DNA of 63,037 nt from Trueperaceae bacterium (GTDB lineage Bacteria > Deinococcota > Deinococci > Deinococcales > Trueperaceae). The DNA is taken from assembly GCA_035703635.1 (NCBI GenBank), contig DASSXV010000034.1, positions 1 through 63,037 of the forward strand, in the 5' to 3' direction. Under the pieces are notes generated by a model. That model ran no database searches, had not been told where the DNA came from, and saw nothing but the letters and a program-made list of their open reading frames with translations. The translations under genes and the position numbers were made by a program. The stretch's first letter is position 1, and each line of letters opens with the position of its first letter. Shown piece after piece: positions 1 through 63,037 of the stretch.

Positions 1-1138
1 CGCTTACTTCGACTAGGTCGATGCCGTACTCGTGCTTCGCTTCCGCCGCGTCCGCGATGCCGTCGTGGACGACCGTCGTCACCCCGAAATCGGCTAGCTC
101 GGCGAGGATGTCCGGCACGCGGCTGTTACGCAGGTCTGGCACATTCTCCTTGAAGGTCAGGCCGAGAACGCCAACCCGCGCACCGTTTATGCGTCCACCG
201 CTGGCGGCTAGGAGCTTGACGACCTTCTGGGCAACGAAGGCGCCCATGCCGTCGTTGATGCGCCGCCCAGCGAGGATGACTTGCGGGATGTAACCGACTT
301 CCTCGGCCTTGGTCGTTAGGTAGTACGGGTCGACGCCGATGCAGTGCCCGCCGACCAGGCCTGGCCGGAACGGTAGGAAGTTCCACTTCGTACCCGCCGC
401 CTCAAGCACTTCGAGCGTGTTGATGTCTAGGCGGTCGAAGATCAGCGCCAGCTCGTTCATCAGGGCGATGTTGAGGTCGCGTTGGGTGTTCTCGATGACC
501 TTGGCGGCCTCCGCGACCTTGATGCTGCTGGCGCGGTGCACGCCAGCGTCGATGATGCCGCCGTAAACGGCCGCGACGCGCTCGAGGGTCGGCGCGTCCT
601 GGCCCGAGACGACCTTGACGATGCGCCTGAGCGTGTGCTCCTTGTCGCCAGGGTTGATGCGCTCAGGGGAGTAGCCGAGCGTGAAGTCGACGCCCGCCTT
701 GAGGCCGGAGGCCTCCTCGAGGATCGGACCGCAGAACTCCTCCGTTACGCCGGGGTAGACGGTCGACTCGTAGACCACGACGGCGCCTGGCTTCAGGGCG
801 CGGCCGACGACGCGGCTAGCGGAGGCGAGGGGTCTCAGGTCCGGCCGGTTGACGTGGTCGATGGGAGTGGGAACCGCGACGACGAAGAAGGTGGCGCTAG
901 CAAGGTCGGCCTCGTCTGTCGTGAACATGACCTTGGTGGCCGCCAGTTCGGCGGCGTCCGCCTCGGCCGTCTGGTCCTCGCCGGCCCGCAGGCGCGCGAT
1001 CTTGGCCGTGTCGATGTCGAAGCCAACCACGTTCGGGTAGGCCTCTGCGAACGCCAGCGTCACCGGCAACCCGACGTAACCCTGGCCGATGACGGCTATG
1101 CGTTCGGCGTGCTGCTGTGATGTGGGCGACTGCGGCAT
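1..1138 (-). CDS. Nucleotide-sugar dehydrogenase (UDP-glucose/GDP-mannose dehydrogenase family, TviB/WbpO-like); 3' end runs off the window
   Basis: Not in the ORF track because it has no stop in the window. Manual translation gives [25 protein letters not shown] (Rossmann motif) and the catalytic motif [26 protein letters not shown]. Confidence 0.9.
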
Positions 1139-1350
1139 TGAGCAACCAACTTTCTCAGGGTGATGCGAGCGGCGCGCGCGGTGCGCACCGCTGAGGACGC
1201 GAAGGCCACTCTATCGGGGAGGCGCCTGGCGCTGTGCGCCAAAACTCACGGTATAGTCGGCATTTCGAGCGGTTGGTGCCGCAGCGTGCGGCCTCCGCCG
1301 CCTCCGGAAGCTACCGGACGAGGCACCTTACCCTCGCGGAGGTTCCTCAC

Positions 1351-1722
1351 ATGCCAGTACTAACCATCGACGGCGTCAACCACGACGTCCAATACGGCCG
1401 CCGACTGGTGCTCGCCATCGCCGACGCCGGCGTCAACATCGGCCACCGCTGCGGTGGCCAGGCGCGCTGCACGACCTGCCGCGTCGAGTTCACGTCAGGC
1501 GAACCAGAAACCATGACCGACGCGGAGTCAGCCAAGTTGGAGGAAAAGGGCCTCATCGGCGCGGCGCGACTCGCTTGCCAGATCGTCGTCACGCACGACA
1601 TGGCCCTCACCCCACTCGTGACCCTGGAGAACCAACCAAACTGGCAGGACACCGGCCCGCGGCCAAGCGAGAGCGTCGAGCCGGCGCCGCAACCTGCATC
1701 AGGCGTTGCGACCCTGCGGTAG
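1351..1722 (+). CDS. 2Fe-2S ferredoxin-type protein
   Basis: Motifs HRCGGQARCTTCRV and RLACQI; GGAGG RBS before ATG 1351. Confidence 0.88.
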   Translation: MPVLTIDGVNHDVQYGRRLVLAIADAGVNIGHRCGGQARCTTCRVEFTSGEPETMTDAESAKLEEKGLIGAARLACQIVVTHDMALTPLVTLENQPNWQDTGPRPSESVEPAPQPASGVATLR

Positions 1723-2319
1723 CCAATCGCCGTTCCTGGCGTGCCACACCTCTACGGAGCTTGGCTCGAAGCGGCTGAGCGCCTCACCGGCCGCCGCCTC
1801 CTCTTGAGGGGTGGTGGCGACCGACACGAAAGTACGCGTGTCTGGCTTGCCTGGCGCGTGCTCTGGCGGCTCCGGTAGCGGCAGTGGGCTGTTGAAGATG
1901 TACCCGGCCGCGGCGAGCGCGATCCCGAACACGACGCCCCCGATGACCGCGGCCCAGAACGGCCCGACCGCCATGGCGGCCTGCTTGCCGAAGAGGTTAA
2001 GGAGCCCGGAGCCCATGAGCAGGCCGAGCAGCCCGAAGCCGAGCAGACCGACTATGAAGCCGAGTGCGGCCCCGTTGATCGGCGGCATCTCGCCGCGCTC
2101 CAACACGTAGGGGTCTGACTGGCGCTGTGCGCGCAGGACATCGTCTGATGCGCCAGGCACCACGCTGACTGCGCTGGGGTCGAAGCCGGCGTCGCCTAGG
2201 GCCGCCACTGCGTCGCGCGCGGCGGAGGGGTGGGCGTACTGCGCGGTGACCGTAACGCGCGGCTCGTGCACGGCGTGTCCGGTCGTTGCTGACTTGGAGT
2301 GAGCGCTGTCTTGAACCAT
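1699..2319 (-). CDS. Hypothetical membrane protein with two Gly-rich hydrophobic segments
   Basis: AGGAG RBS before ATG 2319; two hydrophobic stretches flanked by soluble regions. Confidence 0.65.
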   Translation of the reverse strand: MVQDSAHSKSATTGHAVHEPRVTVTAQYAHPSAARDAVAALGDAGFDPSAVSVVPGASDDVLRAQRQSDPYVLERGEMPPINGAALGFIVGLLGFGLLGLLMGSGLLNLFGKQAAMAVGPFWAAVIGGVVFGIALAAAGYIFNSPLPLPEPPEHAPGKPDTRTFVSVATTPQEEAAAGEALSRFEPSSVEVWHARNGDWLPQGRNA

Positions 2320-2479
2320 GTCGCTCCTTTCGTAAGGCCACACGCGAGCTGTTCAGCTGCGCGCGGCGTCCCGCTAATGCCGCCATGATAGCGCCACTTG
2401 AAGCCTGTCGGCCCGCGGAGGCCTTAGTTCGAGCGGGCGCGGCGGGTCCTCCGGCCGCTGGCCGCCGTGGAGTGCGACA

Positions 2480-4012
2480 ATGGCCCGCGTGAGCGCACGC
2501 CAGAGCACCCGCCGCGGGGCGATGACCCTGATGGTCGGAACATTAGCCAGCCGCGTCACTGGGCTGCTCAAGAACTCGCTGCTAGCACAGTTCTTCCCGA
2601 CCGCCGTCATCGACGCGTTCGTCACGGCCTTCAAGGTGCCCAACCTCTTCCGTGAACTGCTAGCAGAGGGCGCGCTGACCAACTCGTTCATACCGGTGTA
2701 CAAGCGCCTCGACCTGGAGGACGCACGCCGCATGGCCGGTGCCCTCCTCGCACTGCTGCTCATCGTCAACGGACTGCTCCTCGTCGGCGCCTACCTAGGG
2801 GCTCCGTTGGTGGCGAACCTGCTCATAGCCAGCAACGGCAACGTCGACGTGGTCCTCACGACGCGCCTCGTGCGCATCGTGTTCCCGTTCCTAACGGCCA
2901 TCTCACTCTCCGCGCTCGCCATGGGGCTCCTCAACGCGGAGGAGCGCTTCTTGGCCCCCGCCTGGGCGCCGGTCGCGCTGAACGTCGTGACCGTCACGCT
3001 CATGGCGCTGTTCCCTGGGCAGGCGGTGATGCTGGCTGCCGCTCACGTGCTCGGCGGGGTGGCGCAGTTGGCGGTGCAGTTGCCCGCCCTCGCACGCGCC
3101 AAGCTCCTGCCGCGCATGGCTGGACTGTGGCACCCGGCGTTAGCTTCGGTGCTGCTGCTCATGGTGCCGTTCGCGTTCACGGCGGGCGGGCGTCAGGTGC
3201 TCAACGTGGTGGCGTCCAACATCATCACGGGCATCGACGCGGGTGCTCAGGGCGCCTTCTACCTCGCCGACCTGTTCCTCAGCTTGGCCCTTGGGCTCTT
3301 CAGCATCTCACCGGCCCTCGCGTACTACTCGCGGCTCTCAGACCACGCCGTGCATGCCCCAGAGGCGTTCGCGCCGACCTTGGCCGAGGGGTTGCGGTTC
3401 ATCACGTTCCTGACGGTCCCCGCCGGGGTGGCGCTCGCGCTGTTGGCCGCGCCAGCCGTCGACGTGGTGTACAACTGGCGCTCTCTCATGGGCACGCCGA
3501 TGGACGCGCAACTGCGCTCCTTCACGATCGCGGCCACCATGCCGCTAGGGTTCGCGGTGTTCCCGATCGGCGCCTTCAACCTGCTCGTCCGCACCTTCTA
3601 CGTGAGGAGGTTGGTGCGCACGCCCGTCCTGCTCGTGCTCATCTTCCTCAGCGTGCAAGGCGCGCTGTACTGGGCGCTGTCGCACGTGTGGGGCATCGCT
3701 GGCGTGGCCTGGGCAACGGCCATCGCTGCGTGGCTGCAACTGCTTGTCGCGGCGTACCTCGTAGCGCGCCGCGAGGGTTTCGGCCTCGCGGCCTGGGCGC
3801 GCGAGGCCGCCAAGGTGTGGCTAGCGACCGGCGTGGCGGCTGGCGCCGCCGCGCTCGCGCTTTACCTCGTGCCTCTGCCTGCTGGTTGGTGGGGCCAGGT
3901 CGCGCGCCTCGTCGTCGGCGGCGCGGTGCTCATGGCGGCGTTCGCTGGCGTTGGCGCCGCGCTCGGCCTGCCAGAGCTGAAAACCCTGGCAGGGCGTTTG
4001 CGGCGCCGCTGA
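2480..4012 (+). CDS. murJ: Lipid II flippase MurJ/MviN
   Basis: Motifs SRVTGL, DAFVTAFKVPNLFRELLAEGALTNSFIPVY; multiple TM helices; 510 aa. Confidence 0.93.
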   Translation: MARVSARQSTRRGAMTLMVGTLASRVTGLLKNSLLAQFFPTAVIDAFVTAFKVPNLFRELLAEGALTNSFIPVYKRLDLEDARRMAGALLALLLIVNGLLLVGAYLGAPLVANLLIASNGNVDVVLTTRLVRIVFPFLTAISLSALAMGLLNAEERFLAPAWAPVALNVVTVTLMALFPGQAVMLAAAHVLGGVAQLAVQLPALARAKLLPRMAGLWHPALASVLLLMVPFAFTAGGRQVLNVVASNIITGIDAGAQGAFYLADLFLSLALGLFSISPALAYYSRLSDHAVHAPEAFAPTLAEGLRFITFLTVPAGVALALLAAPAVDVVYNWRSLMGTPMDAQLRSFTIAATMPLGFAVFPIGAFNLLVRTFYVRRLVRTPVLLVLIFLSVQGALYWALSHVWGIAGVAWATAIAAWLQLLVAAYLVARREGFGLAAWAREAAKVWLATGVAAGAAALALYLVPLPAGWWGQVARLVVGGAVLMAAFAGVGAALGLPELKTLAGRLRRR

Positions 4013-4021
4013 GCGGGTGTA

Positions 4022-5248
4022 TCAGACGCGCTTGAAGATGACCGCGGCGTTCTGACCGCCGAACGCGAAGTTCGTCGAGATGGCGGCGTTGACTACCGCC
4101 TCGCGCGCGACGTTCGGGATGTAGTCGAGATCGAGTTCCGGGTCCGGATCCATGTAGTTACGCGTTGGAGGCAAGACGCCGTGGTGAATGGCCTGCACGG
4201 TAGCAACGCCCTCGATGCCGCCAGCCGCCCCGAGGGTGTGGCCGGTCATCGACTTGGTCGACGAGGCAGGAGGCACCTTCCCGGCGCCCCACACGGCCTT
4301 GAAGGCCAAGGTCTCGTTGAGGTCGTTGGCAGGCGTGCTCGTGCCGTGCGCGTTGATGTACCCGATGTCTTCCGGGTTCATCTTGGCGTCTCTCAGCGCA
4401 CGCGTGATGGCCGCGATGGCGCCCGTGCCGCCAGGGGCGGGCGCCGTGATGTGGTGCGCGTCCGCGCTAGTGCCGTAACCGACGATCTCGGCATAGATGC
4501 GCGCACCGCGCTTGACGGCCCGCTCGTACTCCTCGAGCACGAGGATGCCAGCGCCCTCGCCCGCCACGAAGCCGTCGCGGCTGGCCGTGAACGGCCGACT
4601 GGCAGTCTCGGGGCTGTCGTTGCGCGTGGAGAGCGCCTTCATGACCGCGAAGCCGCCGATGCCCATCGGCGTGATCGGCGCCTCGGTGCCGCCCGCGAAG
4701 ACGACTTCAGCCTCGCCGCGCTGGATCATGCGGTACGCGTCACCGATGTTGCCGGTGCCGGTCGCGCAGGCGGTGACGACGCTCGAGCTTGGCCCGGTCA
4801 AGTGATAGCGCATGGCGACGTGGCCGCTAGCCATGTTGGCTATGAGCATGGGGATGAAGAACGGGCTGATACGCATGGCGGTGCGCTCGAAGCGGATCTT
4901 CGACTGAGCCTCCCACGTATCGAGGCCCCCGATGCCAGAACCGATGCAAGTGCCCGTGAGGTCGCCTGCGACCTCCTCGGCAGTGAGGCCAGAGTCGGCC
5001 AACGCCAAGTCGGCGCCGATGAGCGCGAACTGCACGAAGCGGTCTAGGCGCTTGGCTTCCTTGGTTTCGAGGTACTGATGCACGTCGACGTCGACCTCGC
5101 CAGCGAACCTCACGGACAGATCGCTAGCGTCGAACAACGTTATGGGTCGGATGCCGTTCCTCGCCTCGTGTTGCGCTGCCAAGAAGTTGGCTGCGCCGAC
5201 ACCTATCGGCGTTACAGGACCGACTCCGGTGACAACAACTCTTTTCAT
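4022..5248 (-). CDS. fabF: 3-oxoacyl-ACP synthase II
   Basis: Motifs KRVVVTG, TACATG, YINAHGTST, KSMTGH, NFAFGGQN. Confidence 0.96.
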   Translation of the reverse strand: MKRVVVTGVGPVTPIGVGAANFLAAQHEARNGIRPITLFDASDLSVRFAGEVDVDVHQYLETKEAKRLDRFVQFALIGADLALADSGLTAEEVAGDLTGTCIGSGIGGLDTWEAQSKIRFERTAMRISPFFIPMLIANMASGHVAMRYHLTGPSSSVVTACATGTGNIGDAYRMIQRGEAEVVFAGGTEAPITPMGIGGFAVMKALSTRNDSPETASRPFTASRDGFVAGEGAGILVLEEYERAVKRGARIYAEIVGYGTSADAHHITAPAPGGTGAIAAITRALRDAKMNPEDIGYINAHGTSTPANDLNETLAFKAVWGAGKVPPASSTKSMTGHTLGAAGGIEGVATVQAIHHGVLPPTRNYMDPDPELDLDYIPNVAREAVVNAAISTNFAFGGQNAAVIFKRV

Positions 5249-5308
5249 GGTCGCCCCCAGGGTAACTCGGGCGCGATCGGAGTCAGGTAGCCCGGAGTGG
5301 TGCCTGGC

Positions 5309-5341
5309 GCCCCCCGTATGAGCGAGGTCATACGCGGGGGC
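5309..5341 (-). terminator. GC-rich stem-loop between acpP and fabF (terminator-like or mRNA-stabilising)
   Basis: GCCCCCCGTATGA / TCATACGCGGGGGC inverted repeat just downstream of the acpP stop; no U-tract. Confidence 0.5.
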
Positions 5342-5347
5342 TCAAGG

Positions 5348-5587
5348 TCATTGCTTGTCTGAGATGAAGCGGACGGCGTCGCCGACAGTGCGGATGCCTT
5401 CGGCTTCGTCGTCAGAGATCTCTACCCCGAACTCATCTTCGAGGCCCATGATCAGCTCTACGACGTCGAGCGAATCGGCGCCCAGGTCGTCCATGAAGCG
5501 CGACTCTTCGGTGACGTCGCTAGGGTCGGCGTCGAGCTTGTCGGCTACGACGTCCTTTATCTTTTCCAGGATCTCATGTTCGTCCAC
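5348..5587 (-). CDS. acpP: Acyl carrier protein
   Basis: [14 protein letters not shown] phosphopantetheine motif; acidic, 79 aa; GAGGAGG RBS. Confidence 0.96.
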
Positions 5588-5645
5588 GGTGTTTCCTCCT
5601 CAGCAGCGGCTTGCGGCCGCGGCCATGTTTTGCACGTCTTGCGGG

Positions 5646-5654
5646 AGTCTAGCA
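5646..5654 (-). promoter_or_regulatory. Extended -10 (TGcTAGACT), probable acpP promoter
   Basis: TGnTAnnnT on the minus strand about 60 nt upstream of acpP; the same 9-mer recurs at 11764 and 30470. Confidence 0.5.
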
Positions 5655-5746
5655 CGGGTTCTTCCCGCGTTTGCCTGACGTATTAGCCGCTTTGCGGCCA
5701 AGATTCGCCTCGCTGCCCTCGTAAGAGGCGCGGAGCCTTTGCGATG

Positions 5747-6493
5747 CTAGTGCATGACCATCCCACCGTCAACTACCAGCGTCTGGCCGTTCACGTAAGC
5801 CGCCTCGTCCGACGCTAGGAACGCGACCGCATTCGCCACGTCCTGAGGAGTTCCGAAGCGTCCTGCTGGGATCTCCTTGAGGTAAGCGTCGCGCAGTTCA
5901 GGCGTTAGGGCTGCGGTCATGTCCGACTCGATGAAGCCTGGCGCCACCGCGTTGACGGTCACGCCCTTCGCGGCGTACTCGCGCGCCAACGCCTTGGTCA
6001 GGCCAATGAGGCCGGCTTTCGCCGCCACGTAGTTCGCCTGGCCGGGGTTGCCGCGCAACGCCACGACCGACGACACGTTCACGACGCGCCCGAAGCCCGT
6101 GCGCAGCATGCCGCGCAGCGCGCCGCGCGCGAGGTAGAAGGCCGAGGAGAGGTTCGTGTTGAGCACGCGCTGCCAATCGTCGTCCTTCATGCGCAGAACG
6201 AGCGTGTCTTTGGTGACGCCCGCGTTGTTGACGAGCACGTCGAGGGCGCCGAACTCCTCGGTGACGGCCTTAATGAGCTCTTGGCACGCCGCCGGGTCGG
6301 CGACGTCGGCGCCGAACGCATGCGCCCGCCCGCCCGCCGCGACGACCGCTTGCACGACCTCGTCGGCCGGGCCGGCAGAGCTCACGTAATGCACGGCAAC
6401 GTCGTAACCGCGGCGGCCGAACGTCTCGGCCATGGCGCGGCCAAGCCCACGGCTCGAGCCCGTCACAAGTACGACCCGCTTACCTTCGCTCAT
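5747..6493 (-). CDS. fabG: 3-oxoacyl-ACP reductase
   Basis: Motifs TGSSRGLG, NNAG, YVAAK, NAVAPGFI; ATG overlaps the fabD stop (ATGA). Confidence 0.95.
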   Translation of the reverse strand: MSEGKRVVLVTGSSRGLGRAMAETFGRRGYDVAVHYVSSAGPADEVVQAVVAAGGRAHAFGADVADPAACQELIKAVTEEFGALDVLVNNAGVTKDTLVLRMKDDDWQRVLNTNLSSAFYLARGALRGMLRTGFGRVVNVSSVVALRGNPGQANYVAAKAGLIGLTKALAREYAAKGVTVNAVAPGFIESDMTAALTPELRDAYLKEIPAGRFGTPQDVANAVAFLASDEAAYVNGQTLVVDGGMVMH

Positions 6494-7437
6494 GCAGGTT
6501 CCCCCTCGCTCGAGGACGCAACGGCCGCTGCCAGCGACGCTGAGTCGGTGACGGCAGCGCCTGCTGCGCCTGGCAGGATGCGTTCTAGCAAGGCGGTTAG
6601 GACCTTGCCGGACCCGAACTCTATGTAGCGCGTTGCGCCCAGTGCGCTGAGCTGCTGCACGCACTCGACCCACCGCACTGGCGCCGTTACCTGCTCGGTC
6701 AGGAGGCCAGCGGCGCTAGCCGCGTTAGGCAGCGGCTCGGCGGTGACGTTGCACACGACAACGAAGGCGGGCTCGTCGAAGACCTCAGTCGCGAGGTCGG
6801 CAGCCAGGCGCTCGGCGGCCGGCTGCATGAGGGGCGAGTGGAAGGGCGCGCTCACCTTGAGAGGTATGACGCGCGCGCCGCGCTCCTTCAGCACGGCCGC
6901 GGCGCGTTCGACTCCGGCGGCCGAGCCGGACACCACGGTCTGGCCGGGAGCGTTGAGGTTGGCTACGGCGACTACCTCCTGAGGACCCAGGTCCGCGAGG
7001 ACCTCGCGTATGGTGCTCTCCTCGAGCTTGAGGACCGCTGCCATGGCGCCAGCGCCTGGCGCTACGGCCGCCTGCATGTACGCGCCGCGCTTGCGCACGA
7101 GCCGCACCGCCGCGCTGACGCTCAAGCAGCCTGCGGCGACGAGCGCCGTGTACTCGCCGAGCGAGTGCCCTGCGGCGAAGTGCGCCTCCGCGCCACCCGC
7201 CTCGCGGTAAGCCGCGTAAGCCGCGGCGCCCGCCGCCACCAGCGCGGGCTGCTGGTTGGCCGTCAACTGCAGCTCTTCTGCTGGGCCCTCCCACATCAGG
7301 GCGAGGAGGCCCGGCAGCGTTGCCTCGGCCTCGTCTAGCACACGCTTGGCGGCAGGAGACGCCGAGTAGAGCTCTTGCGCCATGCCTACTGCCTGCGAGC
7401 CTTGGCCGGGGAAGAGCGCGGCAACGCGCTGGGTCAC
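6490..7437 (-). CDS. fabD: Malonyl-CoA-ACP transacylase
   Basis: Motifs FPGQGSQ, GHSLGEY, VSAPFHS. Confidence 0.96.
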   Translation of the reverse strand: MTQRVAALFPGQGSQAVGMAQELYSASPAAKRVLDEAEATLPGLLALMWEGPAEELQLTANQQPALVAAGAAAYAAYREAGGAEAHFAAGHSLGEYTALVAAGCLSVSAAVRLVRKRGAYMQAAVAPGAGAMAAVLKLEESTIREVLADLGPQEVVAVANLNAPGQTVVSGSAAGVERAAAVLKERGARVIPLKVSAPFHSPLMQPAAERLAADLATEVFDEPAFVVVCNVTAEPLPNAASAAGLLTEQVTAPVRWVECVQQLSALGATRYIEFGSGKVLTALLERILPGAAGAAVTDSASLAAAVASSSEGEPA

Positions 7438-8423
7438 ACCGGACCCCAGGTCAGGACGGAAGCCGCCCAGGTGAGGCCCGCTCCGAACGAGACGAGCAGG
7501 AGGTTGTCGCCGGCAGCGATCTGACCGGCATCCAGCGCGTGGCGCAGTGCCAGCGGGATGCTGGCCGTCGAGTTGTTGCCGTACTCGTCGACCGTGACGA
7601 CGACGCGCTCGCGCGGCAAGCTGAGGCGCTCGCGGGCGGCCTCGATGATGCGGAGGTTCGCCTGGTGCGGCACGAACAGCGAGATGTCGGCCACGGTCAG
7701 GCCGGCCTTCTGCACGGCCTCGAGCGTCGCGGTGTTCATGACGCGCACCGCGAACTTGTAGACCTCACGGCCGTTCATGTAGAGCGAGTCGGATAGGGGA
7801 GTGCCGCTCGGCAGGCACGCACCGACGGCGCGCTTGTGGAGCTGGTCTGCGCCGGAGCCGTCCGCGCCCATCACGACGCCCTTGATGCCGTACGGTTCTG
7901 GCACGGCCTCGATGATGGCGGCGCCAGCCCCGTCGCCGAAGAGCACGGCGGTGGAGCGGTCGTTCCAGTCGACGATCTTCGTCAGGGCCTCCGCGCCGAT
8001 GGCCAGCACGCGCTTGCACTGGCCGGCCTCTACGAGGCTCTTGGCGATGCCGACGGCGTACAACCAGCCTGGGCAGGCCGCCAAGAGGTCGAACGCTCCG
8101 GCTGACAGCTTGAACTTGTCCTGCACGAGCGCGGCTGTGGCCGGGAAGAGCGCGTCTGGCGTGTTCGTGGCGACGATGACCATGTCGACCCCGGCCAGCG
8201 CGTCGTCGCCGTGGCGGGCGAGCAGGTCCTCCACGGCCCGGAACGCCAAGTCAGAGGTGAACTCGTTGTCGGCGGCGACGTGGCGGCGCTTGATGCCCGT
8301 GCGCGTGGTGATCCACTCGTCGGACGTGTCCATGATCTTCTCTAGGTCTTCGTTGCTGACGATGTTGGAGGGCGCGTAAGCGCCCAGCGCGGTAACGCCC
8401 GCCCTAGTCTTCGCTTGGCTCAC
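7434..8423 (-). CDS. fabH: 3-oxoacyl-ACP synthase III
   Basis: Motifs DTSDEWITTRTGI, AAC, FGDGAGA, PHQAN, YGNNS, FGAG; GTG start at 8423 chosen from expected length. Confidence 0.94.
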   Translation of the reverse strand: MSQAKTRAGVTALGAYAPSNIVSNEDLEKIMDTSDEWITTRTGIKRRHVAADNEFTSDLAFRAVEDLLARHGDDALAGVDMVIVATNTPDALFPATAALVQDKFKLSAGAFDLLAACPGWLYAVGIAKSLVEAGQCKRVLAIGAEALTKIVDWNDRSTAVLFGDGAGAAIIEAVPEPYGIKGVVMGADGSGADQLHKRAVGACLPSGTPLSDSLYMNGREVYKFAVRVMNTATLEAVQKAGLTVADISLFVPHQANLRIIEAARERLSLPRERVVVTVDEYGNNSTASIPLALRHALDAGQIAAGDNLLLVSFGAGLTWAASVLTWGPV

Positions 8424-8573
8424 TCGGCACCTGCTTGGGGAGCGGTCGCTAGCCGAGTAAGCGGCGACCGGTAGGAGAAAGGACGGCCGAAGCCGTCCTG
8501 GCAGGGCCACTCTGGCCCGCGGGCAGTGAGGCCACCGCCAGCGCTGAAGGGCGCCGGCGCTGCCGGGACGGCA

Positions 8574-8759
8574 TCAAGCCTCCGCGATCACCTGACGGCC
8601 GTTATACGAACCGCACTCTGGGCACACGACGTGCGGCGGCTTCATGGCCTTGCACTGTGGGCACGCTACGAGCGTCGGCTCGCTTAGGGCATGGTGCGAG
8701 CGACGAGCGTCACGGCTGGAGGCCGAAGTGCGCTTCTTGGGTACTGGGTGCTTAGCCAT
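8574..8759 (-). CDS. rpmF: 50S ribosomal protein L32 (Zn-binding CxxC/CxxC type)
   Basis: MAKHPVPKKRTS...CPQC...CPEC; AGAAGGAG RBS. Confidence 0.95.
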   Translation of the reverse strand: MAKHPVPKKRTSASSRDARRSHHALSEPTLVACPQCKAMKPPHVVCPECGSYNGRQVIAEA

Positions 8760-8834
8760 CTGGTCCAAACTCCTTCTGAATAGCTCGCGGTGACGCGAGT
8801 GTTGTTCGGCTCAAGGCAGCCGCCTGGCGGGCGG

Positions 8835-9416
8835 TCAGGCCGAGATGTCGATGTCTTTCAGCGCGGCGAAAGGCGAAACGCCTTCGGTCACCACTTGTGG
8901 CTTGCGCTTGGGCGCCAACTCGGGGTGCTCGTTGAGGTTCACGCCGTTCTCGTCCAGGCCGAGGCAGCCGGGCCGACAGACCGCCGTGATCGGCAGTTCG
9001 ATGGCCACGAGTTCGGTGAGGAACGCGCTGAAGTCTACCGCGAACGAGCCGAAGATCAGCAGCTCGTCGTCGCCTTCCTTGCTGTCCTCGTCGAGAACGA
9101 GGGGCAAGTCGGAAGGCCGGTACTCCATGGGGTAGACGAAGGTGGTGCGCACCTTGGTGTCTACGTCCGTGAGGCAACGGCGGCACTCCATGATGACGGT
9201 GCCTTCGACGGCGCCTTCTAGAACGAAGTCGTCGTCGCCACCCGCGTTCATGACAGTAAGGCGCCACCTGAGTGGTTCCTTGAGCCGTATGCCGTCGGCT
9301 TCTAGCAGTTCAGGTGCAGGCGTCAACAGACCCTCTGCGCTAACCTCGGACGGCTGGCCCGGGGAGTGCTGCAAGAGTGAGGCTAAGTTGAGTACCGCTG
9401 AGTCGCTAGACTGCAT
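8835..9416 (-). CDS. yceD: YceD/DUF177 family protein
   Basis: Motifs ECRRCL, CRPGCLGL, SPFAALK; conserved position upstream of rpmF. Confidence 0.88.
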   Translation of the reverse strand: MQSSDSAVLNLASLLQHSPGQPSEVSAEGLLTPAPELLEADGIRLKEPLRWRLTVMNAGGDDDFVLEGAVEGTVIMECRRCLTDVDTKVRTTFVYPMEYRPSDLPLVLDEDSKEGDDELLIFGSFAVDFSAFLTELVAIELPITAVCRPGCLGLDENGVNLNEHPELAPKRKPQVVTEGVSPFAALKDIDISA

Positions 9417-9424
9417 CCCTTGAA

Positions 9425-9452
9425 AGTATAGGCCTGGTGTGCTGGCTGTCAA
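9425..9452 (-). promoter_or_regulatory. Sigma-A promoter for the yceD-rpmF-fab operon (near-leaderless)
   Basis: TTGACA-16 nt-TATACT on the minus strand, 8 nt before the yceD ATG. Confidence 0.7.
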
Positions 9453-9527
9453 GTTGCGCCGAACGACGACTTGTCTGCAGCGCGGCCGGCGTGAAGAGCG
9501 CAGAGGCAAGGTTATGCTCGGCCGCAC

Positions 9528-10229
9528 ATGTTTCTCGTCATCCCAGCAGTCGACATCCAGCAAGGCAGAGCAGTTCGCCTCTACGAGGGCGATCCAGAGC
9601 GTGAGACCGTCTACTTCAAGGACCCGGTTGACGCCGCCGTCAAGTGGGACGGCCTCGGCGCGAAGTGGCTGCACGTCGTCGACCTCGACGCCAGCCTAGG
9701 CCGCGGCGACAACACGGCGCTGGTTGCCCGCTTGGTGGCTAGCGTCGACGCCAAGGTCGAGCTAGGCGGCGGGGTGCGCAGCCTGGAAGCGGCGCAACGC
9801 TGGCTTGCTGTGCTCGACAAGGTGGTGCTCGGCACGGTCGCCGTCACGCAACCGGAGGTCGTCGAGCGCCTCGTGACCGACTTCGGGCCCGAGCGCGTGT
9901 GCGTCTCCATCGACGCTCGTGACGGCCTCGTCGCGGTGCGCGGCTGGGTGGAGACGACGGCGGTCGACGCCATCTCCCTCGCCAAGCGCGTCGCCGAACA
10001 GGGCGTCACCCACGTCATCTACACGGACGTCGGGCGCGACGGCACCATGCTCGGCGTCGATGAGGAACCCGTCGCGCGCATGCGTGACGCCTTCGCGGGT
10101 AGCCTCGTCGCCGGTGGCGGCGTGGCAACGGACGCAGACCTCGACCTCTACGAGCGCCTCGGGCTGCAGGGCGCCATCGTCGGCCGGGCGCTGTACGAGG
10201 GGAAGATCACTTATCCCAGAACTACCTGA
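9528..10229 (+). CDS. hisA: ProFAR isomerase HisA
   Basis: Motifs VIPAVDIQQGRAVRL, LHVVDLD, GGGVR, SIDAR, YTDVGRDG, GRALYEG. Confidence 0.93.
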   Translation: MFLVIPAVDIQQGRAVRLYEGDPERETVYFKDPVDAAVKWDGLGAKWLHVVDLDASLGRGDNTALVARLVASVDAKVELGGGVRSLEAAQRWLAVLDKVVLGTVAVTQPEVVERLVTDFGPERVCVSIDARDGLVAVRGWVETTAVDAISLAKRVAEQGVTHVIYTDVGRDGTMLGVDEEPVARMRDAFAGSLVAGGGVATDADLDLYERLGLQGAIVGRALYEGKITYPRTT

Positions 10230-11049
10230 AGTCGAAACGGTCCGCCGCGAACTCGCCCCCTGGTTGCAGGGCCGTGACATCCTCGAGATCGACTTGCTAG
10301 CTCCGCTCGGGCCGAAGTACGCCAGCCTCGAGCTGGCGCTCGGGCGGCGTATCGAGGCCGTCGAGCGGCGGGGCAAGTTCCTGCTCATGCCCCTCTCCGG
10401 TGGGCTCGAGCTGGTGGCGCACCTCGGCATGACGGGCGTGCTGGCGCAAGACGCCCCATCTGAGCGCGCCGCCTCGCACGTGCGCGTGCGCGTCGGCCTC
10501 AGCGGCGGCGCCCCTAACGTCCTCTACTTCCTCGACCCGCGGCGCTTCGGGCGTTTCCTCGTCGTCAAGCGCGGGGAGTACGCGGGCCTGCCGACGCTCG
10601 CCGCGCTCGGGCCCGAACCGCTAGGCGACGCCTTCACGGTAGCCGCCTTCCAGAGCGCCCTGCAGCGCTCTCACATGAGCGTGAAGTCGTACCTCTTGAG
10701 CCAGCGACCCGTTGCCGGCGTCGGCAACATCTACGCAGACGAGGCGTTGTGGCGCGCGGCGGTTCACCCCCTGACTCCGGCCTCAGCACTCACCCCGGAG
10801 CAGGTGACGCGCTTGCACCACGCCGTTCGCGAAGTCTTGAGCGCCGCCGTCGCCTCGCAGGGCACGACGTTGTCCGACTACCGCACGGTGTTGGGCAAGC
10901 AGGGGGAGTACGCCAGGCAACTAGCTGCGTACGGCCGCGCCGGGCAACCGTGCCCGCGCTGCGGCACGACGATGCAGCGCCTGGTGGTCGGGCAGCGCGG
11001 CACGAGTTACTGCCCAACGTGCCAGGCCGCCCCGAAGGGTGCGCCGTGA
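10213..11049 (+). CDS. mutM: Formamidopyrimidine-DNA glycosylase (Fpg/MutM); apparent ATC start codon
   Basis: Motifs PELPEVE, RRGKFL, HLGMTG, DPRRFG, GVGNIYADE and a C-terminal CxxC/CxxC zinc finger. The codon before the catalytic Pro is ATC. Confidence 0.93.
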   Translation: MPELPEVETVRRELAPWLQGRDILEIDLLAPLGPKYASLELALGRRIEAVERRGKFLLMPLSGGLELVAHLGMTGVLAQDAPSERAASHVRVRVGLSGGAPNVLYFLDPRRFGRFLVVKRGEYAGLPTLAALGPEPLGDAFTVAAFQSALQRSHMSVKSYLLSQRPVAGVGNIYADEALWRAAVHPLTPASALTPEQVTRLHHAVREVLSAAVASQGTTLSDYRTVLGKQGEYARQLAAYGRAGQPCPRCGTTMQRLVVGQRGTSYCPTCQAAPKGAP

Positions 11050-11438
11050 AGCGGAGGTTCGGCCTCGACATTCAAGTGCGCTTCGGCGACACCGACGCGC
11101 TTGGCCATATAAACAACGCGACCTACGCGACTTACGCGGAGCTCGGGCGCGTCGAGTTCGTGCGGGCGCTCGGCTTGCCGCCTGGCGGCTTCATCCTCGC
11201 GCGGCTCGCCCTCGACTACCGCAAGCAGGTGCGACTTGGTGAGCGTGTGCGGGTCGAGACGTGGGTTGAGAGGGTCGGCAACTCGAGCATCACGATGCGC
11301 CAGGAAGTGGTTGCCGACGACGAGTTGGCGGTCGAAGTCGAGGCGGTCGCCGTGTGGTTCGACTACGGTACGAACATGCCTGTGCGCGTGCCAGACGAGG
11401 CGAGGCGCGTCTTCGAGGAGTGGCGCGAGCCGCAGTAG
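11046..11438 (+). CDS. Acyl-CoA thioesterase (hotdog fold, YbgC/4HBT family)
   Basis: VRFGDTDALGHINNATY motif; GTGA overlap with the mutM stop. Confidence 0.9.
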   Translation: MKRRFGLDIQVRFGDTDALGHINNATYATYAELGRVEFVRALGLPPGGFILARLALDYRKQVRLGERVRVETWVERVGNSSITMRQEVVADDELAVEVEAVAVWFDYGTNMPVRVPDEARRVFEEWREPQ

Positions 11439-11512
11439 GGCGTGCACTGCCGGGGCGACGCGCGGGACGGAAGTCCCTGTTTAGGGCGTCTACAACGCAC
11501 TATCCTGTAGCT

Positions 11513-11682
11513 GAAGCGGTAGGGGCGCAGGCTCCAGGCAAAGGGGCGAGCGCTAGCACCGAGGGAGCGCATCCCCAACCCAGCCCCACCACCGCTGTAA
11601 AGCTTCCGGGCCTCCAGCGAGGCAAGGCGCAAGTGCAAGATGTCAGGGCCGGGAGGGTCCCGGTGCCGGGGGCCCGGAAGCC
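11513..11682 (+). ncRNA. Candidate structured non-coding RNA, family not recognised
   Basis: TATCCT -10 box at 11501-11506. Two nested stem domains: AGCGGT-GGGGC/GCCCC-ACCGCT and GCTTCCGGGCCTCC/GGGGGCCCGGAAGC. G-U pairs and A-rich loops favour the + strand. Confidence 0.45.
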
Positions 11683-11778
11683 AGAGCACGAGTTAGGCGT
11701 CAGCGCGGCCGGAGCAGGACTGCTCCGGCCGCGGCGCTGCCTGGTCGCGCCACCAGGCGCCCCTGCTAGACTGCTCGC

Positions 11779-12654
11779 GTGCCACACGTAGAGTCCCCGA
11801 CTCAGCGGCGCGTCGTGACGGTAACGGGCGCGTCCACCGGCATCGGCCGTGAGGTAGCGTTGACCCTCCTCAACAAGGGGTACACCGTTTACGCCGGGTT
11901 GCGCTCCGACGTTGACGCGTCCAGCCTGCTGGCTGACGCCGGAGCTGCGGCTGCGCGGTTGCGACTGCTGGAACTCGACGTCACTAACGGGGACGACGTG
12001 GCCGCGGCGGCTCGCCGCGTCAACGACGAACTCGACGGCGGTCACTTTCACGGGCTCGTCAACAACGCTGGCATCGCCGTGGCAGGACCCATGGAGTTCC
12101 TGCCGCTCGACGACTTACGGCGCCAGTTCGAGGTGAACGTCGTCGGCCAGGTGGCCATGGCGCAAGCCTTCTTGCCGCTCCTGCGCGAGCGGCCCGGTCG
12201 CCTCGTGTTCGTCGGGTCGGTCTCTGGGCTCGTGTCGTCACGCCTGCTCGGCGCGTACGCTGCCTCGAAGTTCGCCCTCGAGGCCGTTGCCGACGCGTTT
12301 CGCCGCGAACTACTGCCGTTCAAGGTGCGCGTATCCGTCGTCGAGCCTGGTCGCATCGCAACGCCGATCTGGGAGAAGTCCCTCACCGAGGGCCTCGACC
12401 GCATGGACCGCATGCCCCTGAAGGCGCGCGAGTACTACGGTTGGTTGGTCAAAGACCTGATGAACAGCGCCAAGTACGCGGCCGACCACGGCACCCACCC
12501 AGAGCAGGTCGCGCTGGCCGTCCACAAGGCGCTGAGCGCCCGCCGCAGCCGCACGCGCTACTTCGTTGGGCCCGACGCGCACTTCATCAACGTGCTGCGG
12601 CGCGTACTTTCCGACCCGCAGCTCGATAGGGTCGTCAACTTCACCGGCCGCTGA
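11779..12654 (+). CDS. Short-chain dehydrogenase/reductase (probably leaderless)
   Basis: Motifs TGASTGIG, NNAG, YAASK; TGcTAGACT 6 nt before the GTG. Confidence 0.9.
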   Translation: MPHVESPTQRRVVTVTGASTGIGREVALTLLNKGYTVYAGLRSDVDASSLLADAGAAAARLRLLELDVTNGDDVAAAARRVNDELDGGHFHGLVNNAGIAVAGPMEFLPLDDLRRQFEVNVVGQVAMAQAFLPLLRERPGRLVFVGSVSGLVSSRLLGAYAASKFALEAVADAFRRELLPFKVRVSVVEPGRIATPIWEKSLTEGLDRMDRMPLKAREYYGWLVKDLMNSAKYAADHGTHPEQVALAVHKALSARRSRTRYFVGPDAHFINVLRRVLSDPQLDRVVNFTGR

Positions 12655-12787
12655 GCGGGGCTTTAGCGTCCCTAAACCTGGCAGTTAGACGGGCGTCACG
12701 AGGTGATAATCTTCCTCTGACCAGCACCAGCGCAGGGCCAGCGGGGCTTGAACCTGCACTGGTGCACTCACGACTGTCGGAGGACCT

Positions 12788-13852
12788 ATGCGCAAACTGC
12801 TGTTCATTAGCCTGGCGGCCCTAGCCTTCACGACCGCCAACGCTCAGAGCGACTGGACCTGCCCGGCTGGCTACGCCGGCCAAACCCTCAGCGTCTACAA
12901 CTGGGCCACTTACGTAGCGGAAGACACCATCTCGAACTTCGAGGCCGCGTGCGGGGTGCGCGTTATCTACGACACTTACGGCAGTGACGATGACATGCTC
13001 GTGCGGTTGCGCCAAGGCAACCCAGGCTTCGACATCGTCGTCCCAAGCGACTCGATCGTGAGGCTCCTCATCGACGAGAAGCTCCTCGAGAAGATCGATC
13101 ACGCGAACCTGCCCAACTTCGGCAACCTCGACCCAGACTTCATCGGCCTGCCCTTCGACCCGGGCAACGACTACACCATCCCCTACCAGTGGGGCACCGT
13201 AGGCATCGGCTACAACACCGAGAAGGTCCCTGAGATCACTTCGTGGGCCGACATGTTCGCGTACGACGGGCCGGTCGCATGGCTCGAGGACACCGGGGCG
13301 ATGGTCGGCATGGGCCTGCTCATGCTCGGCAAGGACCCTAACAGTGAGGACGCGAAGGAGATCGACGAGGCCGCCAAGTACCTGATCGACAACGGCGGCA
13401 ACGTCGTGTACATCGCCCGCGACGACGGTCAAGAGATCCTCGTGCGTGGCGAGGCCGACATCGTCATCGAGTACTCTGGCGACATCTTCCAGATCATGGA
13501 CGAGTGCGAGTGCGATACCTACGCCTACGTCATCCCGGAGGAAGGCACGAACTTCTGGCTCGACAACCTCGCCATCCCGAAGGGCGCCCCCAACAAGGCG
13601 CTAGCCGAAGTGTTCATCGACTACGTGCTTGACCCGCACGTCGCCGCTGACATCTCCAACTACACGGCGTTCGGCACGCCGAACCTCGCCGCCCTCGAGG
13701 GTGGGCTCATCGACCCGGAGTTGGCGGAAGACCCCGCCATCTACCCGAGCGAAGCCGCGAGCGAGCACCTCTTCTTCGCCGTGCAGTCTCCGGAGCGTGA
13801 GGCCCTCCTCAACGACGCCTGGGACATGATCAAGATCTTCATCGGGCGCTGA
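12788..13852 (+). CDS. potD: Spermidine/putrescine ABC transporter substrate-binding protein (PotD/PotF family)
   Basis: Signal peptide; motifs YNWATY, FDIVVPSD, PYQWGTVGIGYN, PEEGTNFWLDNLAIPK. Confidence 0.88.
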   Translation: MRKLLFISLAALAFTTANAQSDWTCPAGYAGQTLSVYNWATYVAEDTISNFEAACGVRVIYDTYGSDDDMLVRLRQGNPGFDIVVPSDSIVRLLIDEKLLEKIDHANLPNFGNLDPDFIGLPFDPGNDYTIPYQWGTVGIGYNTEKVPEITSWADMFAYDGPVAWLEDTGAMVGMGLLMLGKDPNSEDAKEIDEAAKYLIDNGGNVVYIARDDGQEILVRGEADIVIEYSGDIFQIMDECECDTYAYVIPEEGTNFWLDNLAIPKGAPNKALAEVFIDYVLDPHVAADISNYTAFGTPNLAALEGGLIDPELAEDPAIYPSEAASEHLFFAVQSPEREALLNDAWDMIKIFIGR

Positions 13853-13873
13853 GAACCAGCTAGTTGCGGTCGG

Positions 13874-13911
13874 CGTGGGGCTGCGGACGACTCGTTCGCA
13901 GCCCCACGTTT
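13874..13911 (+). terminator. Stem-loop after potD (weak terminator or stabiliser)
   Basis: CGTGGGGCTGCG / CGCAGCCCCACG stem followed by TTT. Confidence 0.55.
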
Positions 13912-13957
13912 CGCTGCTGCCAAGGCGCTTGGCCTGGGGTAATATGGGCGCCACATC

Positions 13958-15085
13958 ATGGCAACGGCTCCAGCTGTCCAGATCAACAACCTGGTCAAGG
14001 AGTTCATCGACCCGCGCACCAAGACCGCCGTGCGCGCCGTGAACGACATCGACCTCGAGATCCTCGAGGGCGAGTTCTTCGCCATGCTCGGGCCGTCTGG
14101 TTGCGGCAAGACAACCACCTTGCGGGTCATCGCGGGCTTCGAGGAGCCCACTTCCGGCGAGCTGCTGCTGCGGGGGAACTCCATGCGCGGCATCCCGTCG
14201 TTCCACCGCCCCGTCAACACCGTCTTCCAGGATTACGCCCTGTTCCCGCACATGACCGTCCTCCAGAACGTCATGTTCGGCCTGCGCATGGCGCGCGTGC
14301 CGGACAAGGAAGCGCGCAAGCGCTCGCTGGAGGCGCTTGACATGGTCAGGCTACCGAACGTGGAGCGCCGTAAACCGCTGCAACTCTCCGGTGGTCAGCG
14401 CCAGCGCGTCGCCTTGGCGCGCGCGCTCGTCAACCGTCCGAGCGTCCTGCTGCTCGACGAGCCGCTAGGCGCCCTCGACCTCAAACTGCGGCGCGCCATG
14501 CAGTTCGAACTCAAGCGCTTGCAGCAGCAGGTTGGCATCACGTTCATCTACGTCACCCACGACCAGGAAGAGGCGTTGACCATGGCGGACCGCATCGCCG
14601 TCATGAACGCCGGCCAGGTCCTGCAGGTCGGGCGGGCAGACGACATCTACGAGCGCCCGAGCGACCGCTTCGTGGCGGACTTCATCGGCGAGACGAACTT
14701 CTTGGCGTGCGTGCTCGAGTCGAAGGCAGGCAGCTCTGCCAGGGTGCGCCTCGAGGACGGCACCGTGTTGTCTGGCGTGCTACGCGACCCAGACATGGCG
14801 GTCGGCGTCGGCGTCGCGCTTGCCTTGCGGCCGGAGAAGCTGGCCGTCGAGGACGTTTCCTCCGGGGAGCCGCCCGCACTAGCTGGCGCGCAATCGGCAT
14901 TGCCAGGCACCGTCGCTGGCGTGCATTACCTCGGCACGGACGCGCGTTACCTCATCGAAGTTCCGGGTGGCGCCAGGGTCGTCGCGCGCGTTCAGAACCA
15001 ACAGCACGGTTTCGCCGGGATGTTGGCGGAGGGCACCCCCGTACGCCTGACGTGGCTAACGGAGTACGGCTCAGTACTGGCCTGA
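13958..15085 (+). CDS. potA: Polyamine ABC transporter ATP-binding protein
   Basis: Motifs GPSGCGKTT, VNTVFQDYALFPH, LSGGQRQR, LLLDEPLGALDLKLR; TOBE-like C-terminus. Confidence 0.9.
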   Translation: MATAPAVQINNLVKEFIDPRTKTAVRAVNDIDLEILEGEFFAMLGPSGCGKTTTLRVIAGFEEPTSGELLLRGNSMRGIPSFHRPVNTVFQDYALFPHMTVLQNVMFGLRMARVPDKEARKRSLEALDMVRLPNVERRKPLQLSGGQRQRVALARALVNRPSVLLLDEPLGALDLKLRRAMQFELKRLQQQVGITFIYVTHDQEEALTMADRIAVMNAGQVLQVGRADDIYERPSDRFVADFIGETNFLACVLESKAGSSARVRLEDGTVLSGVLRDPDMAVGVGVALALRPEKLAVEDVSSGEPPALAGAQSALPGTVAGVHYLGTDARYLIEVPGGARVVARVQNQQHGFAGMLAEGTPVRLTWLTEYGSVLA

Positions 15086-15115
15086 GCGCCGCGCCGCCCA
15101 TATCATGGGGGCAAC

Positions 15116-16216
15116 ATGACGGTACCGACACTTGACCTAACAGGGTCCCCGTTCGACTTCGGGTTGACCCACGGCCGCGCGTTCCGGGCGGCCATCCGCG
15201 CGTACGCGGACGAGCGCGTGGCGTTGGCGGGAGGCGCCGCTTGGACGGGTCGCGAGCTGAGCCGCCGCGACGTCCTGGCGTTGGCACAGGCCTGCTTGGG
15301 GCCTCACGAAGAGTACGCGCCGGACCTGGTAGCCGAGCTGGAGGGCATGGCCGCCGCCACGGACCTGAGCTTGGCGGAGTTGATCGTCGTAGGCGGGTTC
15401 ACCGACTTCATCGATACGGTGGCGGCCGCCAACCGCAAGACGGCAAGCGTGCTCGAAACGAAAGCGGTTGACGACTGCACCGCGTTCCTCGTGCCCGGCG
15501 CGCGCATGGCGGACGGTGTGGCGGCGTTCGGTCAGACGTGGGACATGCACGAGGGTTCAACTGAGCACCTCGTCCTCCTGCGCGGGCGCCCGCAGAACGC
15601 GCCTGACTTCCTCGCGTTCACTACCGCGGGAGCCATGGGCATGATCGGCATGAACGAGGCCGGCCTCACGGTCGGCATCAACAACCTCATGAGCGCGGAT
15701 GGGCGCCCTGGAGTGACCTGGCCGTTCGTCGTGCGCGAGATGCTCAAGGCAGATACCCTCACAGACGCGTTGGCCGCGCTCGAGCGTGCGCCATTGGCTG
15801 GGGGTCACAACTACTTGATCATGGATGCGAGCGGCGCCGGCGCGAACGTCGAGGCCATGCCGACGGCCAGTCACGTCACGCACCTAGCCGCCGACGCCGT
15901 TGCTCACACCAACCACAACCTGCACCCTGACACCAAGGCGGTCGAACGGCCACGCGACGCCGCCTCTCAAGAGGACTCCGAGGCGCGCCTGCATGACGCC
16001 GAGCGGCTCCTCGCGCGTGACGACCTCACCATCGAGGCGTTGCAGGCGGTCACGGCGCATACGGGCAACATCTGCCACCGCGGCGAGGCGCCGCGCTTCG
16101 TGGGAACGTGCGGCGGAGTGATCACGCGGCCAGCGACGCGCGAGCTGTGGGCCGTGCGGGGCCGACCGAGCGAGGAGCAGTACGAGCGCTTCGCGTTCGA
16201 GGGAGCGCGGGCGTGA
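15116..16216 (+). CDS. Peptidase C45 family Ntn-hydrolase (isopenicillin-N acyltransferase-like)
   Basis: DDCTAF (putative nucleophilic Cys after autoproteolysis), GQTWDM, GMNEAGL, HTNH. Confidence 0.82.
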   Translation: MTVPTLDLTGSPFDFGLTHGRAFRAAIRAYADERVALAGGAAWTGRELSRRDVLALAQACLGPHEEYAPDLVAELEGMAAATDLSLAELIVVGGFTDFIDTVAAANRKTASVLETKAVDDCTAFLVPGARMADGVAAFGQTWDMHEGSTEHLVLLRGRPQNAPDFLAFTTAGAMGMIGMNEAGLTVGINNLMSADGRPGVTWPFVVREMLKADTLTDALAALERAPLAGGHNYLIMDASGAGANVEAMPTASHVTHLAADAVAHTNHNLHPDTKAVERPRDAASQEDSEARLHDAERLLARDDLTIEALQAVTAHTGNICHRGEAPRFVGTCGGVITRPATRELWAVRGRPSEEQYERFAFEGARA

Positions 16217-16917
16217 GCGTGACTGGCAAGAGACCGCGCGTGCGCGTCACGCAGGCGCGCCCGGAGCACGCCGCGGCGCTCGAGGAGCTGCAGCGCGTGT
16301 GCTTCCCGAACCTCGGTGAGCAGGAGCTCATGACCCACATGCACTTCGTCGAGCATCAAGAGCGCTTCCCGGAGGGCGAGTTCGTGGCCCTCGCGGCGGA
16401 CGCTCCTGACGGCACGCCGTTGGCCGCGGAGCGCGTGGTCGGCTTGGGTTCCGGGTTCCTGATCGACTTCGACATCCAGCACCCGACGCACTCGTTCAAC
16501 GACATCATCGGGGGCGGCACGTACTCCAACCACGACCCGGACGGCGACTGGTACTACGGCGCTGACATCAGCGTTCACCCCGACTACCGCGGTCTTGGCC
16601 TCGGGCGTAGCTTGTACGACGCACGCAAGGGCCTCGTGAGGAAGCTGCGCCGCAAGGGCATCGTGGCTGGCGGTCAACTGCCAGGCTACCCGCGTTACCG
16701 CGACGAGCTGACCGTAGCCGCTTACGTCGAGAAGGTCGTGGCTGGCGAGCTGACCGACCCAACGCTCACGTTCCAAGTGGCTAACGGCTTCGAGGTCTAC
16801 GGCCTCATCCACGGCTACATCGAGGACGACTACACCGACGATTGGGCGAGCTTCATCGTGTGGTTCAACCCGGACCTGCACTTCCCCGACCTGCCTGACC
16901 TTGGGGCGGCTACCTGA
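16213..16917 (+). CDS. GNAT N-acetyltransferase (resembles YkwB / YhcX N-terminal domain)
   Basis: Motifs ERFPEGEFVA, NHDPDGDWYYGADISVHPDYRGLGLGRSLY, DPTLTFQ; GTGA overlap with the upstream stop. Confidence 0.85.
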   Translation: MSVTGKRPRVRVTQARPEHAAALEELQRVCFPNLGEQELMTHMHFVEHQERFPEGEFVALAADAPDGTPLAAERVVGLGSGFLIDFDIQHPTHSFNDIIGGGTYSNHDPDGDWYYGADISVHPDYRGLGLGRSLYDARKGLVRKLRRKGIVAGGQLPGYPRYRDELTVAAYVEKVVAGELTDPTLTFQVANGFEVYGLIHGYIEDDYTDDWASFIVWFNPDLHFPDLPDLGAAT

Positions 16918-17849
16918 GTCCAGCTCCACCCCTACCGGCAGGCTACGCAGCGCGGCCAGCGCGGCTAACCGACGCCGCCGAGGCCGTGGCGTTGCTCGCC
17001 GCCTACGAAGTCGCTCACCAGGGGGTGGCCAGCACCGGCCTCGACGCGCTGCTGGCCGACTGGGCTTCCGTCGACCTGGCGGATGACAGCGTCATCGTGC
17101 GCGGGCCGACCGGCGCCCTGGTGGCGCTGTGCGACGTGGTGCCTAGCCGCCGCGAACTCCTCATGACCTACGCATACGTGATGCCGGGTGAGGTGGAGGC
17201 GGACGCAGTGACCGCCTACCTGGCCTGGGCGGCGGAGGAGCGCGCGCGTGCCTTGGCGCAGGGCGGCAGGGTCGTCGTGCGCAACTACTTGCCCGCGGAG
17301 GACGAGGCGCTTGCCGCGCGGTTGGCTGAACGCGGTTATCGCCAAGTGCGCACCATCTACCGCTTGGCGATCGACCTGGCGGCGCCCCCACCCGCGCCAG
17401 CGTGGCCAGTTGGTGTGAGCGTGAGGGCGTATGCGGGCGCAGCGGACGAGCCGGCGGCCTACGAGGCGTTCGAACTGGGTTCGACTGGCATGTGGGGCAG
17501 GCCGGGCAACACGTTCGAGCAGTGGAGCGCGCACGTTGGCGCGCAGCAGCCTGGCGCCATGCGCTTGGCGGTAGCGGCTGGGCAGATCGTCGGCGCGAGC
17601 ATCGTGTGGGTAGCGCCCGGCGGCGAAGGTAGCGGCGTCGTCGAGAGCCTGCGAGTAGTGCCTGACTGGCGCCGCCGTGGTCTGGGCGCTGCGTTGCTCG
17701 CCGACGCGCTTGCTGCCGGCTACGCGGCTGGCATGCGTCGTATGAGCCTCACGGTCGACGCCTCCTCCACTACTGGCGCGCCAGAGTTGTACGCCCGTGC
17801 CGGCATGCGTATGACTCAGAGCTACCTGGTGCTCGAGCGGGCGTTGTGA
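16914..17849 (+). CDS. Tandem-domain GNAT acetyltransferase (MshD-like architecture); start probably CTG 16914, first canonical start GTG 16986
   Basis: VVPDWRRRGLGAALL acetyl-CoA motif and APELYARAG; in-frame upstream LPAGYAARPARLTDA looks like a typical GNAT N-terminus. Confidence 0.8.
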   Translation: MSPAPPLPAGYAARPARLTDAAEAVALLAAYEVAHQGVASTGLDALLADWASVDLADDSVIVRGPTGALVALCDVVPSRRELLMTYAYVMPGEVEADAVTAYLAWAAEERARALAQGGRVVVRNYLPAEDEALAARLAERGYRQVRTIYRLAIDLAAPPPAPAWPVGVSVRAYAGAADEPAAYEAFELGSTGMWGRPGNTFEQWSAHVGAQQPGAMRLAVAAGQIVGASIVWVAPGGEGSGVVESLRVVPDWRRRGLGAALLADALAAGYAAGMRRMSLTVDASSTTGAPELYARAGMRMTQSYLVLERAL

Positions 17850-17883
17850 GGCGGCGTTGTACTCCTTCGCGACCTCCCACTAG

Positions 17884-17912
17884 TTGACCGGCGCCCAGCC
17901 GCCCACTAGCCT
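17884..17912 (+). promoter_or_regulatory. Promoter of the ribose operon
   Basis: TTGACC-17 nt-TAGCCT directly upstream of the operator palindrome. Confidence 0.6.
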
Positions 17913-17921
17913 TTAGATAAC

Positions 17922-17943
17922 AGCGGTTAAACGATTAACCGCT
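17922..17943. promoter_or_regulatory. LacI-family operator (RbsR site)
   Basis: Palindrome AGCGGTTAA-ACGA-TTAACCGCT with central CG, between the promoter and the LacI gene. Confidence 0.75.
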
Positions 17944-17962
17944 AGCGTGAGGGAGCGAGCGG

Positions 17963-19063
17963 ATGGCCAGCATGCGCGAGGTTGCCGAAGCTGCGGGAGT
18001 ATCGGTGGCGACGGTGTCGCACGTCCTGCGCGGTACCAAACGCTTCACGCCGGCCGTCGCCGCACGTGTCAAGGCTGCTGCGGCGGAACTCGGTTACGTG
18101 CCCAACCGCCAGGCAAGCGCTCTGCGCACTGGCCGCACCGACATCCTCGGCGTCTTACTCCCCGACCTCTCCAACCCGTTCTTCCCCGCGCTCCTCAACG
18201 CCGTCGAGATCGCCGCACGCGCGGCGGGGTTCCTCGTCATGGTGCACGACACGGAGAACGACCCAGGCCTCGAGGCGCTAGCGCTTGAGCGCCTGGCGGC
18301 GCTGCAGGTCGACGGCCTCGTATGGGTGCCTGCGCACGACGCTGGCGTTGGCGTCAGCGCCCGCGGGGCGGGTCGCGCGGTCGGCGCCAAACGCGACCTC
18401 AAACTCCCCAACGTGCCCCTCGTGACGCTCGACCGGCCAGTCGCCGACCGCGACGCCGTCTTCGCAGACCACGTCGCAGGCGGCGCGCTCGTGGCAGCGC
18501 ACCTCAACGCCTTGGGGCTACGGCGGGTAGCGCTGCTTCACGGGGCGGCGAGTATCGCCAGCGCCAGGGCGAGGCGCCGCGGTTTCCTCGCCGAGCTCGA
18601 CCCGCTGACTCCCGTGTGGGAGGCCCAGAGCGGCTTCAGCCACGACCTGCCTGGCGCCGTCGTCAGGCTGCTGCGCGCCGGCGGGTTCGACGCCGTAGTG
18701 TGCGCCAACGACGCCGTGGCGGTTGGCGTCATCCGCAACCTCAAACAGTTGGGCGTGCGCGTGCCAGAGGACGTCTCGGTGGTGGGTTTCGACGACATCC
18801 CCTGGGCGAAGCTCATGGACCCGCCCCTTACGACAGTGCGCCAACCGCTGGCCGCGATCGGAGCCGCGGCCGTGCGCCTCCTGCTCGAACGCATGGCCGA
18901 CCCGCAACGGGCTGCCAGGCAGGTCGTCTTACCCGTCGAACTCGTCGTGCGCGGCTCGACCGCCCCCGCTACCAGCGGCGCCGCTCAAGTCCGCGGCGCC
19001 AACCAAGCAGAACGCAGCGCACCAGCCTCAACGAAGGCCAGACCCAACCGGAGGGCAGGATGA
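17963..19063 (+). CDS. rbsR: LacI-family repressor of the ribose operon
   Basis: HTH MREVAEAAGVSVATVSHVL; motifs NDAVA, VPEDVSVVGFDD, PLTTVRQP. Confidence 0.85.
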   Translation: MASMREVAEAAGVSVATVSHVLRGTKRFTPAVAARVKAAAAELGYVPNRQASALRTGRTDILGVLLPDLSNPFFPALLNAVEIAARAAGFLVMVHDTENDPGLEALALERLAALQVDGLVWVPAHDAGVGVSARGAGRAVGAKRDLKLPNVPLVTLDRPVADRDAVFADHVAGGALVAAHLNALGLRRVALLHGAASIASARARRRGFLAELDPLTPVWEAQSGFSHDLPGAVVRLLRAGGFDAVVCANDAVAVGVIRNLKQLGVRVPEDVSVVGFDDIPWAKLMDPPLTTVRQPLAAIGAAAVRLLLERMADPQRAARQVVLPVELVVRGSTAPATSGAAQVRGANQAERSAPASTKARPNRRAG

Positions 19064-19070
19064 ACAGCAC

Positions 19071-20072
19071 ATGACCACGCCGCAGGCAACAGCCAGACCC
19101 GCAGCAGGCATCGCCGTGGTCGGCAGCGTGAACATGGACCTCGTAGTGAGGCTGGCGCGCCACCCACGCCCGGGCGAGACCGTCATGGGCTCCGACTACG
19201 CCACCCACCCGGGCGGAAAGGGCGCCAACCAAGCCGTGGCCGCCTCCAGGTTGGGTGGCAGAGTGAGCTTCGTAGGGCGCGTCGGCAACGACGAGTACGG
19301 CGTGCAACTGACAGCAGCGCTACAGCGCGACCACGTCGATACCACTGCGTTGGCCCGCAGCGGGCGGCCGAGCGGCGCGGCTTTCATTCAGGTCGACGAG
19401 GCCGGGCAGAACAGCATCGTCGTGTCGCCAGGCGCCAACTACGACCTGAACGTGGCGGACCTGGCTACGCCAGCTGGGCGCTACGCCGTCGAAGGCGCAG
19501 CTGTGCTGCTCCTGCAACTCGAAGTCCCCCTTGAAGTAACGCTCGCCGCCGCAGCCGCCGGCAGGCGGGCGGGCGCCGTGGTTGTCCTCAACCTCGCCCC
19601 AGCGCAACGACTCGAGGCCAGCGCGCTGGCGAACGTCGGCGTGCTCCTCGTCAACGAGACAGAGGCCGTCATCCAGCTTGGCGCCGCGGCCGCCGACAAG
19701 AGACCAGCCGAGTGGGCAGCGGCGCTCTGCCGCTACGCCCCGAGCGCGGTCGTGACCTTGGGGGGAGAAGGCGCCGTGTGGGCGACGCGGCGAGAACCCG
19801 CCAACGCAGACAGCGCCGTTGACCACGGCCACGTGCCCGCGTTCCCCGTCACCGTCGTCGACACGACGGCGGCGGGCGACGCCTTCGCGGGCGCCCTCGG
19901 CTACTTCCTAGCGCGGGAGCGGTCGACCGGCCGCGAGGGCGCTGCGCTTGCCGCGGCCGTCAGGTTCGCCAGCGCGGCTGGCGCCATGGCCACCACCCGC
20001 GCTGGCGCGCAACCGTCGCTGCCTAGCCTGGCCGAGGTCGAGGCCCTGTTGGCGACAGGGGGTGCTGCGTGA
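19071..20072 (+). CDS. rbsK: Ribokinase
   Basis: Motifs VGSVNMD, PGGKGANQA, NETEA, DTTAAGDAF. Confidence 0.92.
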   Translation: MTTPQATARPAAGIAVVGSVNMDLVVRLARHPRPGETVMGSDYATHPGGKGANQAVAASRLGGRVSFVGRVGNDEYGVQLTAALQRDHVDTTALARSGRPSGAAFIQVDEAGQNSIVVSPGANYDLNVADLATPAGRYAVEGAAVLLLQLEVPLEVTLAAAAAGRRAGAVVVLNLAPAQRLEASALANVGVLLVNETEAVIQLGAAAADKRPAEWAAALCRYAPSAVVTLGGEGAVWATRREPANADSAVDHGHVPAFPVTVVDTTAAGDAFAGALGYFLARERSTGREGAALAAAVRFASAAGAMATTRAGAQPSLPSLAEVEALLATGGAA

Positions 20073-21532
20073 CGGGGGCACTGCTGGAGATGCGCGGCGT
20101 TACCAAGCGTTTCGGGACCTTCGAGGCGCTCTCGGGAGTGGACTTCGACCTCGAAGCAGGTGAAGTGCATGCCCTTCTCGGCGAGAACGGCGCGGGCAAG
20201 TCGACGCTCATGAAGATCCTCGCGGGCGTGCAGCCAGCCACCAGCGGCACGATGGCGGTAGCTGGCGAGCCCGTCAACTTCACGAGCGTGGCAGACGCAC
20301 AAGCCAACGGCGTGGCCATGGTCTACCAGGAGTTGGCGCTGGTCGCCGACCTCTCCGTCGCAGAGAACTTGTTCCTCGGCAGGCTCGACGCATGGGTGAG
20401 CCACCGGCGCCTGGCCGCGCGCGCCGCGCCGCTCCTCGAGCAGGTCGAGCTCGACGTGCAGCCGCTGGCGGCCGTCAGCAGCCTTGCCGTCGGCGAACAG
20501 CAACTCGTCGAGATCGCTCGTGCGCTAGGTCACAAGCAGCGCATCCTCGTGTTCGACGAGCCAACGGCGGCCCTCTCGGCCGGCGAGACGGCGCGCCTCT
20601 TTCACCTGATCGCCAAGCTCAAGGAGCAGGGCGTTGGCATCGTGTACATCAGCCACCGGCTCGAGGAAGTGTTCGAGATCGCCGACCGCGTCACCGTCTT
20701 GCGCGACGGCCGCAAGGTCCGCACGGCTTCCCTCGCCGAGCTGACCCCTGACGACGTCGTGCGCGCCATGGTCGGGCGCGACGTCAAGCGCTTCACGCGG
20801 GCACCCACGCAGCGCCCGGCGGAGGCGGCACTAGAGTTCGAGTTCGAGGCGAGCGGGGTGGCGCCCGGCCACATCACGGTGCGCCCAGGCGAGATCATCG
20901 GTCTGGCTGGCGTGGTCGGCTCTGGGCGCAACAAGGTCTTGTCGACGCTCTTCGGCGCCGCCGGCACGGCGCGCGTCGACGGCACGCGCGTGAGGTCGCC
21001 GCACCACGCCATCGACCTCGGCATGTTCCTCGTGCCAGAAGACCGCAAGCTGGCCGGCCTAGTGCTGGAGTTGAGCGTGCGCGAGAACCTGGCCATGGCT
21101 ATCCTGCCGCGCCTCGTACGCGCTGGCCTGTTCATGAACGCGGCCAAGGAGAACCGCCAGGTCCGCCACTGGATCGAGCGCCTCGGGGTCAAGCCGCCCG
21201 AGCCGGAGAAGCGGGCCGGCGACCTGTCGGGCGGCAACCAGCAGAAGGTGGTGTTGGGCAAGGCGCTTGCAACCGAACCACGCGTCCTGCTACTCGACGA
21301 GCCCACCCGCGGGGTGGACGTCGGCGCCCGCAGCGAGATCTACGGGGTGTTGAACGAGCTGGCGCGCGAGGGCATGGCCCTGCTGATCGCCAGCTCCGAC
21401 ACCACGGAGTTGGTGGGCCTCTGCGACAAGGTCCTAGTCTTCCGCGGCGGCGCCGTGGCGACCGCACTCGCAAGGCCCCTAGACGAAGGTGAGGTGGTGG
21501 CGTATGTCACTGGCGCACGTAAAGTGGCGTGA
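20069..21532 (+). CDS. rbsA: Ribose ABC transporter ATP-binding protein
   Basis: Motifs GENGAGKST, DEPTAAL, PEDRK, LSGGNQQK, DEPTRGVDVG (two NBDs). Confidence 0.9.
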   Translation: MTGALLEMRGVTKRFGTFEALSGVDFDLEAGEVHALLGENGAGKSTLMKILAGVQPATSGTMAVAGEPVNFTSVADAQANGVAMVYQELALVADLSVAENLFLGRLDAWVSHRRLAARAAPLLEQVELDVQPLAAVSSLAVGEQQLVEIARALGHKQRILVFDEPTAALSAGETARLFHLIAKLKEQGVGIVYISHRLEEVFEIADRVTVLRDGRKVRTASLAELTPDDVVRAMVGRDVKRFTRAPTQRPAEAALEFEFEASGVAPGHITVRPGEIIGLAGVVGSGRNKVLSTLFGAAGTARVDGTRVRSPHHAIDLGMFLVPEDRKLAGLVLELSVRENLAMAILPRLVRAGLFMNAAKENRQVRHWIERLGVKPPEPEKRAGDLSGGNQQKVVLGKALATEPRVLLLDEPTRGVDVGARSEIYGVLNELAREGMALLIASSDTTELVGLCDKVLVFRGGAVATALARPLDEGEVVAYVTGARKVA

Positions 21533-22457
21533 ACTGCTGGCCCGCTTCGGGCTGCTCCTGGCGTTCTTGGTGATGGTGCTAGTCCTGTCACTCGTCTCCG
21601 AGCGCTTCCTCACGACCTCGAACATCATCAACGTCCTCAGGCAGATCTCCGTCAACGCCATCATCGCCTTCGGCATGACGTTCGTGATCATCGGAGCGGG
21701 CATCGACCTCTCCGTTGGCTCGATGCTCGCCCTAGTTGGCGTCGCCGCGGCCATCTTGGTGACCACCACCAACATCCCCGTCGTAGTCGTGCTGCTCATC
21801 GCCATCGCCATCGGAGCCGGCCTAGGCCTCCTCAACGGCCTAGTCGTCGGCTACGCGGGGGTGGCGCCGTTCATCGTCACGCTGGCGGGCCTGACCATCT
21901 TCAGGGGCATGACGCTGGTGCTTACCGACGGCAAACCGATCAGCGGCCTGCCACCGCTCTTCAGCAAGCTCGGCTACGGCACGTTCCTCGGCGTGCCGAT
22001 GCCCGTGTGGATCATGGTCGGTGTGCTGCTGCTCTCTTACGTGATCCTGCGCCACACACCCGTCGGGCGCGCCATCTACGCCGTGGGCGGCAACCCGGAG
22101 GCCGCGCGCCTCTCCGGCATCCCGGTGCGCCGCATCCTCACCTTCACGTACGTCTACTCGGGCCTGACCGTGGCCATAGCCGCGCTGGTCCTGACCGGGC
22201 GTCTCAACTCGGCGCAACCGACGGCAGGGCAGGGTTTCGAGCTCGACGCCATCGCGGCCGTCGTCGTTGGCGGCACCTCGCTGGCCGGTGGCCGCGGCAC
22301 GGTCTGGGGCACCCTCATCGGCGCCCTGATCATCGGGGTCATCAACAACGGCATGAACCTACTCAACGTCTCGAGCTTCTACCAGCAGATCGTGAAGGGG
22401 GGCGTGATTCTGGCAGCGCTACTCATAGACCGCGTACTGTCGCAGCGCAAGGACTGA
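21504..22457 (+). CDS. rbsC: Ribose ABC transporter permease
   Basis: Motifs GIDLSVGS, GGNPEAARLSGI, ELDAIAAVVVGGTSL. Confidence 0.92.
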   Translation: MSLAHVKWRELLARFGLLLAFLVMVLVLSLVSERFLTTSNIINVLRQISVNAIIAFGMTFVIIGAGIDLSVGSMLALVGVAAAILVTTTNIPVVVVLLIAIAIGAGLGLLNGLVVGYAGVAPFIVTLAGLTIFRGMTLVLTDGKPISGLPPLFSKLGYGTFLGVPMPVWIMVGVLLLSYVILRHTPVGRAIYAVGGNPEAARLSGIPVRRILTFTYVYSGLTVAIAALVLTGRLNSAQPTAGQGFELDAIAAVVVGGTSLAGGRGTVWGTLIGALIIGVINNGMNLLNVSSFYQQIVKGGVILAALLIDRVLSQRKD

Positions 22458-22596
22458 CGCGTGCGAACGCCGTGTGTGCCCGGCTAGCCAACCAGGCACG
22501 CGGCGGCGCTAACTTACCGCTAAACACCGGGTCTGGCAGACGCCGGGAAGCCACTCGCGGCGCGCAGGTTCGCGCCCTACCAAGCAGAGGAAGAAC

Positions 22597-23481
22597 ATGA
22601 GAAAACTGCTCATCATCGTCGTTGCCGCCCTGTTGGGCGCCGGGTTCGCCCAGACCATCGGGCTTTCCGTTTCTACCCTCAACAACCCGTTCTTCGTGCA
22701 GTTGCGTGACGGCGCCCAGGCCGCCGCGGACGAACTCGGCCTCAAGCTCGTCGTCACCGACGCGCAAGACAGCGTCAGCAACCAGATCTCCAACATCGAG
22801 GACCTGCTGCAATCCGGCGTCAACGTGCTCATCATCAACGCCACCGACTCCGACGCGGTCGTACCCGCCGTGATGGAAGCCAACAGCCGCAACATCCCCG
22901 TCATCGCCGTGGACCGCGGCATCAACGGCGGCACCGTTGCCTACTTCATCGCCTCCGACAACGTCGCGGGCGGCGGCCTTGCCGGCCAGTACCTGTGCGA
23001 CAAGCTCGGTGGCAAAGGCAACGTCGTGGAACTAGAGGGCATCCCCGGAACCTCAGCCGCCCGCGAGCGCGGGCAGGGCTTCAACGACTACCTCACGAAA
23101 TCGTGCCCTGGCCTCACGGTCGCGGCGCGCCAGACCGCTAACTTCAACCGAGCAGAGGGCCTGACCGTCATGGAGAACATCCTCGTGGCGCAGCCCGACA
23201 TCGCGGCCGTGTTCGCCCACAACGACGAGATGGCGCTTGGTGCACTCCAGGCCATCCAGGCGAGTGGCCGCAAGATCCTCGTCGTAGGCTTCGACGCCAC
23301 CGACGACGCCGTCGCCGCCGTGCAGGCCTGCACCATGGCCGCCACCGTCGCGCAGCAGCCCGCCATGCTTGGCGACGAGGCCGTGCGCGCCGCCAAGAAG
23401 ATCATCGACGACGGGGCGCCAGCCACGACCGAGAACATCGCCGTCGGCTTGCAACTCGTCACGAACGCCGCCTGCAACTGA
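22597..23481 (+). CDS. rbsB: Ribose ABC transporter substrate-binding protein
   Basis: Motifs STLNNPFF, IASDNVAGG, SAARERG, FAHNDEMALGA, GFD. Confidence 0.92.
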   Translation: MRKLLIIVVAALLGAGFAQTIGLSVSTLNNPFFVQLRDGAQAAADELGLKLVVTDAQDSVSNQISNIEDLLQSGVNVLIINATDSDAVVPAVMEANSRNIPVIAVDRGINGGTVAYFIASDNVAGGGLAGQYLCDKLGGKGNVVELEGIPGTSAARERGQGFNDYLTKSCPGLTVAARQTANFNRAEGLTVMENILVAQPDIAAVFAHNDEMALGALQAIQASGRKILVVGFDATDDAVAAVQACTMAATVAQQPAMLGDEAVRAAKKIIDDGAPATTENIAVGLQLVTNAACN

Positions 23482-23493
23482 GGCAGGGGCGCT

Positions 23494-23527
23494 TGCGGGG
23501 GGCGGCGGTCAGGGGCCGCCCCCCGCA
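23494..23527 (+). terminator. GC-rich stem-loop after rbsB
   Basis: TGCGGGGGGCGGC / GCCGCCCCCCGCA perfect 13-bp stem. Confidence 0.55.
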
Positions 23528-23545
23528 CTTGTCTGGAGGTCGTTA

Positions 23546-23944
23546 ATGAAGCGCAGCGGCATCTTGCACGCCGAGTTGTCGGGCATCGTGGCCGCCATGG
23601 GGCACGGGGAGCTGCTCGTGATCGGCGACGCCGGCCTGCCCGTCCCGCCGGGCGTGCCGTGTGTCGACCTGGCCCTAACGCCGGGTGTGCCTGGCTTCCT
23701 CGAGACGGTGACCACCGTTCTCAGTGAGCTCGTCGTGGAGCGCGGCCTGGCCAACGCCGAGCAGCCGCTGGCCGCGGCTGCTGCCGCCGCGTCGCTGGAG
23801 GCCGCGTGGCCAGCCGGGGTGCCGCTGGAGCGCGTTGCCCACGCCGAGCTGAAGCGCCTGAGCGCCAGCGCGCGCGCCGTGGTGCGCACCGGCGAGGCGA
23901 CGCCTTACTGCAACATCGTGCTGGTGGCTGGGGTGCCGTTCTAG
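23546..23944 (+). CDS. rbsD: D-ribose pyranase
   Basis: Motifs MKRSGILH, MGHGELLVIGDAGLP, VRTGEATPYCN. Confidence 0.93.
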   Translation: MKRSGILHAELSGIVAAMGHGELLVIGDAGLPVPPGVPCVDLALTPGVPGFLETVTTVLSELVVERGLANAEQPLAAAAAAASLEAAWPAGVPLERVAHAELKRLSASARAVVRTGEATPYCNIVLVAGVPF

Positions 23945-24001
23945 CAGCTAGCCAGGTGCGGCCCATTGCAAGCGCACCCTGGGTGGCGCATCGTATTGGG
24001 C

Positions 24002-24985
24002 ATGCGCATCCTGATCTTGGGCGGCACCCAGTTCGTAGGTAGGCACTTCGTCGAGGCCGCCGTCGCTCGCGGCCACGAGCTAACCCTCTTCAACCGCGGC
24101 AGCAAGCCAGCCCCCGCCGGCGTTGCTCACCAAGTGGTTGGCGACCGCAACACCGACCTGGCGAGACTCGCCGGGCGCGACTTCGACGCCGTGCTAGACA
24201 CCAGCGCTTACGTGCCCCGCCAAGTGGCGGAGGCCGCGGCCGCGCTGGAGGGCGCCGTTGGCGCCTACTTGCTCGTCTCCACCATCAGCGTCTACGCCGA
24301 TCAGCTGCAGGCGGGCCTAACTGAGGACTCCGCGCTGCTACGCCTCGACGACCCCTCAACGGAGGAGGTCGACGGCGCCACCTACGGCGGCCTCAAGGTC
24401 TTGTGTGAAGCAGCGCTGGCGCGCGTGTTCCCGCCCGAGCGGCGCCTCACCGTGCGCCCAGGCATCGTGGTCGGGCCGTACGACCCAACCGACCGCTTCA
24501 CGTACTGGCCCGCGCGCGTCGCGCACGGCGGCCAAGTACTAGCGCCGGCGGGCCCCGAACTCGCGCTGCAGTGGATCGACGGGCGTGACCTCGCCGACTT
24601 CATGCTCGGCGCGCTCGAGCGCGGCGTTAGCGGCACTTACAACGCGGTGTCGGAGGCCGGCCGCTTCAGGCTCGGCGACGTGCTCGCCGCCGCCAAGCGC
24701 ATCAGCGGCTCCAGCGCCACCATCACGTGGGTGAGCGAGGAGTTCCTCCTCGAGCATGAAGTCGTGCCGTTCGGCGACTTGCCGTTCTGGCTGCCGGGCG
24801 CGGCGGGCAACATGTTCAAGGTCGACAGCGAGAGGGCCACCGCCGCTGGTCTGCGAGCCCGTTCGCTGGAGGAGACGGTGGCTGACACGCTGGCGTGGCA
24901 GGCGGAGCGCGGCGACCCCGCGCTCAAGGTGGGCCTGAGCGCCGAGCGCGAAGCCGAACTGCTCGAGTTGTGGCGTCAGCGCTGA
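24002..24985 (+). CDS. NAD-dependent epimerase/dehydratase-like (atypical SDR)
   Basis: Motifs ILILGGTQFVG, YGGLKVLCE, VRPGIVVGPYDPTDRFTYW. Confidence 0.85.
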   Translation: MRILILGGTQFVGRHFVEAAVARGHELTLFNRGSKPAPAGVAHQVVGDRNTDLARLAGRDFDAVLDTSAYVPRQVAEAAAALEGAVGAYLLVSTISVYADQLQAGLTEDSALLRLDDPSTEEVDGATYGGLKVLCEAALARVFPPERRLTVRPGIVVGPYDPTDRFTYWPARVAHGGQVLAPAGPELALQWIDGRDLADFMLGALERGVSGTYNAVSEAGRFRLGDVLAAAKRISGSSATITWVSEEFLLEHEVVPFGDLPFWLPGAAGNMFKVDSERATAAGLRARSLEETVADTLAWQAERGDPALKVGLSAEREAELLELWRQR

Positions 24986-24998
24986 CTGTCGCGGTTGC

Positions 24999-26270
24999 CT
25001 AGACCCGCCCGAACCTCTCCCGCGCGGCCTCTTGCAGGGCTTCGCGGTGCTCGGGGTGCGCTATCTCGCTGAGAGCCCGCGCCCGCTGCCGCAGGTTGCG
25101 GCCGTGCAGCGCGGCCACCCCGTACTCGGTCACGACGTAGTGCACGTGCGCCCTCGTGGTCACCACGCCGGCGCCCGGCTTGAGCAGCGCCACGATGCGG
25201 CTCTCGCCACGGCTCGTGGTAGAGGGCAGCGCGATGATCGGCTTGCCGCGCTCCGACAGGGCCGCGCCGCGGATGAAGTCCATCTGCCCGCCGACGCCCG
25301 AGTACTGGTAGGTGCCGAGCGAGTCGGCCACGACCTGCCCCGTGACGTCGACCTCGAGGGCCGAGTTGATGGCCGTGACCTTCGGGTTGCGCCTGATGAC
25401 GGCGGTGTCGTTCACGTAAGCCACGTCGAGGAGCAGCACAGACGGGTTGTCGTCGATGAAGTCGTAGAGCCGCCGCGAGCCCATCACGAAGCTGGCCACC
25501 GCCTTGCCAGGGTGGCTGCGCTTGTGCTCGCCCGTGATGACGCCGCGCTCGATGAGGTCGACCACGCCGTCTGAGAACATCTCGCTGTGGACGCCCAACC
25601 CCCGGTGGCCCGTCAGTGCGGCAAGCACGGCCTCTGGTATGGCGCCGATGCCGAGCTGCAGCGTGGCGCCGTCCTCCACCAGGTCGGCCACGTATTGGCC
25701 GATGGTGCTCTCCACGGCGCCGAGCGCGGGGCGCGCCACCTCGGGGATAGGCGCCTCCACCGTCACGGCCAGGTCGATGTCGTTGACGTGCAGGAGGCCG
25801 TCGCCGTGACTGCGCGGCATGTTGGGGTTCACCTGCGCTAGCACGAGCCTGGCGGCTTCCACGGCCGCGCGGCTGGCGTCGACCGACGTGCCAAGCGAGC
25901 AGTAGCCATGCCTGTCTGGCGGCGACACCTGGATGAGCGCCACGTCGAGCGGCATGGCGCCAGAGCGGAACAGCGCAGGCACCTCGCTGAGGAAGATGGG
26001 CGTGTAGTCGCCCTGGCCGCGCGCCACGGCGTCGCGCACGTTCTTGCCAACGAAGAGGGCGTTGACGCGGAAGCAGCTTGCCACCTCGGGCGTCGCGTAA
26101 GGCGCGGGCCCCTCGGTGTGGAGCTGCACCACCTCGACGGCGCGCAGGCTGGGCGCACGCTCCGCCATGGCCGTGAGGAGCGCGTGCGGCGCCGCCGCCA
26201 CGCTGTGAACGTAGACGCGGTCGCCGGAGTGGATCTGTTGGGCGGCTTCGGCGGCGGTGGTGTACCTCAT
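24999..26270 (-). CDS. Acetyl-CoA hydrolase/transferase family (4-hydroxybutyrate CoA-transferase-like)
   Basis: Motifs DGATLQLGIGAIP, HSEMFSDG, SGVGGQMDF, VVTEYGVA. Confidence 0.9.
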   Translation of the reverse strand: MRYTTAAEAAQQIHSGDRVYVHSVAAAPHALLTAMAERAPSLRAVEVVQLHTEGPAPYATPEVASCFRVNALFVGKNVRDAVARGQGDYTPIFLSEVPALFRSGAMPLDVALIQVSPPDRHGYCSLGTSVDASRAAVEAARLVLAQVNPNMPRSHGDGLLHVNDIDLAVTVEAPIPEVARPALGAVESTIGQYVADLVEDGATLQLGIGAIPEAVLAALTGHRGLGVHSEMFSDGVVDLIERGVITGEHKRSHPGKAVASFVMGSRRLYDFIDDNPSVLLLDVAYVNDTAVIRRNPKVTAINSALEVDVTGQVVADSLGTYQYSGVGGQMDFIRGAALSERGKPIIALPSTTSRGESRIVALLKPGAGVVTTRAHVHYVVTEYGVAALHGRNLRQRARALSEIAHPEHREALQEAARERFGRV

Positions 26271-26301
26271 GTGGTCTCCTGGGCGGCAGCGGCCGCACGC
26301 C

Positions 26302-27210
26302 TCACGCGCCCTCGCTACGGTTGCCCCGCTGCTGCAGCAGCAACGAGCCGCCCACCAGGACTATCGAGGCGAGGATCATCAGCGTCGAGATGGCGTTGAT
26401 CTCGGGTGGGACGCGCTGCTTGAGCATGCCGTAGACGAACAGCGGCAGGGTGGTGGTGCCTACGCCGGCGTTGAAGAAGGTGATCACGAAGTCGTCGAGC
26501 GAGAGCGTGAAGGCGAGGAGCGCGCCGGCCATGACGCCGGGCAGGAGGATGGGGAAGGTGATGCGCCAGAAGGTCTGCCAGTGGTTGGCGCCGAGGTCGC
26601 GGCCGGCCTCTTCGAGGCGTGGGTCCATGCCCGCCAGGCGCGCGCGCACGACGATGGCCACGTAGCTGATGTTGAACGCCACGTGCGCGATGACGATGGT
26701 GCCGAAGCCGGAGACGAGCCGTACGCCGAAGAGCCGCTGGACCGTCTCGAAGATGATGTTGAAGAACACGGCGAGCGCGATGCCTTGCGTGATGTCGGGG
26801 ATGACGACTGGTAGGTAGAAGAGCGTGTCCAGTGTCTTGCGGCCCCAGAAGCGCCCGCGCGCCAAGGCCAAGGCGAGCATGGTGCCGAACGCCGTGCTCA
26901 CGAGGGTGGCGACCGCGGCCACGAACAGCGAGTTGCGCACGGCCTTGAGCAGGAGTTCTGTCTGGAAGCGCGCCGCCTCCGTGCCAGCCGAGATGGTGCC
27001 GGCGAAGATGTTCTCGTACCAGCGCGTGGTGAAGCCGCGCCAGGTGCTTACCGAGTTGCCGTCGTTGAAGCTGAACACCACCAGCACGAGGATGGGTAGC
27101 CAGAGGAACAGGTAGACCACGATGGGGCTGAGCAGCACGCCGAAGCGTCCCGTGCGGCGCACCGCCAGGTCGCGCTTGACTTTGCGGACGGTGGCGTTGG
27201 GCGTCGTCAC
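26302..27210 (-). CDS. potC: Polyamine ABC transporter permease (PotC-like)
   Basis: Motifs FSFN, LEEAGRDLGA, FTLSLDDFVITFF, PEINAIST; GTG start overlaps the potB stop. Confidence 0.88.
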   Translation of the reverse strand: MTTPNATVRKVKRDLAVRRTGRFGVLLSPIVVYLFLWLPILVLVVFSFNDGNSVSTWRGFTTRWYENIFAGTISAGTEAARFQTELLLKAVRNSLFVAAVATLVSTAFGTMLALALARGRFWGRKTLDTLFYLPVVIPDITQGIALAVFFNIIFETVQRLFGVRLVSGFGTIVIAHVAFNISYVAIVVRARLAGMDPRLEEAGRDLGANHWQTFWRITFPILLPGVMAGALLAFTLSLDDFVITFFNAGVGTTTLPLFVYGMLKQRVPPEINAISTLMILASIVLVGGSLLLQQRGNRSEGA

Positions 27211-28064
27211 GCGTCCTCGCGCTGACCCCAGCGGGTGTAGACGAGGACGCTGATGAACACCATGGCAAGCAGCACCATGGAGATGGCGCTGCCGAGCGGC
27301 ACGTTGCCGCGCCCGCCGAACTGCCCCTGGATGAGGTTGCCTATCATGAGCCCGCGCGTGCCGCCCATCAGGTCGGGCGTGATGTACGAGCCGATGGCCG
27401 GGATGAACACGAGGATGCAGCCGGCTATCACTCCAGGCAACGTGAGCGGGAAGATGACGCGCCAGAACGACGTCCAATCGTTGGCGCCGAGGTCGTTGGC
27501 TGCCTCGACGTAGCGCCAGTCGAGCGCCTCCACCGAGGCGTAGATCGGCAAGATCATGAAGGGCAGGTAACCGTAAACGAGGCCGATCACCACTGCCGTC
27601 GGCGTGAACAGCATCTGGAGCGGCGCGCTGATCAGGCCAAGGCTTTGGAAGAGGCCGTTGAGGAGCCCGTCGCGCTGCATGATGGTGATGAGCGCGTAAG
27701 TCCGCACGAGGAAGTTCGTCCAGAACGGCAACATGACGAGGAAGAGCAGCAGCATGCGCGCGCTTGGCGAGCGCCTGCGGCTGATGTAGAACGCCAAGGG
27801 GTAGCCGAGGCCGAGGCTAACGACGGTCGTCAGCAGCGCCACGCCGATGCTGCGCCACAAGACCGGGCCGAACACCGTGAACGTGCGCTCGTATTGGGCG
27901 AGGGTCGCTGGCGCAATGGCCGAACCGCCCGGCCCGCGCGACATGAACGACGCCACGGCCACGAACACGAGCGGCAGCAGGAAGAACACGACCAGCCAGA
28001 AGGTGGCTGGCAGTGCCATGCCGATGGCGCGCGCCTTGTCGCCGCGTACTCTCCCGCGGCTCAT
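27207..28064 (-). CDS. potB: Polyamine ABC transporter permease (PotB-like)
   Basis: Motifs LPFWTNFLVRTYA, YLPFMILPIY, EAANDLGA, MIGNLIQGQF. Confidence 0.88.
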   Translation of the reverse strand: MSRGRVRGDKARAIGMALPATFWLVVFFLLPLVFVAVASFMSRGPGGSAIAPATLAQYERTFTVFGPVLWRSIGVALLTTVVSLGLGYPLAFYISRRRSPSARMLLLFLVMLPFWTNFLVRTYALITIMQRDGLLNGLFQSLGLISAPLQMLFTPTAVVIGLVYGYLPFMILPIYASVEALDWRYVEAANDLGANDWTSFWRVIFPLTLPGVIAGCILVFIPAIGSYITPDLMGGTRGLMIGNLIQGQFGGRGNVPLGSAISMVLLAMVFISVLVYTRWGQREDA

Positions 28065-28179
28065 TGGGGGCCGCCGCAGCGGGTGGTCCCGGCTTGGTGC
28101 ATTGCCAGGAGTCTAACCTTCACGTCCGGCTATGTGGAGGGGCCGCGCGCGCCTCGGCAAGCTAGGTGGCGGTCCCGCG

Positions 28180-30141
28180 CTACTGCACTTCGAACGCCCC
28201 TACGTCGCAGTGCGTGCCGCTCGGCCGCGTGGCGCCGCGCTGGTCTGTCACGAGCGGCGCGCTCGTGGCGTCGAGGCATTGTGACTGCGGAGCCTGGTCC
28301 TTAGCCGGGCTGCCTGGGAGCAGCGCCAGCGTGCGCGTGGGGCCGCCGTTGTCTTGCAGTGGCCCAAGCAGCGGGTCTTGGTTGAGGAGGTTGTTGGGAC
28401 CGAACACGCCAGAATCGGTGGGGTCGCCAATGAGGTTGTAACCGCCCGAGTCGAAGGTGGCGGTGGCGCCGCTCTGATAGAGGTCGGGTCCGCCTGCGGC
28501 GCCCGCCGCGACGGTGTTGCCAGCCACGATGCTGCCCCGCAGCTCGAGGGGGCGGAAGTAGGCGATGCCACCGCCATGAACTTGCCCTGACGCGCCCGGC
28601 ATGGTGGTGGCGCTGTTGCCGCTGATGGTGGAGAACGCGATGCGCGCGTTGGCGACTTCGTGGCTGGAGATGACCATCGCCCCACCCCTCTGCGATCGGT
28701 TGCCCCAGAAGGTGCTGTTCGTGACGTCGAGAACGCCGTTGACGAACAGTGCGCCGCCGTTGGAGGTCGCGCTGTTGTGCGCGAAGGTGCTGGCGTAGAT
28801 TCGCAAGGCGCCCGTGTTCGGCAAGTAGATCGCCCCGCCGGCGCCGGCGGTGTTGAGGTTGAACTCGCTCTCGCCAACGAGCGCCGTGCCGTTGTTGACG
28901 ATGGCGCCGCCAGTGAGGCTCGCGCCGCTGGGAGTGGCGTTGGAGCTGAACGCGCTCTCGACGACCGTGAGGGAGCTGTCGACTGCGTTGTGGATGGCGC
29001 CGCCAGCGCGGGCGGTGTTCGAGGTGAACTCGGTGGCTCGCACGTACACGTCACCTGTGTAAGTAGTGCCAGCGAAGGCGGTGCTCGAGTTGGCCAGTGC
29101 TCCGCCGGACGTCGCGCTGCTGTTCGCCTGGAACGCGCTCCCCTCGATGGTCACTTTCCCGCCGTTGTTGTAGATGGCTCCGCCAGCGCCTACGCCCGTG
29201 GCGTGGTTCTCCGCGAAGCGCGAGTTCACGACGCTGAGCTCCCCGAAGAGGTTGTTGTAGATGGCGGCGCCGTAACTGGCCTCGTTGTCGGTTATGAGCA
29301 GGTTCTCGACTTGCAGCGCTCCCAGGTTGTGGATGGCGCCGCCGTTCGTGCCGCCGCGCACGCCTGCGAGGACGAGGTTGCTCAGCTTGGCGTCGACGCC
29401 GTCCTTGATGCCGATGAGGCCGGTCGCCCCTGGTGCGGCGCGCAACGTGACGAGCGGCGCGCCCGTCTCGTCGATGGGGCCGGAGATGTGGCGGCCGGAC
29501 TGCAGGTCGAGGCTAGACGCGAGTTCGATGGTGGCTGGCGCCGCGAAGGCAACGGGGTCGAAGCTGACGACGATGAGGCTCGCGGCCCCGCCGCTCGGCA
29601 GGAGCCCCTCGACGTGCCGCAGGCTGCCCTCGCCCGCGTCGGCAGCGGTCATGACCAAGCCGCTGACCTGCACGCTCAAGGCGCTCGTGGTCGTCAGACC
29701 GCCAGCAGTGGTGGTCAGCGTGAGGGCCACTGGTAGATCGAGGTCGGCGGCCGCAACGGTGGCGTCGGCTACGAGCGTGATCACTTTCTCGCTCTCGCCC
29801 GCCGCGAAGGCCAACGCGGTGGTGCTGAGGGTTACGCCGCTCGGCAGGTTGGCCGCGTTGATGGCAACTGCGACGGGCCCCGTGTAACCGCCAGTGCGCT
29901 CGACGACCACGCGCACCTCGCGTCCTGGGCTGTAGGCGAACGGCACCGTGGCCGCTAGCGGCGCTACCCGTGCGCCGACCGGCGCGTGCTCCACGTGGGC
30001 AGGCTCGCCGCATGCCGCAAGCAAGGAGGTGAGGGCGATGGCGGCCGCCAACCAGATCGGCAGCCAGGCTGAGCGTCGGCGGGGCGGTCGTCCGCCACCT
30101 TTTAGCGCACGCTTGGCGCGCGCGTATCTCGAGTGGTTCAT
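28180..30141 (-). CDS. Large lipoprotein with Pmp-like GGAI/FxxN beta-helix repeats and a choice-of-anchor-Q-like C-terminus
   Basis: Lipobox LLAAC; repeated GGAI(H/Y/V)N and FxxN; C-terminal DPLLGPLQDNGGPT...DQRG...CDVGAFE; AGAAGG RBS before ATG 30141. Confidence 0.8.
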   Translation of the reverse strand: MNHSRYARAKRALKGGGRPPRRRSAWLPIWLAAAIALTSLLAACGEPAHVEHAPVGARVAPLAATVPFAYSPGREVRVVVERTGGYTGPVAVAINAANLPSGVTLSTTALAFAAGESEKVITLVADATVAAADLDLPVALTLTTTAGGLTTTSALSVQVSGLVMTAADAGEGSLRHVEGLLPSGGAASLIVVSFDPVAFAAPATIELASSLDLQSGRHISGPIDETGAPLVTLRAAPGATGLIGIKDGVDAKLSNLVLAGVRGGTNGGAIHNLGALQVENLLITDNEASYGAAIYNNLFGELSVVNSRFAENHATGVGAGGAIYNNGGKVTIEGSAFQANSSATSGGALANSSTAFAGTTYTGDVYVRATEFTSNTARAGGAIHNAVDSSLTVVESAFSSNATPSGASLTGGAIVNNGTALVGESEFNLNTAGAGGAIYLPNTGALRIYASTFAHNSATSNGGALFVNGVLDVTNSTFWGNRSQRGGAMVISSHEVANARIAFSTISGNSATTMPGASGQVHGGGIAYFRPLELRGSIVAGNTVAAGAAGGPDLYQSGATATFDSGGYNLIGDPTDSGVFGPNNLLNQDPLLGPLQDNGGPTRTLALLPGSPAKDQAPQSQCLDATSAPLVTDQRGATRPSGTHCDVGAFEVQ

Positions 30142-30450
30142 GCGTTCCTTCTTTCTCCGAACCCTAGCCGGTCGCCCATGGGTCGAGCGGTTGGCGGTCC
30201 CCGGGACGCGGTCGCGCGAAGGGGCGTCCCGTACGGCTCGGATGGATAGGACACCGTAAGAAGGCGCCGTCATTGTGCCGTCAAGACGGGGTGGGCGCGC
30301 GCAACCGCCGGCGTGCGACCAGAAGGCCGTGGGCCAAGGCCAGCAGCGCGGCGCGCGCCTCAGAGGCTCAGCTAGCCGCCTATCACGTTTTCGCGCTTTG
30401 TCAAGCCCCTCACATTCGCGTCTGGCACGCACGTTGTGCGGTCGGTCACG

Positions 30451-30478
30451 TTGGAAGGCCTGAGGGGCGTGCTAGACT
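30451..30478 (+). promoter_or_regulatory. Probable promoter for the GNAT-amine oxidase-aminotransferase operon
   Basis: TTGGAA-16 nt-TAGACT with extended TG, about 230 nt upstream of ATG 30706. Confidence 0.45.
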
Positions 30479-30705
30479 CCACCAAACGAGTAAGAAGGAG
30501 AGTGAGAAACTTCAAGACAACCCTATAGTGTGAGTGAGACTGAATGAGCCATCTAAGTATGGTCTCGGGATGCCAACGCTCTCGCGTAAAGGTTGTGGAG
30601 AAGCTCTTCCGGTCAGGGGCCGTTCAGTAACCCTTCCCTAATCGTTTCAGTTTCCCCCTTTTACGGGCTCAGATAACCTCACCAGGCGTTGATTGAAGCA
30701 ACGTT

Positions 30706-31434
30706 ATGAGAGGCACAAAAGCACTGGATTTCGCCGTCGTCAACACTGAGTTGCGGCACGGCCAGGGTGTCTACGACACCGTCAGGCTTGCAAACGGCTA
30801 CCCAACAGATCGCTACGTGCACTGCATCAACCGCGACGCGGTGGCCGAACAACTCGAACGCTTCCCTGAGGGGCAGTTCGTCGCCATCACGTACGAAGAC
30901 GGACTTGAGAAGGTCATCGGCATGGCAACCACCATGCTTACCAGCCGCACGCCGGACGAACGTCCGCTGCCCTGGTATGACGTCATCGGTTCGTTCGGCC
31001 TGCGCAACCACGAACCGGATGGCGAGTGGCTGTACGGTGTCGAGATCGGCGTTCACCCTGACTATCAGCGTCGTGGCGTGGCCACCGCCCTCTACAAGGC
31101 ACGCTTGGCGCTAGTGGAGAACCTCGGGCTGCGCGGCTGGTACGCCGGCGGCATGCTCATGGGCTATCACCGTTACCGCGAGACGTTCACGCCGCGAGAG
31201 TACGGACAGCGCGTCATCGACGGCAACATCGAGGACCCGACCGTGACGATGCAGCTGCATAGAGGCCTCGAGGGCCGCGGCATCATCGAGGGCTACTACC
31301 CCGAATGGCGGGCGGGTAACTCTGCGGTGCTGCTCGTTCACGAGCCGAAGCGCGCCGCGCAGCGCCGCGTGAGCATCGGTCAAACCGGCCGCCGCGGCAG
31401 TGCGGCCCACAACCTAGCGAACCACTCTAGGTAG
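30706..31434 (+). CDS. GNAT N-acetyltransferase, paralogue of 16213..16917
   Basis: Motifs ERFPEGQFVA, NHEPDGEWLYGVEIGVHPDYQRRGVATALY, DPTVTMQ. Confidence 0.85.
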   Translation: MRGTKALDFAVVNTELRHGQGVYDTVRLANGYPTDRYVHCINRDAVAEQLERFPEGQFVAITYEDGLEKVIGMATTMLTSRTPDERPLPWYDVIGSFGLRNHEPDGEWLYGVEIGVHPDYQRRGVATALYKARLALVENLGLRGWYAGGMLMGYHRYRETFTPREYGQRVIDGNIEDPTVTMQLHRGLEGRGIIEGYYPEWRAGNSAVLLVHEPKRAAQRRVSIGQTGRRGSAAHNLANHSR

Positions 31435-31450
31435 CTGACAGGGCTGGCGC

Positions 31451-32824
31451 ATGAGCGGTAGCGGCCACAGAGTGGCGCACAACGATCTTCCAAGTGAACA
31501 CGACGTAGAGGTTTACGACGTGCTCGTGATCGGCGCGGGCGTGGCAGGCCTCGGGGCCGCCCGCGCCCTGCTAGCCGCGCGCGGTGAACTCGAAGTCCTA
31601 GTGCTAGAAGCGCGCGAACGCCTCGGTGGCAGGGCGCATACGGACCGGCGCTTCGCGGGGTTCCCCGTCGAGCTCGGCGCCGAGTTCATCCACGGCGAGC
31701 GCGCCGCGACCTGGTCGTTCATCGAGCATCTCAACCTAGAGACGGTGCACTGGACCAAAGAAGACGACTCGTGGGTGCGCTTGGCCGACGGCAGGCGCCT
31801 CACCATGCGCGAGGCCCGCGCCGCGGACCCAGCACTCGAAGTCACGCGCTCGTGGCGGCTGCCACCCGGCGTGCCGCGGCGCTTCGAGTCGTTCGGGGCG
31901 TACTTGCAACGCTTAGGGTTCGACTCCACGCGGCTCGAGTACGTGAGGCGCATGTACGCCAACGCGGCGGGCGAGAGCATGCGCTTCCTCGACGCCACCG
32001 CCGCCCTCAAGGGCCTCGACCCGGCCGAGGTCGACGGCGAGGAGGACCACCGCATCCTGGAAGGCTACGGCGCGGTAGTCGAAGCGTTAGGCGTTGGCCC
32101 CGAGATCCTGACCGGTACTATCGTCACGCGCGTCGAGTGGGGCGCCAACGGGGTGGTGGTGCACGACCACGAGGGTCACGTCTTCCGCGCGCACAGCGCG
32201 CTCATCACCTTGCCGCTCGGCGTGCTGCAGGCCGGCGGAGTCGAGTTCGACCCACCACTGCCTGAGACCAAGGAGCGCGCGCTCTCCGGCCTCGGCATGG
32301 GGCCAGTGATCAAACTCGTCTACCGCTTCGCCGAGACCATCACGCCTGACGACATCACGGCCGTCTACTCGGCCGGCAACCCGCCGATGTGGTGGTCGCC
32401 CTCCGCCGGGCATCCAACGACCGAGGCGGTCGTCTGGACGGCGCTCGTGTCTGGCGACGGCGCCGTGGAGCTCCTGCGCTTGGGCGCCGCGGACGCCCTC
32501 GAGCGCGGCCTGGAAGCCTTGCGGCGCGAGCTCGGCCGCCCAGGGTTGCAGGCGCAGGACGCCATGCTCGTCGATTGGGTGTCTGACCCCTTCGCGCGCG
32601 GTGGCTACTCGCACGTCCGTCCTGGCAACGACGGCGCCCGCGAGCTGCTTGCCGAGCCGACGCCGCCCCTCTACTGGGCCGGTGAGGCGACGGCCCCGGA
32701 GGAGCGGGCGGCAACGGTACACGGGGCACTGCTGAGCGGGGAGCGCGCCGCGGCCGAGATCATCTGCGCCATTGACGAGCGCGAGCGCCAGGCTTCTGGC
32801 GCTGCGCCGCTGACCGTCGCCTGA
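31451..32824 (+). CDS. Flavin-containing amine oxidase (MAO/PAO family)
   Basis: Motifs VIGAGVAGL, LEARERLGGR, ELGAEFIHG, DPFARGGYS, AGEAT...TVHGALLSGERAA. Confidence 0.9.
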   Translation: MSGSGHRVAHNDLPSEHDVEVYDVLVIGAGVAGLGAARALLAARGELEVLVLEARERLGGRAHTDRRFAGFPVELGAEFIHGERAATWSFIEHLNLETVHWTKEDDSWVRLADGRRLTMREARAADPALEVTRSWRLPPGVPRRFESFGAYLQRLGFDSTRLEYVRRMYANAAGESMRFLDATAALKGLDPAEVDGEEDHRILEGYGAVVEALGVGPEILTGTIVTRVEWGANGVVVHDHEGHVFRAHSALITLPLGVLQAGGVEFDPPLPETKERALSGLGMGPVIKLVYRFAETITPDDITAVYSAGNPPMWWSPSAGHPTTEAVVWTALVSGDGAVELLRLGAADALERGLEALRRELGRPGLQAQDAMLVDWVSDPFARGGYSHVRPGNDGARELLAEPTPPLYWAGEATAPEERAATVHGALLSGERAAAEIICAIDERERQASGAAPLTVA

Positions 32825-32865
32825 ACCGAGCCGTATCATTCGGTAGAACCAAGCAAGGAGCCAAC

Positions 32866-34149
32866 ATGGCAGAACAGAGTGCAAAGCAAGACCGCCTGGC
32901 GCCCGTCTGGTCCCACTTGACGCAACTGCGACCCGTGCGCGGCGCGGGGTCGTACCTCTACGACGCGGCGGGCACCGCCTACCTTGACTTCACGTCAGGC
33001 ATCGGGGTGACGAACACGGGCCACGCCCACCCGCGCGTTGTCGAGGCGATCAAGCGCCAGGCGGAGGAACTCCTCTTCGCCCAAGTGAACATCGTCGTGA
33101 GTCCGGCGCTCGAGCGCCTCGCTGAGGCCCTTGCCACCGTCGTTCACCCGGAGTTGGGCTCTTTCTTCTTCAGCAACAGCGGCGCAGAGGCCGTGGAGGC
33201 CGCCGTGAAGCTGGCGCGCCACGCCACTGGCCGCCCCAACGTGATCGTCTTCCAGGGCAGCTTCCACGGCCGCACGGGGCAAGCCATGGCCCTCACCACC
33301 TCCAAGACCGTCTACCGCCACAAGTACCAACCGCTGCCTGCTGGCGTGGTGGTCGCGCCGTTCCCATACGCCTACCGTTACGGCTGGGAAGAGGACGCTA
33401 CCGTCGACTTCTGCCTCGCCGAACTCGAGCTCATCCTCAAGACGCAGAGCGCACCGGACGAGACGGCGGCATTCGTCATCGAGCCCGTCCTCGGCGAGGG
33501 TGGTTACGTTCCTGCCCCCAAGCGCTTCCTGCAAGGCCTCAGGCGCCTCGCAGATGAGCACGGCATAGTGCTCGTCTTCGACGAAGTGCAGACCGGCTTC
33601 GGGCGCACCGGCAAGTTCTTCGCATACGAGCATCACGGCGTGCTGCCAGACGTGATGGTCATGGCCAAGGGATTGGGCAGCGGGCTGCCCATCTCTGGCA
33701 TCGCGGCGCGCCCGGCGCTCATGGCCAAGTGGGAGAAGGGCACCCACGGCGGCACGTACGGCGGCGGTAGCACGCTGCCGCTCGCCGCGGCGTGCGCCAC
33801 CATCGACGCCCTCATCGCGGAGGACCTCCCCCACAACGCCGAGCGCATGGGCGCCCGGCTAGTGGCTGGCCTGCGCCGCTTGCAGCAGGAGCACCACGAG
33901 ATCGGCGACGTACGCGGCCTAGGGCTCATGATCGGCGTGGAGTTCTCCGGCCGCAAGGGCCTGGCCAAGGCCGTGCAGCAAGCCTGCCTGGCCGAGAACA
34001 TGCTCCTCCTGACCTGCGGGGTTGACGATCAGGTCGTGCGCTTCATCCCGCCGCTAGTGGTTAGCGAGGGTGAGATCGACGAGGGTCTCGCCGTGTTCGG
34101 CCGCGCCATCGCCAAGGCGACGACGGCGCAGATCGTGGGGGCGGTGTGA
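32866..34149 (+). CDS. Class III PLP aminotransferase (GABA/diamine aminotransferase-like)
   Basis: Motifs LDFTSGIG, NSGAEAVE, FHGRT, EPVLGEGG, DEVQTGFGRTG, MAKGL. Confidence 0.9.
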   Translation: MAEQSAKQDRLAPVWSHLTQLRPVRGAGSYLYDAAGTAYLDFTSGIGVTNTGHAHPRVVEAIKRQAEELLFAQVNIVVSPALERLAEALATVVHPELGSFFFSNSGAEAVEAAVKLARHATGRPNVIVFQGSFHGRTGQAMALTTSKTVYRHKYQPLPAGVVVAPFPYAYRYGWEEDATVDFCLAELELILKTQSAPDETAAFVIEPVLGEGGYVPAPKRFLQGLRRLADEHGIVLVFDEVQTGFGRTGKFFAYEHHGVLPDVMVMAKGLGSGLPISGIAARPALMAKWEKGTHGGTYGGGSTLPLAAACATIDALIAEDLPHNAERMGARLVAGLRRLQQEHHEIGDVRGLGLMIGVEFSGRKGLAKAVQQACLAENMLLLTCGVDDQVVRFIPPLVVSEGEIDEGLAVFGRAIAKATTAQIVGAV

Positions 34150-35504
34150 GCGGCATCAAGCTAGTTACCGAGATACCAGGGCCGAAGAGTCGCGCCATGG
34201 TGGCGCGCCGCGACGCCGTTGGCGCGCGCGGCGCCTCGCGCCTGACCGACCTCGGCGTCACGGGGGCGCACGGTGCGTACGTCGTCGACGTTGACGGCAA
34301 CCGCCTCCTCGACTTCGCGGGCGGCATCGGCGTGCTAGGCGTCGGGCATACGCCGGAGAACGTGGTGCGCGCGCTGCAGGACCAGGCGGAGCGGCTCATC
34401 CACATGTGCGCCATCGTCGGCACTTACGAGCCCTTCGTTGCCGTGCTCGAGGCCCTCTGCGACGCGGCGCCCGGCGACTTCCGCAAGAAGGCCGTGCTCA
34501 TGAACTCGGGCGCGGAGGCGCTCGAGACCGCCGTCAACATCGCGCGCGCCCACACGGGCCGCCAAGCCATCGTCGTGTTCGAAGGCGGGTACCACGGCCG
34601 CACGAACCTCACCCTCGGCATGACAAGCAAGTACGCCCTCTTCAAGAAGGGCTTCGGGCCGTTCGCGCCCGAGATCTATCGGCTGCCGTTCCCCGACGTC
34701 TACCGGCGCCCGGCAGGCATGAGCGAGGACGCGTACCTCGACATGGCCATCGCCGCGCTCGACAAGGCCATGGTGGCGCAAGTCGACCCTGGCGCCATCG
34801 CCGCGTTCGTCATCGAGCCAGTGCAGGGCGAGGCAGGCTTCCTGCCGGTGCCGCCCCGCTTCTTCAGGCGCCTGCGCGAGATCGCCGACGCCAACGGCAT
34901 CGTGCTCGTGGCCGACGAAGTGCAGTCGGGCTTGGGCCGCACGGGCAAGCTCTGGGCAGTCGAGCATTACGGCGTGGTTCCCGACCTCATTACGACCGCC
35001 AAGTCGCTGGCGGCGGGCATGCCGCTCTCCGCCGTCGTTGGGCGCGCCGACATGCTCGACGCCCCTCACCCTGGCGGTCTCGGCGGCACCTACTCAGGCA
35101 ACCCGCTCGCGTGCGCTGCGGCGCTCGAGGCTTTGAGCACCCTGCGCAGCCCCGCCTTCCTCGACCGCGCGACGCGCGTGGGTGAGAGGCTGCGGGCCGG
35201 ACTCGAACGCATCGCAGCCCAGCATGAGCTCGTCGGGGAGGTGCGCGGCCTCGGCCCCATGCTGGCGATGGAGTTCGTGAGGGACCGCGCCACGAAGGCG
35301 CCGTTCCCCGAGGTCGTGCTCGAGGTCACCAAGCAGGCGTTGAAGCGCGGACTCATCGTCATACGCGCGGGTCTCTACTCGAACTGCATCCGCCTACTGC
35401 CGCCCCTCAACCTGAGCGACGCGGAAGTCGACGAAGGCCTGAGCGTGCTCGAAGAGGCGGTGGCTGCGGCCTGCGCCATGCACGCCCCAGCAGCGACCGC
35501 CTGA
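34146..35504 (+). CDS. gabT: 4-aminobutyrate aminotransferase
   Basis: Motifs DFAGGIG, YHGRT, GFGPFAPEIYR, EPVQGEAG, DEVQSG, TAKSLA, GGLGGTYSGNP. Confidence 0.82.
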   Translation: MSGIKLVTEIPGPKSRAMVARRDAVGARGASRLTDLGVTGAHGAYVVDVDGNRLLDFAGGIGVLGVGHTPENVVRALQDQAERLIHMCAIVGTYEPFVAVLEALCDAAPGDFRKKAVLMNSGAEALETAVNIARAHTGRQAIVVFEGGYHGRTNLTLGMTSKYALFKKGFGPFAPEIYRLPFPDVYRRPAGMSEDAYLDMAIAALDKAMVAQVDPGAIAAFVIEPVQGEAGFLPVPPRFFRRLREIADANGIVLVADEVQSGLGRTGKLWAVEHYGVVPDLITTAKSLAAGMPLSAVVGRADMLDAPHPGGLGGTYSGNPLACAAALEALSTLRSPAFLDRATRVGERLRAGLERIAAQHELVGEVRGLGPMLAMEFVRDRATKAPFPEVVLEVTKQALKRGLIVIRAGLYSNCIRLLPPLNLSDAEVDEGLSVLEEAVAAACAMHAPAATA

Positions 35505-35554
35505 GCGCGGCGCCAATGGCGGGTTGCGCCCGCGCGAAGAGGAGTTGAGGAAGC

Positions 35555-37021
35555 GTGGCAGTAACCGAGCCAGACACGAAGTACCCACTCAAGCAACTCA
35601 TCGGGGGCGAGTGGCTAGACGCCGCTGACGGCGGGGTCTGGGACCTGATCGACCCTGGCAGCGAGGACGTCGTCCAGCAGGTCGCGTTCGGCGGGGCAGA
35701 GGACGCCGCCAGCGCCATCGCCGCCGCCGCGGCCGCGTTCCCGGAGTGGGCGGCCAAGACGGCATACGAGCGCGGCAAGGTCCTCGAACGTGCTGCGGCC
35801 TGGATCAAGGCCAACGTCGACGACTTGGCGCGCCTGACCACCGAGGAGTCTGGCAAGCCGCTCGGCGACGCGCGCGGCGAGTGGCTCTCGGCCACGAGTT
35901 ACCTAGCGTGGTTCGCTGGCGAAGGGGTGCGCGTTTACGGGCGCACCGTGCCAGCCCAAGTGCCTGGCAGGCGCATCAGCGTCGTGCCGCAGCCACTTGG
36001 AGTGGTCGCCACCATCACCGCTTGGAACTTCCCCGTCTACAACATCGTGCGCACCTGGGCGGCGGCGCTGGCTGCAGGCAACACCGTCGTTGGGCGCCCT
36101 TCTGAGTTCACGCCGCGCTCGGCGATGCTCCTAGGCCAGGCCCTCGCAGAGGCGGGCGCGCCGGCGGGCGTCATCAACGTCATCAACGGCGACCCTGAGG
36201 CCATGGGCCAGGCGTTCCTCAACGATGCGCGCGTGCGCAAGCTCGCGTTCACCGGCAGCCCGCGCGTCGGGAAGCTCCTCATGGACGGCGCCTCGCGCAC
36301 CCTCACCCGCTTGGCGCTCGAGCTGGGCGGCAACGCCCCCGTCATCGTCTTCCCAGACGCCAAGGACATCGGGCGACTAGTGAAGCTCGCGGCGCGCTTC
36401 AAGGCGCGCAACGCTGGGCAGGTGTGCATCGCGCCGCAGCGCTACTACCTGCATGAGAGCGTGGCAGACGAGTTCACAGCGGGCGTCGTTAGGGCGATGG
36501 CCGAGCTTAAGGTCGGCCACGGGCTAGAGGACGGCGTGCAGGTCGGCCCGCTCATCAACGCCCGCCAACGCGACCGCGTCGAGGAGCTGGTGGCGTCGGC
36601 CGCCGCGTCCGGCGCCACGGTCGCCACCGGCGGCAAGCGCCTAGAGCGCAAGGGCTACTTCTACGAGCCGACGGTCGTGACGGGCGTCGAGCCAGGCACG
36701 CGGCTGTACGAGGAGGAGATCTTCGGGCCGGTGCTGCCCATCACGACCTTCTCCACCGCGGGCGAGGTGCTGGCGCGCGCCAACGCCACTGAGTACGGGC
36801 TGGCCGCCTACGTCTTCACCTCTGACCTCAACACGGCCATCGCCATGTCGGAGAGGCTCGAGTTCGGCATGATCGGGATAAACGACTGGATGCCCGTCAC
36901 GCCAGAAGCGCCGTTCGGCGGCGTGAAGGGGAGCGGCATCGGCCGCGAGACCGGTGCGGAGGGCATCTTGGAGTACCTGGAGCAGAAGGCCGTGTTCATC
37001 GGCGGGGTAGAGCTGCCGTAA
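35555..37021 (+). CDS. gabD: NAD(P)-dependent aldehyde dehydrogenase, succinate-semialdehyde dehydrogenase-like
   Basis: Motifs WNFP, FTGS, LELGGNAP, NAGQVC, EEIFGPV, PFGGVKGSGIGRE; adjacent to gabT. Confidence 0.8.
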   Translation: MAVTEPDTKYPLKQLIGGEWLDAADGGVWDLIDPGSEDVVQQVAFGGAEDAASAIAAAAAAFPEWAAKTAYERGKVLERAAAWIKANVDDLARLTTEESGKPLGDARGEWLSATSYLAWFAGEGVRVYGRTVPAQVPGRRISVVPQPLGVVATITAWNFPVYNIVRTWAAALAAGNTVVGRPSEFTPRSAMLLGQALAEAGAPAGVINVINGDPEAMGQAFLNDARVRKLAFTGSPRVGKLLMDGASRTLTRLALELGGNAPVIVFPDAKDIGRLVKLAARFKARNAGQVCIAPQRYYLHESVADEFTAGVVRAMAELKVGHGLEDGVQVGPLINARQRDRVEELVASAAASGATVATGGKRLERKGYFYEPTVVTGVEPGTRLYEEEIFGPVLPITTFSTAGEVLARANATEYGLAAYVFTSDLNTAIAMSERLEFGMIGINDWMPVTPEAPFGGVKGSGIGRETGAEGILEYLEQKAVFIGGVELP

Positions 37022-37067
37022 GCCCGCAGCGGTGGGGGTGACGGCGGCGTAGACTGGCGGTCGGTAG

Positions 37068-38417
37068 ATGGCCGCTGTGTCCTCTTCACCCCCTTCAACA
37101 CCAGACGCCGCAGAGGTCCTCACCCGCGTGCGCCGCACCATGCGGCTCTCGTTGGTGGAGGGCAGCCTCATGCAGGTGTTCCTCAACTGGACGTCAGGTA
37201 GCGTCCTAGTTGGGTACCTGCTCGCACTGGGCGCGTCGCCGACGCACATCGCGTTGGTCGGCAGCGTGCCGTTCCTCGCCCAGGTCTTCAGCCCGCTTGG
37301 CGCCCTGGCGGCCGAGGTCCTTGGTCATAGGCGGCTGCTCGCCGCGGCGCTTGGCGCCACCGGCCGCGCCAGCTGGGTACTGGCCGCGTTCCTCCCGCAA
37401 CTGAACGTGCCTGACGTGTTGCGCCCGACTTTGCTCGTCGGGCTCGTGTTCTTCGCGAGCGCTTTCCAGGCGACCGTGGCTACCGTGTGGACCGCCTGGA
37501 TGGGCGACGTCGTGCCAGACGAGAGGCGCGGTCGCTACTTCGGCATGCGCGTTGGCGTCCTCGGCGCCGTCGGCACCTTCGCGAACCTCGGTGCCGGCGT
37601 GTTCCTCGACCACGTGGCTGCCCCGCTCTCGTTCCAACTCGTGCTCGGGGTGGCGGTCGCCGCCTCCTTCGCGTCCGTGGTGCTCTACTTCTTCCACTAC
37701 GACCCGCCGACGGAACGCAGGCGCGTGACCCTCGGGCAGATCGTCTCGCACCCGTACGCCTCGCGGAACTTCAGGCGCTTCCTCGTCTTCGCGATCTACT
37801 GGCAGTTCGTGGTCATGCTCGGCGCGCCGTTCGTGGTGCCTTACTTCCTCGAGGAGCTGAAGATGACGTTCGGCCAGGTGTCTTACTGGTCGTCGATCGC
37901 TGCGGTGGTAGCGCTTGGCACCACCATCTTGTGGGGTCGGGCCGCGGACCGTGTTGGCAACAAGCCCATCCTCGCGCTCGGCACGTTCCTCGCCGGGGCG
38001 CTCCTGCCCCTCAACTGGATCCTGGCTGGGTTGACCGGCAACCTCGCGTTCATCTGGGTGTCCGCCGTGTTCGACGCGATCGCGTGGGGGGCCATCACGC
38101 CTGCCGTCTTCAACCTCGCTTTGGGCGCCGCGCCGCGCAGTGGGCGCGTCTCGTTCATCGCCATGTACTCGCTCGTTCAGGGGATCGCTGGCTTCGCTGG
38201 CGGCGCCCTCTCCGGGCCCCTCATCACCTATCTGCACGGCATCACCTACCCGGCGTGGATGGCGGGCTGGACGGGTTACCACACCCTCTTCGCGCTCTCG
38301 GCCGTCGGGCGCATGGCCGCCTGGTTGTGGCTACGCCCGATCGAGGAAGAGCGTTCGTGGCGCACGCGGGACGTCTTGGCGCTGGCGCGCCCATGGCATA
38401 GGCAGACCGGCGCTTAA
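37068..38417 (+). CDS. MFS transporter
   Basis: Multiple hydrophobic segments; motifs VPDERRGRYFG and WGRAADRVGNK. Confidence 0.85.
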   Translation: MAAVSSSPPSTPDAAEVLTRVRRTMRLSLVEGSLMQVFLNWTSGSVLVGYLLALGASPTHIALVGSVPFLAQVFSPLGALAAEVLGHRRLLAAALGATGRASWVLAAFLPQLNVPDVLRPTLLVGLVFFASAFQATVATVWTAWMGDVVPDERRGRYFGMRVGVLGAVGTFANLGAGVFLDHVAAPLSFQLVLGVAVAASFASVVLYFFHYDPPTERRRVTLGQIVSHPYASRNFRRFLVFAIYWQFVVMLGAPFVVPYFLEELKMTFGQVSYWSSIAAVVALGTTILWGRAADRVGNKPILALGTFLAGALLPLNWILAGLTGNLAFIWVSAVFDAIAWGAITPAVFNLALGAAPRSGRVSFIAMYSLVQGIAGFAGGALSGPLITYLHGITYPAWMAGWTGYHTLFALSAVGRMAAWLWLRPIEEERSWRTRDVLALARPWHRQTGA

Positions 38418-38483
38418 GCGGGCGGCCGGCTAGGTGGTTGAGCGGGCCGCTCTGCTTGTGTACTTCAGCACTAGTAGCGTGGC

Positions 38484-38533
38484 TTGACGCCGCCATGACG
38501 TTCGCCTTAGCCTTACTTAACAACTTTGCAAAA
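38484..38533 (+). promoter_or_regulatory. Promoter plus AT-rich candidate ROK operator
   Basis: TTGACG-18 nt-TAGCCT followed by TTACTT-N9-GCAAAA across the predicted +1. Confidence 0.5.
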
Positions 38534-38551
38534 CCTTCTGGAAAGGAACGC

Positions 38552-39676
38552 GTGGACCTCAGAAGCGTGCAGCACGACAACGTACGAGAACATAACCGCC
38601 GGGCGGTGCTGCAAGTGCTGCGCTCGCGCGGGGCTGCGTCTCGTTCCGAACTGTCGCGCGCCACGCTACTCAGCGTTCCGACCGTCACCACCATTGGCCA
38701 AGAGTTCGTGGCCCTCGGCCTGGTAGACGAGGGCGACCTAGCGCCATCCGGCGGCGGGCGCCCGGCACGCCTCCTACGGCTCGTGCCAGAGGCGCGCAAC
38801 GTCCTAGCTGTCGACCTCTCTGGCGCTAACGTGCGCGCAGCACGCATCGACCTAGCCGGCCAACTTCACACCCTAGAGCCGGGACCGCGCCTGGCGCCCG
38901 GCTCCGAAGCCGACCTAACCGCCTGGCTGGCGGCCACGGTCGCCGACGCCGCTGCCGCCAACACGCCGTTCGCATGGCTGGCCGTCGCCATCCCTGGCGT
39001 CATCGATCAGGACGGCTCACACGTGCGCCTCGCCCCAAGCCTCGGTTGGCACCGCGTGAACGTCGCCGAGTTGCTCGAGAAGGCAAGCGGCCTACCCGTA
39101 ATGCTCGAGAACGACGTCAACGCCCTAGCGCTCGGCGAACTGCAGCACGGCGCCGGAGTAGACCACAGCCACGTCGTCTACCTCACCATCGCCGGCGGCA
39201 TCGGCGCCGGGCTCGTGGTTGGCGGCCAGCTCTACCGCGGCGCCCACCGCGCGGCAGGCGAAGTCGGCTACAGCCTCATCCCCGGCGTGCCGGAGGACGG
39301 CCTCGACCTCGGAGCCTCCGGACCGCTCGAACGGCACCTCCTCGGCTTCGCGCAGCGCGTGGTGACGGACGGCGCTCTCGACCTGAGCAGCCCCGAGCGC
39401 AAGGCAGCGTTCGAGAGCCTCGCTGACGGGGTGCGCCTCGTGCTCCATAACCTCGCCTGCGTACTCGACCCTGAAGTCGTCGTCGTCGCCTGGTCAGCGG
39501 ATCAAGAGGGACGCCTGGCGCAAGCCGTAGCCCAGCGCTGGCATATGCCGCTCGCGGTCGGGGTGAGGGCAGGCTCGTTGGGCCCCATCGCCGCCCTGTA
39601 CGGCCTCGGCCACATCGCTCTCGAGAGCCTAACGGCCAGCGTTTGCGGCCTCGAGCAAGTAGGGAGCTCACTATGA
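38552..39676 (+). CDS. ROK-family transcriptional repressor
   Basis: N-terminal HTH (SRSELSRATLLSVPTV, GGRP); motifs ENDVNALALGE, GIGAG, AGEVGY; AAGGA RBS before GTG 38552. Confidence 0.9.
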   Translation: MDLRSVQHDNVREHNRRAVLQVLRSRGAASRSELSRATLLSVPTVTTIGQEFVALGLVDEGDLAPSGGGRPARLLRLVPEARNVLAVDLSGANVRAARIDLAGQLHTLEPGPRLAPGSEADLTAWLAATVADAAAANTPFAWLAVAIPGVIDQDGSHVRLAPSLGWHRVNVAELLEKASGLPVMLENDVNALALGELQHGAGVDHSHVVYLTIAGGIGAGLVVGGQLYRGAHRAAGEVGYSLIPGVPEDGLDLGASGPLERHLLGFAQRVVTDGALDLSSPERKAAFESLADGVRLVLHNLACVLDPEVVVVAWSADQEGRLAQAVAQRWHMPLAVGVRAGSLGPIAALYGLGHIALESLTASVCGLEQVGSSL

Positions 39677-40626
39677 GTTACCGCCACCTGCGTGTCATAG
39701 ACGTGCACACTCACTTCCCGATCCACGACACCATGGGCCTGCCGCCCGTGCCGGAACAACAGCACCCACTGCTCCAGGCGTACGCCAAGGACCGCGGCAA
39801 CCGCATGGCCATGGAGTGGAACACCGAGCCAACCGAGCCGGCAGCCAAGACGGACGCCGAGGTCGACGCCAACCTGGAGCGCTGGGTCGGCGAGGTCGAA
39901 CGTTACGGCCTGCGCAAGGTCGTGTTCGTTAGCGCCAACAACAACGACCGCCTCGCCGGCCTCGTGGCGCGGCACCCCGATAAGTTCGTCGGGTTCGCGC
40001 ACCACGCCCTCGAGCCGGGCGCTGACGTCGAACTCAAGCGCGCCGTCGACGACCTCGGCCTGCGCGGCTATAAACTCCTCGGGCCACGCACGAACTACCC
40101 GTTCGAGGCACCGGAGCTGCGCGGCGTGTGGGAGTTCCTCGCCGAGAGGCGACTACCCGCCCTCATCCACTTCGGCTTCCTCGGCAGGGGCGGCGGCATC
40201 GTTCAGCACCCACGCATGAGCCCCCTCTCGCTCTTCGAGGTCGCGCGCGCCTTCCCCGAGATCCCGTTCCTCATCCCGCACTTCGGCGCCGGTTACTACG
40301 ACGACCTGCTCGCCCTCTGCTGGAGCCTGCCGAACATCTACATCGACACGTCAGGCTCGAACCAGTGGATGCGCTGGATGCCATACCCACTGACCCTCGA
40401 GGACCTCTACCGCAAGGCGCTCGACACCATCGGGCCTGAGCGCATCGTGTTCGGGTCAGACTCGAGCCTCTTCCCGCGCGGCTTCTCCGAGCGCTACCTG
40501 CTCGACCAGTTGCGCGCTTGTTACACGCTCAACGTTGAGGAGGCAGACGTGGCGCTCATCTTCGGCGGCAACGCCGCCCGCCTTCTGCAACTCGCAGACG
40601 AACCCAATGAAGGGAGCGAAGCGTGA
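39673..40626 (+). CDS. Amidohydrolase_2 family metal-dependent hydrolase
   Basis: Motifs DVHTH, LIHFG, IPHFG, YIDTSG, VFGSD; ATGA overlap with the ROK stop. Confidence 0.88.
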   Translation: MSYRHLRVIDVHTHFPIHDTMGLPPVPEQQHPLLQAYAKDRGNRMAMEWNTEPTEPAAKTDAEVDANLERWVGEVERYGLRKVVFVSANNNDRLAGLVARHPDKFVGFAHHALEPGADVELKRAVDDLGLRGYKLLGPRTNYPFEAPELRGVWEFLAERRLPALIHFGFLGRGGGIVQHPRMSPLSLFEVARAFPEIPFLIPHFGAGYYDDLLALCWSLPNIYIDTSGSNQWMRWMPYPLTLEDLYRKALDTIGPERIVFGSDSSLFPRGFSERYLLDQLRACYTLNVEEADVALIFGGNAARLLQLADEPNEGSEA

Positions 40627-42068
40627 GCTGGCACCCCGCCTACCGTAAGCAAGTGCTGGAACCGGACTTCCAGCACGCAGCCACACACCTCTCACACCAC
40701 TTCATCGACGCCATGACGGCGCACCTAGACACCGTCATGCGCCTGCCAGCCTACGCGGGCGAGGCAGACCAGGCAGCAGGCGCCAAGGTGCGCGCCGCGC
40801 TGGTGGCGCTGCACGACGCGCCGCGCCCCGAGCAAGCGGACGACGTGCCCGACTACTACTTCGCGCTGCAGCGCAAGCTCGAGGCAGCCTTGGGCGAGGC
40901 CGTCGGCCTCATCCGCGTCGGCCTGAGCCGCAACGACCTCGACATGACGGTCTACAAGATGCACGGCCGCGCGTCGCTGCTCGACACCGGCGAGCGCCTC
41001 CTCGAGCTCAGGCGCCTGCTCATCGAGAAAGCGAACGCGCACGTTGCCACTGTGCTCATCGCCCAGACTCACCACCAGCCTGGTCAACCGACTACCGTCG
41101 CGCACTATCTCGGCGCCGTCGAGGACCAGCTGTCGCGCGACTCGCAGCGCCTGGAGCAGGCGTACACGCGCATGAACACCTCACCGCTCGGCGCGGCCGC
41201 GCTGGCGGGCAGCAGCCACCCCCTCGACCGCGAGTTCACGGCCGCCAGGCTCGGCTTCGACGCCCCCGTCGGCAACACCTACGACGCGGTAGCCTCGGCT
41301 GACTGGCAGTTCGACATCGTCAGCCTGGCTCAGTCGGTTGCGCTCGGGTTGGGTCGGTTCGTTAACGATCTCTTGTCCTGGGCCGCATCCGGCTGGTACC
41401 GGCTAGAAGATAGTCTGGTCCAAGGGTCATCGATCATGCCGCAGAAACGCAACCCAGTCTCCCTCGAGCATGCCCGCACGCGCTTCTCGCGCGTGCTAGG
41501 CGCGGCAGGCATGGTCAGTTACTCTCACCACAACATCCCCTTCACCGACCTCAACGACTTCGGCCCAGACATCCAGGGCGCCCTCGGCCTGCAGCACAGG
41601 CAGTTGGTCGGCGCCCTCACGCTGCTAGACGCCTGCCTCCAGCACGGCGACTTCGACGAGCGCAAGCTTGCCGAGGCAGCAGCGCGCACCGACACGACGG
41701 CAACCGAACTCGCCGACGTGCTCGCGCGCGATCACGGACTAGCTTTTCCTCACGCTCACCACGTGGTCGCCACGTTGGTGCAGCGTTTCAACTCGGAGGG
41801 GCGGCTACTGACCTCGGCAGCCCCCGCCGACGTGGAGGCCGCGGGCGGACCGCTGCTCTCCCCGGAGGCGCTCACCGCCGCGCTCGACCCAAGCGGGTTC
41901 GTGCGGCGCAGGAACGGCCTTGGCATGCCAGCGCCGGAGGTCATGACTATCAGGCTCGCTCGGGCCACGGAGCGGCTAGCAGCCGACCGTCAGGCCCTGC
42001 GGGATCGGTCCGAGGCGCTCGCCCGCGCCACAGCAGGGTTGCGCGGAACCGGAAAGGAGCAAGTCTAA
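40623..42068 (+). CDS. Argininosuccinate-lyase-like C-N lyase (fumarase/aspartase superfamily), probably not the biosynthetic ArgH
   Basis: Signature GSSIMPQKRNP, plus SRND, THHQPGQP and SPLGAAALAG. Confidence 0.85.
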   Translation: MSWHPAYRKQVLEPDFQHAATHLSHHFIDAMTAHLDTVMRLPAYAGEADQAAGAKVRAALVALHDAPRPEQADDVPDYYFALQRKLEAALGEAVGLIRVGLSRNDLDMTVYKMHGRASLLDTGERLLELRRLLIEKANAHVATVLIAQTHHQPGQPTTVAHYLGAVEDQLSRDSQRLEQAYTRMNTSPLGAAALAGSSHPLDREFTAARLGFDAPVGNTYDAVASADWQFDIVSLAQSVALGLGRFVNDLLSWAASGWYRLEDSLVQGSSIMPQKRNPVSLEHARTRFSRVLGAAGMVSYSHHNIPFTDLNDFGPDIQGALGLQHRQLVGALTLLDACLQHGDFDERKLAEAAARTDTTATELADVLARDHGLAFPHAHHVVATLVQRFNSEGRLLTSAAPADVEAAGGPLLSPEALTAALDPSGFVRRRNGLGMPAPEVMTIRLARATERLAADRQALRDRSEALARATAGLRGTGKEQV

Positions 42069-42070
42069 GT

Positions 42071-43315
42071 ATGAAGCGTGTTCTTCTTCTCTTGGCCGTG
42101 ATGTTGGGGGTCGGCATCGGCGCCGCCCAGACCACCATCACCTACTGGCAGTACGACTACGCCACCCGCGTCGACGCGATGAACCAGCTCATCGCCCAGT
42201 TCGAGGCCGCCAACCCGGACATCAAGGTTGTCCAGGAAACCTTCCCGTACGACGGCTACCAGCAGCAGGTTGCCGCCTCCATGCCCGCCGGCCAAGGCGC
42301 GGACGTCGCTCAGCTCTTCTACGGCTGGCTCCCCACCTGGCAACGCGCCGGTTACGTCGTTCCGCTCCCTGAGCAGTTCTTCGACGCCGCCGAGCTCGAC
42401 GCCAACTTCGCCCCGCTCGCCCAGGCCGCCAAGGTAGACGGCACCTGGTACGGCCTCCCGACCGCCGTACGTAGCTTGGCGCTCTTCTACAACGCCGACA
42501 TGCTGGCTTCCGCCGGCTACGACGCTCCGCCCGCCACTTGGGACGAGTTCGTTGAGATCGCCGAGGCCCTCACCGTCAAGCAGGGCGCTCGCTTCACCCA
42601 GGTTGGCTACGGCTTCGCGCCGACCGGCCAGGACCACCACCTCGTGCGTGAAGTCCTCATCCGTCAGTTCGGCGGCGCGCCGTACTCCGACGACTACAGC
42701 ACCGTCACGTACGACAGCGAAGCTGGCGTCGAAGCCCTGACCTTCTACACCGACTGGGTCACGAAGTACGGCTTCGCCGTGCCTGAGTTCGTCCCGGGCA
42801 ACAACGGTTACCGCGACGGCTTCCGTCAGCTCGAGAACATCGCCATGATCGTCGACGGCTCGTTCGCCATCGGCGACGTCAAGAAGGTCTCCTTCAACTG
42901 GGGCGTCACCGAGCTGCCCGTCTTCGACAACGGCATCAAGTCGAACTTCGGCTCGTTCTTCATGAACGCCATCACCCCGAACGCCACCAAGGACCCGGCC
43001 AAGCTCGAAGCCGCCGCCAAGTTCCTCAAGTTCGTCACGAGCGACGACGCCATGAAGCTGTGGCTCGACGTCGTGGGTGAACTGCCGGCTAGCCGCAGCC
43101 TCATCGCCGACCCGACCCTCGCCGCGGACCCCGTCTACGGTCCGTTCGTCCGCGCCCTCGACTACGCGCACGCCACCGTTTTCGTCGACGAGACCGGTCA
43201 GCGCGACGTGATGGTCGACGCCATCAACGAAGTCGTCCTCCAGGGCACCAGCCCCGCCGTTGCCATCAAGGAAGCGGCCGCAACCGAGCAGCTCCTGCTG
43301 GACGCTAACCGCTGA
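42071..43315 (+). CDS. Carbohydrate ABC transporter substrate-binding protein (CUT1)
   Basis: Signal peptide; motifs FEAANPDIKV, ALFYNADM, PATWDEF; strongly C-ending codon usage. Confidence 0.9.
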   Translation: MKRVLLLLAVMLGVGIGAAQTTITYWQYDYATRVDAMNQLIAQFEAANPDIKVVQETFPYDGYQQQVAASMPAGQGADVAQLFYGWLPTWQRAGYVVPLPEQFFDAAELDANFAPLAQAAKVDGTWYGLPTAVRSLALFYNADMLASAGYDAPPATWDEFVEIAEALTVKQGARFTQVGYGFAPTGQDHHLVREVLIRQFGGAPYSDDYSTVTYDSEAGVEALTFYTDWVTKYGFAVPEFVPGNNGYRDGFRQLENIAMIVDGSFAIGDVKKVSFNWGVTELPVFDNGIKSNFGSFFMNAITPNATKDPAKLEAAAKFLKFVTSDDAMKLWLDVVGELPASRSLIADPTLAADPVYGPFVRALDYAHATVFVDETGQRDVMVDAINEVVLQGTSPAVAIKEAAATEQLLLDANR

Positions 43316-43378
43316 GGTCACGGGCGGCAGCAGCCGCCTAGCGGCGTGCGAGCGCCGACCAGCACCGCTTTAATCACC

Positions 43379-43403
43379 GTGGGGGCGAGTATCTCGCCCC
43401 CAC
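43379..43403 (+). terminator. Stem-loop after the binding-protein gene
   Basis: GTGGGGGCGAG-TAT-CTCGCCCCCAC perfect 11-bp stem; no U-tract. Confidence 0.55.
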
Positions 43404-43469
43404 CAGACTCAAGACTTATCTGCTTCCTCGCCGCGCCACTTGGCGCGGGGCAACGGCCCGGGAGGTGCC

Positions 43470-44438
43470 ATGAGGAGTTCGCAAGGCGCACCGCGCCGTC
43501 GAGGACTATCGCTGAGCTCGCGCGAGGCCCTATGGGCGTACGCGTTCATGCTCATTCCGCTCGGCTTCTTCCTGTTCTTCAGGTTGTGGCCAGCGATCCA
43601 GTCTTTGAAACTGTCTCTATTCACTTGGCACGTCGACCCTGAGCAGCGCGTCTTCATCGGGCTGCAGTACTACCGCGAGATGTACGCCAATATCGCCGCC
43701 AAGGGCGATCTCTACAAGGCGCTGCGGAACATGCTCTATTACTTCCTCATCGTCGTCTTCGGTCAAGTCTCCCTCGGCATGATCAGCGCCATCCTCCTCA
43801 ACTCGATCACGCGCCTCAAGGGTCTCTTCCGCGCCATCTATTTCGCCCCCTACGTCACGCCGGCAGCGGCCGTCGCGTGGGTGTGGGGCTGGATGTACTC
43901 GGTCAACTTCGGTATCTTCAACAAGTTCTTAGGCGACTGGAGCGAGTTCGTCACCGGCATCGGCCTACCGTGGCTGGCCATCGACCCGCAACCGTTCCTC
44001 ACCAGCCCGAAGCAGGCGCTGATCGCGGTGGCCGCAGTGGTCGTGTGGCAACAGCTCGGCTTCCAGGTAGTCATCTTCCTTGCTGGACTGCAGGGCATCC
44101 CGCGCCCCATGCTCGAGGCGGCCGACATCGACGGCGCCAACGGGTGGCAGCGCTTCTGGGGGGTGACGTTCCCCCTACTCAACCCCGTGATCGTGTTCTC
44201 GCTCATCATCTCGACCATCTCGACGCTGCAGATGTTCGACCAAGTGCAGAACATCAACTTCACGGACCAGGGCGGGCCGCTAGGTAGCACCCTCACCATC
44301 GCCCTGTACATGTACCAGCAGGCGTTCCAGAAGTTCCGCATCGGCTACGCCGCCGCCGTCACCGTGCTGCTCTTCGCCATCATCCTCGTCATCACGCTCA
44401 TCCAACTCAAGGTCACGCAAAGGAAGGTCGAGTACTGA
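43470..44438 (+). CDS. Carbohydrate ABC transporter permease
   Basis: EAA loop LEAADIDGANGWQRF; GGAGG RBS. Confidence 0.9.
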   Translation: MRSSQGAPRRRGLSLSSREALWAYAFMLIPLGFFLFFRLWPAIQSLKLSLFTWHVDPEQRVFIGLQYYREMYANIAAKGDLYKALRNMLYYFLIVVFGQVSLGMISAILLNSITRLKGLFRAIYFAPYVTPAAAVAWVWGWMYSVNFGIFNKFLGDWSEFVTGIGLPWLAIDPQPFLTSPKQALIAVAAVVVWQQLGFQVVIFLAGLQGIPRPMLEAADIDGANGWQRFWGVTFPLLNPVIVFSLIISTISTLQMFDQVQNINFTDQGGPLGSTLTIALYMYQQAFQKFRIGYAAAVTVLLFAIILVITLIQLKVTQRKVEY

Positions 44439-45292
44439 TGGCCGCACAGCTCCAGTACGCCCCGCGCCGCCGTCGCCCGCGCTTCGCGCCCGGTCGCTTC
44501 GTCGCCTACGTGCTGCTGGCGATCGGCAGCGTCGTCATGGCGTTCCCGTTCGTGTGGATGATCCTATCGGCCTTCAAGCCGCTCAAAGAGATCTTCCGCT
44601 TCGGTTTCTGGCCGCAAGTCTGGACCCTTGCCAACTTCCAGGAAGTCATCCTTCACACGCAGTTCCCACGCTGGTTCCTCAACAGCCTCATCGTGGCCGG
44701 CATCTCGACGGTTTCGGTGTTGTTCTTCGCGTCGCTGGTGGGTTACACCCTCACGCGCCTGCGCTTTCCCGGCCGCAACTTCATCTTCTTGCTCATCCTC
44801 AGCACCCTCATGATCCCCACGGAGATGCTCGTCATCCCGTGGTACGTCATGTCGACCGAGTACGGCTGGGTCAACACCTTCTGGGGCATCGCCTTCCCTG
44901 GCCTCATCCCCGCGTTCGGGGTCTTCCTCATGCGGCAGTTCTTCGAGACCCTGCCGCGTGACTTGTTCGACGCCGGGCGAGTCGACGGCGTGAGCGAGTT
45001 CGGCTTGTTCTGGCGGGTCGGCCTGCCACTCGTCGGCCCCGGCCTCGCCGCCCTCGGCATCTTCAACTTCGTAGGGAACTGGAACGCTTACCTGTGGCCG
45101 CTCATCGTGGCCAAGTCGCCGAGCATGCGCACCATCCCCGTTGGGGTGGCGTTCTTCTCGGGTGAGGCCGGCACCGAGTGGAACCTCATCATGGCGGCAG
45201 CTGCGCTCGCCGTCATCCCCGTGCTGCTCGTGTTCTTCATCTTCCAGCGCCAGATCATCGAGGGCGTCGTGCTTACCGGGGTGAAAGGATGA
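44438..45292 (+). CDS. Carbohydrate ABC transporter permease
   Basis: Motifs FLMRQFFETLP, DAGRVDG, WNAYLWP. Confidence 0.9.
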   Translation: MAAQLQYAPRRRRPRFAPGRFVAYVLLAIGSVVMAFPFVWMILSAFKPLKEIFRFGFWPQVWTLANFQEVILHTQFPRWFLNSLIVAGISTVSVLFFASLVGYTLTRLRFPGRNFIFLLILSTLMIPTEMLVIPWYVMSTEYGWVNTFWGIAFPGLIPAFGVFLMRQFFETLPRDLFDAGRVDGVSEFGLFWRVGLPLVGPGLAALGIFNFVGNWNAYLWPLIVAKSPSMRTIPVGVAFFSGEAGTEWNLIMAAAALAVIPVLLVFFIFQRQIIEGVVLTGVKG

Positions 45293-46281
45293 GCATTGCC
45301 TGGGGGGACGGGCGGGAGCCCGAGTCCCCACGGATCTTGGTAGTCGGCAACGCCAACGTGGACGTGCTCATGGGAGACGTCGCGCCGTGGCCCCTGCCGG
45401 GTAGCGAGGTCATCATCGACCGCTACGAGTGGCGAGTGGGCGGCGCGGCAGGCAACACTGGCTTAGCGCTCGCAGCCCTTGGAGTCCGCGATGGTGAGGA
45501 CTCGGACGTCATCGCCGACGTTGGTAGCGACTTCCTCGGCGCCTGGCTGGAGGAAGCCATGGCAGGCGCGGCGCGCTTGACGCGCGTGCCGCACTCCACC
45601 GCCCTCACGGTCGGCCTCACTCACCCTGATGGCCAACGCACGTTCGTATCGTACTTAGGGCACCTCGTGACGCTGCCGCTCGAACGCATCGAGAGGGCCA
45701 TCGACGCCGCCCGCCCTGGCGACCTGCTGCTGCTGTGCGGTTACTTCCTGCTGCCAGAGCTACGCGCCAAGGCGCCCGCCATCTTGCGGCGCGCTAGGGA
45801 ACGCGGAGTCATCACTACGATCGATACCGGTTGGCCGGACGGCGGCTGGACGCCGGAGGTGCGCGCCGAAGTGGCTGCGCTGCTGCCGCTACTCAGCGCC
45901 TTCCTCCCCAACAGGGAAGAAGCCCTCGGCCTCACGGGCGCACCGCAAGACGGCGACGTCAACGCCGCCGTGACACAACTCTGCGACGTCGGCGCCGAGC
46001 GCATCGTGGTGAAGCTCGGCGCGGAGGGCGGCCTGCTGGTGGCGCCAGACGAGCACGCGCTGGTGCCATCGCCGAAAGTCGTGGTGCAGGACACCGTCGG
46101 CGCCGGCGACACCTTCAACGCTGGCCTGCTGGCTGGCTTGGCGCGCGGCATGAGCTGGGCAGAGGCGCTAGTGCCAGCAGTGAACGCCGCCGCCCTCGCC
46201 ATAGCAAGCCAGCCAAGGCATTACCCAAGCTGGGACGAGACCCTGAGCGCTTCGCGCCAACCCGTCTCGGTTACTAGGTAG
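45289..46281 (+). CDS. PfkB-family carbohydrate kinase
   Basis: Motifs GGAAGN, PNREEA, VKLGAEG, DTVGAGDTFNAG; ATGA overlap. Confidence 0.9.
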   Translation: MSIAWGDGREPESPRILVVGNANVDVLMGDVAPWPLPGSEVIIDRYEWRVGGAAGNTGLALAALGVRDGEDSDVIADVGSDFLGAWLEEAMAGAARLTRVPHSTALTVGLTHPDGQRTFVSYLGHLVTLPLERIERAIDAARPGDLLLLCGYFLLPELRAKAPAILRRARERGVITTIDTGWPDGGWTPEVRAEVAALLPLLSAFLPNREEALGLTGAPQDGDVNAAVTQLCDVGAERIVVKLGAEGGLLVAPDEHALVPSPKVVVQDTVGAGDTFNAGLLAGLARGMSWAEALVPAVNAAALAIASQPRHYPSWDETLSASRQPVSVTR

Positions 46282-46826
46282 TTCATTCGCGCATCGTGCG
46301 GGCCGTGAGGCAGGTCGGGCAAGACGAGAGCGTCGAGCGTCACCCCAACCACCACGGCCCCCGCGCGCGCCCTGGGCAGCAGCCGATCGTAATAACCGAG
46401 TCCGTAACCGAGCCGCACGCCCGTGATGTCGAACGCCAAGCCTGGCACTAGGAACAGGTCAACGGCGTCCGGCTCTACAGTGGCGGCGGCCTGAGTCGGC
46501 TCCAAGAAACCATAAGCGTGACGAGACAAGGCAGACTCGTCGGTCAGCTGGGCAGCCGTCACATGGTGCAGCGTTAGGTGCGGCTCCGGGCGCCGGTGCG
46601 TGCGCGGAAGCACTAAACGCTTCTCGTCGGCTACCAGCAGTTCGCCGAGGTCGACCTCATCGCCGAACGCTAGGTAGGCCGCCACCGTGTCCGCGCGTTG
46701 GTAGGCCGTGCATGCCCGCAGCGCCGCAACGATGGTTGCGTTGAGCTCCGGACCGCGGCGCTGCATCTCCTGGGCGCGCACCTCGCGCGCCCAGTCGCGC
46801 ACTGCCCGCTTCGCGGCAACCGTCAT
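46221..46826 (-). CDS. ygfA: 5-formyltetrahydrofolate cyclo-ligase
   Basis: VPGLAFD...RLGYGLGYYDRLL motif; TAGACT 8 nt before the ATG. Confidence 0.9.
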   Translation of the reverse strand: MTVAAKRAVRDWAREVRAQEMQRRGPELNATIVAALRACTAYQRADTVAAYLAFGDEVDLGELLVADEKRLVLPRTHRRPEPHLTLHHVTAAQLTDESALSRHAYGFLEPTQAAATVEPDAVDLFLVPGLAFDITGVRLGYGLGYYDRLLPRARAGAVVVGVTLDALVLPDLPHGPHDARMNYLVTETGWREALRVSSQLG

Positions 46827-46916
46827 GGCTGATGAGTCTACGCTGCTGGTCTGGGCATTGCACAGGCCGCGTGTGCCGGACCGCACCGCATTGGCTTCGC
46901 TCAGACATACTGGTGC

Positions 46917-47342
46917 ATGCCAAGACATCTCACCACTACCGTCCACCACCTAGTAGGTCTACGTTTCGTTGCCGAGACGCCGGAAGGTCAGCGCGTGATG
47001 ATCGACAACGAGAAGCACGCACGCACGGGTCCAAGCCCGATGCAGCTCCTGCTAGGCGCGACGGCCGCCTGCGCCGCCATGGACATCGTCAACATGCTAG
47101 GTAAGCGCAAGCTGACCATCAACAGTTACCGGATTGAGATGACCGGCGAGCGCCCGGACGCCACCCCCGCCCCGTTCGAGCACATCGTCGCGCGGCACGT
47201 GTTCGACGTGCCTGGCCTCGACGAGGCCACCGCCCAGCGCTTCGTTCAACTAGCTACTGAGAAGTACTGCTCGGTCGGCTTCAGCCTCAAAGCGAGCATC
47301 GAGTACCAGGTGGAGCTGGAAGCGGCGCAGCCGCCTGCTTGA
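46917..47342 (+). CDS. OsmC/YhfA-like protein
   Basis: Motifs GPSPMQLLL..ACAAMD and EKYCSV. Confidence 0.88.
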   Translation: MPRHLTTTVHHLVGLRFVAETPEGQRVMIDNEKHARTGPSPMQLLLGATAACAAMDIVNMLGKRKLTINSYRIEMTGERPDATPAPFEHIVARHVFDVPGLDEATAQRFVQLATEKYCSVGFSLKASIEYQVELEAAQPPA

Positions 47343-47355
47343 CGCGGCGCTTGGC

Positions 47356-47607
47356 CTAGGCCTGCAGAGGGCCGCGGCCCGGCACCGGTTCGGGGCCAGA
47401 CGCGCCAGCCACGGCGGCTGAGAAGCCGGTCTGTAGGCCCATCAGGTACGAGAGCTTGAGAATGAACTCGATGGTGTCTGCGTCGTTGGCAGCGACTAGG
47501 TCCTCGATGAACTCCGTGGTGCCTTCTGGCAGCGCAACGGCCTCGATCTGTTCGGCGTGCCGCTCACGCATCTCTGCTAGGAAGCGCTCGATCATCTCCT
47601 TGTTCAT
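47356..47607 (-). CDS. ddrH: Small acidic protein resembling Deinococcus DdrH
   Basis: 83 aa; LPEG...DLV...[13 protein letters not shown] and terminal LQA match my recollection of DdrH (not verified); ATGA overlap with mgsA. Confidence 0.55.
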
Positions 47608-48047
47608 TGGGTAGTGGCTCCGTCCAGGTGCTCGCCCTCCATGGCGGCGTACTCGTCGAGCTCGGCGGGGTTGGCCAGCAGCGTTTCCAGCCACGCTACG
47701 ACGGCCTCGGCCGTCGCCAAGTTCGTGGCAAGCGGGACGCTATGAACGTCGCAGATGCGTAGCAACGCCGAGATGTCGGGTTCGTGCGGTTGCGCCGTTA
47801 ACGGGTCGCGGAAGAAGATGACGGCGAGCACCGCCTCGTCCGTGATGCGCGCACCCACCTGCAAGTCGCCGCCAAGCGGCCCAGACGCGAGGCGTTCGAT
47901 GTCAAGGTTGGTGCGCTCCATGAGCACGCGGCCAGTCGTGCCTGTCGCGATGAGCGGGAAGTGCGCGAGGGTAGCCGCGTGATCCGCGGCGAACGCCGCG
48001 AGGTCGGGCTTCTTCTGATCGTGTGCGATGAGGGCCACGGACTTCAT
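47604..48047 (-). CDS. mgsA: Methylglyoxal synthase
   Basis: Motifs [36 protein letters not shown]. Confidence 0.96.
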
Positions 48048-48123
48048 CCATCAAGTCTAGTGCCTGGCGTAGGGATAATCCGCGCCTAAGGCGCACGAGG
48101 GCGCTTAGGTACAATCGTGGACG

Positions 48124-49740
48124 ATGGAAGTCGCGATAGTAGTGGCCGCAGCCTTAGGGACCTTGGCCATCGTCAGCACCCGCTTGAGCCAACGGTTCGG
48201 CGTTCCGGCGCTCGTGCTGTTCGTTGGCGTCGGCATGCTGGCCGGCTCAAGTGGGCCGCTCGGGATCGTGTTCGACGACTTCACCCTCAGCTACAACATC
48301 GGGGTGGTGGCACTTGCCATCATCCTGTACTCGGGTGGGCTCGACACGCGCATGCGGCTCTTCCGCGTCTCCGTCGTGCCTGCCTCGGCGTTAGCCACGT
48401 TCGGGACGCTGCTCACCATGATCTTCATCGGGCTGGCGGCCTACTACCTCACCGACCTCGACTTCCCGACGAGCATGCTGCTCGGGGCGGTCATCTCGAG
48501 CACCGACGCTGCCGCCGTGTTCAGCTCCCTCAAGGGCCGCGGACTACCGAAGCGACTGCGCGGCACCCTCGAGACGGAGTCAGGCACGAACGACCCGATG
48601 GCGGTGCTACTCACCCTAGCGCTCGCGCAGGCCATCACGCAGAACCAAGGCATCAACTACTTGGCGATCGCGGGAAACATCGTCCTCGAGCTAGCGATCG
48701 GCGCCGTTCTCGGCCTCGCGTTCGGCTGGCTGCTGCAGCTCCTAGTCAACAAGGTCGCGCTAGACAACGTAGGCCTCTACCCGATGCTGGCGCTATCCGG
48801 CGGCCTACTCGCCTTCGGCCTAACCGCGTTGGCGCACGGCAACGGCTACCTGGCCATCTATCTCGTCGGGTTGGTGCTCGGCAACAACCATCTGGCGCAG
48901 CGCCTCGCCATCGTCAACTTCATGGACGGTGCCGCCTGGGGCGCTCAGCTCGTGATGTTCATGGTCATGGGCTTGCTCGTCTTCCCCGAGCAGTTGGGGC
49001 CGATCCTCGGCGTGGCCTTACTGATAACGGGTGCCACCATGTTCATCGCCAGGCCGCTGGCCGTGACCATCACGCTTGGCGTCCTGCGCTGGCTCTCGCG
49101 TGGGCGCTTCAGCTTCAGCCCCAAGGAGCAGGTCCTGCTCACCTGGGCGGGGCTGAAGGGCGCCGTGCCGATCGTCTTGGCGATGGTGCCGCTCATGCAC
49201 AGGGTGCCTGGGGCCGACGTCATCTTCAACATCGTGTTCGTCGTCGTGATCGTCGGAACGTTGTTGCAGGGGTTCACGCTGTCACCGCTGGCGCACTGGT
49301 TGGGGCTCGCCGTGAGCGAGCCTCCACGGGCTAAGTTGCGGCTCGAGCTCGGGGGTGAGGCGCCGGACGGCGCCGCCGTCCTCGACGTGTTCCTCAGGCC
49401 GGACAACCGCGCCGTCGGGAAGCGCATCGCTGAGCTTGCCTTGCCGCCCGAGGTCGTGATCGCCGCGGTGCTGAGGCGCGGGCAGCTCGTTACGCCCCGC
49501 GGGAGCACCGTGTTCGAGGCAGGCGACCACGTCTACCTGATCGGGGCGCACATGCACGAGGACCACGTGCCGTTAGCGTTCGGCCGTAACAAGAGGACCG
49601 TCCCGCGCGGCAAGCGCCAAGCGAACGAAGCCGTGGCGCCAACGGTCGAGCCCGGCCCTGAGGTCACGGAAACGCCACTCACGGCTCCCAAGCCTGCACC
49701 AGTGGCGACCGCCGCCGATGGGTCCGCCAGCGACAGCTGA
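48124..49740 (+). CDS. cvrA: K+/H+ antiporter (CPA1, NhaP2/CvrA type) with TrkA-C domain
   Basis: Motifs SSTDAAAVFS, ESGTNDPMA, GNGYLAIY, WAGLKGAVPI, PRGSTVFEAGD. Confidence 0.87.
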   Translation: MEVAIVVAAALGTLAIVSTRLSQRFGVPALVLFVGVGMLAGSSGPLGIVFDDFTLSYNIGVVALAIILYSGGLDTRMRLFRVSVVPASALATFGTLLTMIFIGLAAYYLTDLDFPTSMLLGAVISSTDAAAVFSSLKGRGLPKRLRGTLETESGTNDPMAVLLTLALAQAITQNQGINYLAIAGNIVLELAIGAVLGLAFGWLLQLLVNKVALDNVGLYPMLALSGGLLAFGLTALAHGNGYLAIYLVGLVLGNNHLAQRLAIVNFMDGAAWGAQLVMFMVMGLLVFPEQLGPILGVALLITGATMFIARPLAVTITLGVLRWLSRGRFSFSPKEQVLLTWAGLKGAVPIVLAMVPLMHRVPGADVIFNIVFVVVIVGTLLQGFTLSPLAHWLGLAVSEPPRAKLRLELGGEAPDGAAVLDVFLRPDNRAVGKRIAELALPPEVVIAAVLRRGQLVTPRGSTVFEAGDHVYLIGAHMHEDHVPLAFGRNKRTVPRGKRQANEAVAPTVEPGPEVTETPLTAPKPAPVATAADGSASDS

Positions 49741-49754
49741 AGCGCGCCGCGGTG

Positions 49755-51350
49755 CTAGGGGCGAGGCGTCGAGTGCTCGCTCGGCACTACGAAGCTAACG
49801 CGGGTTCCGGGTTGAGCTTGCGCTAGGGCCGCCAGGTCGCCGCGCTCTACGACGCCAACGACGGGGTAACCGCCGGTGCGCCCACGGTCGGCGAGCAGCA
49901 CTAGGGGGCGGCCGTCCGGCGGTAACTGCACTGCCCCGAGCGGCATGCCCGTCGAGGAGATGGCGGGGACCGCGCAAGAGACTTGCATGTCAGCGCGCGC
50001 GAACTCGAGGCGCACGCCCATGCGGCTCCGTTCGCTCACGACGAAACCTTGCGTTTGCAGCATGGCGAAGGCCGCCACCTCGTGGTGCGGTCCGGGGTGC
50101 AGGCGCAGGGCCAACTCACGGGAGTAGTGGCCGAGGGCCGCGCCCTGCGCTGGCGGGCCGGACGGTTGGGTGGCCTGGGCCAGCACGTCGCCTGGCCGCA
50201 ACCAGCGTCCGAAGCCGCCAACGCGTCCGCGCACGTCTGTCGAGCCGCCGCTAGCGAGGCGCGGGTGGCCTACTGCGCCGCCTAGCGGCACCAACCCCCC
50301 GGCCACAGCGAGTAGGGGTACGCCCGCGAGTTGCCGCGGCCCAGAGGCCGGGGGCGTCAGTTCGAGGATCGCTCCCGCCCGCCAAGTGAAGACCGCGCCA
50401 GGCTCGAGCTCGCGGCCAGCGAGGCGCGCCGCCGCCGCCCCGCCGAACACGGCGAGCGTGGTGCGTTCGGCTCGCAGGCGGGCGTGTGGCACGGTGAACT
50501 CAAGACTGGCATGCGTCAGGGGTGCGCCGACCACGTAGCTGAGGGCGAGGAGCAGCCGTTGATCGAGCGCGCCCGCGTCCGCCAGGCCGTAGCGGCCGAC
50601 CCCTGGCCGCGGTCGCCCCTGAAGTGAAGCAGATGTCGGCCAGACGTCTAGGACGCTTAGGAGCGCTTCGCGCTGCAGCGGGTCGGTTAGGTGCTGGCGT
50701 GGCGGCGCCGTCGGGTTGCTGGGCGGCAGGAGCTTGGCTGGCACGAAACGTAACTCATCACCGGCGCTCAGGGTCGTCGGCTCGGAGCGGTTAGGGTCGA
50801 ACAACCTGAACGCCGTCCTGCCGAGCACCCACCAACCGCCAGGGCCGGCGCTGGGGTACACGCCGGCCTGGCCGCCAGCGATGGCGACGGCGCCGGCAGG
50901 CACGTCGAGCCGTGGGCGCTCGCGGCGCGGTGTGGCAAGGCGCGGGTCGAGGCCGTGCAGGTAAGGGAAACCCGGTGTGAAGCCAAGGTACGCAACGGAG
51001 TAGCTGGGGGCGCGATGCAGCGCCACGATCTCTGGCCATGCGAGGCCAAGGCGCTCGGTCAGCGCGTCAGCGTCCGCCTGAGCGCCGTAGACGACCGGTA
51101 CCTCGAACTGCTTTGGCGTCGGCTCGGAGCCCGCGGCGCCGGCGGCGGCGGCAAGGAGTTGCGCTTCTGCGTTCGCTAGGCGACCCTCGACCAGGATGTC
51201 GGTATGGCCCGGTACGACGTCGCAGCCCTTGTCAGGCAGCGCCGCCCTGATCGCGGCGGCCGCGGCCGTTAGCCGCCGCGAGAGCTGCGGGGTCGGGGTC
51301 TCGTCGAACGCTAGGTAGCGCGCGTTAGGACCCGCCCGCACGATGCGCAT
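49755..51350 (-). CDS. 5-oxoprolinase subunit B/C fusion (PxpB-PxpC)
   Basis: PxpB motifs GFTPGFPYL, VPAGAVAIAG, PGGW; PxpC motifs SRMGVRL, GAVQLPPDG, TGGYP. Confidence 0.85.
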   Translation of the reverse strand: MRIVRAGPNARYLAFDETPTPQLSRRLTAAAAAIRAALPDKGCDVVPGHTDILVEGRLANAEAQLLAAAAGAAGSEPTPKQFEVPVVYGAQADADALTERLGLAWPEIVALHRAPSYSVAYLGFTPGFPYLHGLDPRLATPRRERPRLDVPAGAVAIAGGQAGVYPSAGPGGWWVLGRTAFRLFDPNRSEPTTLSAGDELRFVPAKLLPPSNPTAPPRQHLTDPLQREALLSVLDVWPTSASLQGRPRPGVGRYGLADAGALDQRLLLALSYVVGAPLTHASLEFTVPHARLRAERTTLAVFGGAAAARLAGRELEPGAVFTWRAGAILELTPPASGPRQLAGVPLLAVAGGLVPLGGAVGHPRLASGGSTDVRGRVGGFGRWLRPGDVLAQATQPSGPPAQGAALGHYSRELALRLHPGPHHEVAAFAMLQTQGFVVSERSRMGVRLEFARADMQVSCAVPAISSTGMPLGAVQLPPDGRPLVLLADRGRTGGYPVVGVVERGDLAALAQAQPGTRVSFVVPSEHSTPRP

Positions 51351-51352
51351 GC

Positions 51353-52120
51353 TCAGCTCGGCGCCCGCACCTGGATGCCGGCAGCGGTCAACTGCCTGCG
51401 TGCGGCCCCCGCAAGCTCGGCTGCTCCGGGCGTGTCCGAGTGGAAGCAGATGGTGTCGACCTGTAACTCCAACGTGGTGCCGTCGCTCGTGAGGAACGGG
51501 CTGCCGGTCGCCAGCGCCATGGCCTGAGCCGTCGTGGCGGCAACGTCCTCGAGGACTGCGCCCGCGCGCCTGCGGGGTGCGAGTTGCCCGCCTGCTAGGT
51601 ACGCGCGGTCCGCGAAACCCTCCCTGAGGAACGCGTGCCCCGCGCCCGCCAAGGCCGAGGTGGCGGCCGAGCCGGCTGGCAGCACGAGGCGTAAGCGGGG
51701 GTCCAGGCTAGCCAGTGCCATGGCGAGGCCGAGCGCAAGCGCCGGGTCCGCCGCCACAGCCTCGTACATGGCGCCGTGCGGCTTGACGTGCGTTACGCGC
51801 GTGCCGAGCAAGCGCGCCACGGCCTGCAGGGCGCCGACTTGATAGATGACGTCATCGATGACGCGCTCTGAAGGCAAGAGCATCGGCACGCGACCGAAGC
51901 CGCGCACGTCGGGGTAGGACGGGTGCGCGCCGACGGCAACGCCAGCTAGGGCGCAGGCGGCGACGGTAGCGCGCATGATGCTCGGATCGCCAGCGTGAAA
52001 GCCGCACGCGACGTTGGCTGAAGTGACCACGTCAAGCAGTGGACCGTCGCTGCCTGCGCCGCGCCACTCGCCGAACCCCTCGCCAACGTCAGCGTTCAAG
52101 TCGATGACCACGGTCCTCAT
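51353..52120 (-). CDS. pxpA: 5-oxoprolinase subunit A (LamB/YcsF)
   Basis: Motifs IDLNADVGE, SANVACGFHAGDP, GAHPSYPD, HVKPHGA, EGFADRAY, ICFHSD. Confidence 0.92.
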   Translation of the reverse strand: MRTVVIDLNADVGEGFGEWRGAGSDGPLLDVVTSANVACGFHAGDPSIMRATVAACALAGVAVGAHPSYPDVRGFGRVPMLLPSERVIDDVIYQVGALQAVARLLGTRVTHVKPHGAMYEAVAADPALALGLAMALASLDPRLRLVLPAGSAATSALAGAGHAFLREGFADRAYLAGGQLAPRRRAGAVLEDVAATTAQAMALATGSPFLTSDGTTLELQVDTICFHSDTPGAAELAGAARRQLTAAGIQVRAPS

Positions 52121-52161
52121 GCTACCGCCCTGCGCCGCCGCGGCCGCTGCCGGGCCGGCGC

Positions 52162-54027
52162 CTAGCCCCAGTCGGCCAGGTAGATCAGGGCGGCTGACGA
52201 CCAGGCTTGGGGTCGACATGCGGCCGGGTATGGGATCGGTGGCGAGTCGGAACGTTGGTAGCCGGCGACGAGCTCGGGGGGACGCAGGTCGGGCTGGCTG
52301 GCGGCCAAGTCGAAGAGCGCGTCGCGCAAGCGGTCAGCTTCGGCATCGAAGCCGTAGCGTTTCAAACCTGCCGCTATCAGCGCGGTGTCGTGCGGCCACA
52401 CGGAGCCGTTGTGGTAGCTCAGTGGGTTGTAGCGCAGCTCGCCGCTGGCGAGGGTGCGGATGCCCCAGCCCGAGAAGAGCCGGTCGCTCATGAGGGTCGC
52501 CGCCAGGGTTGGAGCTACTTCGTCCGGCACGATGCCGCTCCATAGGAGCTGGCCGGCGTCGGACGCCAGCACCTCAAGTGGACGCTTGTCGTGATCGAGC
52601 GCCAGGGCGTAACTACCTAGCCAAGGCACCCAGAACGTCTCGTGGAACCGCTGTTTGAAGACGCGCGCGCGCTCAGCCAAGCGCGCGGCCTCGGGTTCGC
52701 GGCCGAGCACCCGCAAGCACGTCGCCGCCGCCATGAGGGCCGCGTATGCGTACCCCTGCACCTCGGAGACGGCTACCGCGCCGCTAGCCAGGCGTCCATC
52801 GGCGTGGCTGAGGGCGTCATGCGAGTCCTTCCATGACTGAACCGTGAGGCCCTCTCCTGGCTTGGAGCCAGCGAACTCGACGAAACCGTCGCCGTCGAGG
52901 TCGGCTTCGTGGTCGAGCCAGCCGAGTGCGGCGTCTAGGTTAGGCGCCAGCTCGAGCAGCAGCGCCGGGTCCTGCTCGACCGCGAAGGTGCGCTCCAGGA
53001 GGATCATGAAGAGGAGCGTGGCGTCGATGGTGCCGTAATAGCGGCCGAACGGCACCTTGCCTGTGCGGGCCAACTCGCCCTGCCGCACCTCATGCAGGAT
53101 CTTCCCTGGCGCCTCAGCGCGTCCGGCGTCGCGCACCTTGCCCTGTCTGGCCGCGAGGTAACGCAACGTGCCTTTCGCGACGGCCGGATGGTGCGGCAGG
53201 AGCATCAAGGCCGTTAGCAGCGAGTCGCGGCCGAACGCGGTCACGAACCACGGGATGCCTGCGGCGGGCAACGGCCCGGCCGCTGAGAAGAGCAGCAACG
53301 CGCGTAAGTCGAGTTCGGCGCGGCGCAGCACCGCCGCTTGACTAGCCCGCTGGTGAGGTGGGAAGCCCTTGAGCCACTCGTCGTAAGGCAAGCCGGGCGG
53401 GGAGTCCTCAAGGGGGTCGTGGAGGGCCGCGCGCACCTTGATCTCGGTGGTCGCGCCTGGCGCGAGCGCCACGCGGTAGGTGGCGCCGTTACTCGTTAGC
53501 TCCGCCGGTGTGGGCGTGAACGTCAGGCTGATCCCCTGCTCGAGCCCGTCGCTCGCGACGTGGTCGATGCGCACGCTGTTCGCCTCCACCGCTAGGGCGT
53601 GCGTCACGGGCGACGCGGGGCGTTCATGCCACCCGCGCGCCTGAAACAGGTCGGCGAAGTCGGCGGCGAACTCCAGCCGCAGCTCGAGCTGCTGCGGCTC
53701 GAGCGAGTCGTTGGTGACGACGATGGCGTCGTCCAGCCGCGCCGCCGCCACGCTAAGCCGGCGCTGCAAGGAGAGGACCTGAGTAGGGCCCTCGATGATC
53801 GCCAAATGCTGGTTAAGTTGATCTGGGCGAGGTGAATGGTTGAGGAGCTGCTGGGCCGGCCGGTCGAAGCGCCACATGTAGCGTGAGAGGTAGCGCGTGT
53901 CGCGGCTGTAGAGCCCACGTTCCCCGCCGCCGATCTCCGCCACCTCGTCAGCTACCAAGAAGGTGTAGTTCTCTTTCAGAACGAGGTTCTTGGTGAAGTC
54001 GACCGATGCGATCTCGGTGAGTGTCAT
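52162..54027 (-). CDS. Amylo-alpha-1,6-glucosidase-like glycoside hydrolase (glycogen-debranching N-domain plus (alpha/alpha)6 domain)
   Basis: Motifs AGIPWFVTAFGRDS, PGKILHE, YYGTIDAT, QSWKDS, YHNGSVWPHD, PQAWS. Confidence 0.85.
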   Translation of the reverse strand: MTLTEIASVDFTKNLVLKENYTFLVADEVAEIGGGERGLYSRDTRYLSRYMWRFDRPAQQLLNHSPRPDQLNQHLAIIEGPTQVLSLQRRLSVAAARLDDAIVVTNDSLEPQQLELRLEFAADFADLFQARGWHERPASPVTHALAVEANSVRIDHVASDGLEQGISLTFTPTPAELTSNGATYRVALAPGATTEIKVRAALHDPLEDSPPGLPYDEWLKGFPPHQRASQAAVLRRAELDLRALLLFSAAGPLPAAGIPWFVTAFGRDSLLTALMLLPHHPAVAKGTLRYLAARQGKVRDAGRAEAPGKILHEVRQGELARTGKVPFGRYYGTIDATLLFMILLERTFAVEQDPALLLELAPNLDAALGWLDHEADLDGDGFVEFAGSKPGEGLTVQSWKDSHDALSHADGRLASGAVAVSEVQGYAYAALMAAATCLRVLGREPEAARLAERARVFKQRFHETFWVPWLGSYALALDHDKRPLEVLASDAGQLLWSGIVPDEVAPTLAATLMSDRLFSGWGIRTLASGELRYNPLSYHNGSVWPHDTALIAAGLKRYGFDAEADRLRDALFDLAASQPDLRPPELVAGYQRSDSPPIPYPAACRPQAWSSAALIYLADWG

Positions 54028-55427
54028 TCCTTGCCGCCTCCGTAGGTGACGCCCTCCATGAAGTAGCGCTGGAACACGATGAAGAGCACGATGACGGGCA
54101 GGGCGCTGAGGATGGCGCCCGCCAGGATCAGTCCCCAGTCGCCGCTGTTGCCGTAGACGTTGCGGAACGTGAGCAGGCCGATGGGCAGCGTCTTGATGTC
54201 CTCCGGCGTTGTCAACACTGCGAGTGGCCAGAAGAAGTCGTTCCATGCGCCCTGGAACGACAGGATTATCAACGCGCCGAGGGCGGGGCGCGCCATCGGT
54301 AGCACGACGCGCGAGAAGCGCGACCAGTAGCTGGCGCCGTCCATCATGGCCGACTCCTCCACCTCGCGCGGGATGGACTCGAAGAACTGCTTCATGATGA
54401 ACACGGGACCGGCGTTGAGGGCCGTGACGAAGAGGAGCCCGGGGAGGCTGTTGAGCAGCGTGGCTTGCCCCCAGAGGGAGGACAGGCCCCAGATGCCGTC
54501 GCGCAGCACGAGGTAGTTGCTGATGAACAGGACCTGCATCGGCACCATCTGCGCGAAGAGGACTAGCAGGAACATCAGGTTGCGGCCAGGGAAGCGCAGG
54601 CGCGCGAGGGCGTAACCAGCGGTGGTGGCTATGAAGAGCGTTACGACGACCCTGAAGAAGGCGTACACGAACGTGTTCCAGGTCCAGCGCATGAAGAGGC
54701 TGTCGCCGGTGGTCACGCTGCGCGCCTCCGTGAACACGCGGCGGTAGTTGCCGAGGAGGTAACCGAGGGCGCCCGGAGTTACGGCTTGGAAGGAGGCCAC
54801 TAGGCCTAGGCGCTCGAGCCTGGTCGGCGGCAGCGTGCTGCTAACGAACTCGATGGCGCGTGAGGCGGACTCGACGTCTAGTGGCAGGCGGTCGACTTTG
54901 GGCCCGGCGCCCGGATAGGTGACGGTCACGCGGTAGGTGACGAACTCGCCAGCTTGGGCGTCTGCGCCGTGCACGCCAGCGCGCCGCCCCACCTCGACGA
55001 CCGGCGCCACCACGGCGTAGTCGGCCGCGTAGTCGATCTGCTGCACGGCGCCGAGACCGCCGCCCGGCCGCCGCCGCGGGACCGTAGCCGTCGGCGCAGC
55101 GGCTTCAGTGCCTTGCGGGACGAAGTAGGTGAGTTCGACGTTGACGTTCGCGCCGGGAGCGAAACCGCCCCACAGCGGCGCCTTGGCGCCCTCGCGCCCC
55201 AGCTTGGCGGCCGCCGCCCAGTTGGCTGGGGCGAGCTGCGGGCTTAGGAGCGTCGGCGGGTACCCGAGCGGGTCGGTCTTGACGCTGGACAACGCCGCGA
55301 ACAGTAGGGGGCCAAGGAAGAGGAGCGAGAAGAGGATGAGGAGCAGGTACGCGAAGCCGGCGCGCGCCCAGCGCCGCTGCGCCTCCCAGCGCTCGCGCTC
55401 CTGCCGCATGGCGGCGCTGGCGCTCAT
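54024..55427 (-). CDS. Carbohydrate ABC permease with a large extracytoplasmic insertion
   Basis: Motifs FIMKQFFESIPREVEESAMMDGA, WNDFFWP; 467 aa with a long soluble segment after TM1. Confidence 0.88.
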   Translation of the reverse strand: MSASAAMRQERERWEAQRRWARAGFAYLLLILFSLLFLGPLLFAALSSVKTDPLGYPPTLLSPQLAPANWAAAAKLGREGAKAPLWGGFAPGANVNVELTYFVPQGTEAAAPTATVPRRRPGGGLGAVQQIDYAADYAVVAPVVEVGRRAGVHGADAQAGEFVTYRVTVTYPGAGPKVDRLPLDVESASRAIEFVSSTLPPTRLERLGLVASFQAVTPGALGYLLGNYRRVFTEARSVTTGDSLFMRWTWNTFVYAFFRVVVTLFIATTAGYALARLRFPGRNLMFLLVLFAQMVPMQVLFISNYLVLRDGIWGLSSLWGQATLLNSLPGLLFVTALNAGPVFIMKQFFESIPREVEESAMMDGASYWSRFSRVVLPMARPALGALIILSFQGAWNDFFWPLAVLTTPEDIKTLPIGLLTFRNVYGNSGDWGLILAGAILSALPVIVLFIVFQRYFMEGVTYGGGKE

Positions 55428-56566
55428 CGTTCCCCCTCGGCTCGCAAGACGGTCCGTTGCAGCGTGACGATGATGAGCGTCAGTAGCGCCAAGAACATGG
55501 CCGCGGCTGAAGCGAACCCGACCTCCGGCAGTTGCGCGCCAGGGAACATGCGGTTGTAGACGAAGTACGCGAGCGTGATGACGCTCTGCAGCGGCACCGA
55601 ACTTCCGAAGATGGCGACCTGGTCGAACATCTGCAACGTGCCGATGAGGCCGAGGGTGACGACGAGGAACGTCACTGGCTGAAGTGCGGGCACGGTGACG
55701 TAGAAGAACTGCTGAACTGAGTTGGCGCCGTCGAGGGCGGCGGCTTCGTACTGCGAGCGCGGCACGTCCTGCATGGCGGCAAGGAACATCAGCATGTAAG
55801 TAGGGATGGTGGTGAAGATGTTCTGGAACATGATCGCCGCGAGCGGCAGCGGCACGCGCAGCCAGAACGGGAAGCTAGCGGGCACTTCCTGCCGCGTCTG
55901 CAGCCAGTTGATGGCCACGTTCTGGACCTCGCGCGGGGCGAGGTAGCCGAGGAGGGCGAGGGCCGTGGTGACGATGATCGCCGCGACTAGCGCCACGGCG
56001 AGGAGGGCAGGGTCGAGGAGGCTCACCGTGCGCTGCTGGCCCGCGCCGCGCAGCCGCCGCCGCAGGCGCCAGCGCTCCACCACGACCTGGAGGCCTTGAG
56101 CTAGGACCATGACGATCACGAACGTGAGGATGATAGGGGCGTTGCGGGACACCGCGGTGATCAGGTAGTTGATCCCGCCGAGGCGTTGGAAGAGCCACAG
56201 GAAGATAAGGGTGATGACCACGCTGCTCGTTACGGCTGGCATGTAGAACGCGGAGCGGAAGAACGTCATGCCGCGTACGCGCCGGTTCACGGCTGAGGCG
56301 CTAAGCAGCGCGCCGATCGTCTGGAACGTGGTCACGATCGCGGCGAACAGCAGGGAGTTGCGCAGCGCCGTCAAGAAGCGGTCGTCTGAGAACAGGGCGC
56401 GGTAGTTGGCGAGGCCAACCCACTGCGGGGCGTTGAACAGGTCGTAGTCGGTGAACGAGAAGTAGACGGCCCGCACGCCCGCGTAGACGAAGAAGACGGC
56501 GAGGACGAGCAGGAACGGTAGCAGGAACATGAGCGCCGGCAGGAACTCGCGGCCTCTCGCACGCAC
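55424..56566 (-). CDS. Carbohydrate ABC permease with additional TM segments
   Basis: Motifs YEAAALDGAN, LIGTLQMFDQ. Confidence 0.88.
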   Translation of the reverse strand: MRARGREFLPALMFLLPFLLVLAVFFVYAGVRAVYFSFTDYDLFNAPQWVGLANYRALFSDDRFLTALRNSLLFAAIVTTFQTIGALLSASAVNRRVRGMTFFRSAFYMPAVTSSVVITLIFLWLFQRLGGINYLITAVSRNAPIILTFVIVMVLAQGLQVVVERWRLRRRLRGAGQQRTVSLLDPALLAVALVAAIIVTTALALLGYLAPREVQNVAINWLQTRQEVPASFPFWLRVPLPLAAIMFQNIFTTIPTYMLMFLAAMQDVPRSQYEAAALDGANSVQQFFYVTVPALQPVTFLVVTLGLIGTLQMFDQVAIFGSSVPLQSVITLAYFVYNRMFPGAQLPEVGFASAAAMFLALLTLIIVTLQRTVLRAEGER

Positions 56567-56589
56567 GGTGGTTCTCCCCTCGCCGTGGT

Positions 56590-56613
56590 GGGGAGGCGCC
56601 GTGGCGCCTCCCC
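56590..56613 (-). terminator. Stem-loop after the binding-protein gene
   Basis: GGGGAGGCGCC / GGCGCCTCCCC inverted repeat. Confidence 0.5.
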
Positions 56614-56637
56614 CGGTTCACGGTCATGCCGCTAGGG

Positions 56638-57864
56638 CTAGCGCGTAAGGAGCGCGTTCAGGTCCGTCTGGGCCTGTTTGAGCGCCGCTGCGGAATCGGA
56701 TGCCCCCGTCATGACGGCCGTGAGTGCGTTGTTGATGGGCGACATGTAGTCGGTGCCCACCTTGCCGAACTGGAAACCGTAGACGTTGCCGTGAGATGCG
56801 CCCTCGAACACGATCTTGTTCGCTTGCGCCTCTGCGGTGTCCTGCTTGAAGTAGTCGTTGTCGGATAGCGCCTTACGGCTTGGGATGGCGAGGCCCTGCT
56901 CGAGGATGAACTGCTGCGCTTCCGGGCTCGTGAGGGCGTCTAGGACCTTGACCGCGGCGTCTTGCACCTTGGTGTCGGCGTTGATGGCCCAGGCCACCGT
57001 GTAGATGAAGTTGCCGCTCTCGCCCGTCTTGGGCGACTTGGGCAGGAACGATGCGCCGTACTGCAGGTTGGGGGCGTTGTCGCGGAGGAAGCCGAGGATC
57101 CAGGCGCCCTCTATGGCAACGGCGGCCTGCTCGCGTGCGAGGCAGTCGCCTGGCCAGCCCGCCCCGACGTCAGCTGGCTGCACCGCGATGCCTTTGGTGA
57201 CGAGCCCGCTATAGAAGTCGAACGCGTCTGCGAACGCTGGTGACGTGATGTCGGCGCCACCGTCCGTGGTGAAGGTCGTCCAGCCGTTGGCGAACGCGAA
57301 GGCTCCGAGTCGCGCCGTATCGGCGGCGATGCAGGCCCCGTAAGTGTCCGGCTTGAGGGCCGCTACCTTGGTGAGCTTGGCCTCGAAGCTGGTCCAGTCG
57401 TCGTCTGCGTTCGGGTAATCGGTGCCGGCGGCGTCGAACATGTCCTTGTTGTAGAAGACGGCGAGGGTGTTGAAGTCCTTGGCGATGCCGTAAACGTGGC
57501 CGTCCTGCGTGAAGACGGCGTTGAGGGTGTCGATGAACGCGCTCGTATCGACCAGGCCCTCGAGCGGGAGGAGCTTGCCGGTGGCGATGAAGCCTGGCGC
57601 CACCTCGCCTGGCACGTAGAACACGTCGCCCGCCGTGCCTGCCGAGAGCGAGTTGACAAGCACCGTGTTGTAGTCGGTCTCGATGGGCTCGTACTTGATG
57701 GTGATGCCTTGATCGGCGAGCCCCTTGCCGATGACCTCGTCGATGAGGCGTTGCACGATGGCCGGGTCTTGGCCGCCGTAGCCTTGTACGCGGACTATGG
57801 TCTGGGCGTTCGCCCAACTGAAGGCGAACAGCGTCGCCAGTAGTGCCGTCACTAATCGTCTCAT
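56638..57864 (-). CDS. Carbohydrate ABC transporter substrate-binding protein
   Basis: Signal peptide MRRLVTALL..ANA; motifs YGIAKDFNTLAVFYNKDMFD, EGAW; GGAGG RBS. Confidence 0.9.
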   Translation of the reverse strand: MRRLVTALLATLFAFSWANAQTIVRVQGYGGQDPAIVQRLIDEVIGKGLADQGITIKYEPIETDYNTVLVNSLSAGTAGDVFYVPGEVAPGFIATGKLLPLEGLVDTSAFIDTLNAVFTQDGHVYGIAKDFNTLAVFYNKDMFDAAGTDYPNADDDWTSFEAKLTKVAALKPDTYGACIAADTARLGAFAFANGWTTFTTDGGADITSPAFADAFDFYSGLVTKGIAVQPADVGAGWPGDCLAREQAAVAIEGAWILGFLRDNAPNLQYGASFLPKSPKTGESGNFIYTVAWAINADTKVQDAAVKVLDALTSPEAQQFILEQGLAIPSRKALSDNDYFKQDTAEAQANKIVFEGASHGNVYGFQFGKVGTDYMSPINNALTAVMTGASDSAAALKQAQTDLNALLTR

Positions 57865-57991
57865 GGTTCCTCCGGGTCGTGCCCGATGCTTGCCCGCTGG
57901 TGGCGGGACGTACGGTCTTCGCACGTCAGCTTTCATGCCCGCTGTTGGGCGCTCGCTGGTGTGCGCTTCGCAGCGATTCACTCCTGGCGAC

Positions 57992-59032
57992 TCACTCCCT
58001 CCTCCTCGCGGTGGTGCCGCGGGCGACGAGTTGAATGGGAACCGTCTCGCTTCTCACGGGCAGTCCTTGCAACCCCTCGACGAGGAGCGTGACGGCGGTG
58101 TCGGCGATGTGCGCGATGTCTTGGCGCACGGTAGTGAGGCCCTCGGGAACGTTGAGGCCGTTAGAGATCTCTGGTAGATCGTCGAAGCCGACGACCGAGA
58201 CGTCGAGCGGCACCCTCAGCCCGAGGTCCTCTAGGGCGGCGATGGCGCCTAGGGCCATCTCGTCAGACGCCGCGAAGATGGCGCTGCAGCGGCAGCCCCC
58301 CTCGAACGCGCGCCGAACGACCCTGTACCCCCCGAGGATGGTGAACGAGCCGTCTAGCAGCCACTCGCGCTTGGGGGCGATGCCTGCCTCCGCCAAGGCC
58401 TCCAAGTAGCCGCCGTAGCGGTCCTGGAATGCTTGGTGGCTCATCAGTCCGCCGAGGTGGAGGATCTCTTCGTGCCCGAGCGCGAGGAGGTGGCGTGTTG
58501 CGTGGAGTCCGCCTGCGTGATCGTCTGGCGCTACCCAACGCGCGCCCGCGGAGCGGCCGACGAGCACGAACGGCACGCCCTGGCTTTCCAAGTACCTGAG
58601 GCGGGGGTCGTCCTCGTGTGCGCCGTGAAGGATGACTCCGTTAGGGAGCCAGGCGGGCAGGCCGTCGCTGCGGGCGGGCACTTCCTCGAAGCGGAAGCCT
58701 TCGCGCTGCAGTCGGCCGATGAGGTGCTCGAGGAAGAGCATGAAGAACGGGGTGAGGCGCCGCGTGTCGGCAGCGAGGCTCAGACCGATGTGCAGTGGCG
58801 CCTTGGAGAGCGTGCGCGCGGCGTGATCTGGCCTGTACGAGAGGTGAGCGATGCTCGCCTGAACGCGCCGCATGGTGGTGGGGCTGACGCCTGGGCGGCG
58901 ATTGAGGACGCGCGACACGGTTCCGATGCTGACGCCTGCGTGCTCAGCCACCTGTTGGATGGTGGCGCGTTCGTTAGCGCGTTCACCGGCGCCCTGGTTG
59001 GGTGCGGCGGCCTTATCGCGAGCGATACGCAC
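57992..59032 (-). CDS. LacI-family transcriptional regulator
   Basis: HTH TIQQVAEHAGVSIGTVSRVLN; motifs ASDEMA, VPLDVSVVGFDD, LTTVRQ. Confidence 0.9.
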   Translation of the reverse strand: MRIARDKAAAPNQGAGERANERATIQQVAEHAGVSIGTVSRVLNRRPGVSPTTMRRVQASIAHLSYRPDHAARTLSKAPLHIGLSLAADTRRLTPFFMLFLEHLIGRLQREGFRFEEVPARSDGLPAWLPNGVILHGAHEDDPRLRYLESQGVPFVLVGRSAGARWVAPDDHAGGLHATRHLLALGHEEILHLGGLMSHQAFQDRYGGYLEALAEAGIAPKREWLLDGSFTILGGYRVVRRAFEGGCRCSAIFAASDEMALGAIAALEDLGLRVPLDVSVVGFDDLPEISNGLNVPEGLTTVRQDIAHIADTAVTLLVEGLQGLPVRSETVPIQLVARGTTARRRE

Positions 59033-59082
59033 TCCTGCCTCCCTGCCGCGCTTGGCTGCCGAGCCGGTTGGCTGAAGCGGCT

Positions 59083-59094
59083 GTAAGCGCTTAC
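59083..59094. promoter_or_regulatory. LacI-family operator O1
   Basis: Perfect palindrome GTAAGCGCTTAC just downstream of the minus-strand promoter. Confidence 0.8.
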
Positions 59095-59110
59095 GAGTGC
59101 TGGTAGCTGC

Positions 59111-59139
59111 AGGATAGACAAGGGTGCGGGCAATGTCAA
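59111..59139 (-). promoter_or_regulatory. Sigma-A promoter of the LacI-ABC-glycosidase operon
   Basis: TTGACA-17 nt-TATCCT on the minus strand. Confidence 0.8.
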
Positions 59140-59205
59140 TCGAGTGAGCGAATCGGCGTTGTAGACGATAACTTTATGACCGACGACGCAGGTCGGCCGC
59201 CGTGC

Positions 59206-59217
59206 GTAAGCGCTTAC
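59206..59217. promoter_or_regulatory. LacI-family operator O2
   Basis: Second identical GTAAGCGCTTAC palindrome. Confidence 0.75.
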
Positions 59218-59462
59218 GGACTTCGCGCATTTCGGCGCTGCTCACCGCGATTCGAAGCGTGGATCGTCGGTGTCAAGCGCTGCTCGATCCCGTGCTACAC
59301 GCGCAATCGCAGACGGCGGAGTGGCGCCGAGTCCGAGTTTCGAGCACGGTAGCGACTGCCTCGCCGAGGAACGTCGCCGATCCCTGCCCGCCGCCGAGGC
59401 CGCAGCCACCGGGCTTTCCTGCTTTTCGCCCCCACGATTCCGCTAGTCGGCAGAGACCACGC

Positions 59463-59492
59463 TTGACAAGGTTCGCGACCAAGGTGTACTCT
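59463..59492 (+). promoter_or_regulatory. Promoter of the stand-alone 23S rRNA unit
   Basis: TTGACA-18 nt-TACTCT, followed by a boxB-like hairpin and boxA-like AACATTGACA. Confidence 0.7.
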
Positions 59493-60149
59493 TACCTTTG
59501 CCGCTCGAAAGACCGGCGAGAACATTGACAGGCGAATAGAAGGCAAGACATCAGGGCTCGAACGAGCACTTGTTCCCGTAAGGGACGAGAAATCGAACGA
59601 GCTGCGAATTGGGTTTTTTTAAACCTGAATCGCGTGTCTGCTCATACACATCAAAATGAAAATGCAAGAAATGGGTCAAGTTACTAAGGGCACACGGTGG
59701 ATGCCTTGGCAGTCGAACCGATGAAGGACGTGGCTACCTGCGATAAGCCTCGGGAAGCTGGAAGCAAGCGTAGATCCGAGGATCTCCGAATGGGGAAACC
59801 CAGTGGGGCGATCCCCCACTACCCATGACTGAATACATAGGTCATGAGGAGGGAACCCAGGGAACTGAAACATCTAAGTACCTGGAGGAAAATAAAGAAA
59901 CCTCGATTCCCCCAGTAGCGGCGAGCGAAAAGGGAATAGCCTAAACCGACTCCTACGGGAGCCGGGGTTGTAGGACCGGCAACATGGACTCGAGCGTATA
60001 GCGGAAGCGCACTGGAAAGGCGCGCCATAGCGGGTGATAGCCCCGTACGCGAAATGCGCGGAAGACTAGCCGGCACCTGAGTAGCGCGAGCCACGTGGAA
60101 TCTCGCGTGAATCTACGGGGACCACCCCGTAAGGCTAAATATTCCGACT

Positions 60150-60181
<32 letters not shown>

Positions 60182-61609
60182 GTGAAAAGCACCCCGTGAG
60201 GGGAGTGAAATAGTACCTGAAACCGTGTGCTTACAAGCAGTCACAGCCCTATGCATACCTTCGGGTATGAACGGGTGGTGGCGTGCCTCTTGAAGCATGA
60301 TCCTGCGACTTACTGGTAGTGCCGAGTTTAAGCCGATAGGCGGAGGCGTAGCGAAAGCGAGTCTGAACAGGGCGTTCAGGCGCTATCAGTAGACCCGAAA
60401 CCGGATGAGCTAGCCATGGCCAGGTTGAAGCTTCCGTAAAAGGAAGTGGAGGACCGAACCCGTTGAGGTTTAAAACTCTTGGGATGAGCTGTGGTTAGGA
60501 GTGAAAAGCTAACCGAATCCGGAGATAGCTGGTTCTCCCCGAAATAGTTTTAGGACTAGCCTCGGGGGTTCATCGATGGTTGTAAAGCACTGATTGGGCT
60601 AGGGGGCTCACCAGCTTACCAAACCCTGTCAAACTCTGAATGCCGTCGATTCATACCCCGGGAGTCAGTCTGCGTGAGCTAACTTTCGCAGACAAGAGGG
60701 AAACAACCCAGAACGCCAGTTAAGGTCCCAAAGTCATGGCTAAGTGGTAAAGGATGTGGAGACGCTAGAACAGCTAGGAGGTTGGCTTAGAAGCAGCCAT
60801 TCCTTTAAAGAGTGCGTAATAGCTCACTAGTCGAGTGTCTCTGCGCCGAAGATGATCGGGGCTAAGCCATGCACCGAAACTGCGTCAGTGCTGCTATGCA
60901 GTGCTGGGTAGGGGAGCGTTCCGTAGGCCGTTGAAGCGGTACCGTAAGGAGCCGTGGAGGTATCGGAAGTGCGAATGCAGGAATTAGTAACGATAAGAAG
61001 GGTGAGAATCCCTTCCGCCGAAAGCCTAAGGGTTCCTGAGCAAGGGTCGTCCACTCAGGGTTAGGCGGGACCTAAGGCGAGGCCGAAAGGCGTAGTCGAT
61101 GGACAGCAGGTCAACATTCCTGCCCCGCCGTCGTGGAGTGATGGGGTGACGCATTAGGATAGGCCATCCGGAGCTATGGCTATGCCCGGCGGCGTGCGAA
61201 GTCTGGAGGGATAGGCAAATCCGCCCTCCGCGTAGATGACGTACGTCGGGAAGGTCCTACGGGACTGATAACTGGTTGAATCCACGGTGCCAAGAAAAAC
61301 CTCTAAACGTTGAAGCGATGGCGCCCGTACCAAAACCGACACAGGTAGGCGAGTGTAAGAGCACTAAGGCGCGCGAGAGAACCCTGGTTAAGGAACTCTG
61401 CAAAATAGCCCCGTAACTTCGGGAGAAGGGGTCCCACGTGTAAGGTTGTCCGCAAGGATCGCCTGAGGTGGGCGCAGTGAATTGGCTCTAGCGACTGTTT
61501 ACCACAATCACAGCACTCTGCTAACCCTTATAGGGGATGTATAGGGTGTGACACCTGCCCGGTGCTGGAAGGTTAACGGGAGGGGTGCAAGCTCCGAACT
61601 GAAGCCCCA

Positions 61610-61644
<35 letters not shown>

Positions 61645-62297
61645 TAACTTAACGCTAGCTTTAGTAAAACCAAACTATATGCGGGAAACTCCTCAAAAGC
61701 CGAGCGGTACTCGTGGGCCCAAGGGCGCCACAGTAACAATCCGCCGGATACGTGGACAATCCGCAGGGAAGGCTTGGAGTGATGATCACGCCAAGAACCC
61801 TCAGAGACTATACGTTTGGGGTCGACAAGCCCAAGCGGTACGTATGAAACTCGAAGCTCAATGGATTGTCGGATTCGTCGATGGTGAAGGCTGTTTCCAC
61901 GTCGGAATAGCCAAGCACGACGGAATGACGATGGGGGTGCAAGTGCTCCCGGAGTTCACGGTAGTCCAACACGAGCGAGATGCCCAACTGTTGCACGCGT
62001 TAAAGGCGTACTTCGGTTGCGGTGTGGTGCGGAAGAATCACGGAGATCGGCTAGCGTATCGCGTCCGCGATCGCAAGTGTTTGCTCGAAGTGGTTATCCC
62101 GTTCTTCATGAAACACCAGTTGAAGACGACCAAGAACGTTGAGTTCTTGAAGTTCAGACGAGTGATTCTAGCTATGGAGAACGGCAAGCACCTGACACCC
62201 GAAGGCCTCGAAGAGATCAGACATATCGCAGAAGGCATGAACAACGGTCGACCAAGATAGAGTCCGGCCCTCCTGGAAACAGGATGGGAGAATTCCG
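61645..62297 (+). mobile_element. Group I intron in 23S rRNA at position L1931 (E. coli numbering), 653 nt
   Basis: Interrupts CCTAAGGT^AGCGAAATTCC. U before the 5' splice site pairs with G of IGS GCTTTAG, and the intron ends in G. Helices found: P3 CCAAAC/GTTTGG, P4 TGCGGG/TCCGCA, P7 GAGACT/AGTCC, P8 GGTCGAC/GTCGACC, P9 CCTG-GAAA-CAGG, P10 CGCT/AGCG. Confidence 0.96.
61844..62260 (+). CDS. Single-motif LAGLIDADG homing endonuclease, encoded in intron loop L8
   Basis: 138 aa starting MKLEAQWIVGFVDGEGCF; also LKAYFGCGVV, IPFFMKHQLKT.K, HLTPEGL...MN. Confidence 0.93.
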   Translation: MKLEAQWIVGFVDGEGCFHVGIAKHDGMTMGVQVLPEFTVVQHERDAQLLHALKAYFGCGVVRKNHGDRLAYRVRDRKCLLEVVIPFFMKHQLKTTKNVEFLKFRRVILAMENGKHLTPEGLEEIRHIAEGMNNGRPR

Positions 62298-62413
62298 AGC
62301 GAAATTCCTTGTCAGGTAAGTTCTGACCTGCACGAATGGTGTAACGACTGGAGCGCTGTCTCAACCAGGGACTCGGTGAAATTGAATTGGCTGTATAGAT
62401 GCGGCCTACCCGC

Positions 62414-62445
<32 letters not shown>

Positions 62446-62602
62446 ATAGCTTGATGTTGACGCTTGGACTGATCTGTGTAGCATAGGTGGGAGACTGTGA
62501 AGCCGGGCCGCTAGGCTCGGTGGAGTCATCGGTGAAATACCACCCTGATTGGTTCGATCGTCTAACCTGCACCCGTTATCCGGGTGGGGAACAGCGTTAG
62601 GT

Positions 62603-62649
<47 letters not shown>

Positions 62650-62771
62650 GCAAAGGTTCCCTCAGCACGGTCGGAAATCGTGCGTAGAGCGCAAGGGTAT
62701 AAGGGAGCTTGACTGCGAGACGTACATGTCGAGCAGGGACGAAAGTCGGCCCTAGTGAACCGGTGGTACCT

Positions 62772-62826
<55 letters not shown>

Positions 62827-62934
62827 ACCGCCCGAGAGTTCACATCGGCGGCGGTGTTTGGCACCTCGATGTCGGCTCGTCATATCCTGGGGCTGGAGAA
62901 GGTCCCAAGGGTCCGGCTGTTCGCCGGTTAAAAT

Positions 62935-62986
<52 letters not shown>

Positions 62987-63037
62987 GTGGGCGTAGGAAA
63001 GTTGAGGAGAGCTGCTCCTAGTACGAGAGGACCGGAG

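What the first reader, a model, noticed from the sequence alone, without database searches (positions are those of the whole stretch)
38552..46281. Sugar ABC operon built around an argininosuccinate-lyase-like enzyme: candidate new route for sugar-aspartate (Amadori/opine-type) catabolism
Seen: a tightly coupled operon of ROK repressor, amidohydrolase, ASL-like lyase, CUT1 binding protein, 2 permeases and PfkB kinase, with no other arg genes. The lyase keeps SSxMPxKxN but departs from typical ArgH (GLSRNDL for GRSRNDQ, QTHHQPGQP for YTHLQRAQP, HNIPFTDLND where ArgH has YNKD). Known: this superfamily eliminates fumarate from N-substituted aspartates (argininosuccinate, EDDS, iminodisuccinate). 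Characterised Amadori pathways (Salmonella fra, E. coli frl) use a PfkB kinase plus an SIS-domain deglycase. Inference: the operon imports a sugar-Asn/Asp conjugate, then deamidates it, phosphorylates it and releases fumarate plus an amino-sugar phosphate, with the lyase replacing the deglycase. I know of no described pathway with this gene set.
Basis: partly seen in the sequence, partly recalled or inferred. Interest (0 to 1): 0.8.

Follow-up and report, generated by a model that had tools for sequence, protein, structure and literature searches.

The report
Sugar-operon lyase resembling argininosuccinate lyase
A bacterium of the Deinococcus group carries, beside its normal arginine-pathway enzyme, a second, altered copy built into a sugar-import operon that recurs in several bacterial phyla, pointing to an undescribed route for breaking down a sugar linked to a four-carbon diacid.

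Summary
Window 38552..46281 is a tightly coupled + strand operon: ROK regulator, Amidohydro_2 hydrolase, argininosuccinate-lyase (ASL)-like lyase, CUT1 binding protein, two permeases and a PfkB kinase.

The lyase is not ArgH:
- It scores 244 bits against the argH model, below the 279.5 cut-off.
- It is 32% identical to the genome's true ArgH, which scores 630 bits and sits beside argG on another contig.
- It lies in a separate, fully supported clade.

The link between lyase and sugar ABC importer is strongly conserved: 37 of 40 surveyed Deinococcota loci. The same cassette, with an orthologous binding protein, occurs on alphaproteobacterial plasmids, and a variant occurs in a Bacillus. The hydrolase slot varies between Amidohydro_2, PIG-L deacetylase, MBL-fold and creatininase-like enzymes. 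The kinase is either PfkB or NagK-like, and in one protein it is fused to the lyase.

The residues that ArgH uses on the fumarate side are kept, and the loop I recall as binding the arginine side is replaced by a family motif, HNxPFxDxND.

My reading is that the lyase releases fumarate from an imported amino-sugar conjugate. The most specific candidate is GlcN(Ac)-L-malate, the core of bacillithiol.

I found no published function. The substrate is inferred, not shown.

The parts
38552..39676 (+). ROK-family transcriptional regulator, presumed repressor of the operon
   Evidence: PF00480, 92.8 bits. The best NCBIfam alignments are to Mlc and NagC and start at residue 47. The GTG start at 38552 follows GGAAAGGA. 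A ROK gene sits upstream of the lyase in 6 of 20 f1 loci and 10 of 20 f2 loci.
39673..40626 (+). Amidohydro_2 (PF04909) metal-dependent hydrolase; accessory step, chemistry unknown
   Evidence: PF04909, 121.5 bits. HxH, H, H and D ligand positions are conserved. The nearest solved relatives are weak matches, E about 5e-9 to 2e-8: LigJ 4-oxalomesaconate hydratase, an uncharacterised amidohydrolase (3nur) and LigW decarboxylases. It lies directly upstream of the lyase in 13 of 20 f1 loci and 0 of 20 f2 loci. It is absent in same-genus locus L131.
40623..42068 (+). ASL-like lyase of the fumarase/aspartase superfamily; not ArgH; presumed fumarate-releasing enzyme
   Evidence: Lyase_1 plus ASL_C2. 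TIGR00838 scores 244.2 bits, below the 279.5 cut-off. It is 32% identical to the genome's own ArgH. It sits in a separate 17-row clade with support 100. The family motifs are shown.
42071..43315 (+). CUT1-type extracellular solute-binding protein with signal peptide
   Evidence: SBP_bac_8 and SBP_bac_1. The N-terminal signal peptide is seen. It is 51.8% identical to the D. wulumuqiensis operon binding protein and 45.7% to the Aminobacter one, and is the best hit for each in this genome.
43381..43401 (+). Perfect hairpin (9-bp stem, 3-nt loop) in the only long intergenic spacer of the operon
   Evidence: Its role was not tested; transcript stabiliser or attenuator after the binding-protein gene is an inference.
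43470..44438 (+). ABC permease 1 (UgpA/MalF-like)
   Evidence: BPD_transp_1. The best NCBIfam match is UgpA. The ATG at about 43470 was read from the translation.
44438..45292 (+). ABC permease 2 (UgpE/MalG-like)
   Evidence: BPD_transp_1. The best NCBIfam match is UgpE.
45289..46281 (+). PfkB-family sugar kinase
   Evidence: PF00294, 136.4 bits. The ATG at 45289 overlaps the permease stop as ATGA. It is 42% identical to the D. wulumuqiensis operon kinase. No equivalog model reaches its cut-off.

Best explanation
The operon imports and breaks down a sugar conjugate, most probably an amino sugar carrying a 2-substituted succinate (an O-malyl or N-aspartyl group).

Proposed steps:
1. The CUT1 binding protein and the two permeases bring the compound in, powered by an ATPase encoded elsewhere.
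2. The ASL-like lyase removes the C3 proton of the succinyl part and expels the sugar-borne leaving group. This gives fumarate plus the free sugar or amino sugar.
3. The Amidohydro_2 enzyme carries out an accessory hydrolytic step on acylated or cyclised forms of the substrate. PIG-L, MBL-fold or creatininase-like enzymes fill this slot in other lineages.
4. The PfkB kinase phosphorylates the released sugar.
5. The ROK protein represses the operon until the substrate or product appears.

The most specific candidate substrate is GlcNAc- or GlcN-alpha-1,2-L-malate, the core of bacillithiol, scavenged from the environment.

Shown: the gene set, its coupling, its conservation, that the lyase is not ArgH, and that the catalytic motifs are kept. 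Inferred: fumarate release, the order of steps, and the substrate.
For: Not ArgH:
- The lyase scores 244 bits on the argH model, against 630 bits for the copy next to argG.
- It is 32% identical to that copy.
- It falls in a separate clade with support 100.

Chemistry kept:
- The S-R-N-D, T-H and SSIMPQKRN motifs and the following Glu are conserved across the clade.
- The ArgH loop AYNKD is replaced by HNxP[FY]xDx[NV]D. The motif HN.P[FYWL].D occurs in 41 of 139 tree rows. None of these 41 has SRND[QH].

Link to sugar import:
- A binding-protein gene follows the lyase in 19 of 20 f1 loci and 18 of 20 f2 loci.
- It also follows the lyase in 5 of 5 Deinococcus plasmid loci opened.
- Five alphaproteobacterial plasmid loci hold the lyase inside the ABC operon. 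Four read DMT, large PIG-L, ROK | binding protein, permease, permease, lyase, UgpC, PfkB or sugar kinase. The fifth (Terrarubrum) has an MBL-fold hydrolase and no ROK, PIG-L or kinase.
- The binding proteins are 46-52% identical across phyla.

Amino-sugar flavour:
- The best NCBIfam match of the in-operon small PIG-L is MshB, at 145 bits. Mca and BshB follow.
- The large PIG-L proteins match Mca or BshB1 best.
- The Bacillus F19 locus uses a NagK-like BadF-type kinase.
- Protein P0291 fuses the lyase to such a kinase.
- nagA and nagB are present elsewhere in this genome.

Leaving groups other than nitrogen occur in this superfamily:
- Passages of PMC9706529 place an S-(2-succino) lyase in the class I lyase family.
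- NCBIfam holds an ASL-like XcbC model, which this lyase matches at 192 bits.
Against: - No substrate, product or activity was tested.
- The nearest solved relatives of the Amidohydro_2 are a hydratase and decarboxylases, so its role as a deacylase is a guess.
- nagA and nagB are not in any of the clusters seen.
- The alphaproteobacterial and Bacillus lyases fall in a different FastTree clade from the query. The claim of one function across clades rests on shared motifs, shared context and the orthologous binding protein.
- In Trueperaceae the lyase always follows an aminotransferase, aldehyde dehydrogenase and MFS transporter block. In 2 of 24 loci and 1 of 20 f1 loci it has no ABC genes beside it. 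A link to that upstream block is therefore not excluded.
- This genome has no BshA above the cut-off, so the bacillithiol idea requires an external source.
- The large PIG-L proteins carry NEW3 and CBM9 domains, which suit a polymer better than a small thiol.
Confidence: 0.5

Rival explanations
1. The operon imports fructose-asparagine or fructose-aspartate (Amadori compounds). The amidohydrolase deamidates the side chain and the PfkB kinase phosphorylates C6. The lyase then releases fumarate and an amino-sugar phosphate, replacing the SIS-type deglycase of the fra and frl pathways.
For: - The fumarate-side motifs are kept.
- CUT1 importers and PfkB kinases are used for Amadori compounds in known systems (recalled: B. 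subtilis frlONMD, E. coli FrlD, Salmonella FraD).
- The best PDB sequence match of the binding protein is 5ci5, at 102 bits. I recall it as a ketohexose-bound protein.
- Many relatives come from assemblies whose isolate names mention dung or soil. Maillard products are plausible in such material.
Against: - PIG-L deacetylases, secreted forms with carbohydrate-binding domains and NagK-like kinases fill the partner slots elsewhere. None of these has a role on fructosyl amino acids.
- The kinase scores 40.9 bits on the FrlD model, whose cut-off is 247.
- The Amidohydro_2 is dispensable in a same-genus genome. Its solved relatives are not amidases.
- The product, 1-amino-1-deoxyfructose, has no obvious onward enzyme in the cluster.
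Confidence: 0.12
2. The lyase does not release fumarate. It eliminates another group, for example phosphate from a kinase product, as I recall XcbC does with phosphosulfolactate. Alternatively it acts on a sugar acid.
For: - The lyase matches the XcbC model at 191.8 bits.
- A kinase is encoded in the full operons and is fused to the lyase in P0291.
Against: - Kinase-free minimal clusters of lyase plus ABC genes are common: 14 of 20 f1 loci and 8 of 20 f2 loci.
- The residues that I recall binding the two carboxylates of the succinyl moiety in ArgH are all kept.
- The XcbC score is far below its cut-off of 575.
Confidence: 0.1
3. The lyase belongs functionally with the upstream amine-catabolic block (GNAT, flavin amine oxidase, two class-III aminotransferases, aldehyde dehydrogenase, MFS). 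It would cleave an N-substituted aspartate of a polyamine-like compound. Its position beside the ABC genes would be secondary.
For: - The block and the lyase are syntenic in the Trueperaceae loci that reach upstream.
- In L021, L025 and L132 the lyase follows the MFS gene with no ABC genes.
- All of these genes are on one strand with short gaps.
Against: - Deinococcus, alphaproteobacterial and Bacillus loci keep the lyase-ABC link without that block.
- The synteny is confined to one family of related genomes.
Confidence: 0.07
4. It is a redundant or specialised argininosuccinate lyase.
For: Automatic annotation calls many relatives argH. The best solved match is T. thermophilus ArgH, at 198 bits.
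Against: - The score is below the argH cut-off.
- The positions of the ArgH motifs RSRNDQ, THLQ and YNKD are replaced.
- A true argH lies next to argG.
- The lyase falls in a separate clade.
Confidence: 0.03

Closest known systems
Argininosuccinate lyase (ArgH, TIGR00838)
   Same: Same fold and domains (Lyase_1 plus ASL_C2). The Ser-loop SSxMPxKxN, the T-H dyad and S-R-N-D are conserved. ArgH is the best solved match.
   Different: - 32% identity to the genome's own ArgH.
- Below the model cut-off.
- The YNKD loop is replaced by HNIPFTDLND, Q by L after SRND, and NPD..EL by NPV..EH.
- It is embedded in a sugar-import operon, not beside argG.
The 508-residue chain of PDB 6g3d/6rx8, deposited as 'argininosuccinate lyase'; I recall it as EDDS lyase of Chelativorans sp. 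BNC1
   Same: An ASL-like, non-ArgH enzyme. As I recall it, it cleaves N-substituted aspartates to fumarate. It is the second-best solved match, at 162-164 bits.
   Different: It reads T-Q where this family has T-H, and it lacks the HNxPFxDxND loop. It has no sugar context that I know of.
S-(2-succino) lyase 2SL (PMC9706529)
   Same: A class I lyase that releases fumarate from a 2-substituted succinate with a non-nitrogen leaving group. It works alongside N-acetylation and deacetylation steps (abstract and passages read).
   Different: It acts on N-acetyl-S-(2-succino)cysteine. The paper's discussion names adenylosuccinate lyase and argininosuccinate lyase as other members of that lyase family. 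No sequence comparison was made here.
Salmonella fra and E. coli/B. subtilis frl Amadori pathways (recalled)
   Same: The logic of importer, amide hydrolase, PfkB kinase and a C-N cleaving enzyme under a dedicated repressor.
   Different: Those pathways use an SIS-domain deglycase and give glucose-6-phosphate plus the amino acid. No SIS gene is in this operon, and the kinase is not an FrlD orthologue.
MurNAc recycling (MurK or AmgK-type kinase plus MurQ etherase; recalled)
   Same: A carboxyalkyl group is removed from an amino sugar by beta-elimination, coupled to a BadF-type or other sugar kinase.
   Different: MurQ is an SIS enzyme that uses the sugar's own C2 proton and releases lactate. 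Here a fumarase-superfamily enzyme would use the acid's C3 proton and release fumarate.
BshB/Bca and MshB/Mca (PIG-L/LmbE family)
   Same: The PIG-L partners of the lyase in Deinococcus, Alphaproteobacteria and Bacillus match these models best.
   Different: All scores are below the equivalog cut-offs (for example 145 against 224). The window itself has an Amidohydro_2 instead. Its PIG-L genes lie on other contigs.

Membership tests
ArgH (argininosuccinate lyase, TIGR00838 equivalog) | Score at or above the curated cut-off of 279.5 bits | tested here: not met
   244.2 bits. The genome's other copy scores 629.8 bits.
ArgH (argininosuccinate lyase, TIGR00838 equivalog) | Motifs I recall as arginine-side substrate contacts: RSRNDQ, THLQ and the YNKD loop | tested here: not met
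   the lyase reads LSRNDL, THHQ and HNIPFTDLND. The own ArgH and two relatives read RSRNDQ, THLQ and AYNKD or AYQKD. The assignment of these residues to arginine binding is recalled, not tested.
ArgH (argininosuccinate lyase, TIGR00838 equivalog) | Groups with bona fide ArgH in a tree; arginine-pathway context | tested here: not met
   The lyase is in a separate 17-row clade with support 100, and the own ArgH lies elsewhere (FastTree, midpoint root). argG is adjacent to the other copy.
Fumarase/aspartase (class I lyase) superfamily | Lyase_1 domain and the signature Ser loop GSSxMPxKxN | tested here: met
   PF00206, 126.6 bits. PF14698, 44.3 bits. GSSIMPQKRN is at residues 268-277.
Fumarase/aspartase (class I lyase) superfamily | Release of fumarate, or an equivalent beta-elimination | not testable with these tools
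   Needs an enzyme assay.
EDDS-lyase-like C-N lyases (PDB 6g3d, identity recalled) | Close sequence kinship and shared active-site motifs | tested here: not met
   162 bits, lower than to ArgH. The chain reads TQ instead of TH and lacks the HNxPF loop.
fra/frl-type Amadori catabolism | FrlD/FraD-type kinase | tested here: not met
   NF007321 scores 40.9 bits against a cut-off of 247, over residues 257-342 only.
fra/frl-type Amadori catabolism | SIS-domain deglycase (FrlB/FraB) | tested here: not met
   No SIS domain was found among the operon's seven products. The rest of the genome was not searched for one.
CUT1 carbohydrate ABC importer | Family-1 binding protein, two MalF/MalG-type permeases and an ATPase | tested here: met
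   The binding protein and both permeases are present. No ATPase is in the operon. A 51%-identical UgpC-like gene lies on C18.
Amidohydro_2 (PF04909) | Pfam score above 26.4 bits and metal-ligand pattern | tested here: met
   121.5 bits. HxH, H166, H203 and D263 are conserved. The reaction type is unknown.
Bacillithiol-core (GlcN(Ac)-malate) catabolism (hypothetical, not a described system) | A BshB/Bca-like deacylase, a malate-releasing or fumarate-releasing step, and an amino-sugar kinase | tested here: inconclusive
   PIG-L partners match MshB, Mca and BshB below the cut-offs. The kinase is NagK-like in two cases. No biochemical data exist, and no paper was found.

The most novel reading that the evidence does not exclude
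This lyase family is a C-O lyase that splits glucosaminyl-L-malate into glucosamine and fumarate. Together with secreted and cytoplasmic Mca/BshB-like amidases, a dedicated ABC importer and an amino-sugar kinase, it forms a widespread pathway. Through it, bacteria that do not make bacillithiol scavenge it or its GlcNAc-malate precursor as a source of carbon, nitrogen and sulfur.
Probability: 0.2. Interest if true: 0.8.

Novelty: new variant of a known kind. Interest (0 to 1): 0.6.

Why it matters
Genome annotation routinely labels this family 'argH' or 'argininosuccinate lyase'. It is nevertheless a distinct, motif-defined group wired into sugar-import operons in at least four phyla. Finding its substrate would have three effects:
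- It would add a reaction type to the fumarase/ASL superfamily, namely fumarate release from a sugar conjugate.
- It would correct a common mis-annotation.
- It would reveal a new catabolic or scavenging route, possibly for a low-molecular-weight thiol or for Maillard-type compounds.

The candidates are few and can be made synthetically, so the question is directly testable.

Tried and rejected
- **Literature.** Seven searches found nothing on this gene set: ASL + bacillithiol, ASL + Amadori + fumarate, ASL + PIG-L, ASL + ROK family + PfkB, GlcN-Mal + fumarate, bacillithiol + catabolism + ABC transporter + PIG-L, and GlcNAc-Mal + lyase. The library holds open-access papers only, and supplements were not seen.
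- **Metagenome scan with the clade alignment.** The patterns were too generic, so only L040-L043 of the 80 loci looked like family members by identity (36-85%, against at most 37% for the rest). I inspected L041-L043 and left the other 77 unexamined.
- **NCBIfam labelling of 50 representatives.** It did not separate the groups, because the argH cut-off also admits the roughly 500-residue non-ArgH proteins.
- **Sinorhizobium plasmid hits.** They cover only about 70% of the query at 33% identity, like hits annotated argH in unrelated genera, so I took them for ordinary argH and did not open them. Haladaptatus and Geminicoccaceae homologues sit in unrelated contexts. Bacillus sp. N5-665 had no annotation.
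- **Protein Atlas look-up.** It returned only 'argininosuccinate lyase' clusters.
- **Promoter and terminator scan.** It found nothing above the shuffled expectation.
- **GGT next to the large PIG-L on C69.** This was not repeated in any other locus held, so I dropped it as support.
- **Not attempted.** Structure prediction, because fold alone would not separate the hypotheses.

Full report
**What is there**

The window is a 67% G+C contig. Close relatives of its proteins come from Trueperaceae and other Deinococcota assemblies.

Between 38552 and 46281, seven + strand genes encode the following:
- a ROK regulator;
- a PF04909 (Amidohydro_2) hydrolase;
- a protein with Lyase_1 and ASL_C2 domains;
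- a family-1 solute-binding protein;
- two MalF/MalG-type permeases;
- a PfkB kinase.

Reading the junctions places the starts at GTG 38552, ATG 39673, GTG 40623, ATG 42071, ATG about 43470, ATG 44438 and ATG 45289. Three junctions are ATGA or GTGA overlaps, the permease 1/permease 2 stop and start overlap by one base, and the lyase/binding-protein gap is 2 bases. The single long spacer, after the binding-protein gene, holds a perfect hairpin at 43381-43401. A consensus scan found no promoter or terminator signal above the shuffled expectation.

The operon has no ATPase gene. A UgpC-like gene 51% identical to the one inside the Aminobacter cassette lies on contig C18.

**The lyase is not ArgH**

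- Against the argH equivalog model it scores 244.2 bits, below the 279.5 cut-off.
- The same genome has a 629.8-bit match at C53:67015-68373. It lies immediately downstream of argG at C53:65288-66460.
- The two proteins are 32% identical over 352 residues.
- I built a FastTree of 139 rows. It held the query, 127 of the 150 listed 50%-identity representatives (those of 440-530 residues), ten plasmid-borne homologues and the genome's own ArgH.
- In that tree the query sits in a 17-row clade with support 100, together with the Deinococcus plasmid proteins. The genome's own ArgH lies deep in another part of the tree.
- That tree used the fast method, has a midpoint root, and its deeper branches are weak.

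| Position | Query | Own ArgH |
|---|---|---|
| After the conserved S-R-N-D | LSRNDL | RSRNDQ |
| T-H dyad | THHQ | THLQ |
| Substrate loop | HNIPFTDLND | AYNKD |
| After the Ser loop | NPV..EH | NPD..EL |

- The motifs common to the whole superfamily are kept and are invariant in the 12-sequence clade alignment: S-R-N-D, T-H, GSSIMPQKRN and the following Glu.
- My assignment of these motifs to the fumarate side and the arginine side of the ArgH substrate is recalled from the delta-crystallin/ASL literature. It was not tested here.

**Conservation of the neighbourhood**

*Trueperaceae loci from the first scan.* In 24 loci, the lyase is followed on the same strand by the binding protein and permeases in 14. 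In 4 it is followed by a more distant ABC system on the opposite strand. In 2 (L021, L025) there are no ABC genes. Four loci are too short to tell.

*Sample of the phylum.* In a survey of 301 Deinococcota genomes, 128 have a match at E <= 1e-90. The coded families split as follows: f1, the window's own family, 73 of 102; f2, which I take to be Deinococcaceae, 54 of 112; three further families 0 of 86. One unpublished genome, G251, enters these tallies only.

*Forty matched genomes.* I cut out 40 of the 128, chosen for long contigs and spread over genera, not at random, and placed reference proteins on them. Some of these loci probably duplicate plasmid records already seen.

| Gene next to the lyase | f1 (20 loci) | f2 (20 loci) |
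|---|---|---|
| Binding protein | 19 | 18 |
| Amidohydro_2, directly upstream | 13 | 0 |
| ROK | 6 | 10 |
| Kinase | 5 | 9 |
| Small PIG-L | 0 | 9 |
| Large PIG-L | 3 | 9 |

The invariant core is lyase plus ABC importer. The regulator, kinase and a hydrolase come and go together. A same-genus complete genome (L131) has ROK followed directly by the lyase, with no Amidohydro_2 between them. That enzyme is therefore accessory.

**The same cassette in other phyla**

- Five alphaproteobacterial plasmid loci were opened, and all hold the lyase inside a sugar ABC operon. Four of them (Aminobacter, Qingshengfaniella, Thalassospira, Roseinatronobacter) read DMT transporter, large PIG-L of about 780-800 residues, ROK, then divergently binding protein, permease, permease, lyase, UgpC and a PfkB or sugar kinase.
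- The fifth, Terrarubrum, has an MBL-fold lactonase-like gene and no ROK, PIG-L or kinase gene.
- Bacillus sp. F19 has ROK, an iron/polyamine-type binding protein, an ATPase, a fused permease, a creatininase-family hydrolase, the lyase, and a BadF-type kinase whose only NCBIfam match is N-acetylglucosamine kinase at 114 bits. A second ROK gene and an 837-residue PIG-L/NEW3 protein follow.
- Two metagenome contigs add further cases. One is ROK, Amidohydro_2, lyase (74% G+C, lyase 50% identical). The other is binding protein, permease, permease, lyase, MBL-fold gene, with an Amidohydro_2 on the other strand (55% G+C, 36% identical).
- One protein in the large collection, P0291 (855 residues), fuses the lyase to a BadF-type kinase domain.
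- The alphaproteobacterial and Bacillus lyases fall in a different FastTree clade from the query. They nevertheless share the derived motifs VLxPxF/Y, SRND[LIM], NPV..EH and HN[IT]P[FY]xDx[NV]D.
- The motif HN.P[FYWL].D occurs in 41 of the 139 rows. All 41 lack SRND[QH].
- The window's binding protein is 45.7% identical to the Aminobacter one and 51.8% to the D. wulumuqiensis one. In each case it is the best hit in this genome.
- I take this as one functional family that handles one class of ligand.

**What the partners say about the substrate**

- The small cytoplasmic PIG-L of the Deinococcus operons matches the MshB model best (145-147 bits, cut-off 224), then Mca and BshB. The large PIG-L proteins match Mca or BshB1 best.
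- As far as I recall, every characterised member of that family removes an acyl group from the 2-amino group of a GlcN glycoside.
- This genome has both large types on other contigs. One is an 873-residue PIG-L/NEW3 protein next to a second ROK gene on C46. The other is a 748-residue PIG-L/NEW3/CBM9 protein on C69, 49.7% identical to the one inside the D. wulumuqiensis operon. Both begin with signal peptides.
- Both nagA and nagB are present elsewhere in the genome. No BshA reaches its cut-off (best 123.5 bits against 273.7).
- The Amidohydro_2 keeps its metal ligands. Its nearest solved relatives are a 4-oxalomesaconate hydratase, an uncharacterised amidohydrolase and aromatic-acid decarboxylases, at E about 5e-9 to 2e-8. 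Calling it a deamidase is therefore unsupported.

**Mechanism**

The fumarate-side catalytic apparatus is kept, so I expect fumarate release by beta-elimination from a 2-substituted succinate. The leaving group need not be nitrogen:
- Passages of PMC9706529 describe a class I lyase that cleaves a C-S bond of N-acetyl-S-(2-succino)cysteine.
- NCBIfam carries an ASL-like XcbC model. I recall that enzyme as a phosphate-eliminating one.

The partners are a GlcNAc/GlcN-type deacylase, a NagK-like or PfkB kinase, a NagC/Mlc-like ROK regulator and a sugar importer. They point to an amino sugar bearing that succinate. The only natural compound I know that fits all of this is GlcNAc/GlcN-alpha-1,2-L-malate, the core of bacillithiol. 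Its (S)-malyl ether has the stereochemistry this superfamily handles.

That specific assignment is inference. I give it about 0.2, and the general statement about 0.5.

It leaves the PIG-L enzymes, the NagK-like kinases and the secreted enzymes with carbohydrate-binding domains without a role. The kinase is also not FrlD-like.

A functional tie to the upstream amine-catabolic block (30706-38417) is conceivable, because that synteny is constant in Trueperaceae. It is absent in every other lineage.

**Novelty**

Seven literature searches found no paper on this gene set or on a GlcN(Ac)-malate lyase. The library covers open-access papers and preprints only, and supplements were closed. The family is widely annotated as argH. 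I rate it a new variant of a known kind, of moderate to high interest, with a short list of testable substrates.

Noticed in passing
window 30706-38417 (+): A same-strand block lies directly upstream of the operon. It holds a GNAT acetyltransferase, a flavin amine oxidase, two class-III aminotransferases (one GABA-transaminase-like), a succinate-semialdehyde-dehydrogenase-like ALDH and an MFS transporter. It looks like polyamine or GABA-type amine catabolism. Its synteny with the lyase is kept across Trueperaceae loci.
   Followed up: partly
G000:C46:3530-7583 (L129) and G000:C69:707-4792 (L130): Two secreted large PIG-L proteins lie on other contigs of the same genome. One (873 aa, NEW3 domain) sits behind a second ROK gene and a MoxR/VWA/DUF58 set. 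The other (748 aa, NEW3 plus CBM9) is divergent from a gamma-glutamyltranspeptidase gene. Both are orthologues of proteins found inside the lyase cassettes of other phyla. The GGT adjacency was not seen in any other locus held.
   Followed up: partly
protein P0291 (855 aa, from an ENA contig): A natural fusion of an ASL-like lyase (N-terminal, 40% identical to the query) with a BcrAD_BadFG kinase-like domain (C-terminal).
   Followed up: partly
window 46221-46281: The convergent 5-formyltetrahydrofolate cyclo-ligase ORF (46221-46949, - strand, as listed from its longest start) overlaps the 3' end of the PfkB gene by about 60 bases. This gene marks the downstream border of the locus in most Trueperaceae relatives.
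   Followed up: no
G125:C2, G269:C84, G171:C2, G172:C10: In four related genomes the lyase match contains one in-frame stop (TAG in one, TGA in three). These could be pseudogenes or assembly errors.
   Followed up: no
L144 (G237) and L148 (G059): A creatininase-family gene lies next to the cassette in two Trueperaceae-family genomes. It is 36% and 28% identical to the one in the Bacillus F19 cassette. This makes a fourth type of hydrolase in the variable slot within one family.
   Followed up: no
L042:3315-6713 (metagenome contig): A metallo-beta-lactamase/rhodanese fusion and a SulP sulfate permease lie directly upstream of ROK, Amidohydro_2 and lyase in a 74% G+C relative. A rhodanese gene also neighbours the unrelated Haladaptatus homologue. 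This may be chance.
   Followed up: no
window 28180-30432 (-): A 750-residue ORF with coding-like codon bias. Its only hit is a marginal Chlamydia PMP-repeat match. Function unknown.
   Followed up: no
window 49755-52219 (-): Fused pxpB-pxpC-like carboxyltransferase and a LamB/YcsF (pxpA-like) gene, a likely 5-oxoprolinase set. A KefC-type K+/H+ antiporter lies at 48124-49740.
   Followed up: no

What the first reader, a model, noticed from the sequence alone, without database searches (positions are those of the whole stretch)
61645..62297. Intact group I intron with LAGLIDADG endonuclease at 23S L1931 in an apparent Deinococcota genome
Seen: exact splice junctions, the main core helices, an intact P7 G-binding site, and an uninterrupted 138-aa endonuclease ORF with visibly lower GC than host genes. 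Known: L1931 LAGLIDADG introns occur in green-algal chloroplasts (I-CpaI type), Simkania and Thermotoga, and rRNA introns are rare in cultured bacteria. Inference: a horizontally acquired, probably still mobile element. I do not recall one described from this phylum. Sites L1917, L1923 and L2593 are empty.
Basis: partly seen in the sequence, partly recalled or inferred. Interest (0 to 1): 0.72.

Follow-up and report, generated by a model that had tools for sequence, protein, structure and literature searches.

The report
Group I intron in bacterial 23S rRNA
A self-splicing group I intron carrying its own homing endonuclease gene interrupts the 23S rRNA gene of a Deinococcota bacterium, but the same element sits at the same site in hundreds of other bacterial genomes, including this bacterium's closest relatives, so it is a new member of a known kind.

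Summary
A 653-nt group I intron (61645..62297) lies after E. coli position U1931 of the 23S rRNA gene. Rfam Intron_gpI scores 57.1 bits against a cut-off of 50. The intron has a U.G 5' splice site and a terminal G. Helices P3-P9 are supported by covariation across 78 homologous introns. An intact 138-aa single-motif LAGLIDADG ORF (61844..62260) sits in the P8 loop and is 59% identical to the solved I-TnaI.

The host is Deinococcota (Trueperaceae-like) by 23S similarity and tree.

A scan of 185,579 species genomes found 399 loci encoding a relative. 77 of the best 80 demonstrably carry the intron at L1931, and the 80 loci carry names from 15 phyla.

Five other species of the window's own clade carry it. 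Their introns form one group that mirrors the 23S tree. Endonuclease divergence from the nearest relative equals that of a neighbouring host gene, and dN/dS is about 0.1. So the intron is an old, vertically inherited resident under purifying selection, not a recent acquisition.

L1931 LAGLIDADG introns are already published for Simkania, Thermotoga, Synechococcus and CPR bacteria. I found none published for Deinococcota. Verdict: new member of a known kind, low-to-moderate interest.

The parts
59674..63037 (+). 23S rRNA gene, cut by the window end at model position 2697 of 2925. No 16S gene and no tRNA lie upstream in the window.
   Evidence: Rfam LSU_rRNA_bacteria 2523.9 bits; ARAGORN finds 0 genes
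61645..62297 (+). Group I intron, 653 nt, inserted after E. coli U1931 (L1931). The last base is G (omega-G).
   Evidence: Exon junctions read. Rfam Intron_gpI 57.1 bits. Same site in 77 of 80 related loci, all 77 with exon ending in T and intron ending in G.
61639..61663 (+). P1. Exon TAAGGT (61639..61644) pairs with the internal guide GCTTTA (61658..61663), with U61644.G61658 at the splice site.
   Evidence: Drawn by hand. U.G in 77 of 77 distinct rows and 100% of P1 cells paired.
61653..61656 (+). P10 5' strand CGCT in the P1 loop. It pairs with the first four bases of exon 2, AGCG (62298..62301).
   Evidence: three of the pairs are 91.5% paired and the fourth 75%. No covariation is possible because the exon is fixed.
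61670..61675 (+). P3 5' strand CCAAAC, pairing with GTTTGG at 61814..61819. Only 6 nt separate P1 from P3, so there is no P2.
   Evidence: 5 of 6 pairs change on both sides; 99.8% paired
61680..61765 (+). P4-P5 domain. P4 is 61680..61684 with 61761..61765. P5 is 61690..61694 with 61752..61756 and has one U-U mismatch in the window. The extended P5a/b/c arm is 61700..61719 with 61724..61747.
   Evidence: P4 is nearly invariant. All 7 pairs of P5a/b change on both sides (97% paired). P5c is poorly aligned (69%).
61766..61800 (+). P6 (GGG/CCC) and P6a (CTTGG/CCAAG)
   Evidence: P6 100% paired; all 5 P6a pairs change on both sides, 95.3% paired
61804..61809 (+). P7 5' strand G(A)GACT with bulged A61805. 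It pairs with AGTCC at 62261..62265. G61806-C62264 is the inferred guanosine-binding pair.
   Evidence: 98.2% paired, 3 of 5 pairs invariant. The assignment of the G-binding pair is by analogy with canonical group I introns (recalled).
61820..61826 (+). P8 5' strand GGTCGAC, pairing with GTCGACC at 62247..62253. The endonuclease ORF fills the P8 loop.
   Evidence: 6 of 7 pairs change on both sides; Rfam places the large insert in the same hairpin
61844..62260 (+). Single-motif LAGLIDADG homing endonuclease ORF, 138 aa. Its last codons form the P8 3' strand and J8/7, and the stop TAG (62258..62260) abuts the P7 3' strand.
61865..61891 (+). LAGLIDADG motif IVGFVDGEG (residues 8-16). E15 is the inferred metal-binding catalytic residue.
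   Evidence: G10, F11, D13, G14, E15 and G16 are invariant in 33 aligned homologues. The role of E15 is by analogy (recalled).
62268..62288 (+). P9 hairpin CCCTCCTG / CAGGA(T)GGG with a GAAA loop
   Evidence: All 5 inner pairs change on both sides (88% paired); the outer 3 pairs are weak (65%)

Best explanation
This is a self-splicing group I intron (IC1-like core, no P2, extended P5 arm) inserted after U1931 of the 23S rRNA gene of a Trueperaceae-like Deinococcota bacterium. It is transcribed as part of the 23S precursor. The internal guide GCUUUA pairs with the exon end UAAGGU, with a U.G at the splice site. An exogenous guanosine bound in P7 attacks the 5' splice site. The terminal G then takes its place and the exons are ligated with the help of P10, restoring a functional domain IV. 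The P8 loop encodes a 138-aa single-motif LAGLIDADG protein, the orthologue of I-TnaI. As a homodimer it is expected to cut intron-less 23S rDNA at the L1931 site, so that repair copies the intron in (homing between rrn copies or after DNA uptake). It may also help the ribozyme fold. In this lineage the element is old. It was present before the six sampled species of the clade diverged, has been passed on vertically, and both RNA and protein are under purifying selection. Shown here: the site, the fold with covariation, the intact ORF, the family, the distribution and the co-divergence. Inferred: splicing, cleavage, dimerisation and homing.
For: Site and boundaries. Ribozyme: Rfam 57.1 bits against a gathering score of 50. 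Covariation on 78 introns: 92.0% of cells paired against 81.2% shuffled and 23-50% with slid partners, 39 of 68 pairs with double changes, 0 of 500 shuffles as high. The window deviates at only 3 of 115 highly conserved ribozyme columns (family median 2, maximum 12). Protein: Pfam LAGLIDADG_1 at 2.1e-23. PDB 5gkk_A at E 1.5e-51, named I-TnaI, 59% identity, TM 0.94 to the model. Host: 23S exons are 97.8/98.6% identical to L002 (a Deinococcota MAG) and 89-97% to L003, L004, L027 and L001. Every other locus with a long 5'-exon alignment is at or below 77%; three short partial loci score higher over 55-118 nt only. The six form a 100*-supported 23S clade. Age and vertical descent: the six introns form one group (95*), with window+L002 as sisters (97*). 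Endonuclease divergence between window and L002 is dN 0.096, dS 1.05. The LacI-like gene upstream of the 23S in both genomes gives dN 0.12, dS 0.92. Endonuclease GC3 tracks host GC (Spearman 0.83, 74 points). Selection: dN/dS is 0.08-0.21 in all 15 pairs of the six. Precedent: the L1931 intron/LAGLIDADG pair in Simkania, Thermotoga and Synechococcus, with vertical descent after an initial transfer (PMC1995217, passages). A CPR enzyme encoded at what I infer to be the 1931 site cleaves its target and dimerises (PMC11270868, passages).
Against: There is no experimental evidence for splicing, cleavage or homing in this organism. The window has a U-U mismatch in P5 (61693/61753) where 71 of 77 rows have U.G. 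There is no recognisable Shine-Dalgarno sequence before ATG 61844; most relatives have GGGAG about 10 nt upstream, while the window, L002 and L003 have a 15-21 nt insert there. Rfam reached its gathering score in only 3 of the 5 clade relatives (L002, L003, L027; not L001, L004) and not in L021. Synonymous distances are near saturation (dS 0.7-1.7), so dN/dS values are rough. The host calibration rests on one 94-codon block of one gene. The intron tree is a quick search with SH-aLRT support only. Only intron-bearing genomes were sampled, so I cannot say how many Deinococcota lack the intron, and loss/regain cycles within the clade are not excluded. Two of the six clade copies have altered C-termini: L002 has a frameshift and reads through the 3' splice site, and L004 has lost its stop. 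The structure model was confident in only one of five models (mean pLDDT 89.6, 64.8, 56.5, 47.2, 47.0). The target site shows no palindromic symmetry (best 5 of 11). Some homodimeric enzymes tolerate this, but it is not what a simple homodimer model predicts.
Confidence: 0.85

Rival explanations
1. Recent horizontal acquisition. The intron entered this genome, or its immediate ancestor, lately from an unrelated donor and is an actively invading element.
For: The ORF's GC (52.5%, GC3 0.647) is well below that of host genes (GC3 0.79-0.89). At deep levels the intron tree needs 21 phylum changes against a minimum of 13, and starred branches force at least 3-4 changes for Acidobacteriota, Chloroflexota and Gemmatimonadota. 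So inter-phylum transfer does happen in this family.
Against: The nearest intron (83% identical) is in the nearest 23S relative. The six clade introns are one group. Endonuclease divergence equals that of a flanking host gene. GC3 lies near the family-wide regression on host GC, predicted 0.70 and observed 0.65. No copy more than 83% identical turned up in any other phylum among 399 loci.
Confidence: 0.08
2. Domesticated protein. The intron still splices, but the LAGLIDADG protein is kept mainly as a maturase or RNA chaperone for its own intron and no longer drives homing.
For: Purifying selection (dN/dS about 0.1) persists over a long vertical history, where the gain-degeneration-loss cycle would predict decay once the element is fixed. 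The review PMC3984707 (passage read) states that the LAGLIDADG protein of the Thermotoga neapolitana 23S intron has maturase-like activity that stabilises and activates its intron. That intron is at L1931 per PMC1995217 Table 1, and the window protein is 59% identical to I-TnaI.
Against: The motif's acidic residue and the other invariant polar residues (Q42, R45, D46, K94, K97) are conserved in all 33 aligned homologues, as expected for an active nuclease. A CPR enzyme at what I infer to be the same site is an active endonuclease (PMC11270868). The two roles are not exclusive.
Confidence: 0.2
3. Assembly or binning artefact. The intron-bearing 23S belongs to another organism and was joined to this contig by mistake.
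For: rRNA genes are frequent sites of chimeric metagenome assembly. The window ends inside the 23S. One related locus (L030, labelled Patescibacteria) carries a 23S that groups with Acidobacteriota, showing such errors exist in this data type.
Against: In the independent assembly L002, the same LacI-like gene (82% amino-acid identity over 94 codons) and the same 23S leader (85% over 204 nt) lie directly upstream of a 98%-identical 23S. All five clade loci share the same 23S-5S-tRNA layout without a 16S, as does the window. 59.6 kb of host DNA precede the gene.
Confidence: 0.03
4. Decayed remnant. The insert is a dead intron or intervening sequence, removed by RNase processing and leaving a fragmented 23S, rather than by self-splicing.
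For: Fragmented 23S rRNAs with intervening sequences are common in bacteria. PMC11270868 reports inserts of 100 bp or more in 18.5% of non-CPR RefSeq 23S genes (passage read).
Against: All core helices are present with covariation, the U.G and omega-G are invariant, and only 3 of 115 conserved ribozyme positions deviate. The site lies in the functionally essential domain IV next to helix 69 (established knowledge), where a break is unlikely to be tolerated.
Confidence: 0.03

Closest known systems
Thermotoga L1931 group I introns and their LAGLIDADG protein (I-TnaI, PDB 5GKK)
   Same: Same insertion site (PMC1995217 Table 1: T. naphthophila, T. neapolitana and T. petrophila, L1931, 698-700 nt). 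Single-motif LAGLIDADG protein. The window protein matches 5gkk_A at E 1.5e-51, with 59% identity and TM 0.94. Vertical descent within a clade after an initial transfer was also concluded there (PMC1995217, passage).
   Different: Different phylum. The protein is 138 aa against 162 aa and the intron 653 nt against about 699 nt. That I-TnaI comes from Thermotoga is my inference from the enzyme's name and Table 1; no tool gave the organism, and I found no paper. The primary paper (PMC196884) is not held.
Simkania negevensis and Synechococcus (C1, C9) L1931 introns
   Same: L1931 site, 654-675 nt, single-motif LAGLIDADG ORF. They are described as IC1-like with a complex P5 and no P2 (PMC1995217, passages), which is what I find here. 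Three Chlamydiota MAGs are among the 80 loci.
   Different: Their proteins are 143-167 aa. I had no sequences of them to align, so closeness is not measured.
CPR-bacterial 23S insertions at position 1931 and I-ShaI (PMC11270868)
   Same: LAGLIDADG_1 proteins predominate at 23S positions 1917, 1931, 1952, 2593, 2604 and 2657. I-ShaI (insertion class 23IS7, 691 nt, group-I-like flanks) cleaves its own insertion site and cross-links as a homodimer.
   Different: That 23IS7 equals position 1931 is my inference from the order of the two lists in the text. I-ShaI is reported as 42% identical to I-CeuI.
I-CpaI and green-algal chloroplast L1931 introns
   Same: Same site and same enzyme class. PMC1995217 mentions L1931 endonucleases in chlamydomonad plastids.
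   Different: Organellar host. The name I-CpaI and its properties are recalled, not from any call.
I-OnuI / I-SmaMI / I-PanMI / I-LtrI monomeric meganucleases
   Same: Each half of these two-domain enzymes aligns with the whole window protein (E 1e-42 to 1e-49; TM about 0.9, 35-38% identity).
   Different: They are fused two-domain monomers from fungal mitochondrial genes with other targets. The window protein is a single domain that must pair with itself.

Membership tests
Group I intron (Rfam RF00028) | Covariance-model score at or above the curated gathering score | tested here: met
   57.1 bits against 50, E 7.5e-12. Relatives L002, L003 and L027 also pass; L001, L004 and L021 do not.
Group I intron (Rfam RF00028) | P1 formed by the exon end and an internal guide sequence, with U.G at the 5' splice site | tested here: met
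   UAAGGU/GCUUUA; U.G in 77 of 77 distinct rows
Group I intron (Rfam RF00028) | Conserved core helices P3-P9, including the P3/P7 pseudoknot, supported by compensatory changes | tested here: met
   39 of 68 pairs with double changes, 92% of cells paired, 0 of 500 shuffles as high. The MAFFT alignment was not fitted to the structure, but the structure was drawn on the window sequence.
Group I intron (Rfam RF00028) | Guanosine-binding site in P7 (G-C pair next to a bulged nucleotide) and a terminal G | tested here: met
   G(A)GACU/AGUCC is nearly invariant. The intron ends in G in the window and in 77 of 77 loci. Which pair binds G is assigned by analogy.
Group I intron (Rfam RF00028) | Self-splicing with guanosine cofactor | not testable with these tools
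   Needs in vitro transcription and splicing, or RT-PCR
L1931 rDNA intron lineage (IC1-like, as in PMC1995217) | Insertion after E. coli 23S U1931 | tested here: met
   Junction read. The same junction is found in 77 of 80 loci. The E. coli numbering is by my recalled alignment.
L1931 rDNA intron lineage (IC1-like, as in PMC1995217) | No P2; complex P5 extension | tested here: met
   6 nt between P1 and P3. P5a/b/c are present, with P5a/b covarying in 7 of 7 pairs.
LAGLIDADG homing endonuclease, single-motif (Pfam PF00961) | Profile match above the curated cut-off, with one LAGLIDADG motif bearing the acidic residue | tested here: met
   83.5 bits against 23.1, one stretch covering residues 8-107. 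GFVDGEG is invariant in 33 homologues.
LAGLIDADG homing endonuclease, single-motif (Pfam PF00961) | Alpha-beta-beta-alpha-beta-beta-alpha core fold | tested here: met
   The model has H5-15, E16-24, E32-43, H44-57, E61-65, E69-74, H77-90, with TM 0.94 and rmsd 1.5 to 5gkk_A. Only one of the five models was confident.
LAGLIDADG homing endonuclease, single-motif (Pfam PF00961) | Homodimer formation | not tested
LAGLIDADG homing endonuclease, single-motif (Pfam PF00961) | Site-specific cleavage of the intron-less allele | not testable with these tools
   Needs a cleavage assay. The target shows no palindromy.

The most novel reading that the evidence does not exclude
The L1931 intron/endonuclease pair is a long-term, vertically transmitted and selectively maintained resident of a whole family-level clade of Deinococcota, and likewise of many other non-CPR lineages. 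It occurs in at least 399 of 185,579 species representatives, and the best 80 loci carry names from 15 phyla. It is not a transient invader. This would mean that rRNA group I introns in ordinary bacteria are far more common and more stable than the published handful of cases suggests. It would also mean the endonuclease persists against the expected gain-decay-loss cycle, perhaps because it doubles as a maturase.
Probability: 0.45. Interest if true: 0.4.

Novelty: new member of a known kind. Interest (0 to 1): 0.25.

Why it matters
For this window, very little changes: it is a correctly recognised, ordinary example of a published class of mobile intron.

There are practical consequences. The 23S of this lineage is about 650 nt longer than expected. 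rRNA-based annotation, primers and binning tools need to allow for that. The embedded ORF should be annotated as an intron-encoded LAGLIDADG endonuclease rather than a stand-alone gene.

The wider point comes from the survey rather than the window. The same element is present in hundreds of species across many phyla. Its base composition has shifted toward that of its hosts, and it is under purifying selection. The literature I could search still lists only a few bacterial cases outside the CPR. A systematic account of that distribution would be a modest but real contribution to the biology of homing endonucleases. It would also provide a source of natural variants of an I-TnaI/I-OnuI-like scaffold.

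Tried and rejected
1. Longer ORF. The ORF listing gives a 216-aa frame from GTG 61610, and there is an in-frame ATG at 61679 in J3/4. Across 78 introns the J3/4 ATG is in frame with the endonuclease in 24 (about one third, as chance predicts) and open in only 5. So the upstream open frame is accidental, and ATG 61844 is the start that matches homologues and I-TnaI.

2. Palindromic target for a homodimer. The best symmetry is 5 of 11 positions, below the mean maximum of shuffles (5.85). This gives no support and was not pursued.

3. A second intron suggested by an extra exon-like motif about 580 nt upstream in L021, L024, L050 and L070. In L021 the 23S length (2785..6424) accounts for one intron only, and Rfam lists none there. 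I dropped this.

4. Rfam over 13 loci failed internally. I repeated it with 7 loci; L024, L050, L066, L069, L070 and L080 were therefore not scanned.

Public names and accessions of the protein clusters stayed unchecked.

6. Literature on 5GKK and I-TnaI: 0 papers. Nesbo & Doolittle 2003 (PMC196884) is not held.

7. Using protein-atlas search for host taxonomy: not done, because the tool text says it is not for taxonomy.

8. Complex prediction for the homodimer: not run (see membership test).

10. Supplements of PMC11270868 (Table S2, Fig. S2) may list non-CPR bacteria with inserts at 1931. I did not open them.

Full report
**What is there.**
The Rfam bacterial LSU model covers 59674..63037 on the + strand and is cut by the window end at model position 2697 of 2925. 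Aligned locally, it shows one insert between ...GGUCCUAAGGU and AGCGAAAUUCC. Read directly, exon 1 ends at T61644 and exon 2 starts at A62298. Rfam's Intron_gpI model scores 57.1 bits against a gathering score of 50. Its alignment laid P1 on 23S helix 69, so I redrew the 5' end by hand. The ORF 61844..62260 gives 138 residues without a stop. There are no other large inserts: 3364 nt minus 653 leaves 2711 nt for 2697 model positions, and the L2593 region reads through uninterrupted.

**Ribozyme anatomy.**
- P1 is exon UAAGGU with the internal guide GCUUUA (61658..61663), with U61644.G61658 at the splice site.
- P10 is CGCU (61653..61656) with exon 2 AGCG.
- Only six bases separate P1 from P3, so there is no P2.
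- P3 is 61670..61675 with 61814..61819.
- P4, P5 and an extended P5a/b/c arm span 61680..61765.
- P6/P6a span 61766..61800.
- P7 is G(A)GACU (61804..61809, A61805 bulged) with AGUCC (62261..62265).
- P8 is 61820..61826 with 62247..62253 and encloses the ORF.
- P9 is 62268..62288 with a GAAA loop.
- The terminal G is at 62297.
- The ORF's last codons form the 3' strand of P8 and J8/7, and its stop TAG abuts P7.

This layout (IC1-like P7, complex P5, no P2, ORF running into the core) is what PMC1995217 describes for L1917/L1931 introns (passages read).

**Is the fold real?**
I aligned the window intron with 77 homologous introns, each with 10 nt of exon on either side (MAFFT). I then counted my structure on that alignment.
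- 92.0% of 5065 cells form standard pairs, against 81.2% in shuffles and 23-50% when partners are slid by 1-3 columns.
- 39 of 68 pairs change on both sides.
- The covariation score is 0.357 against 0.148, and 0 of 500 shuffles reach it.
- P3, P5a/b, P6a, P8 and inner P9 covary strongly.
- P1, P4 and P7 are nearly invariant, which says nothing either way.
- P5c (69% paired) and outer P9 (65%) are weak, partly because those loops align badly.

The structure was drawn on the window sequence, which favours it in the slid control. The window departs from the family at 3 of 115 ribozyme columns that are at least 90% conserved (median 2, maximum 12). One of these is a U-U mismatch in P5.

**The protein.**
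It matches Pfam LAGLIDADG_1 at 83.5 bits with one stretch. The best solved relative is 5gkk_A at E 1.5e-51, and both halves of the I-SmaMI/I-PanMI/I-OnuI/I-LtrI monomers match at 1e-42 to 1e-49. An AlphaFold model built on 33 homologues has pLDDT 89.6, although the other four models were poor. It shows the alpha-beta-beta-alpha-beta-beta-alpha core. It superposes on 5gkk_A, titled 'homing endonuclease I-TnaI', at TM 0.94 and 59% identity. The motif GFVDGEG and a set of polar residues are invariant in the 33 sequences. A single-motif enzyme of this family works as a homodimer; this is established knowledge, restated in PMC11270868. I did not test that here.

**How common is it?**
The protein search found 4590 proteins at E <= 0.001 among 90% clusters, more than 120 of them at 69-99% identity, several on megabase contigs. 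Only the best 80 were kept. By record title these 80 are:
- 33 Pseudomonadota
- 9 Acidobacteriota
- 6 Gemmatimonadota
- 6 Chloroflexota
- 4 Myxococcota
- 3 each of Deinococcota, Planctomycetota and Chlamydiota
- 2 each of Candidatus Eiseniibacteriota and Actinomycetota
- 5 further phyla with one each
- 4 unnamed

Three are cultured strains: Thermopetrobacter sp. TC1, Bellilinea caldifistulae and Thermanaerothrix daxensis. In 77 of the 80 both exon junction motifs flank the gene, giving introns of 616-752 nt at the same site. L034 and L065 end before exon 2. L078 has a second intron immediately upstream that masks my exon-1 motif. The window's own genome is not in that collection; the best match is 83%.

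**Who is the host?**
- The 23S exons are 97.8/98.6% (5'/3') identical to L002 ('Deinococcota bacterium').
- They are 93.5/97.3% identical to L003, 92.2/97.0% to L004 ('Trueperaceae'), 91.0/94.9% to L027 ('Trueperaceae') and 89.4/93.9% to L001.
- Every other locus with a long 5'-exon alignment is at or below 77%. Three short partial loci (L068, L063, L065) score higher over 55-118 nt only.
- In a FastTree of 76 rows the six form a clade with support 100, and window and L002 are sisters at 100. L008 and L046 fell out through my HSP filter.
- Only intron-bearing genomes could be included, and the names are the submitters'.
- The five relatives have a 23S-5S-tRNA unit with no 16S. This matches the window, where 59.6 kb upstream hold no 16S or tRNA.
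- Upstream of the 23S, window and L002 share the leader (85% over 204 nt) and a LacI-like gene. This argues against a chimeric join.

**Recent arrival or old resident?**
- In an IQ-TREE quick tree of the 78 introns, the six clade members form one group (SH-aLRT 95), and window and L002 are sisters (97).
- Window against L002: the endonuclease has dN 0.096 and dS 1.05. A 94-codon block of the flanking LacI-like gene has dN 0.12 and dS 0.92.
- dN/dS is 0.08-0.21 in all 15 pairs of the six, though dS is near saturation.
- Endonuclease GC3 rises with host GC across 73 loci plus the window (Spearman 0.83). The window's 0.647 is close to the 0.70 the regression predicts. So the low GC reflects the family's general lag behind its hosts, not a fresh import.
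- At deep levels transfer does occur. Phylum labels need 21 changes on the intron tree against 13 on the 23S tree.
- Two clade copies have altered C-termini: L002 is frameshifted and reads into exon 2, and L004 has lost its stop.

**Comparison with what is known.**
PMC1995217 (passages, Table 1) lists L1931 LAGLIDADG introns in Simkania, two Synechococcus strains and three Thermotoga species, besides algal organelles and Acanthamoeba mitochondria. It infers vertical descent after initial transfer in Thermotoga and cyanobacteria. PMC3984707 (passage) reports maturase-like activity for the Thermotoga neapolitana protein. PMC11270868 (passages) finds LAGLIDADG_1 genes at 23S position 1931 throughout the CPR. 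It also shows cleavage and dimerisation for I-ShaI; that I-ShaI sits at the 1931 site is inferred from list order. Searches for group I intron + 23S + Deinococc* (15 papers, none relevant by title or abstract) and Truepera + intron (7, none relevant) found no description from this phylum. The searched library omits most subscription journals.

**Verdict.**
The element is a bona fide, apparently functional L1931 group I intron with a homing endonuclease in a Deinococcota genome, unreported in print for the phylum as far as I could search. However, it is one of hundreds of copies in public genomes. It is shared with the host's relatives and was inherited rather than newly acquired. It is a new member of a known kind, with interest 0.25.

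Noticed in passing
window 1..59673; L001-L004, L027: The 23S gene is not preceded by a 16S gene or tRNA in 59.6 kb. The five related loci show 23S-5S-tRNA units without a 16S, so this clade has an unlinked rRNA operon.
   Followed up: partly
L078:4602-5444: This Parachlamydiales genome has two group I introns 8 nt apart in the 23S. One is an ORF-less intron of about 209 nt ending just before CCTAAGGT (site L1923 by my count). The other is the L1931 intron with the endonuclease. Both pass Rfam's gathering score (68.0 and 51.8 bits).
   Followed up: partly
L030 (2200-nt contig): This contig is labelled 'Patescibacteria group', but its 23S groups inside Acidobacteriota next to Marinacidobacterales (support 99). 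It is probably a mis-binned contig.
   Followed up: no
L002:1300-2830 versus window 52000..59673: L002 keeps the LacI-like gene next to the 23S, but its N-terminal part no longer aligns in frame. The window's sugar ABC-transporter genes (55424..57981) are absent there, and a piece matching window 52002..52415 follows directly. This points to local rearrangement and possible pseudogenisation in L002.
   Followed up: partly
L002:5001-5483; L004:4857-5450: Endonuclease C-termini differ within the clade. L002 has a one-base shift near the end and reads across the 3' splice site (160 aa). L004 has lost the stop codon (149 aa from the conserved Met).
   Followed up: yes
A2 alignment: L010, L025, L031, L044 (P1 loop); L022, L041, L073, L074 (P5c); L005, L011, L025 (P5); L012, L018, L043 (P6a): Some lineages carry extra inserts of 20 to about 100 nt in peripheral loops of the same intron, for example a roughly 90-nt P6a extension shared by three Pseudohongiella genomes.
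   Followed up: no
L052 and L054: Two gammaproteobacterial species representatives have identical intron rows and nearly identical 23S (branch lengths 0.0015 and 0).
   Followed up: no
window 28180..30432 (-): A 750-aa ORF with no Pfam family at E <= 1e-5, among otherwise ordinary chromosomal genes (MurJ, aldehyde dehydrogenase, ABC ATPase, Na/H exchanger, carboxyltransferase).
   Followed up: no
window 61827..61843: The window, L002 and L003 have 15-21 extra bases between P8 and the start codon. This moves the GGGAG-like stretch, which sits about 10 nt before the ATG in most relatives, far upstream. How the ORF is translated here is unclear.
   Followed up: no
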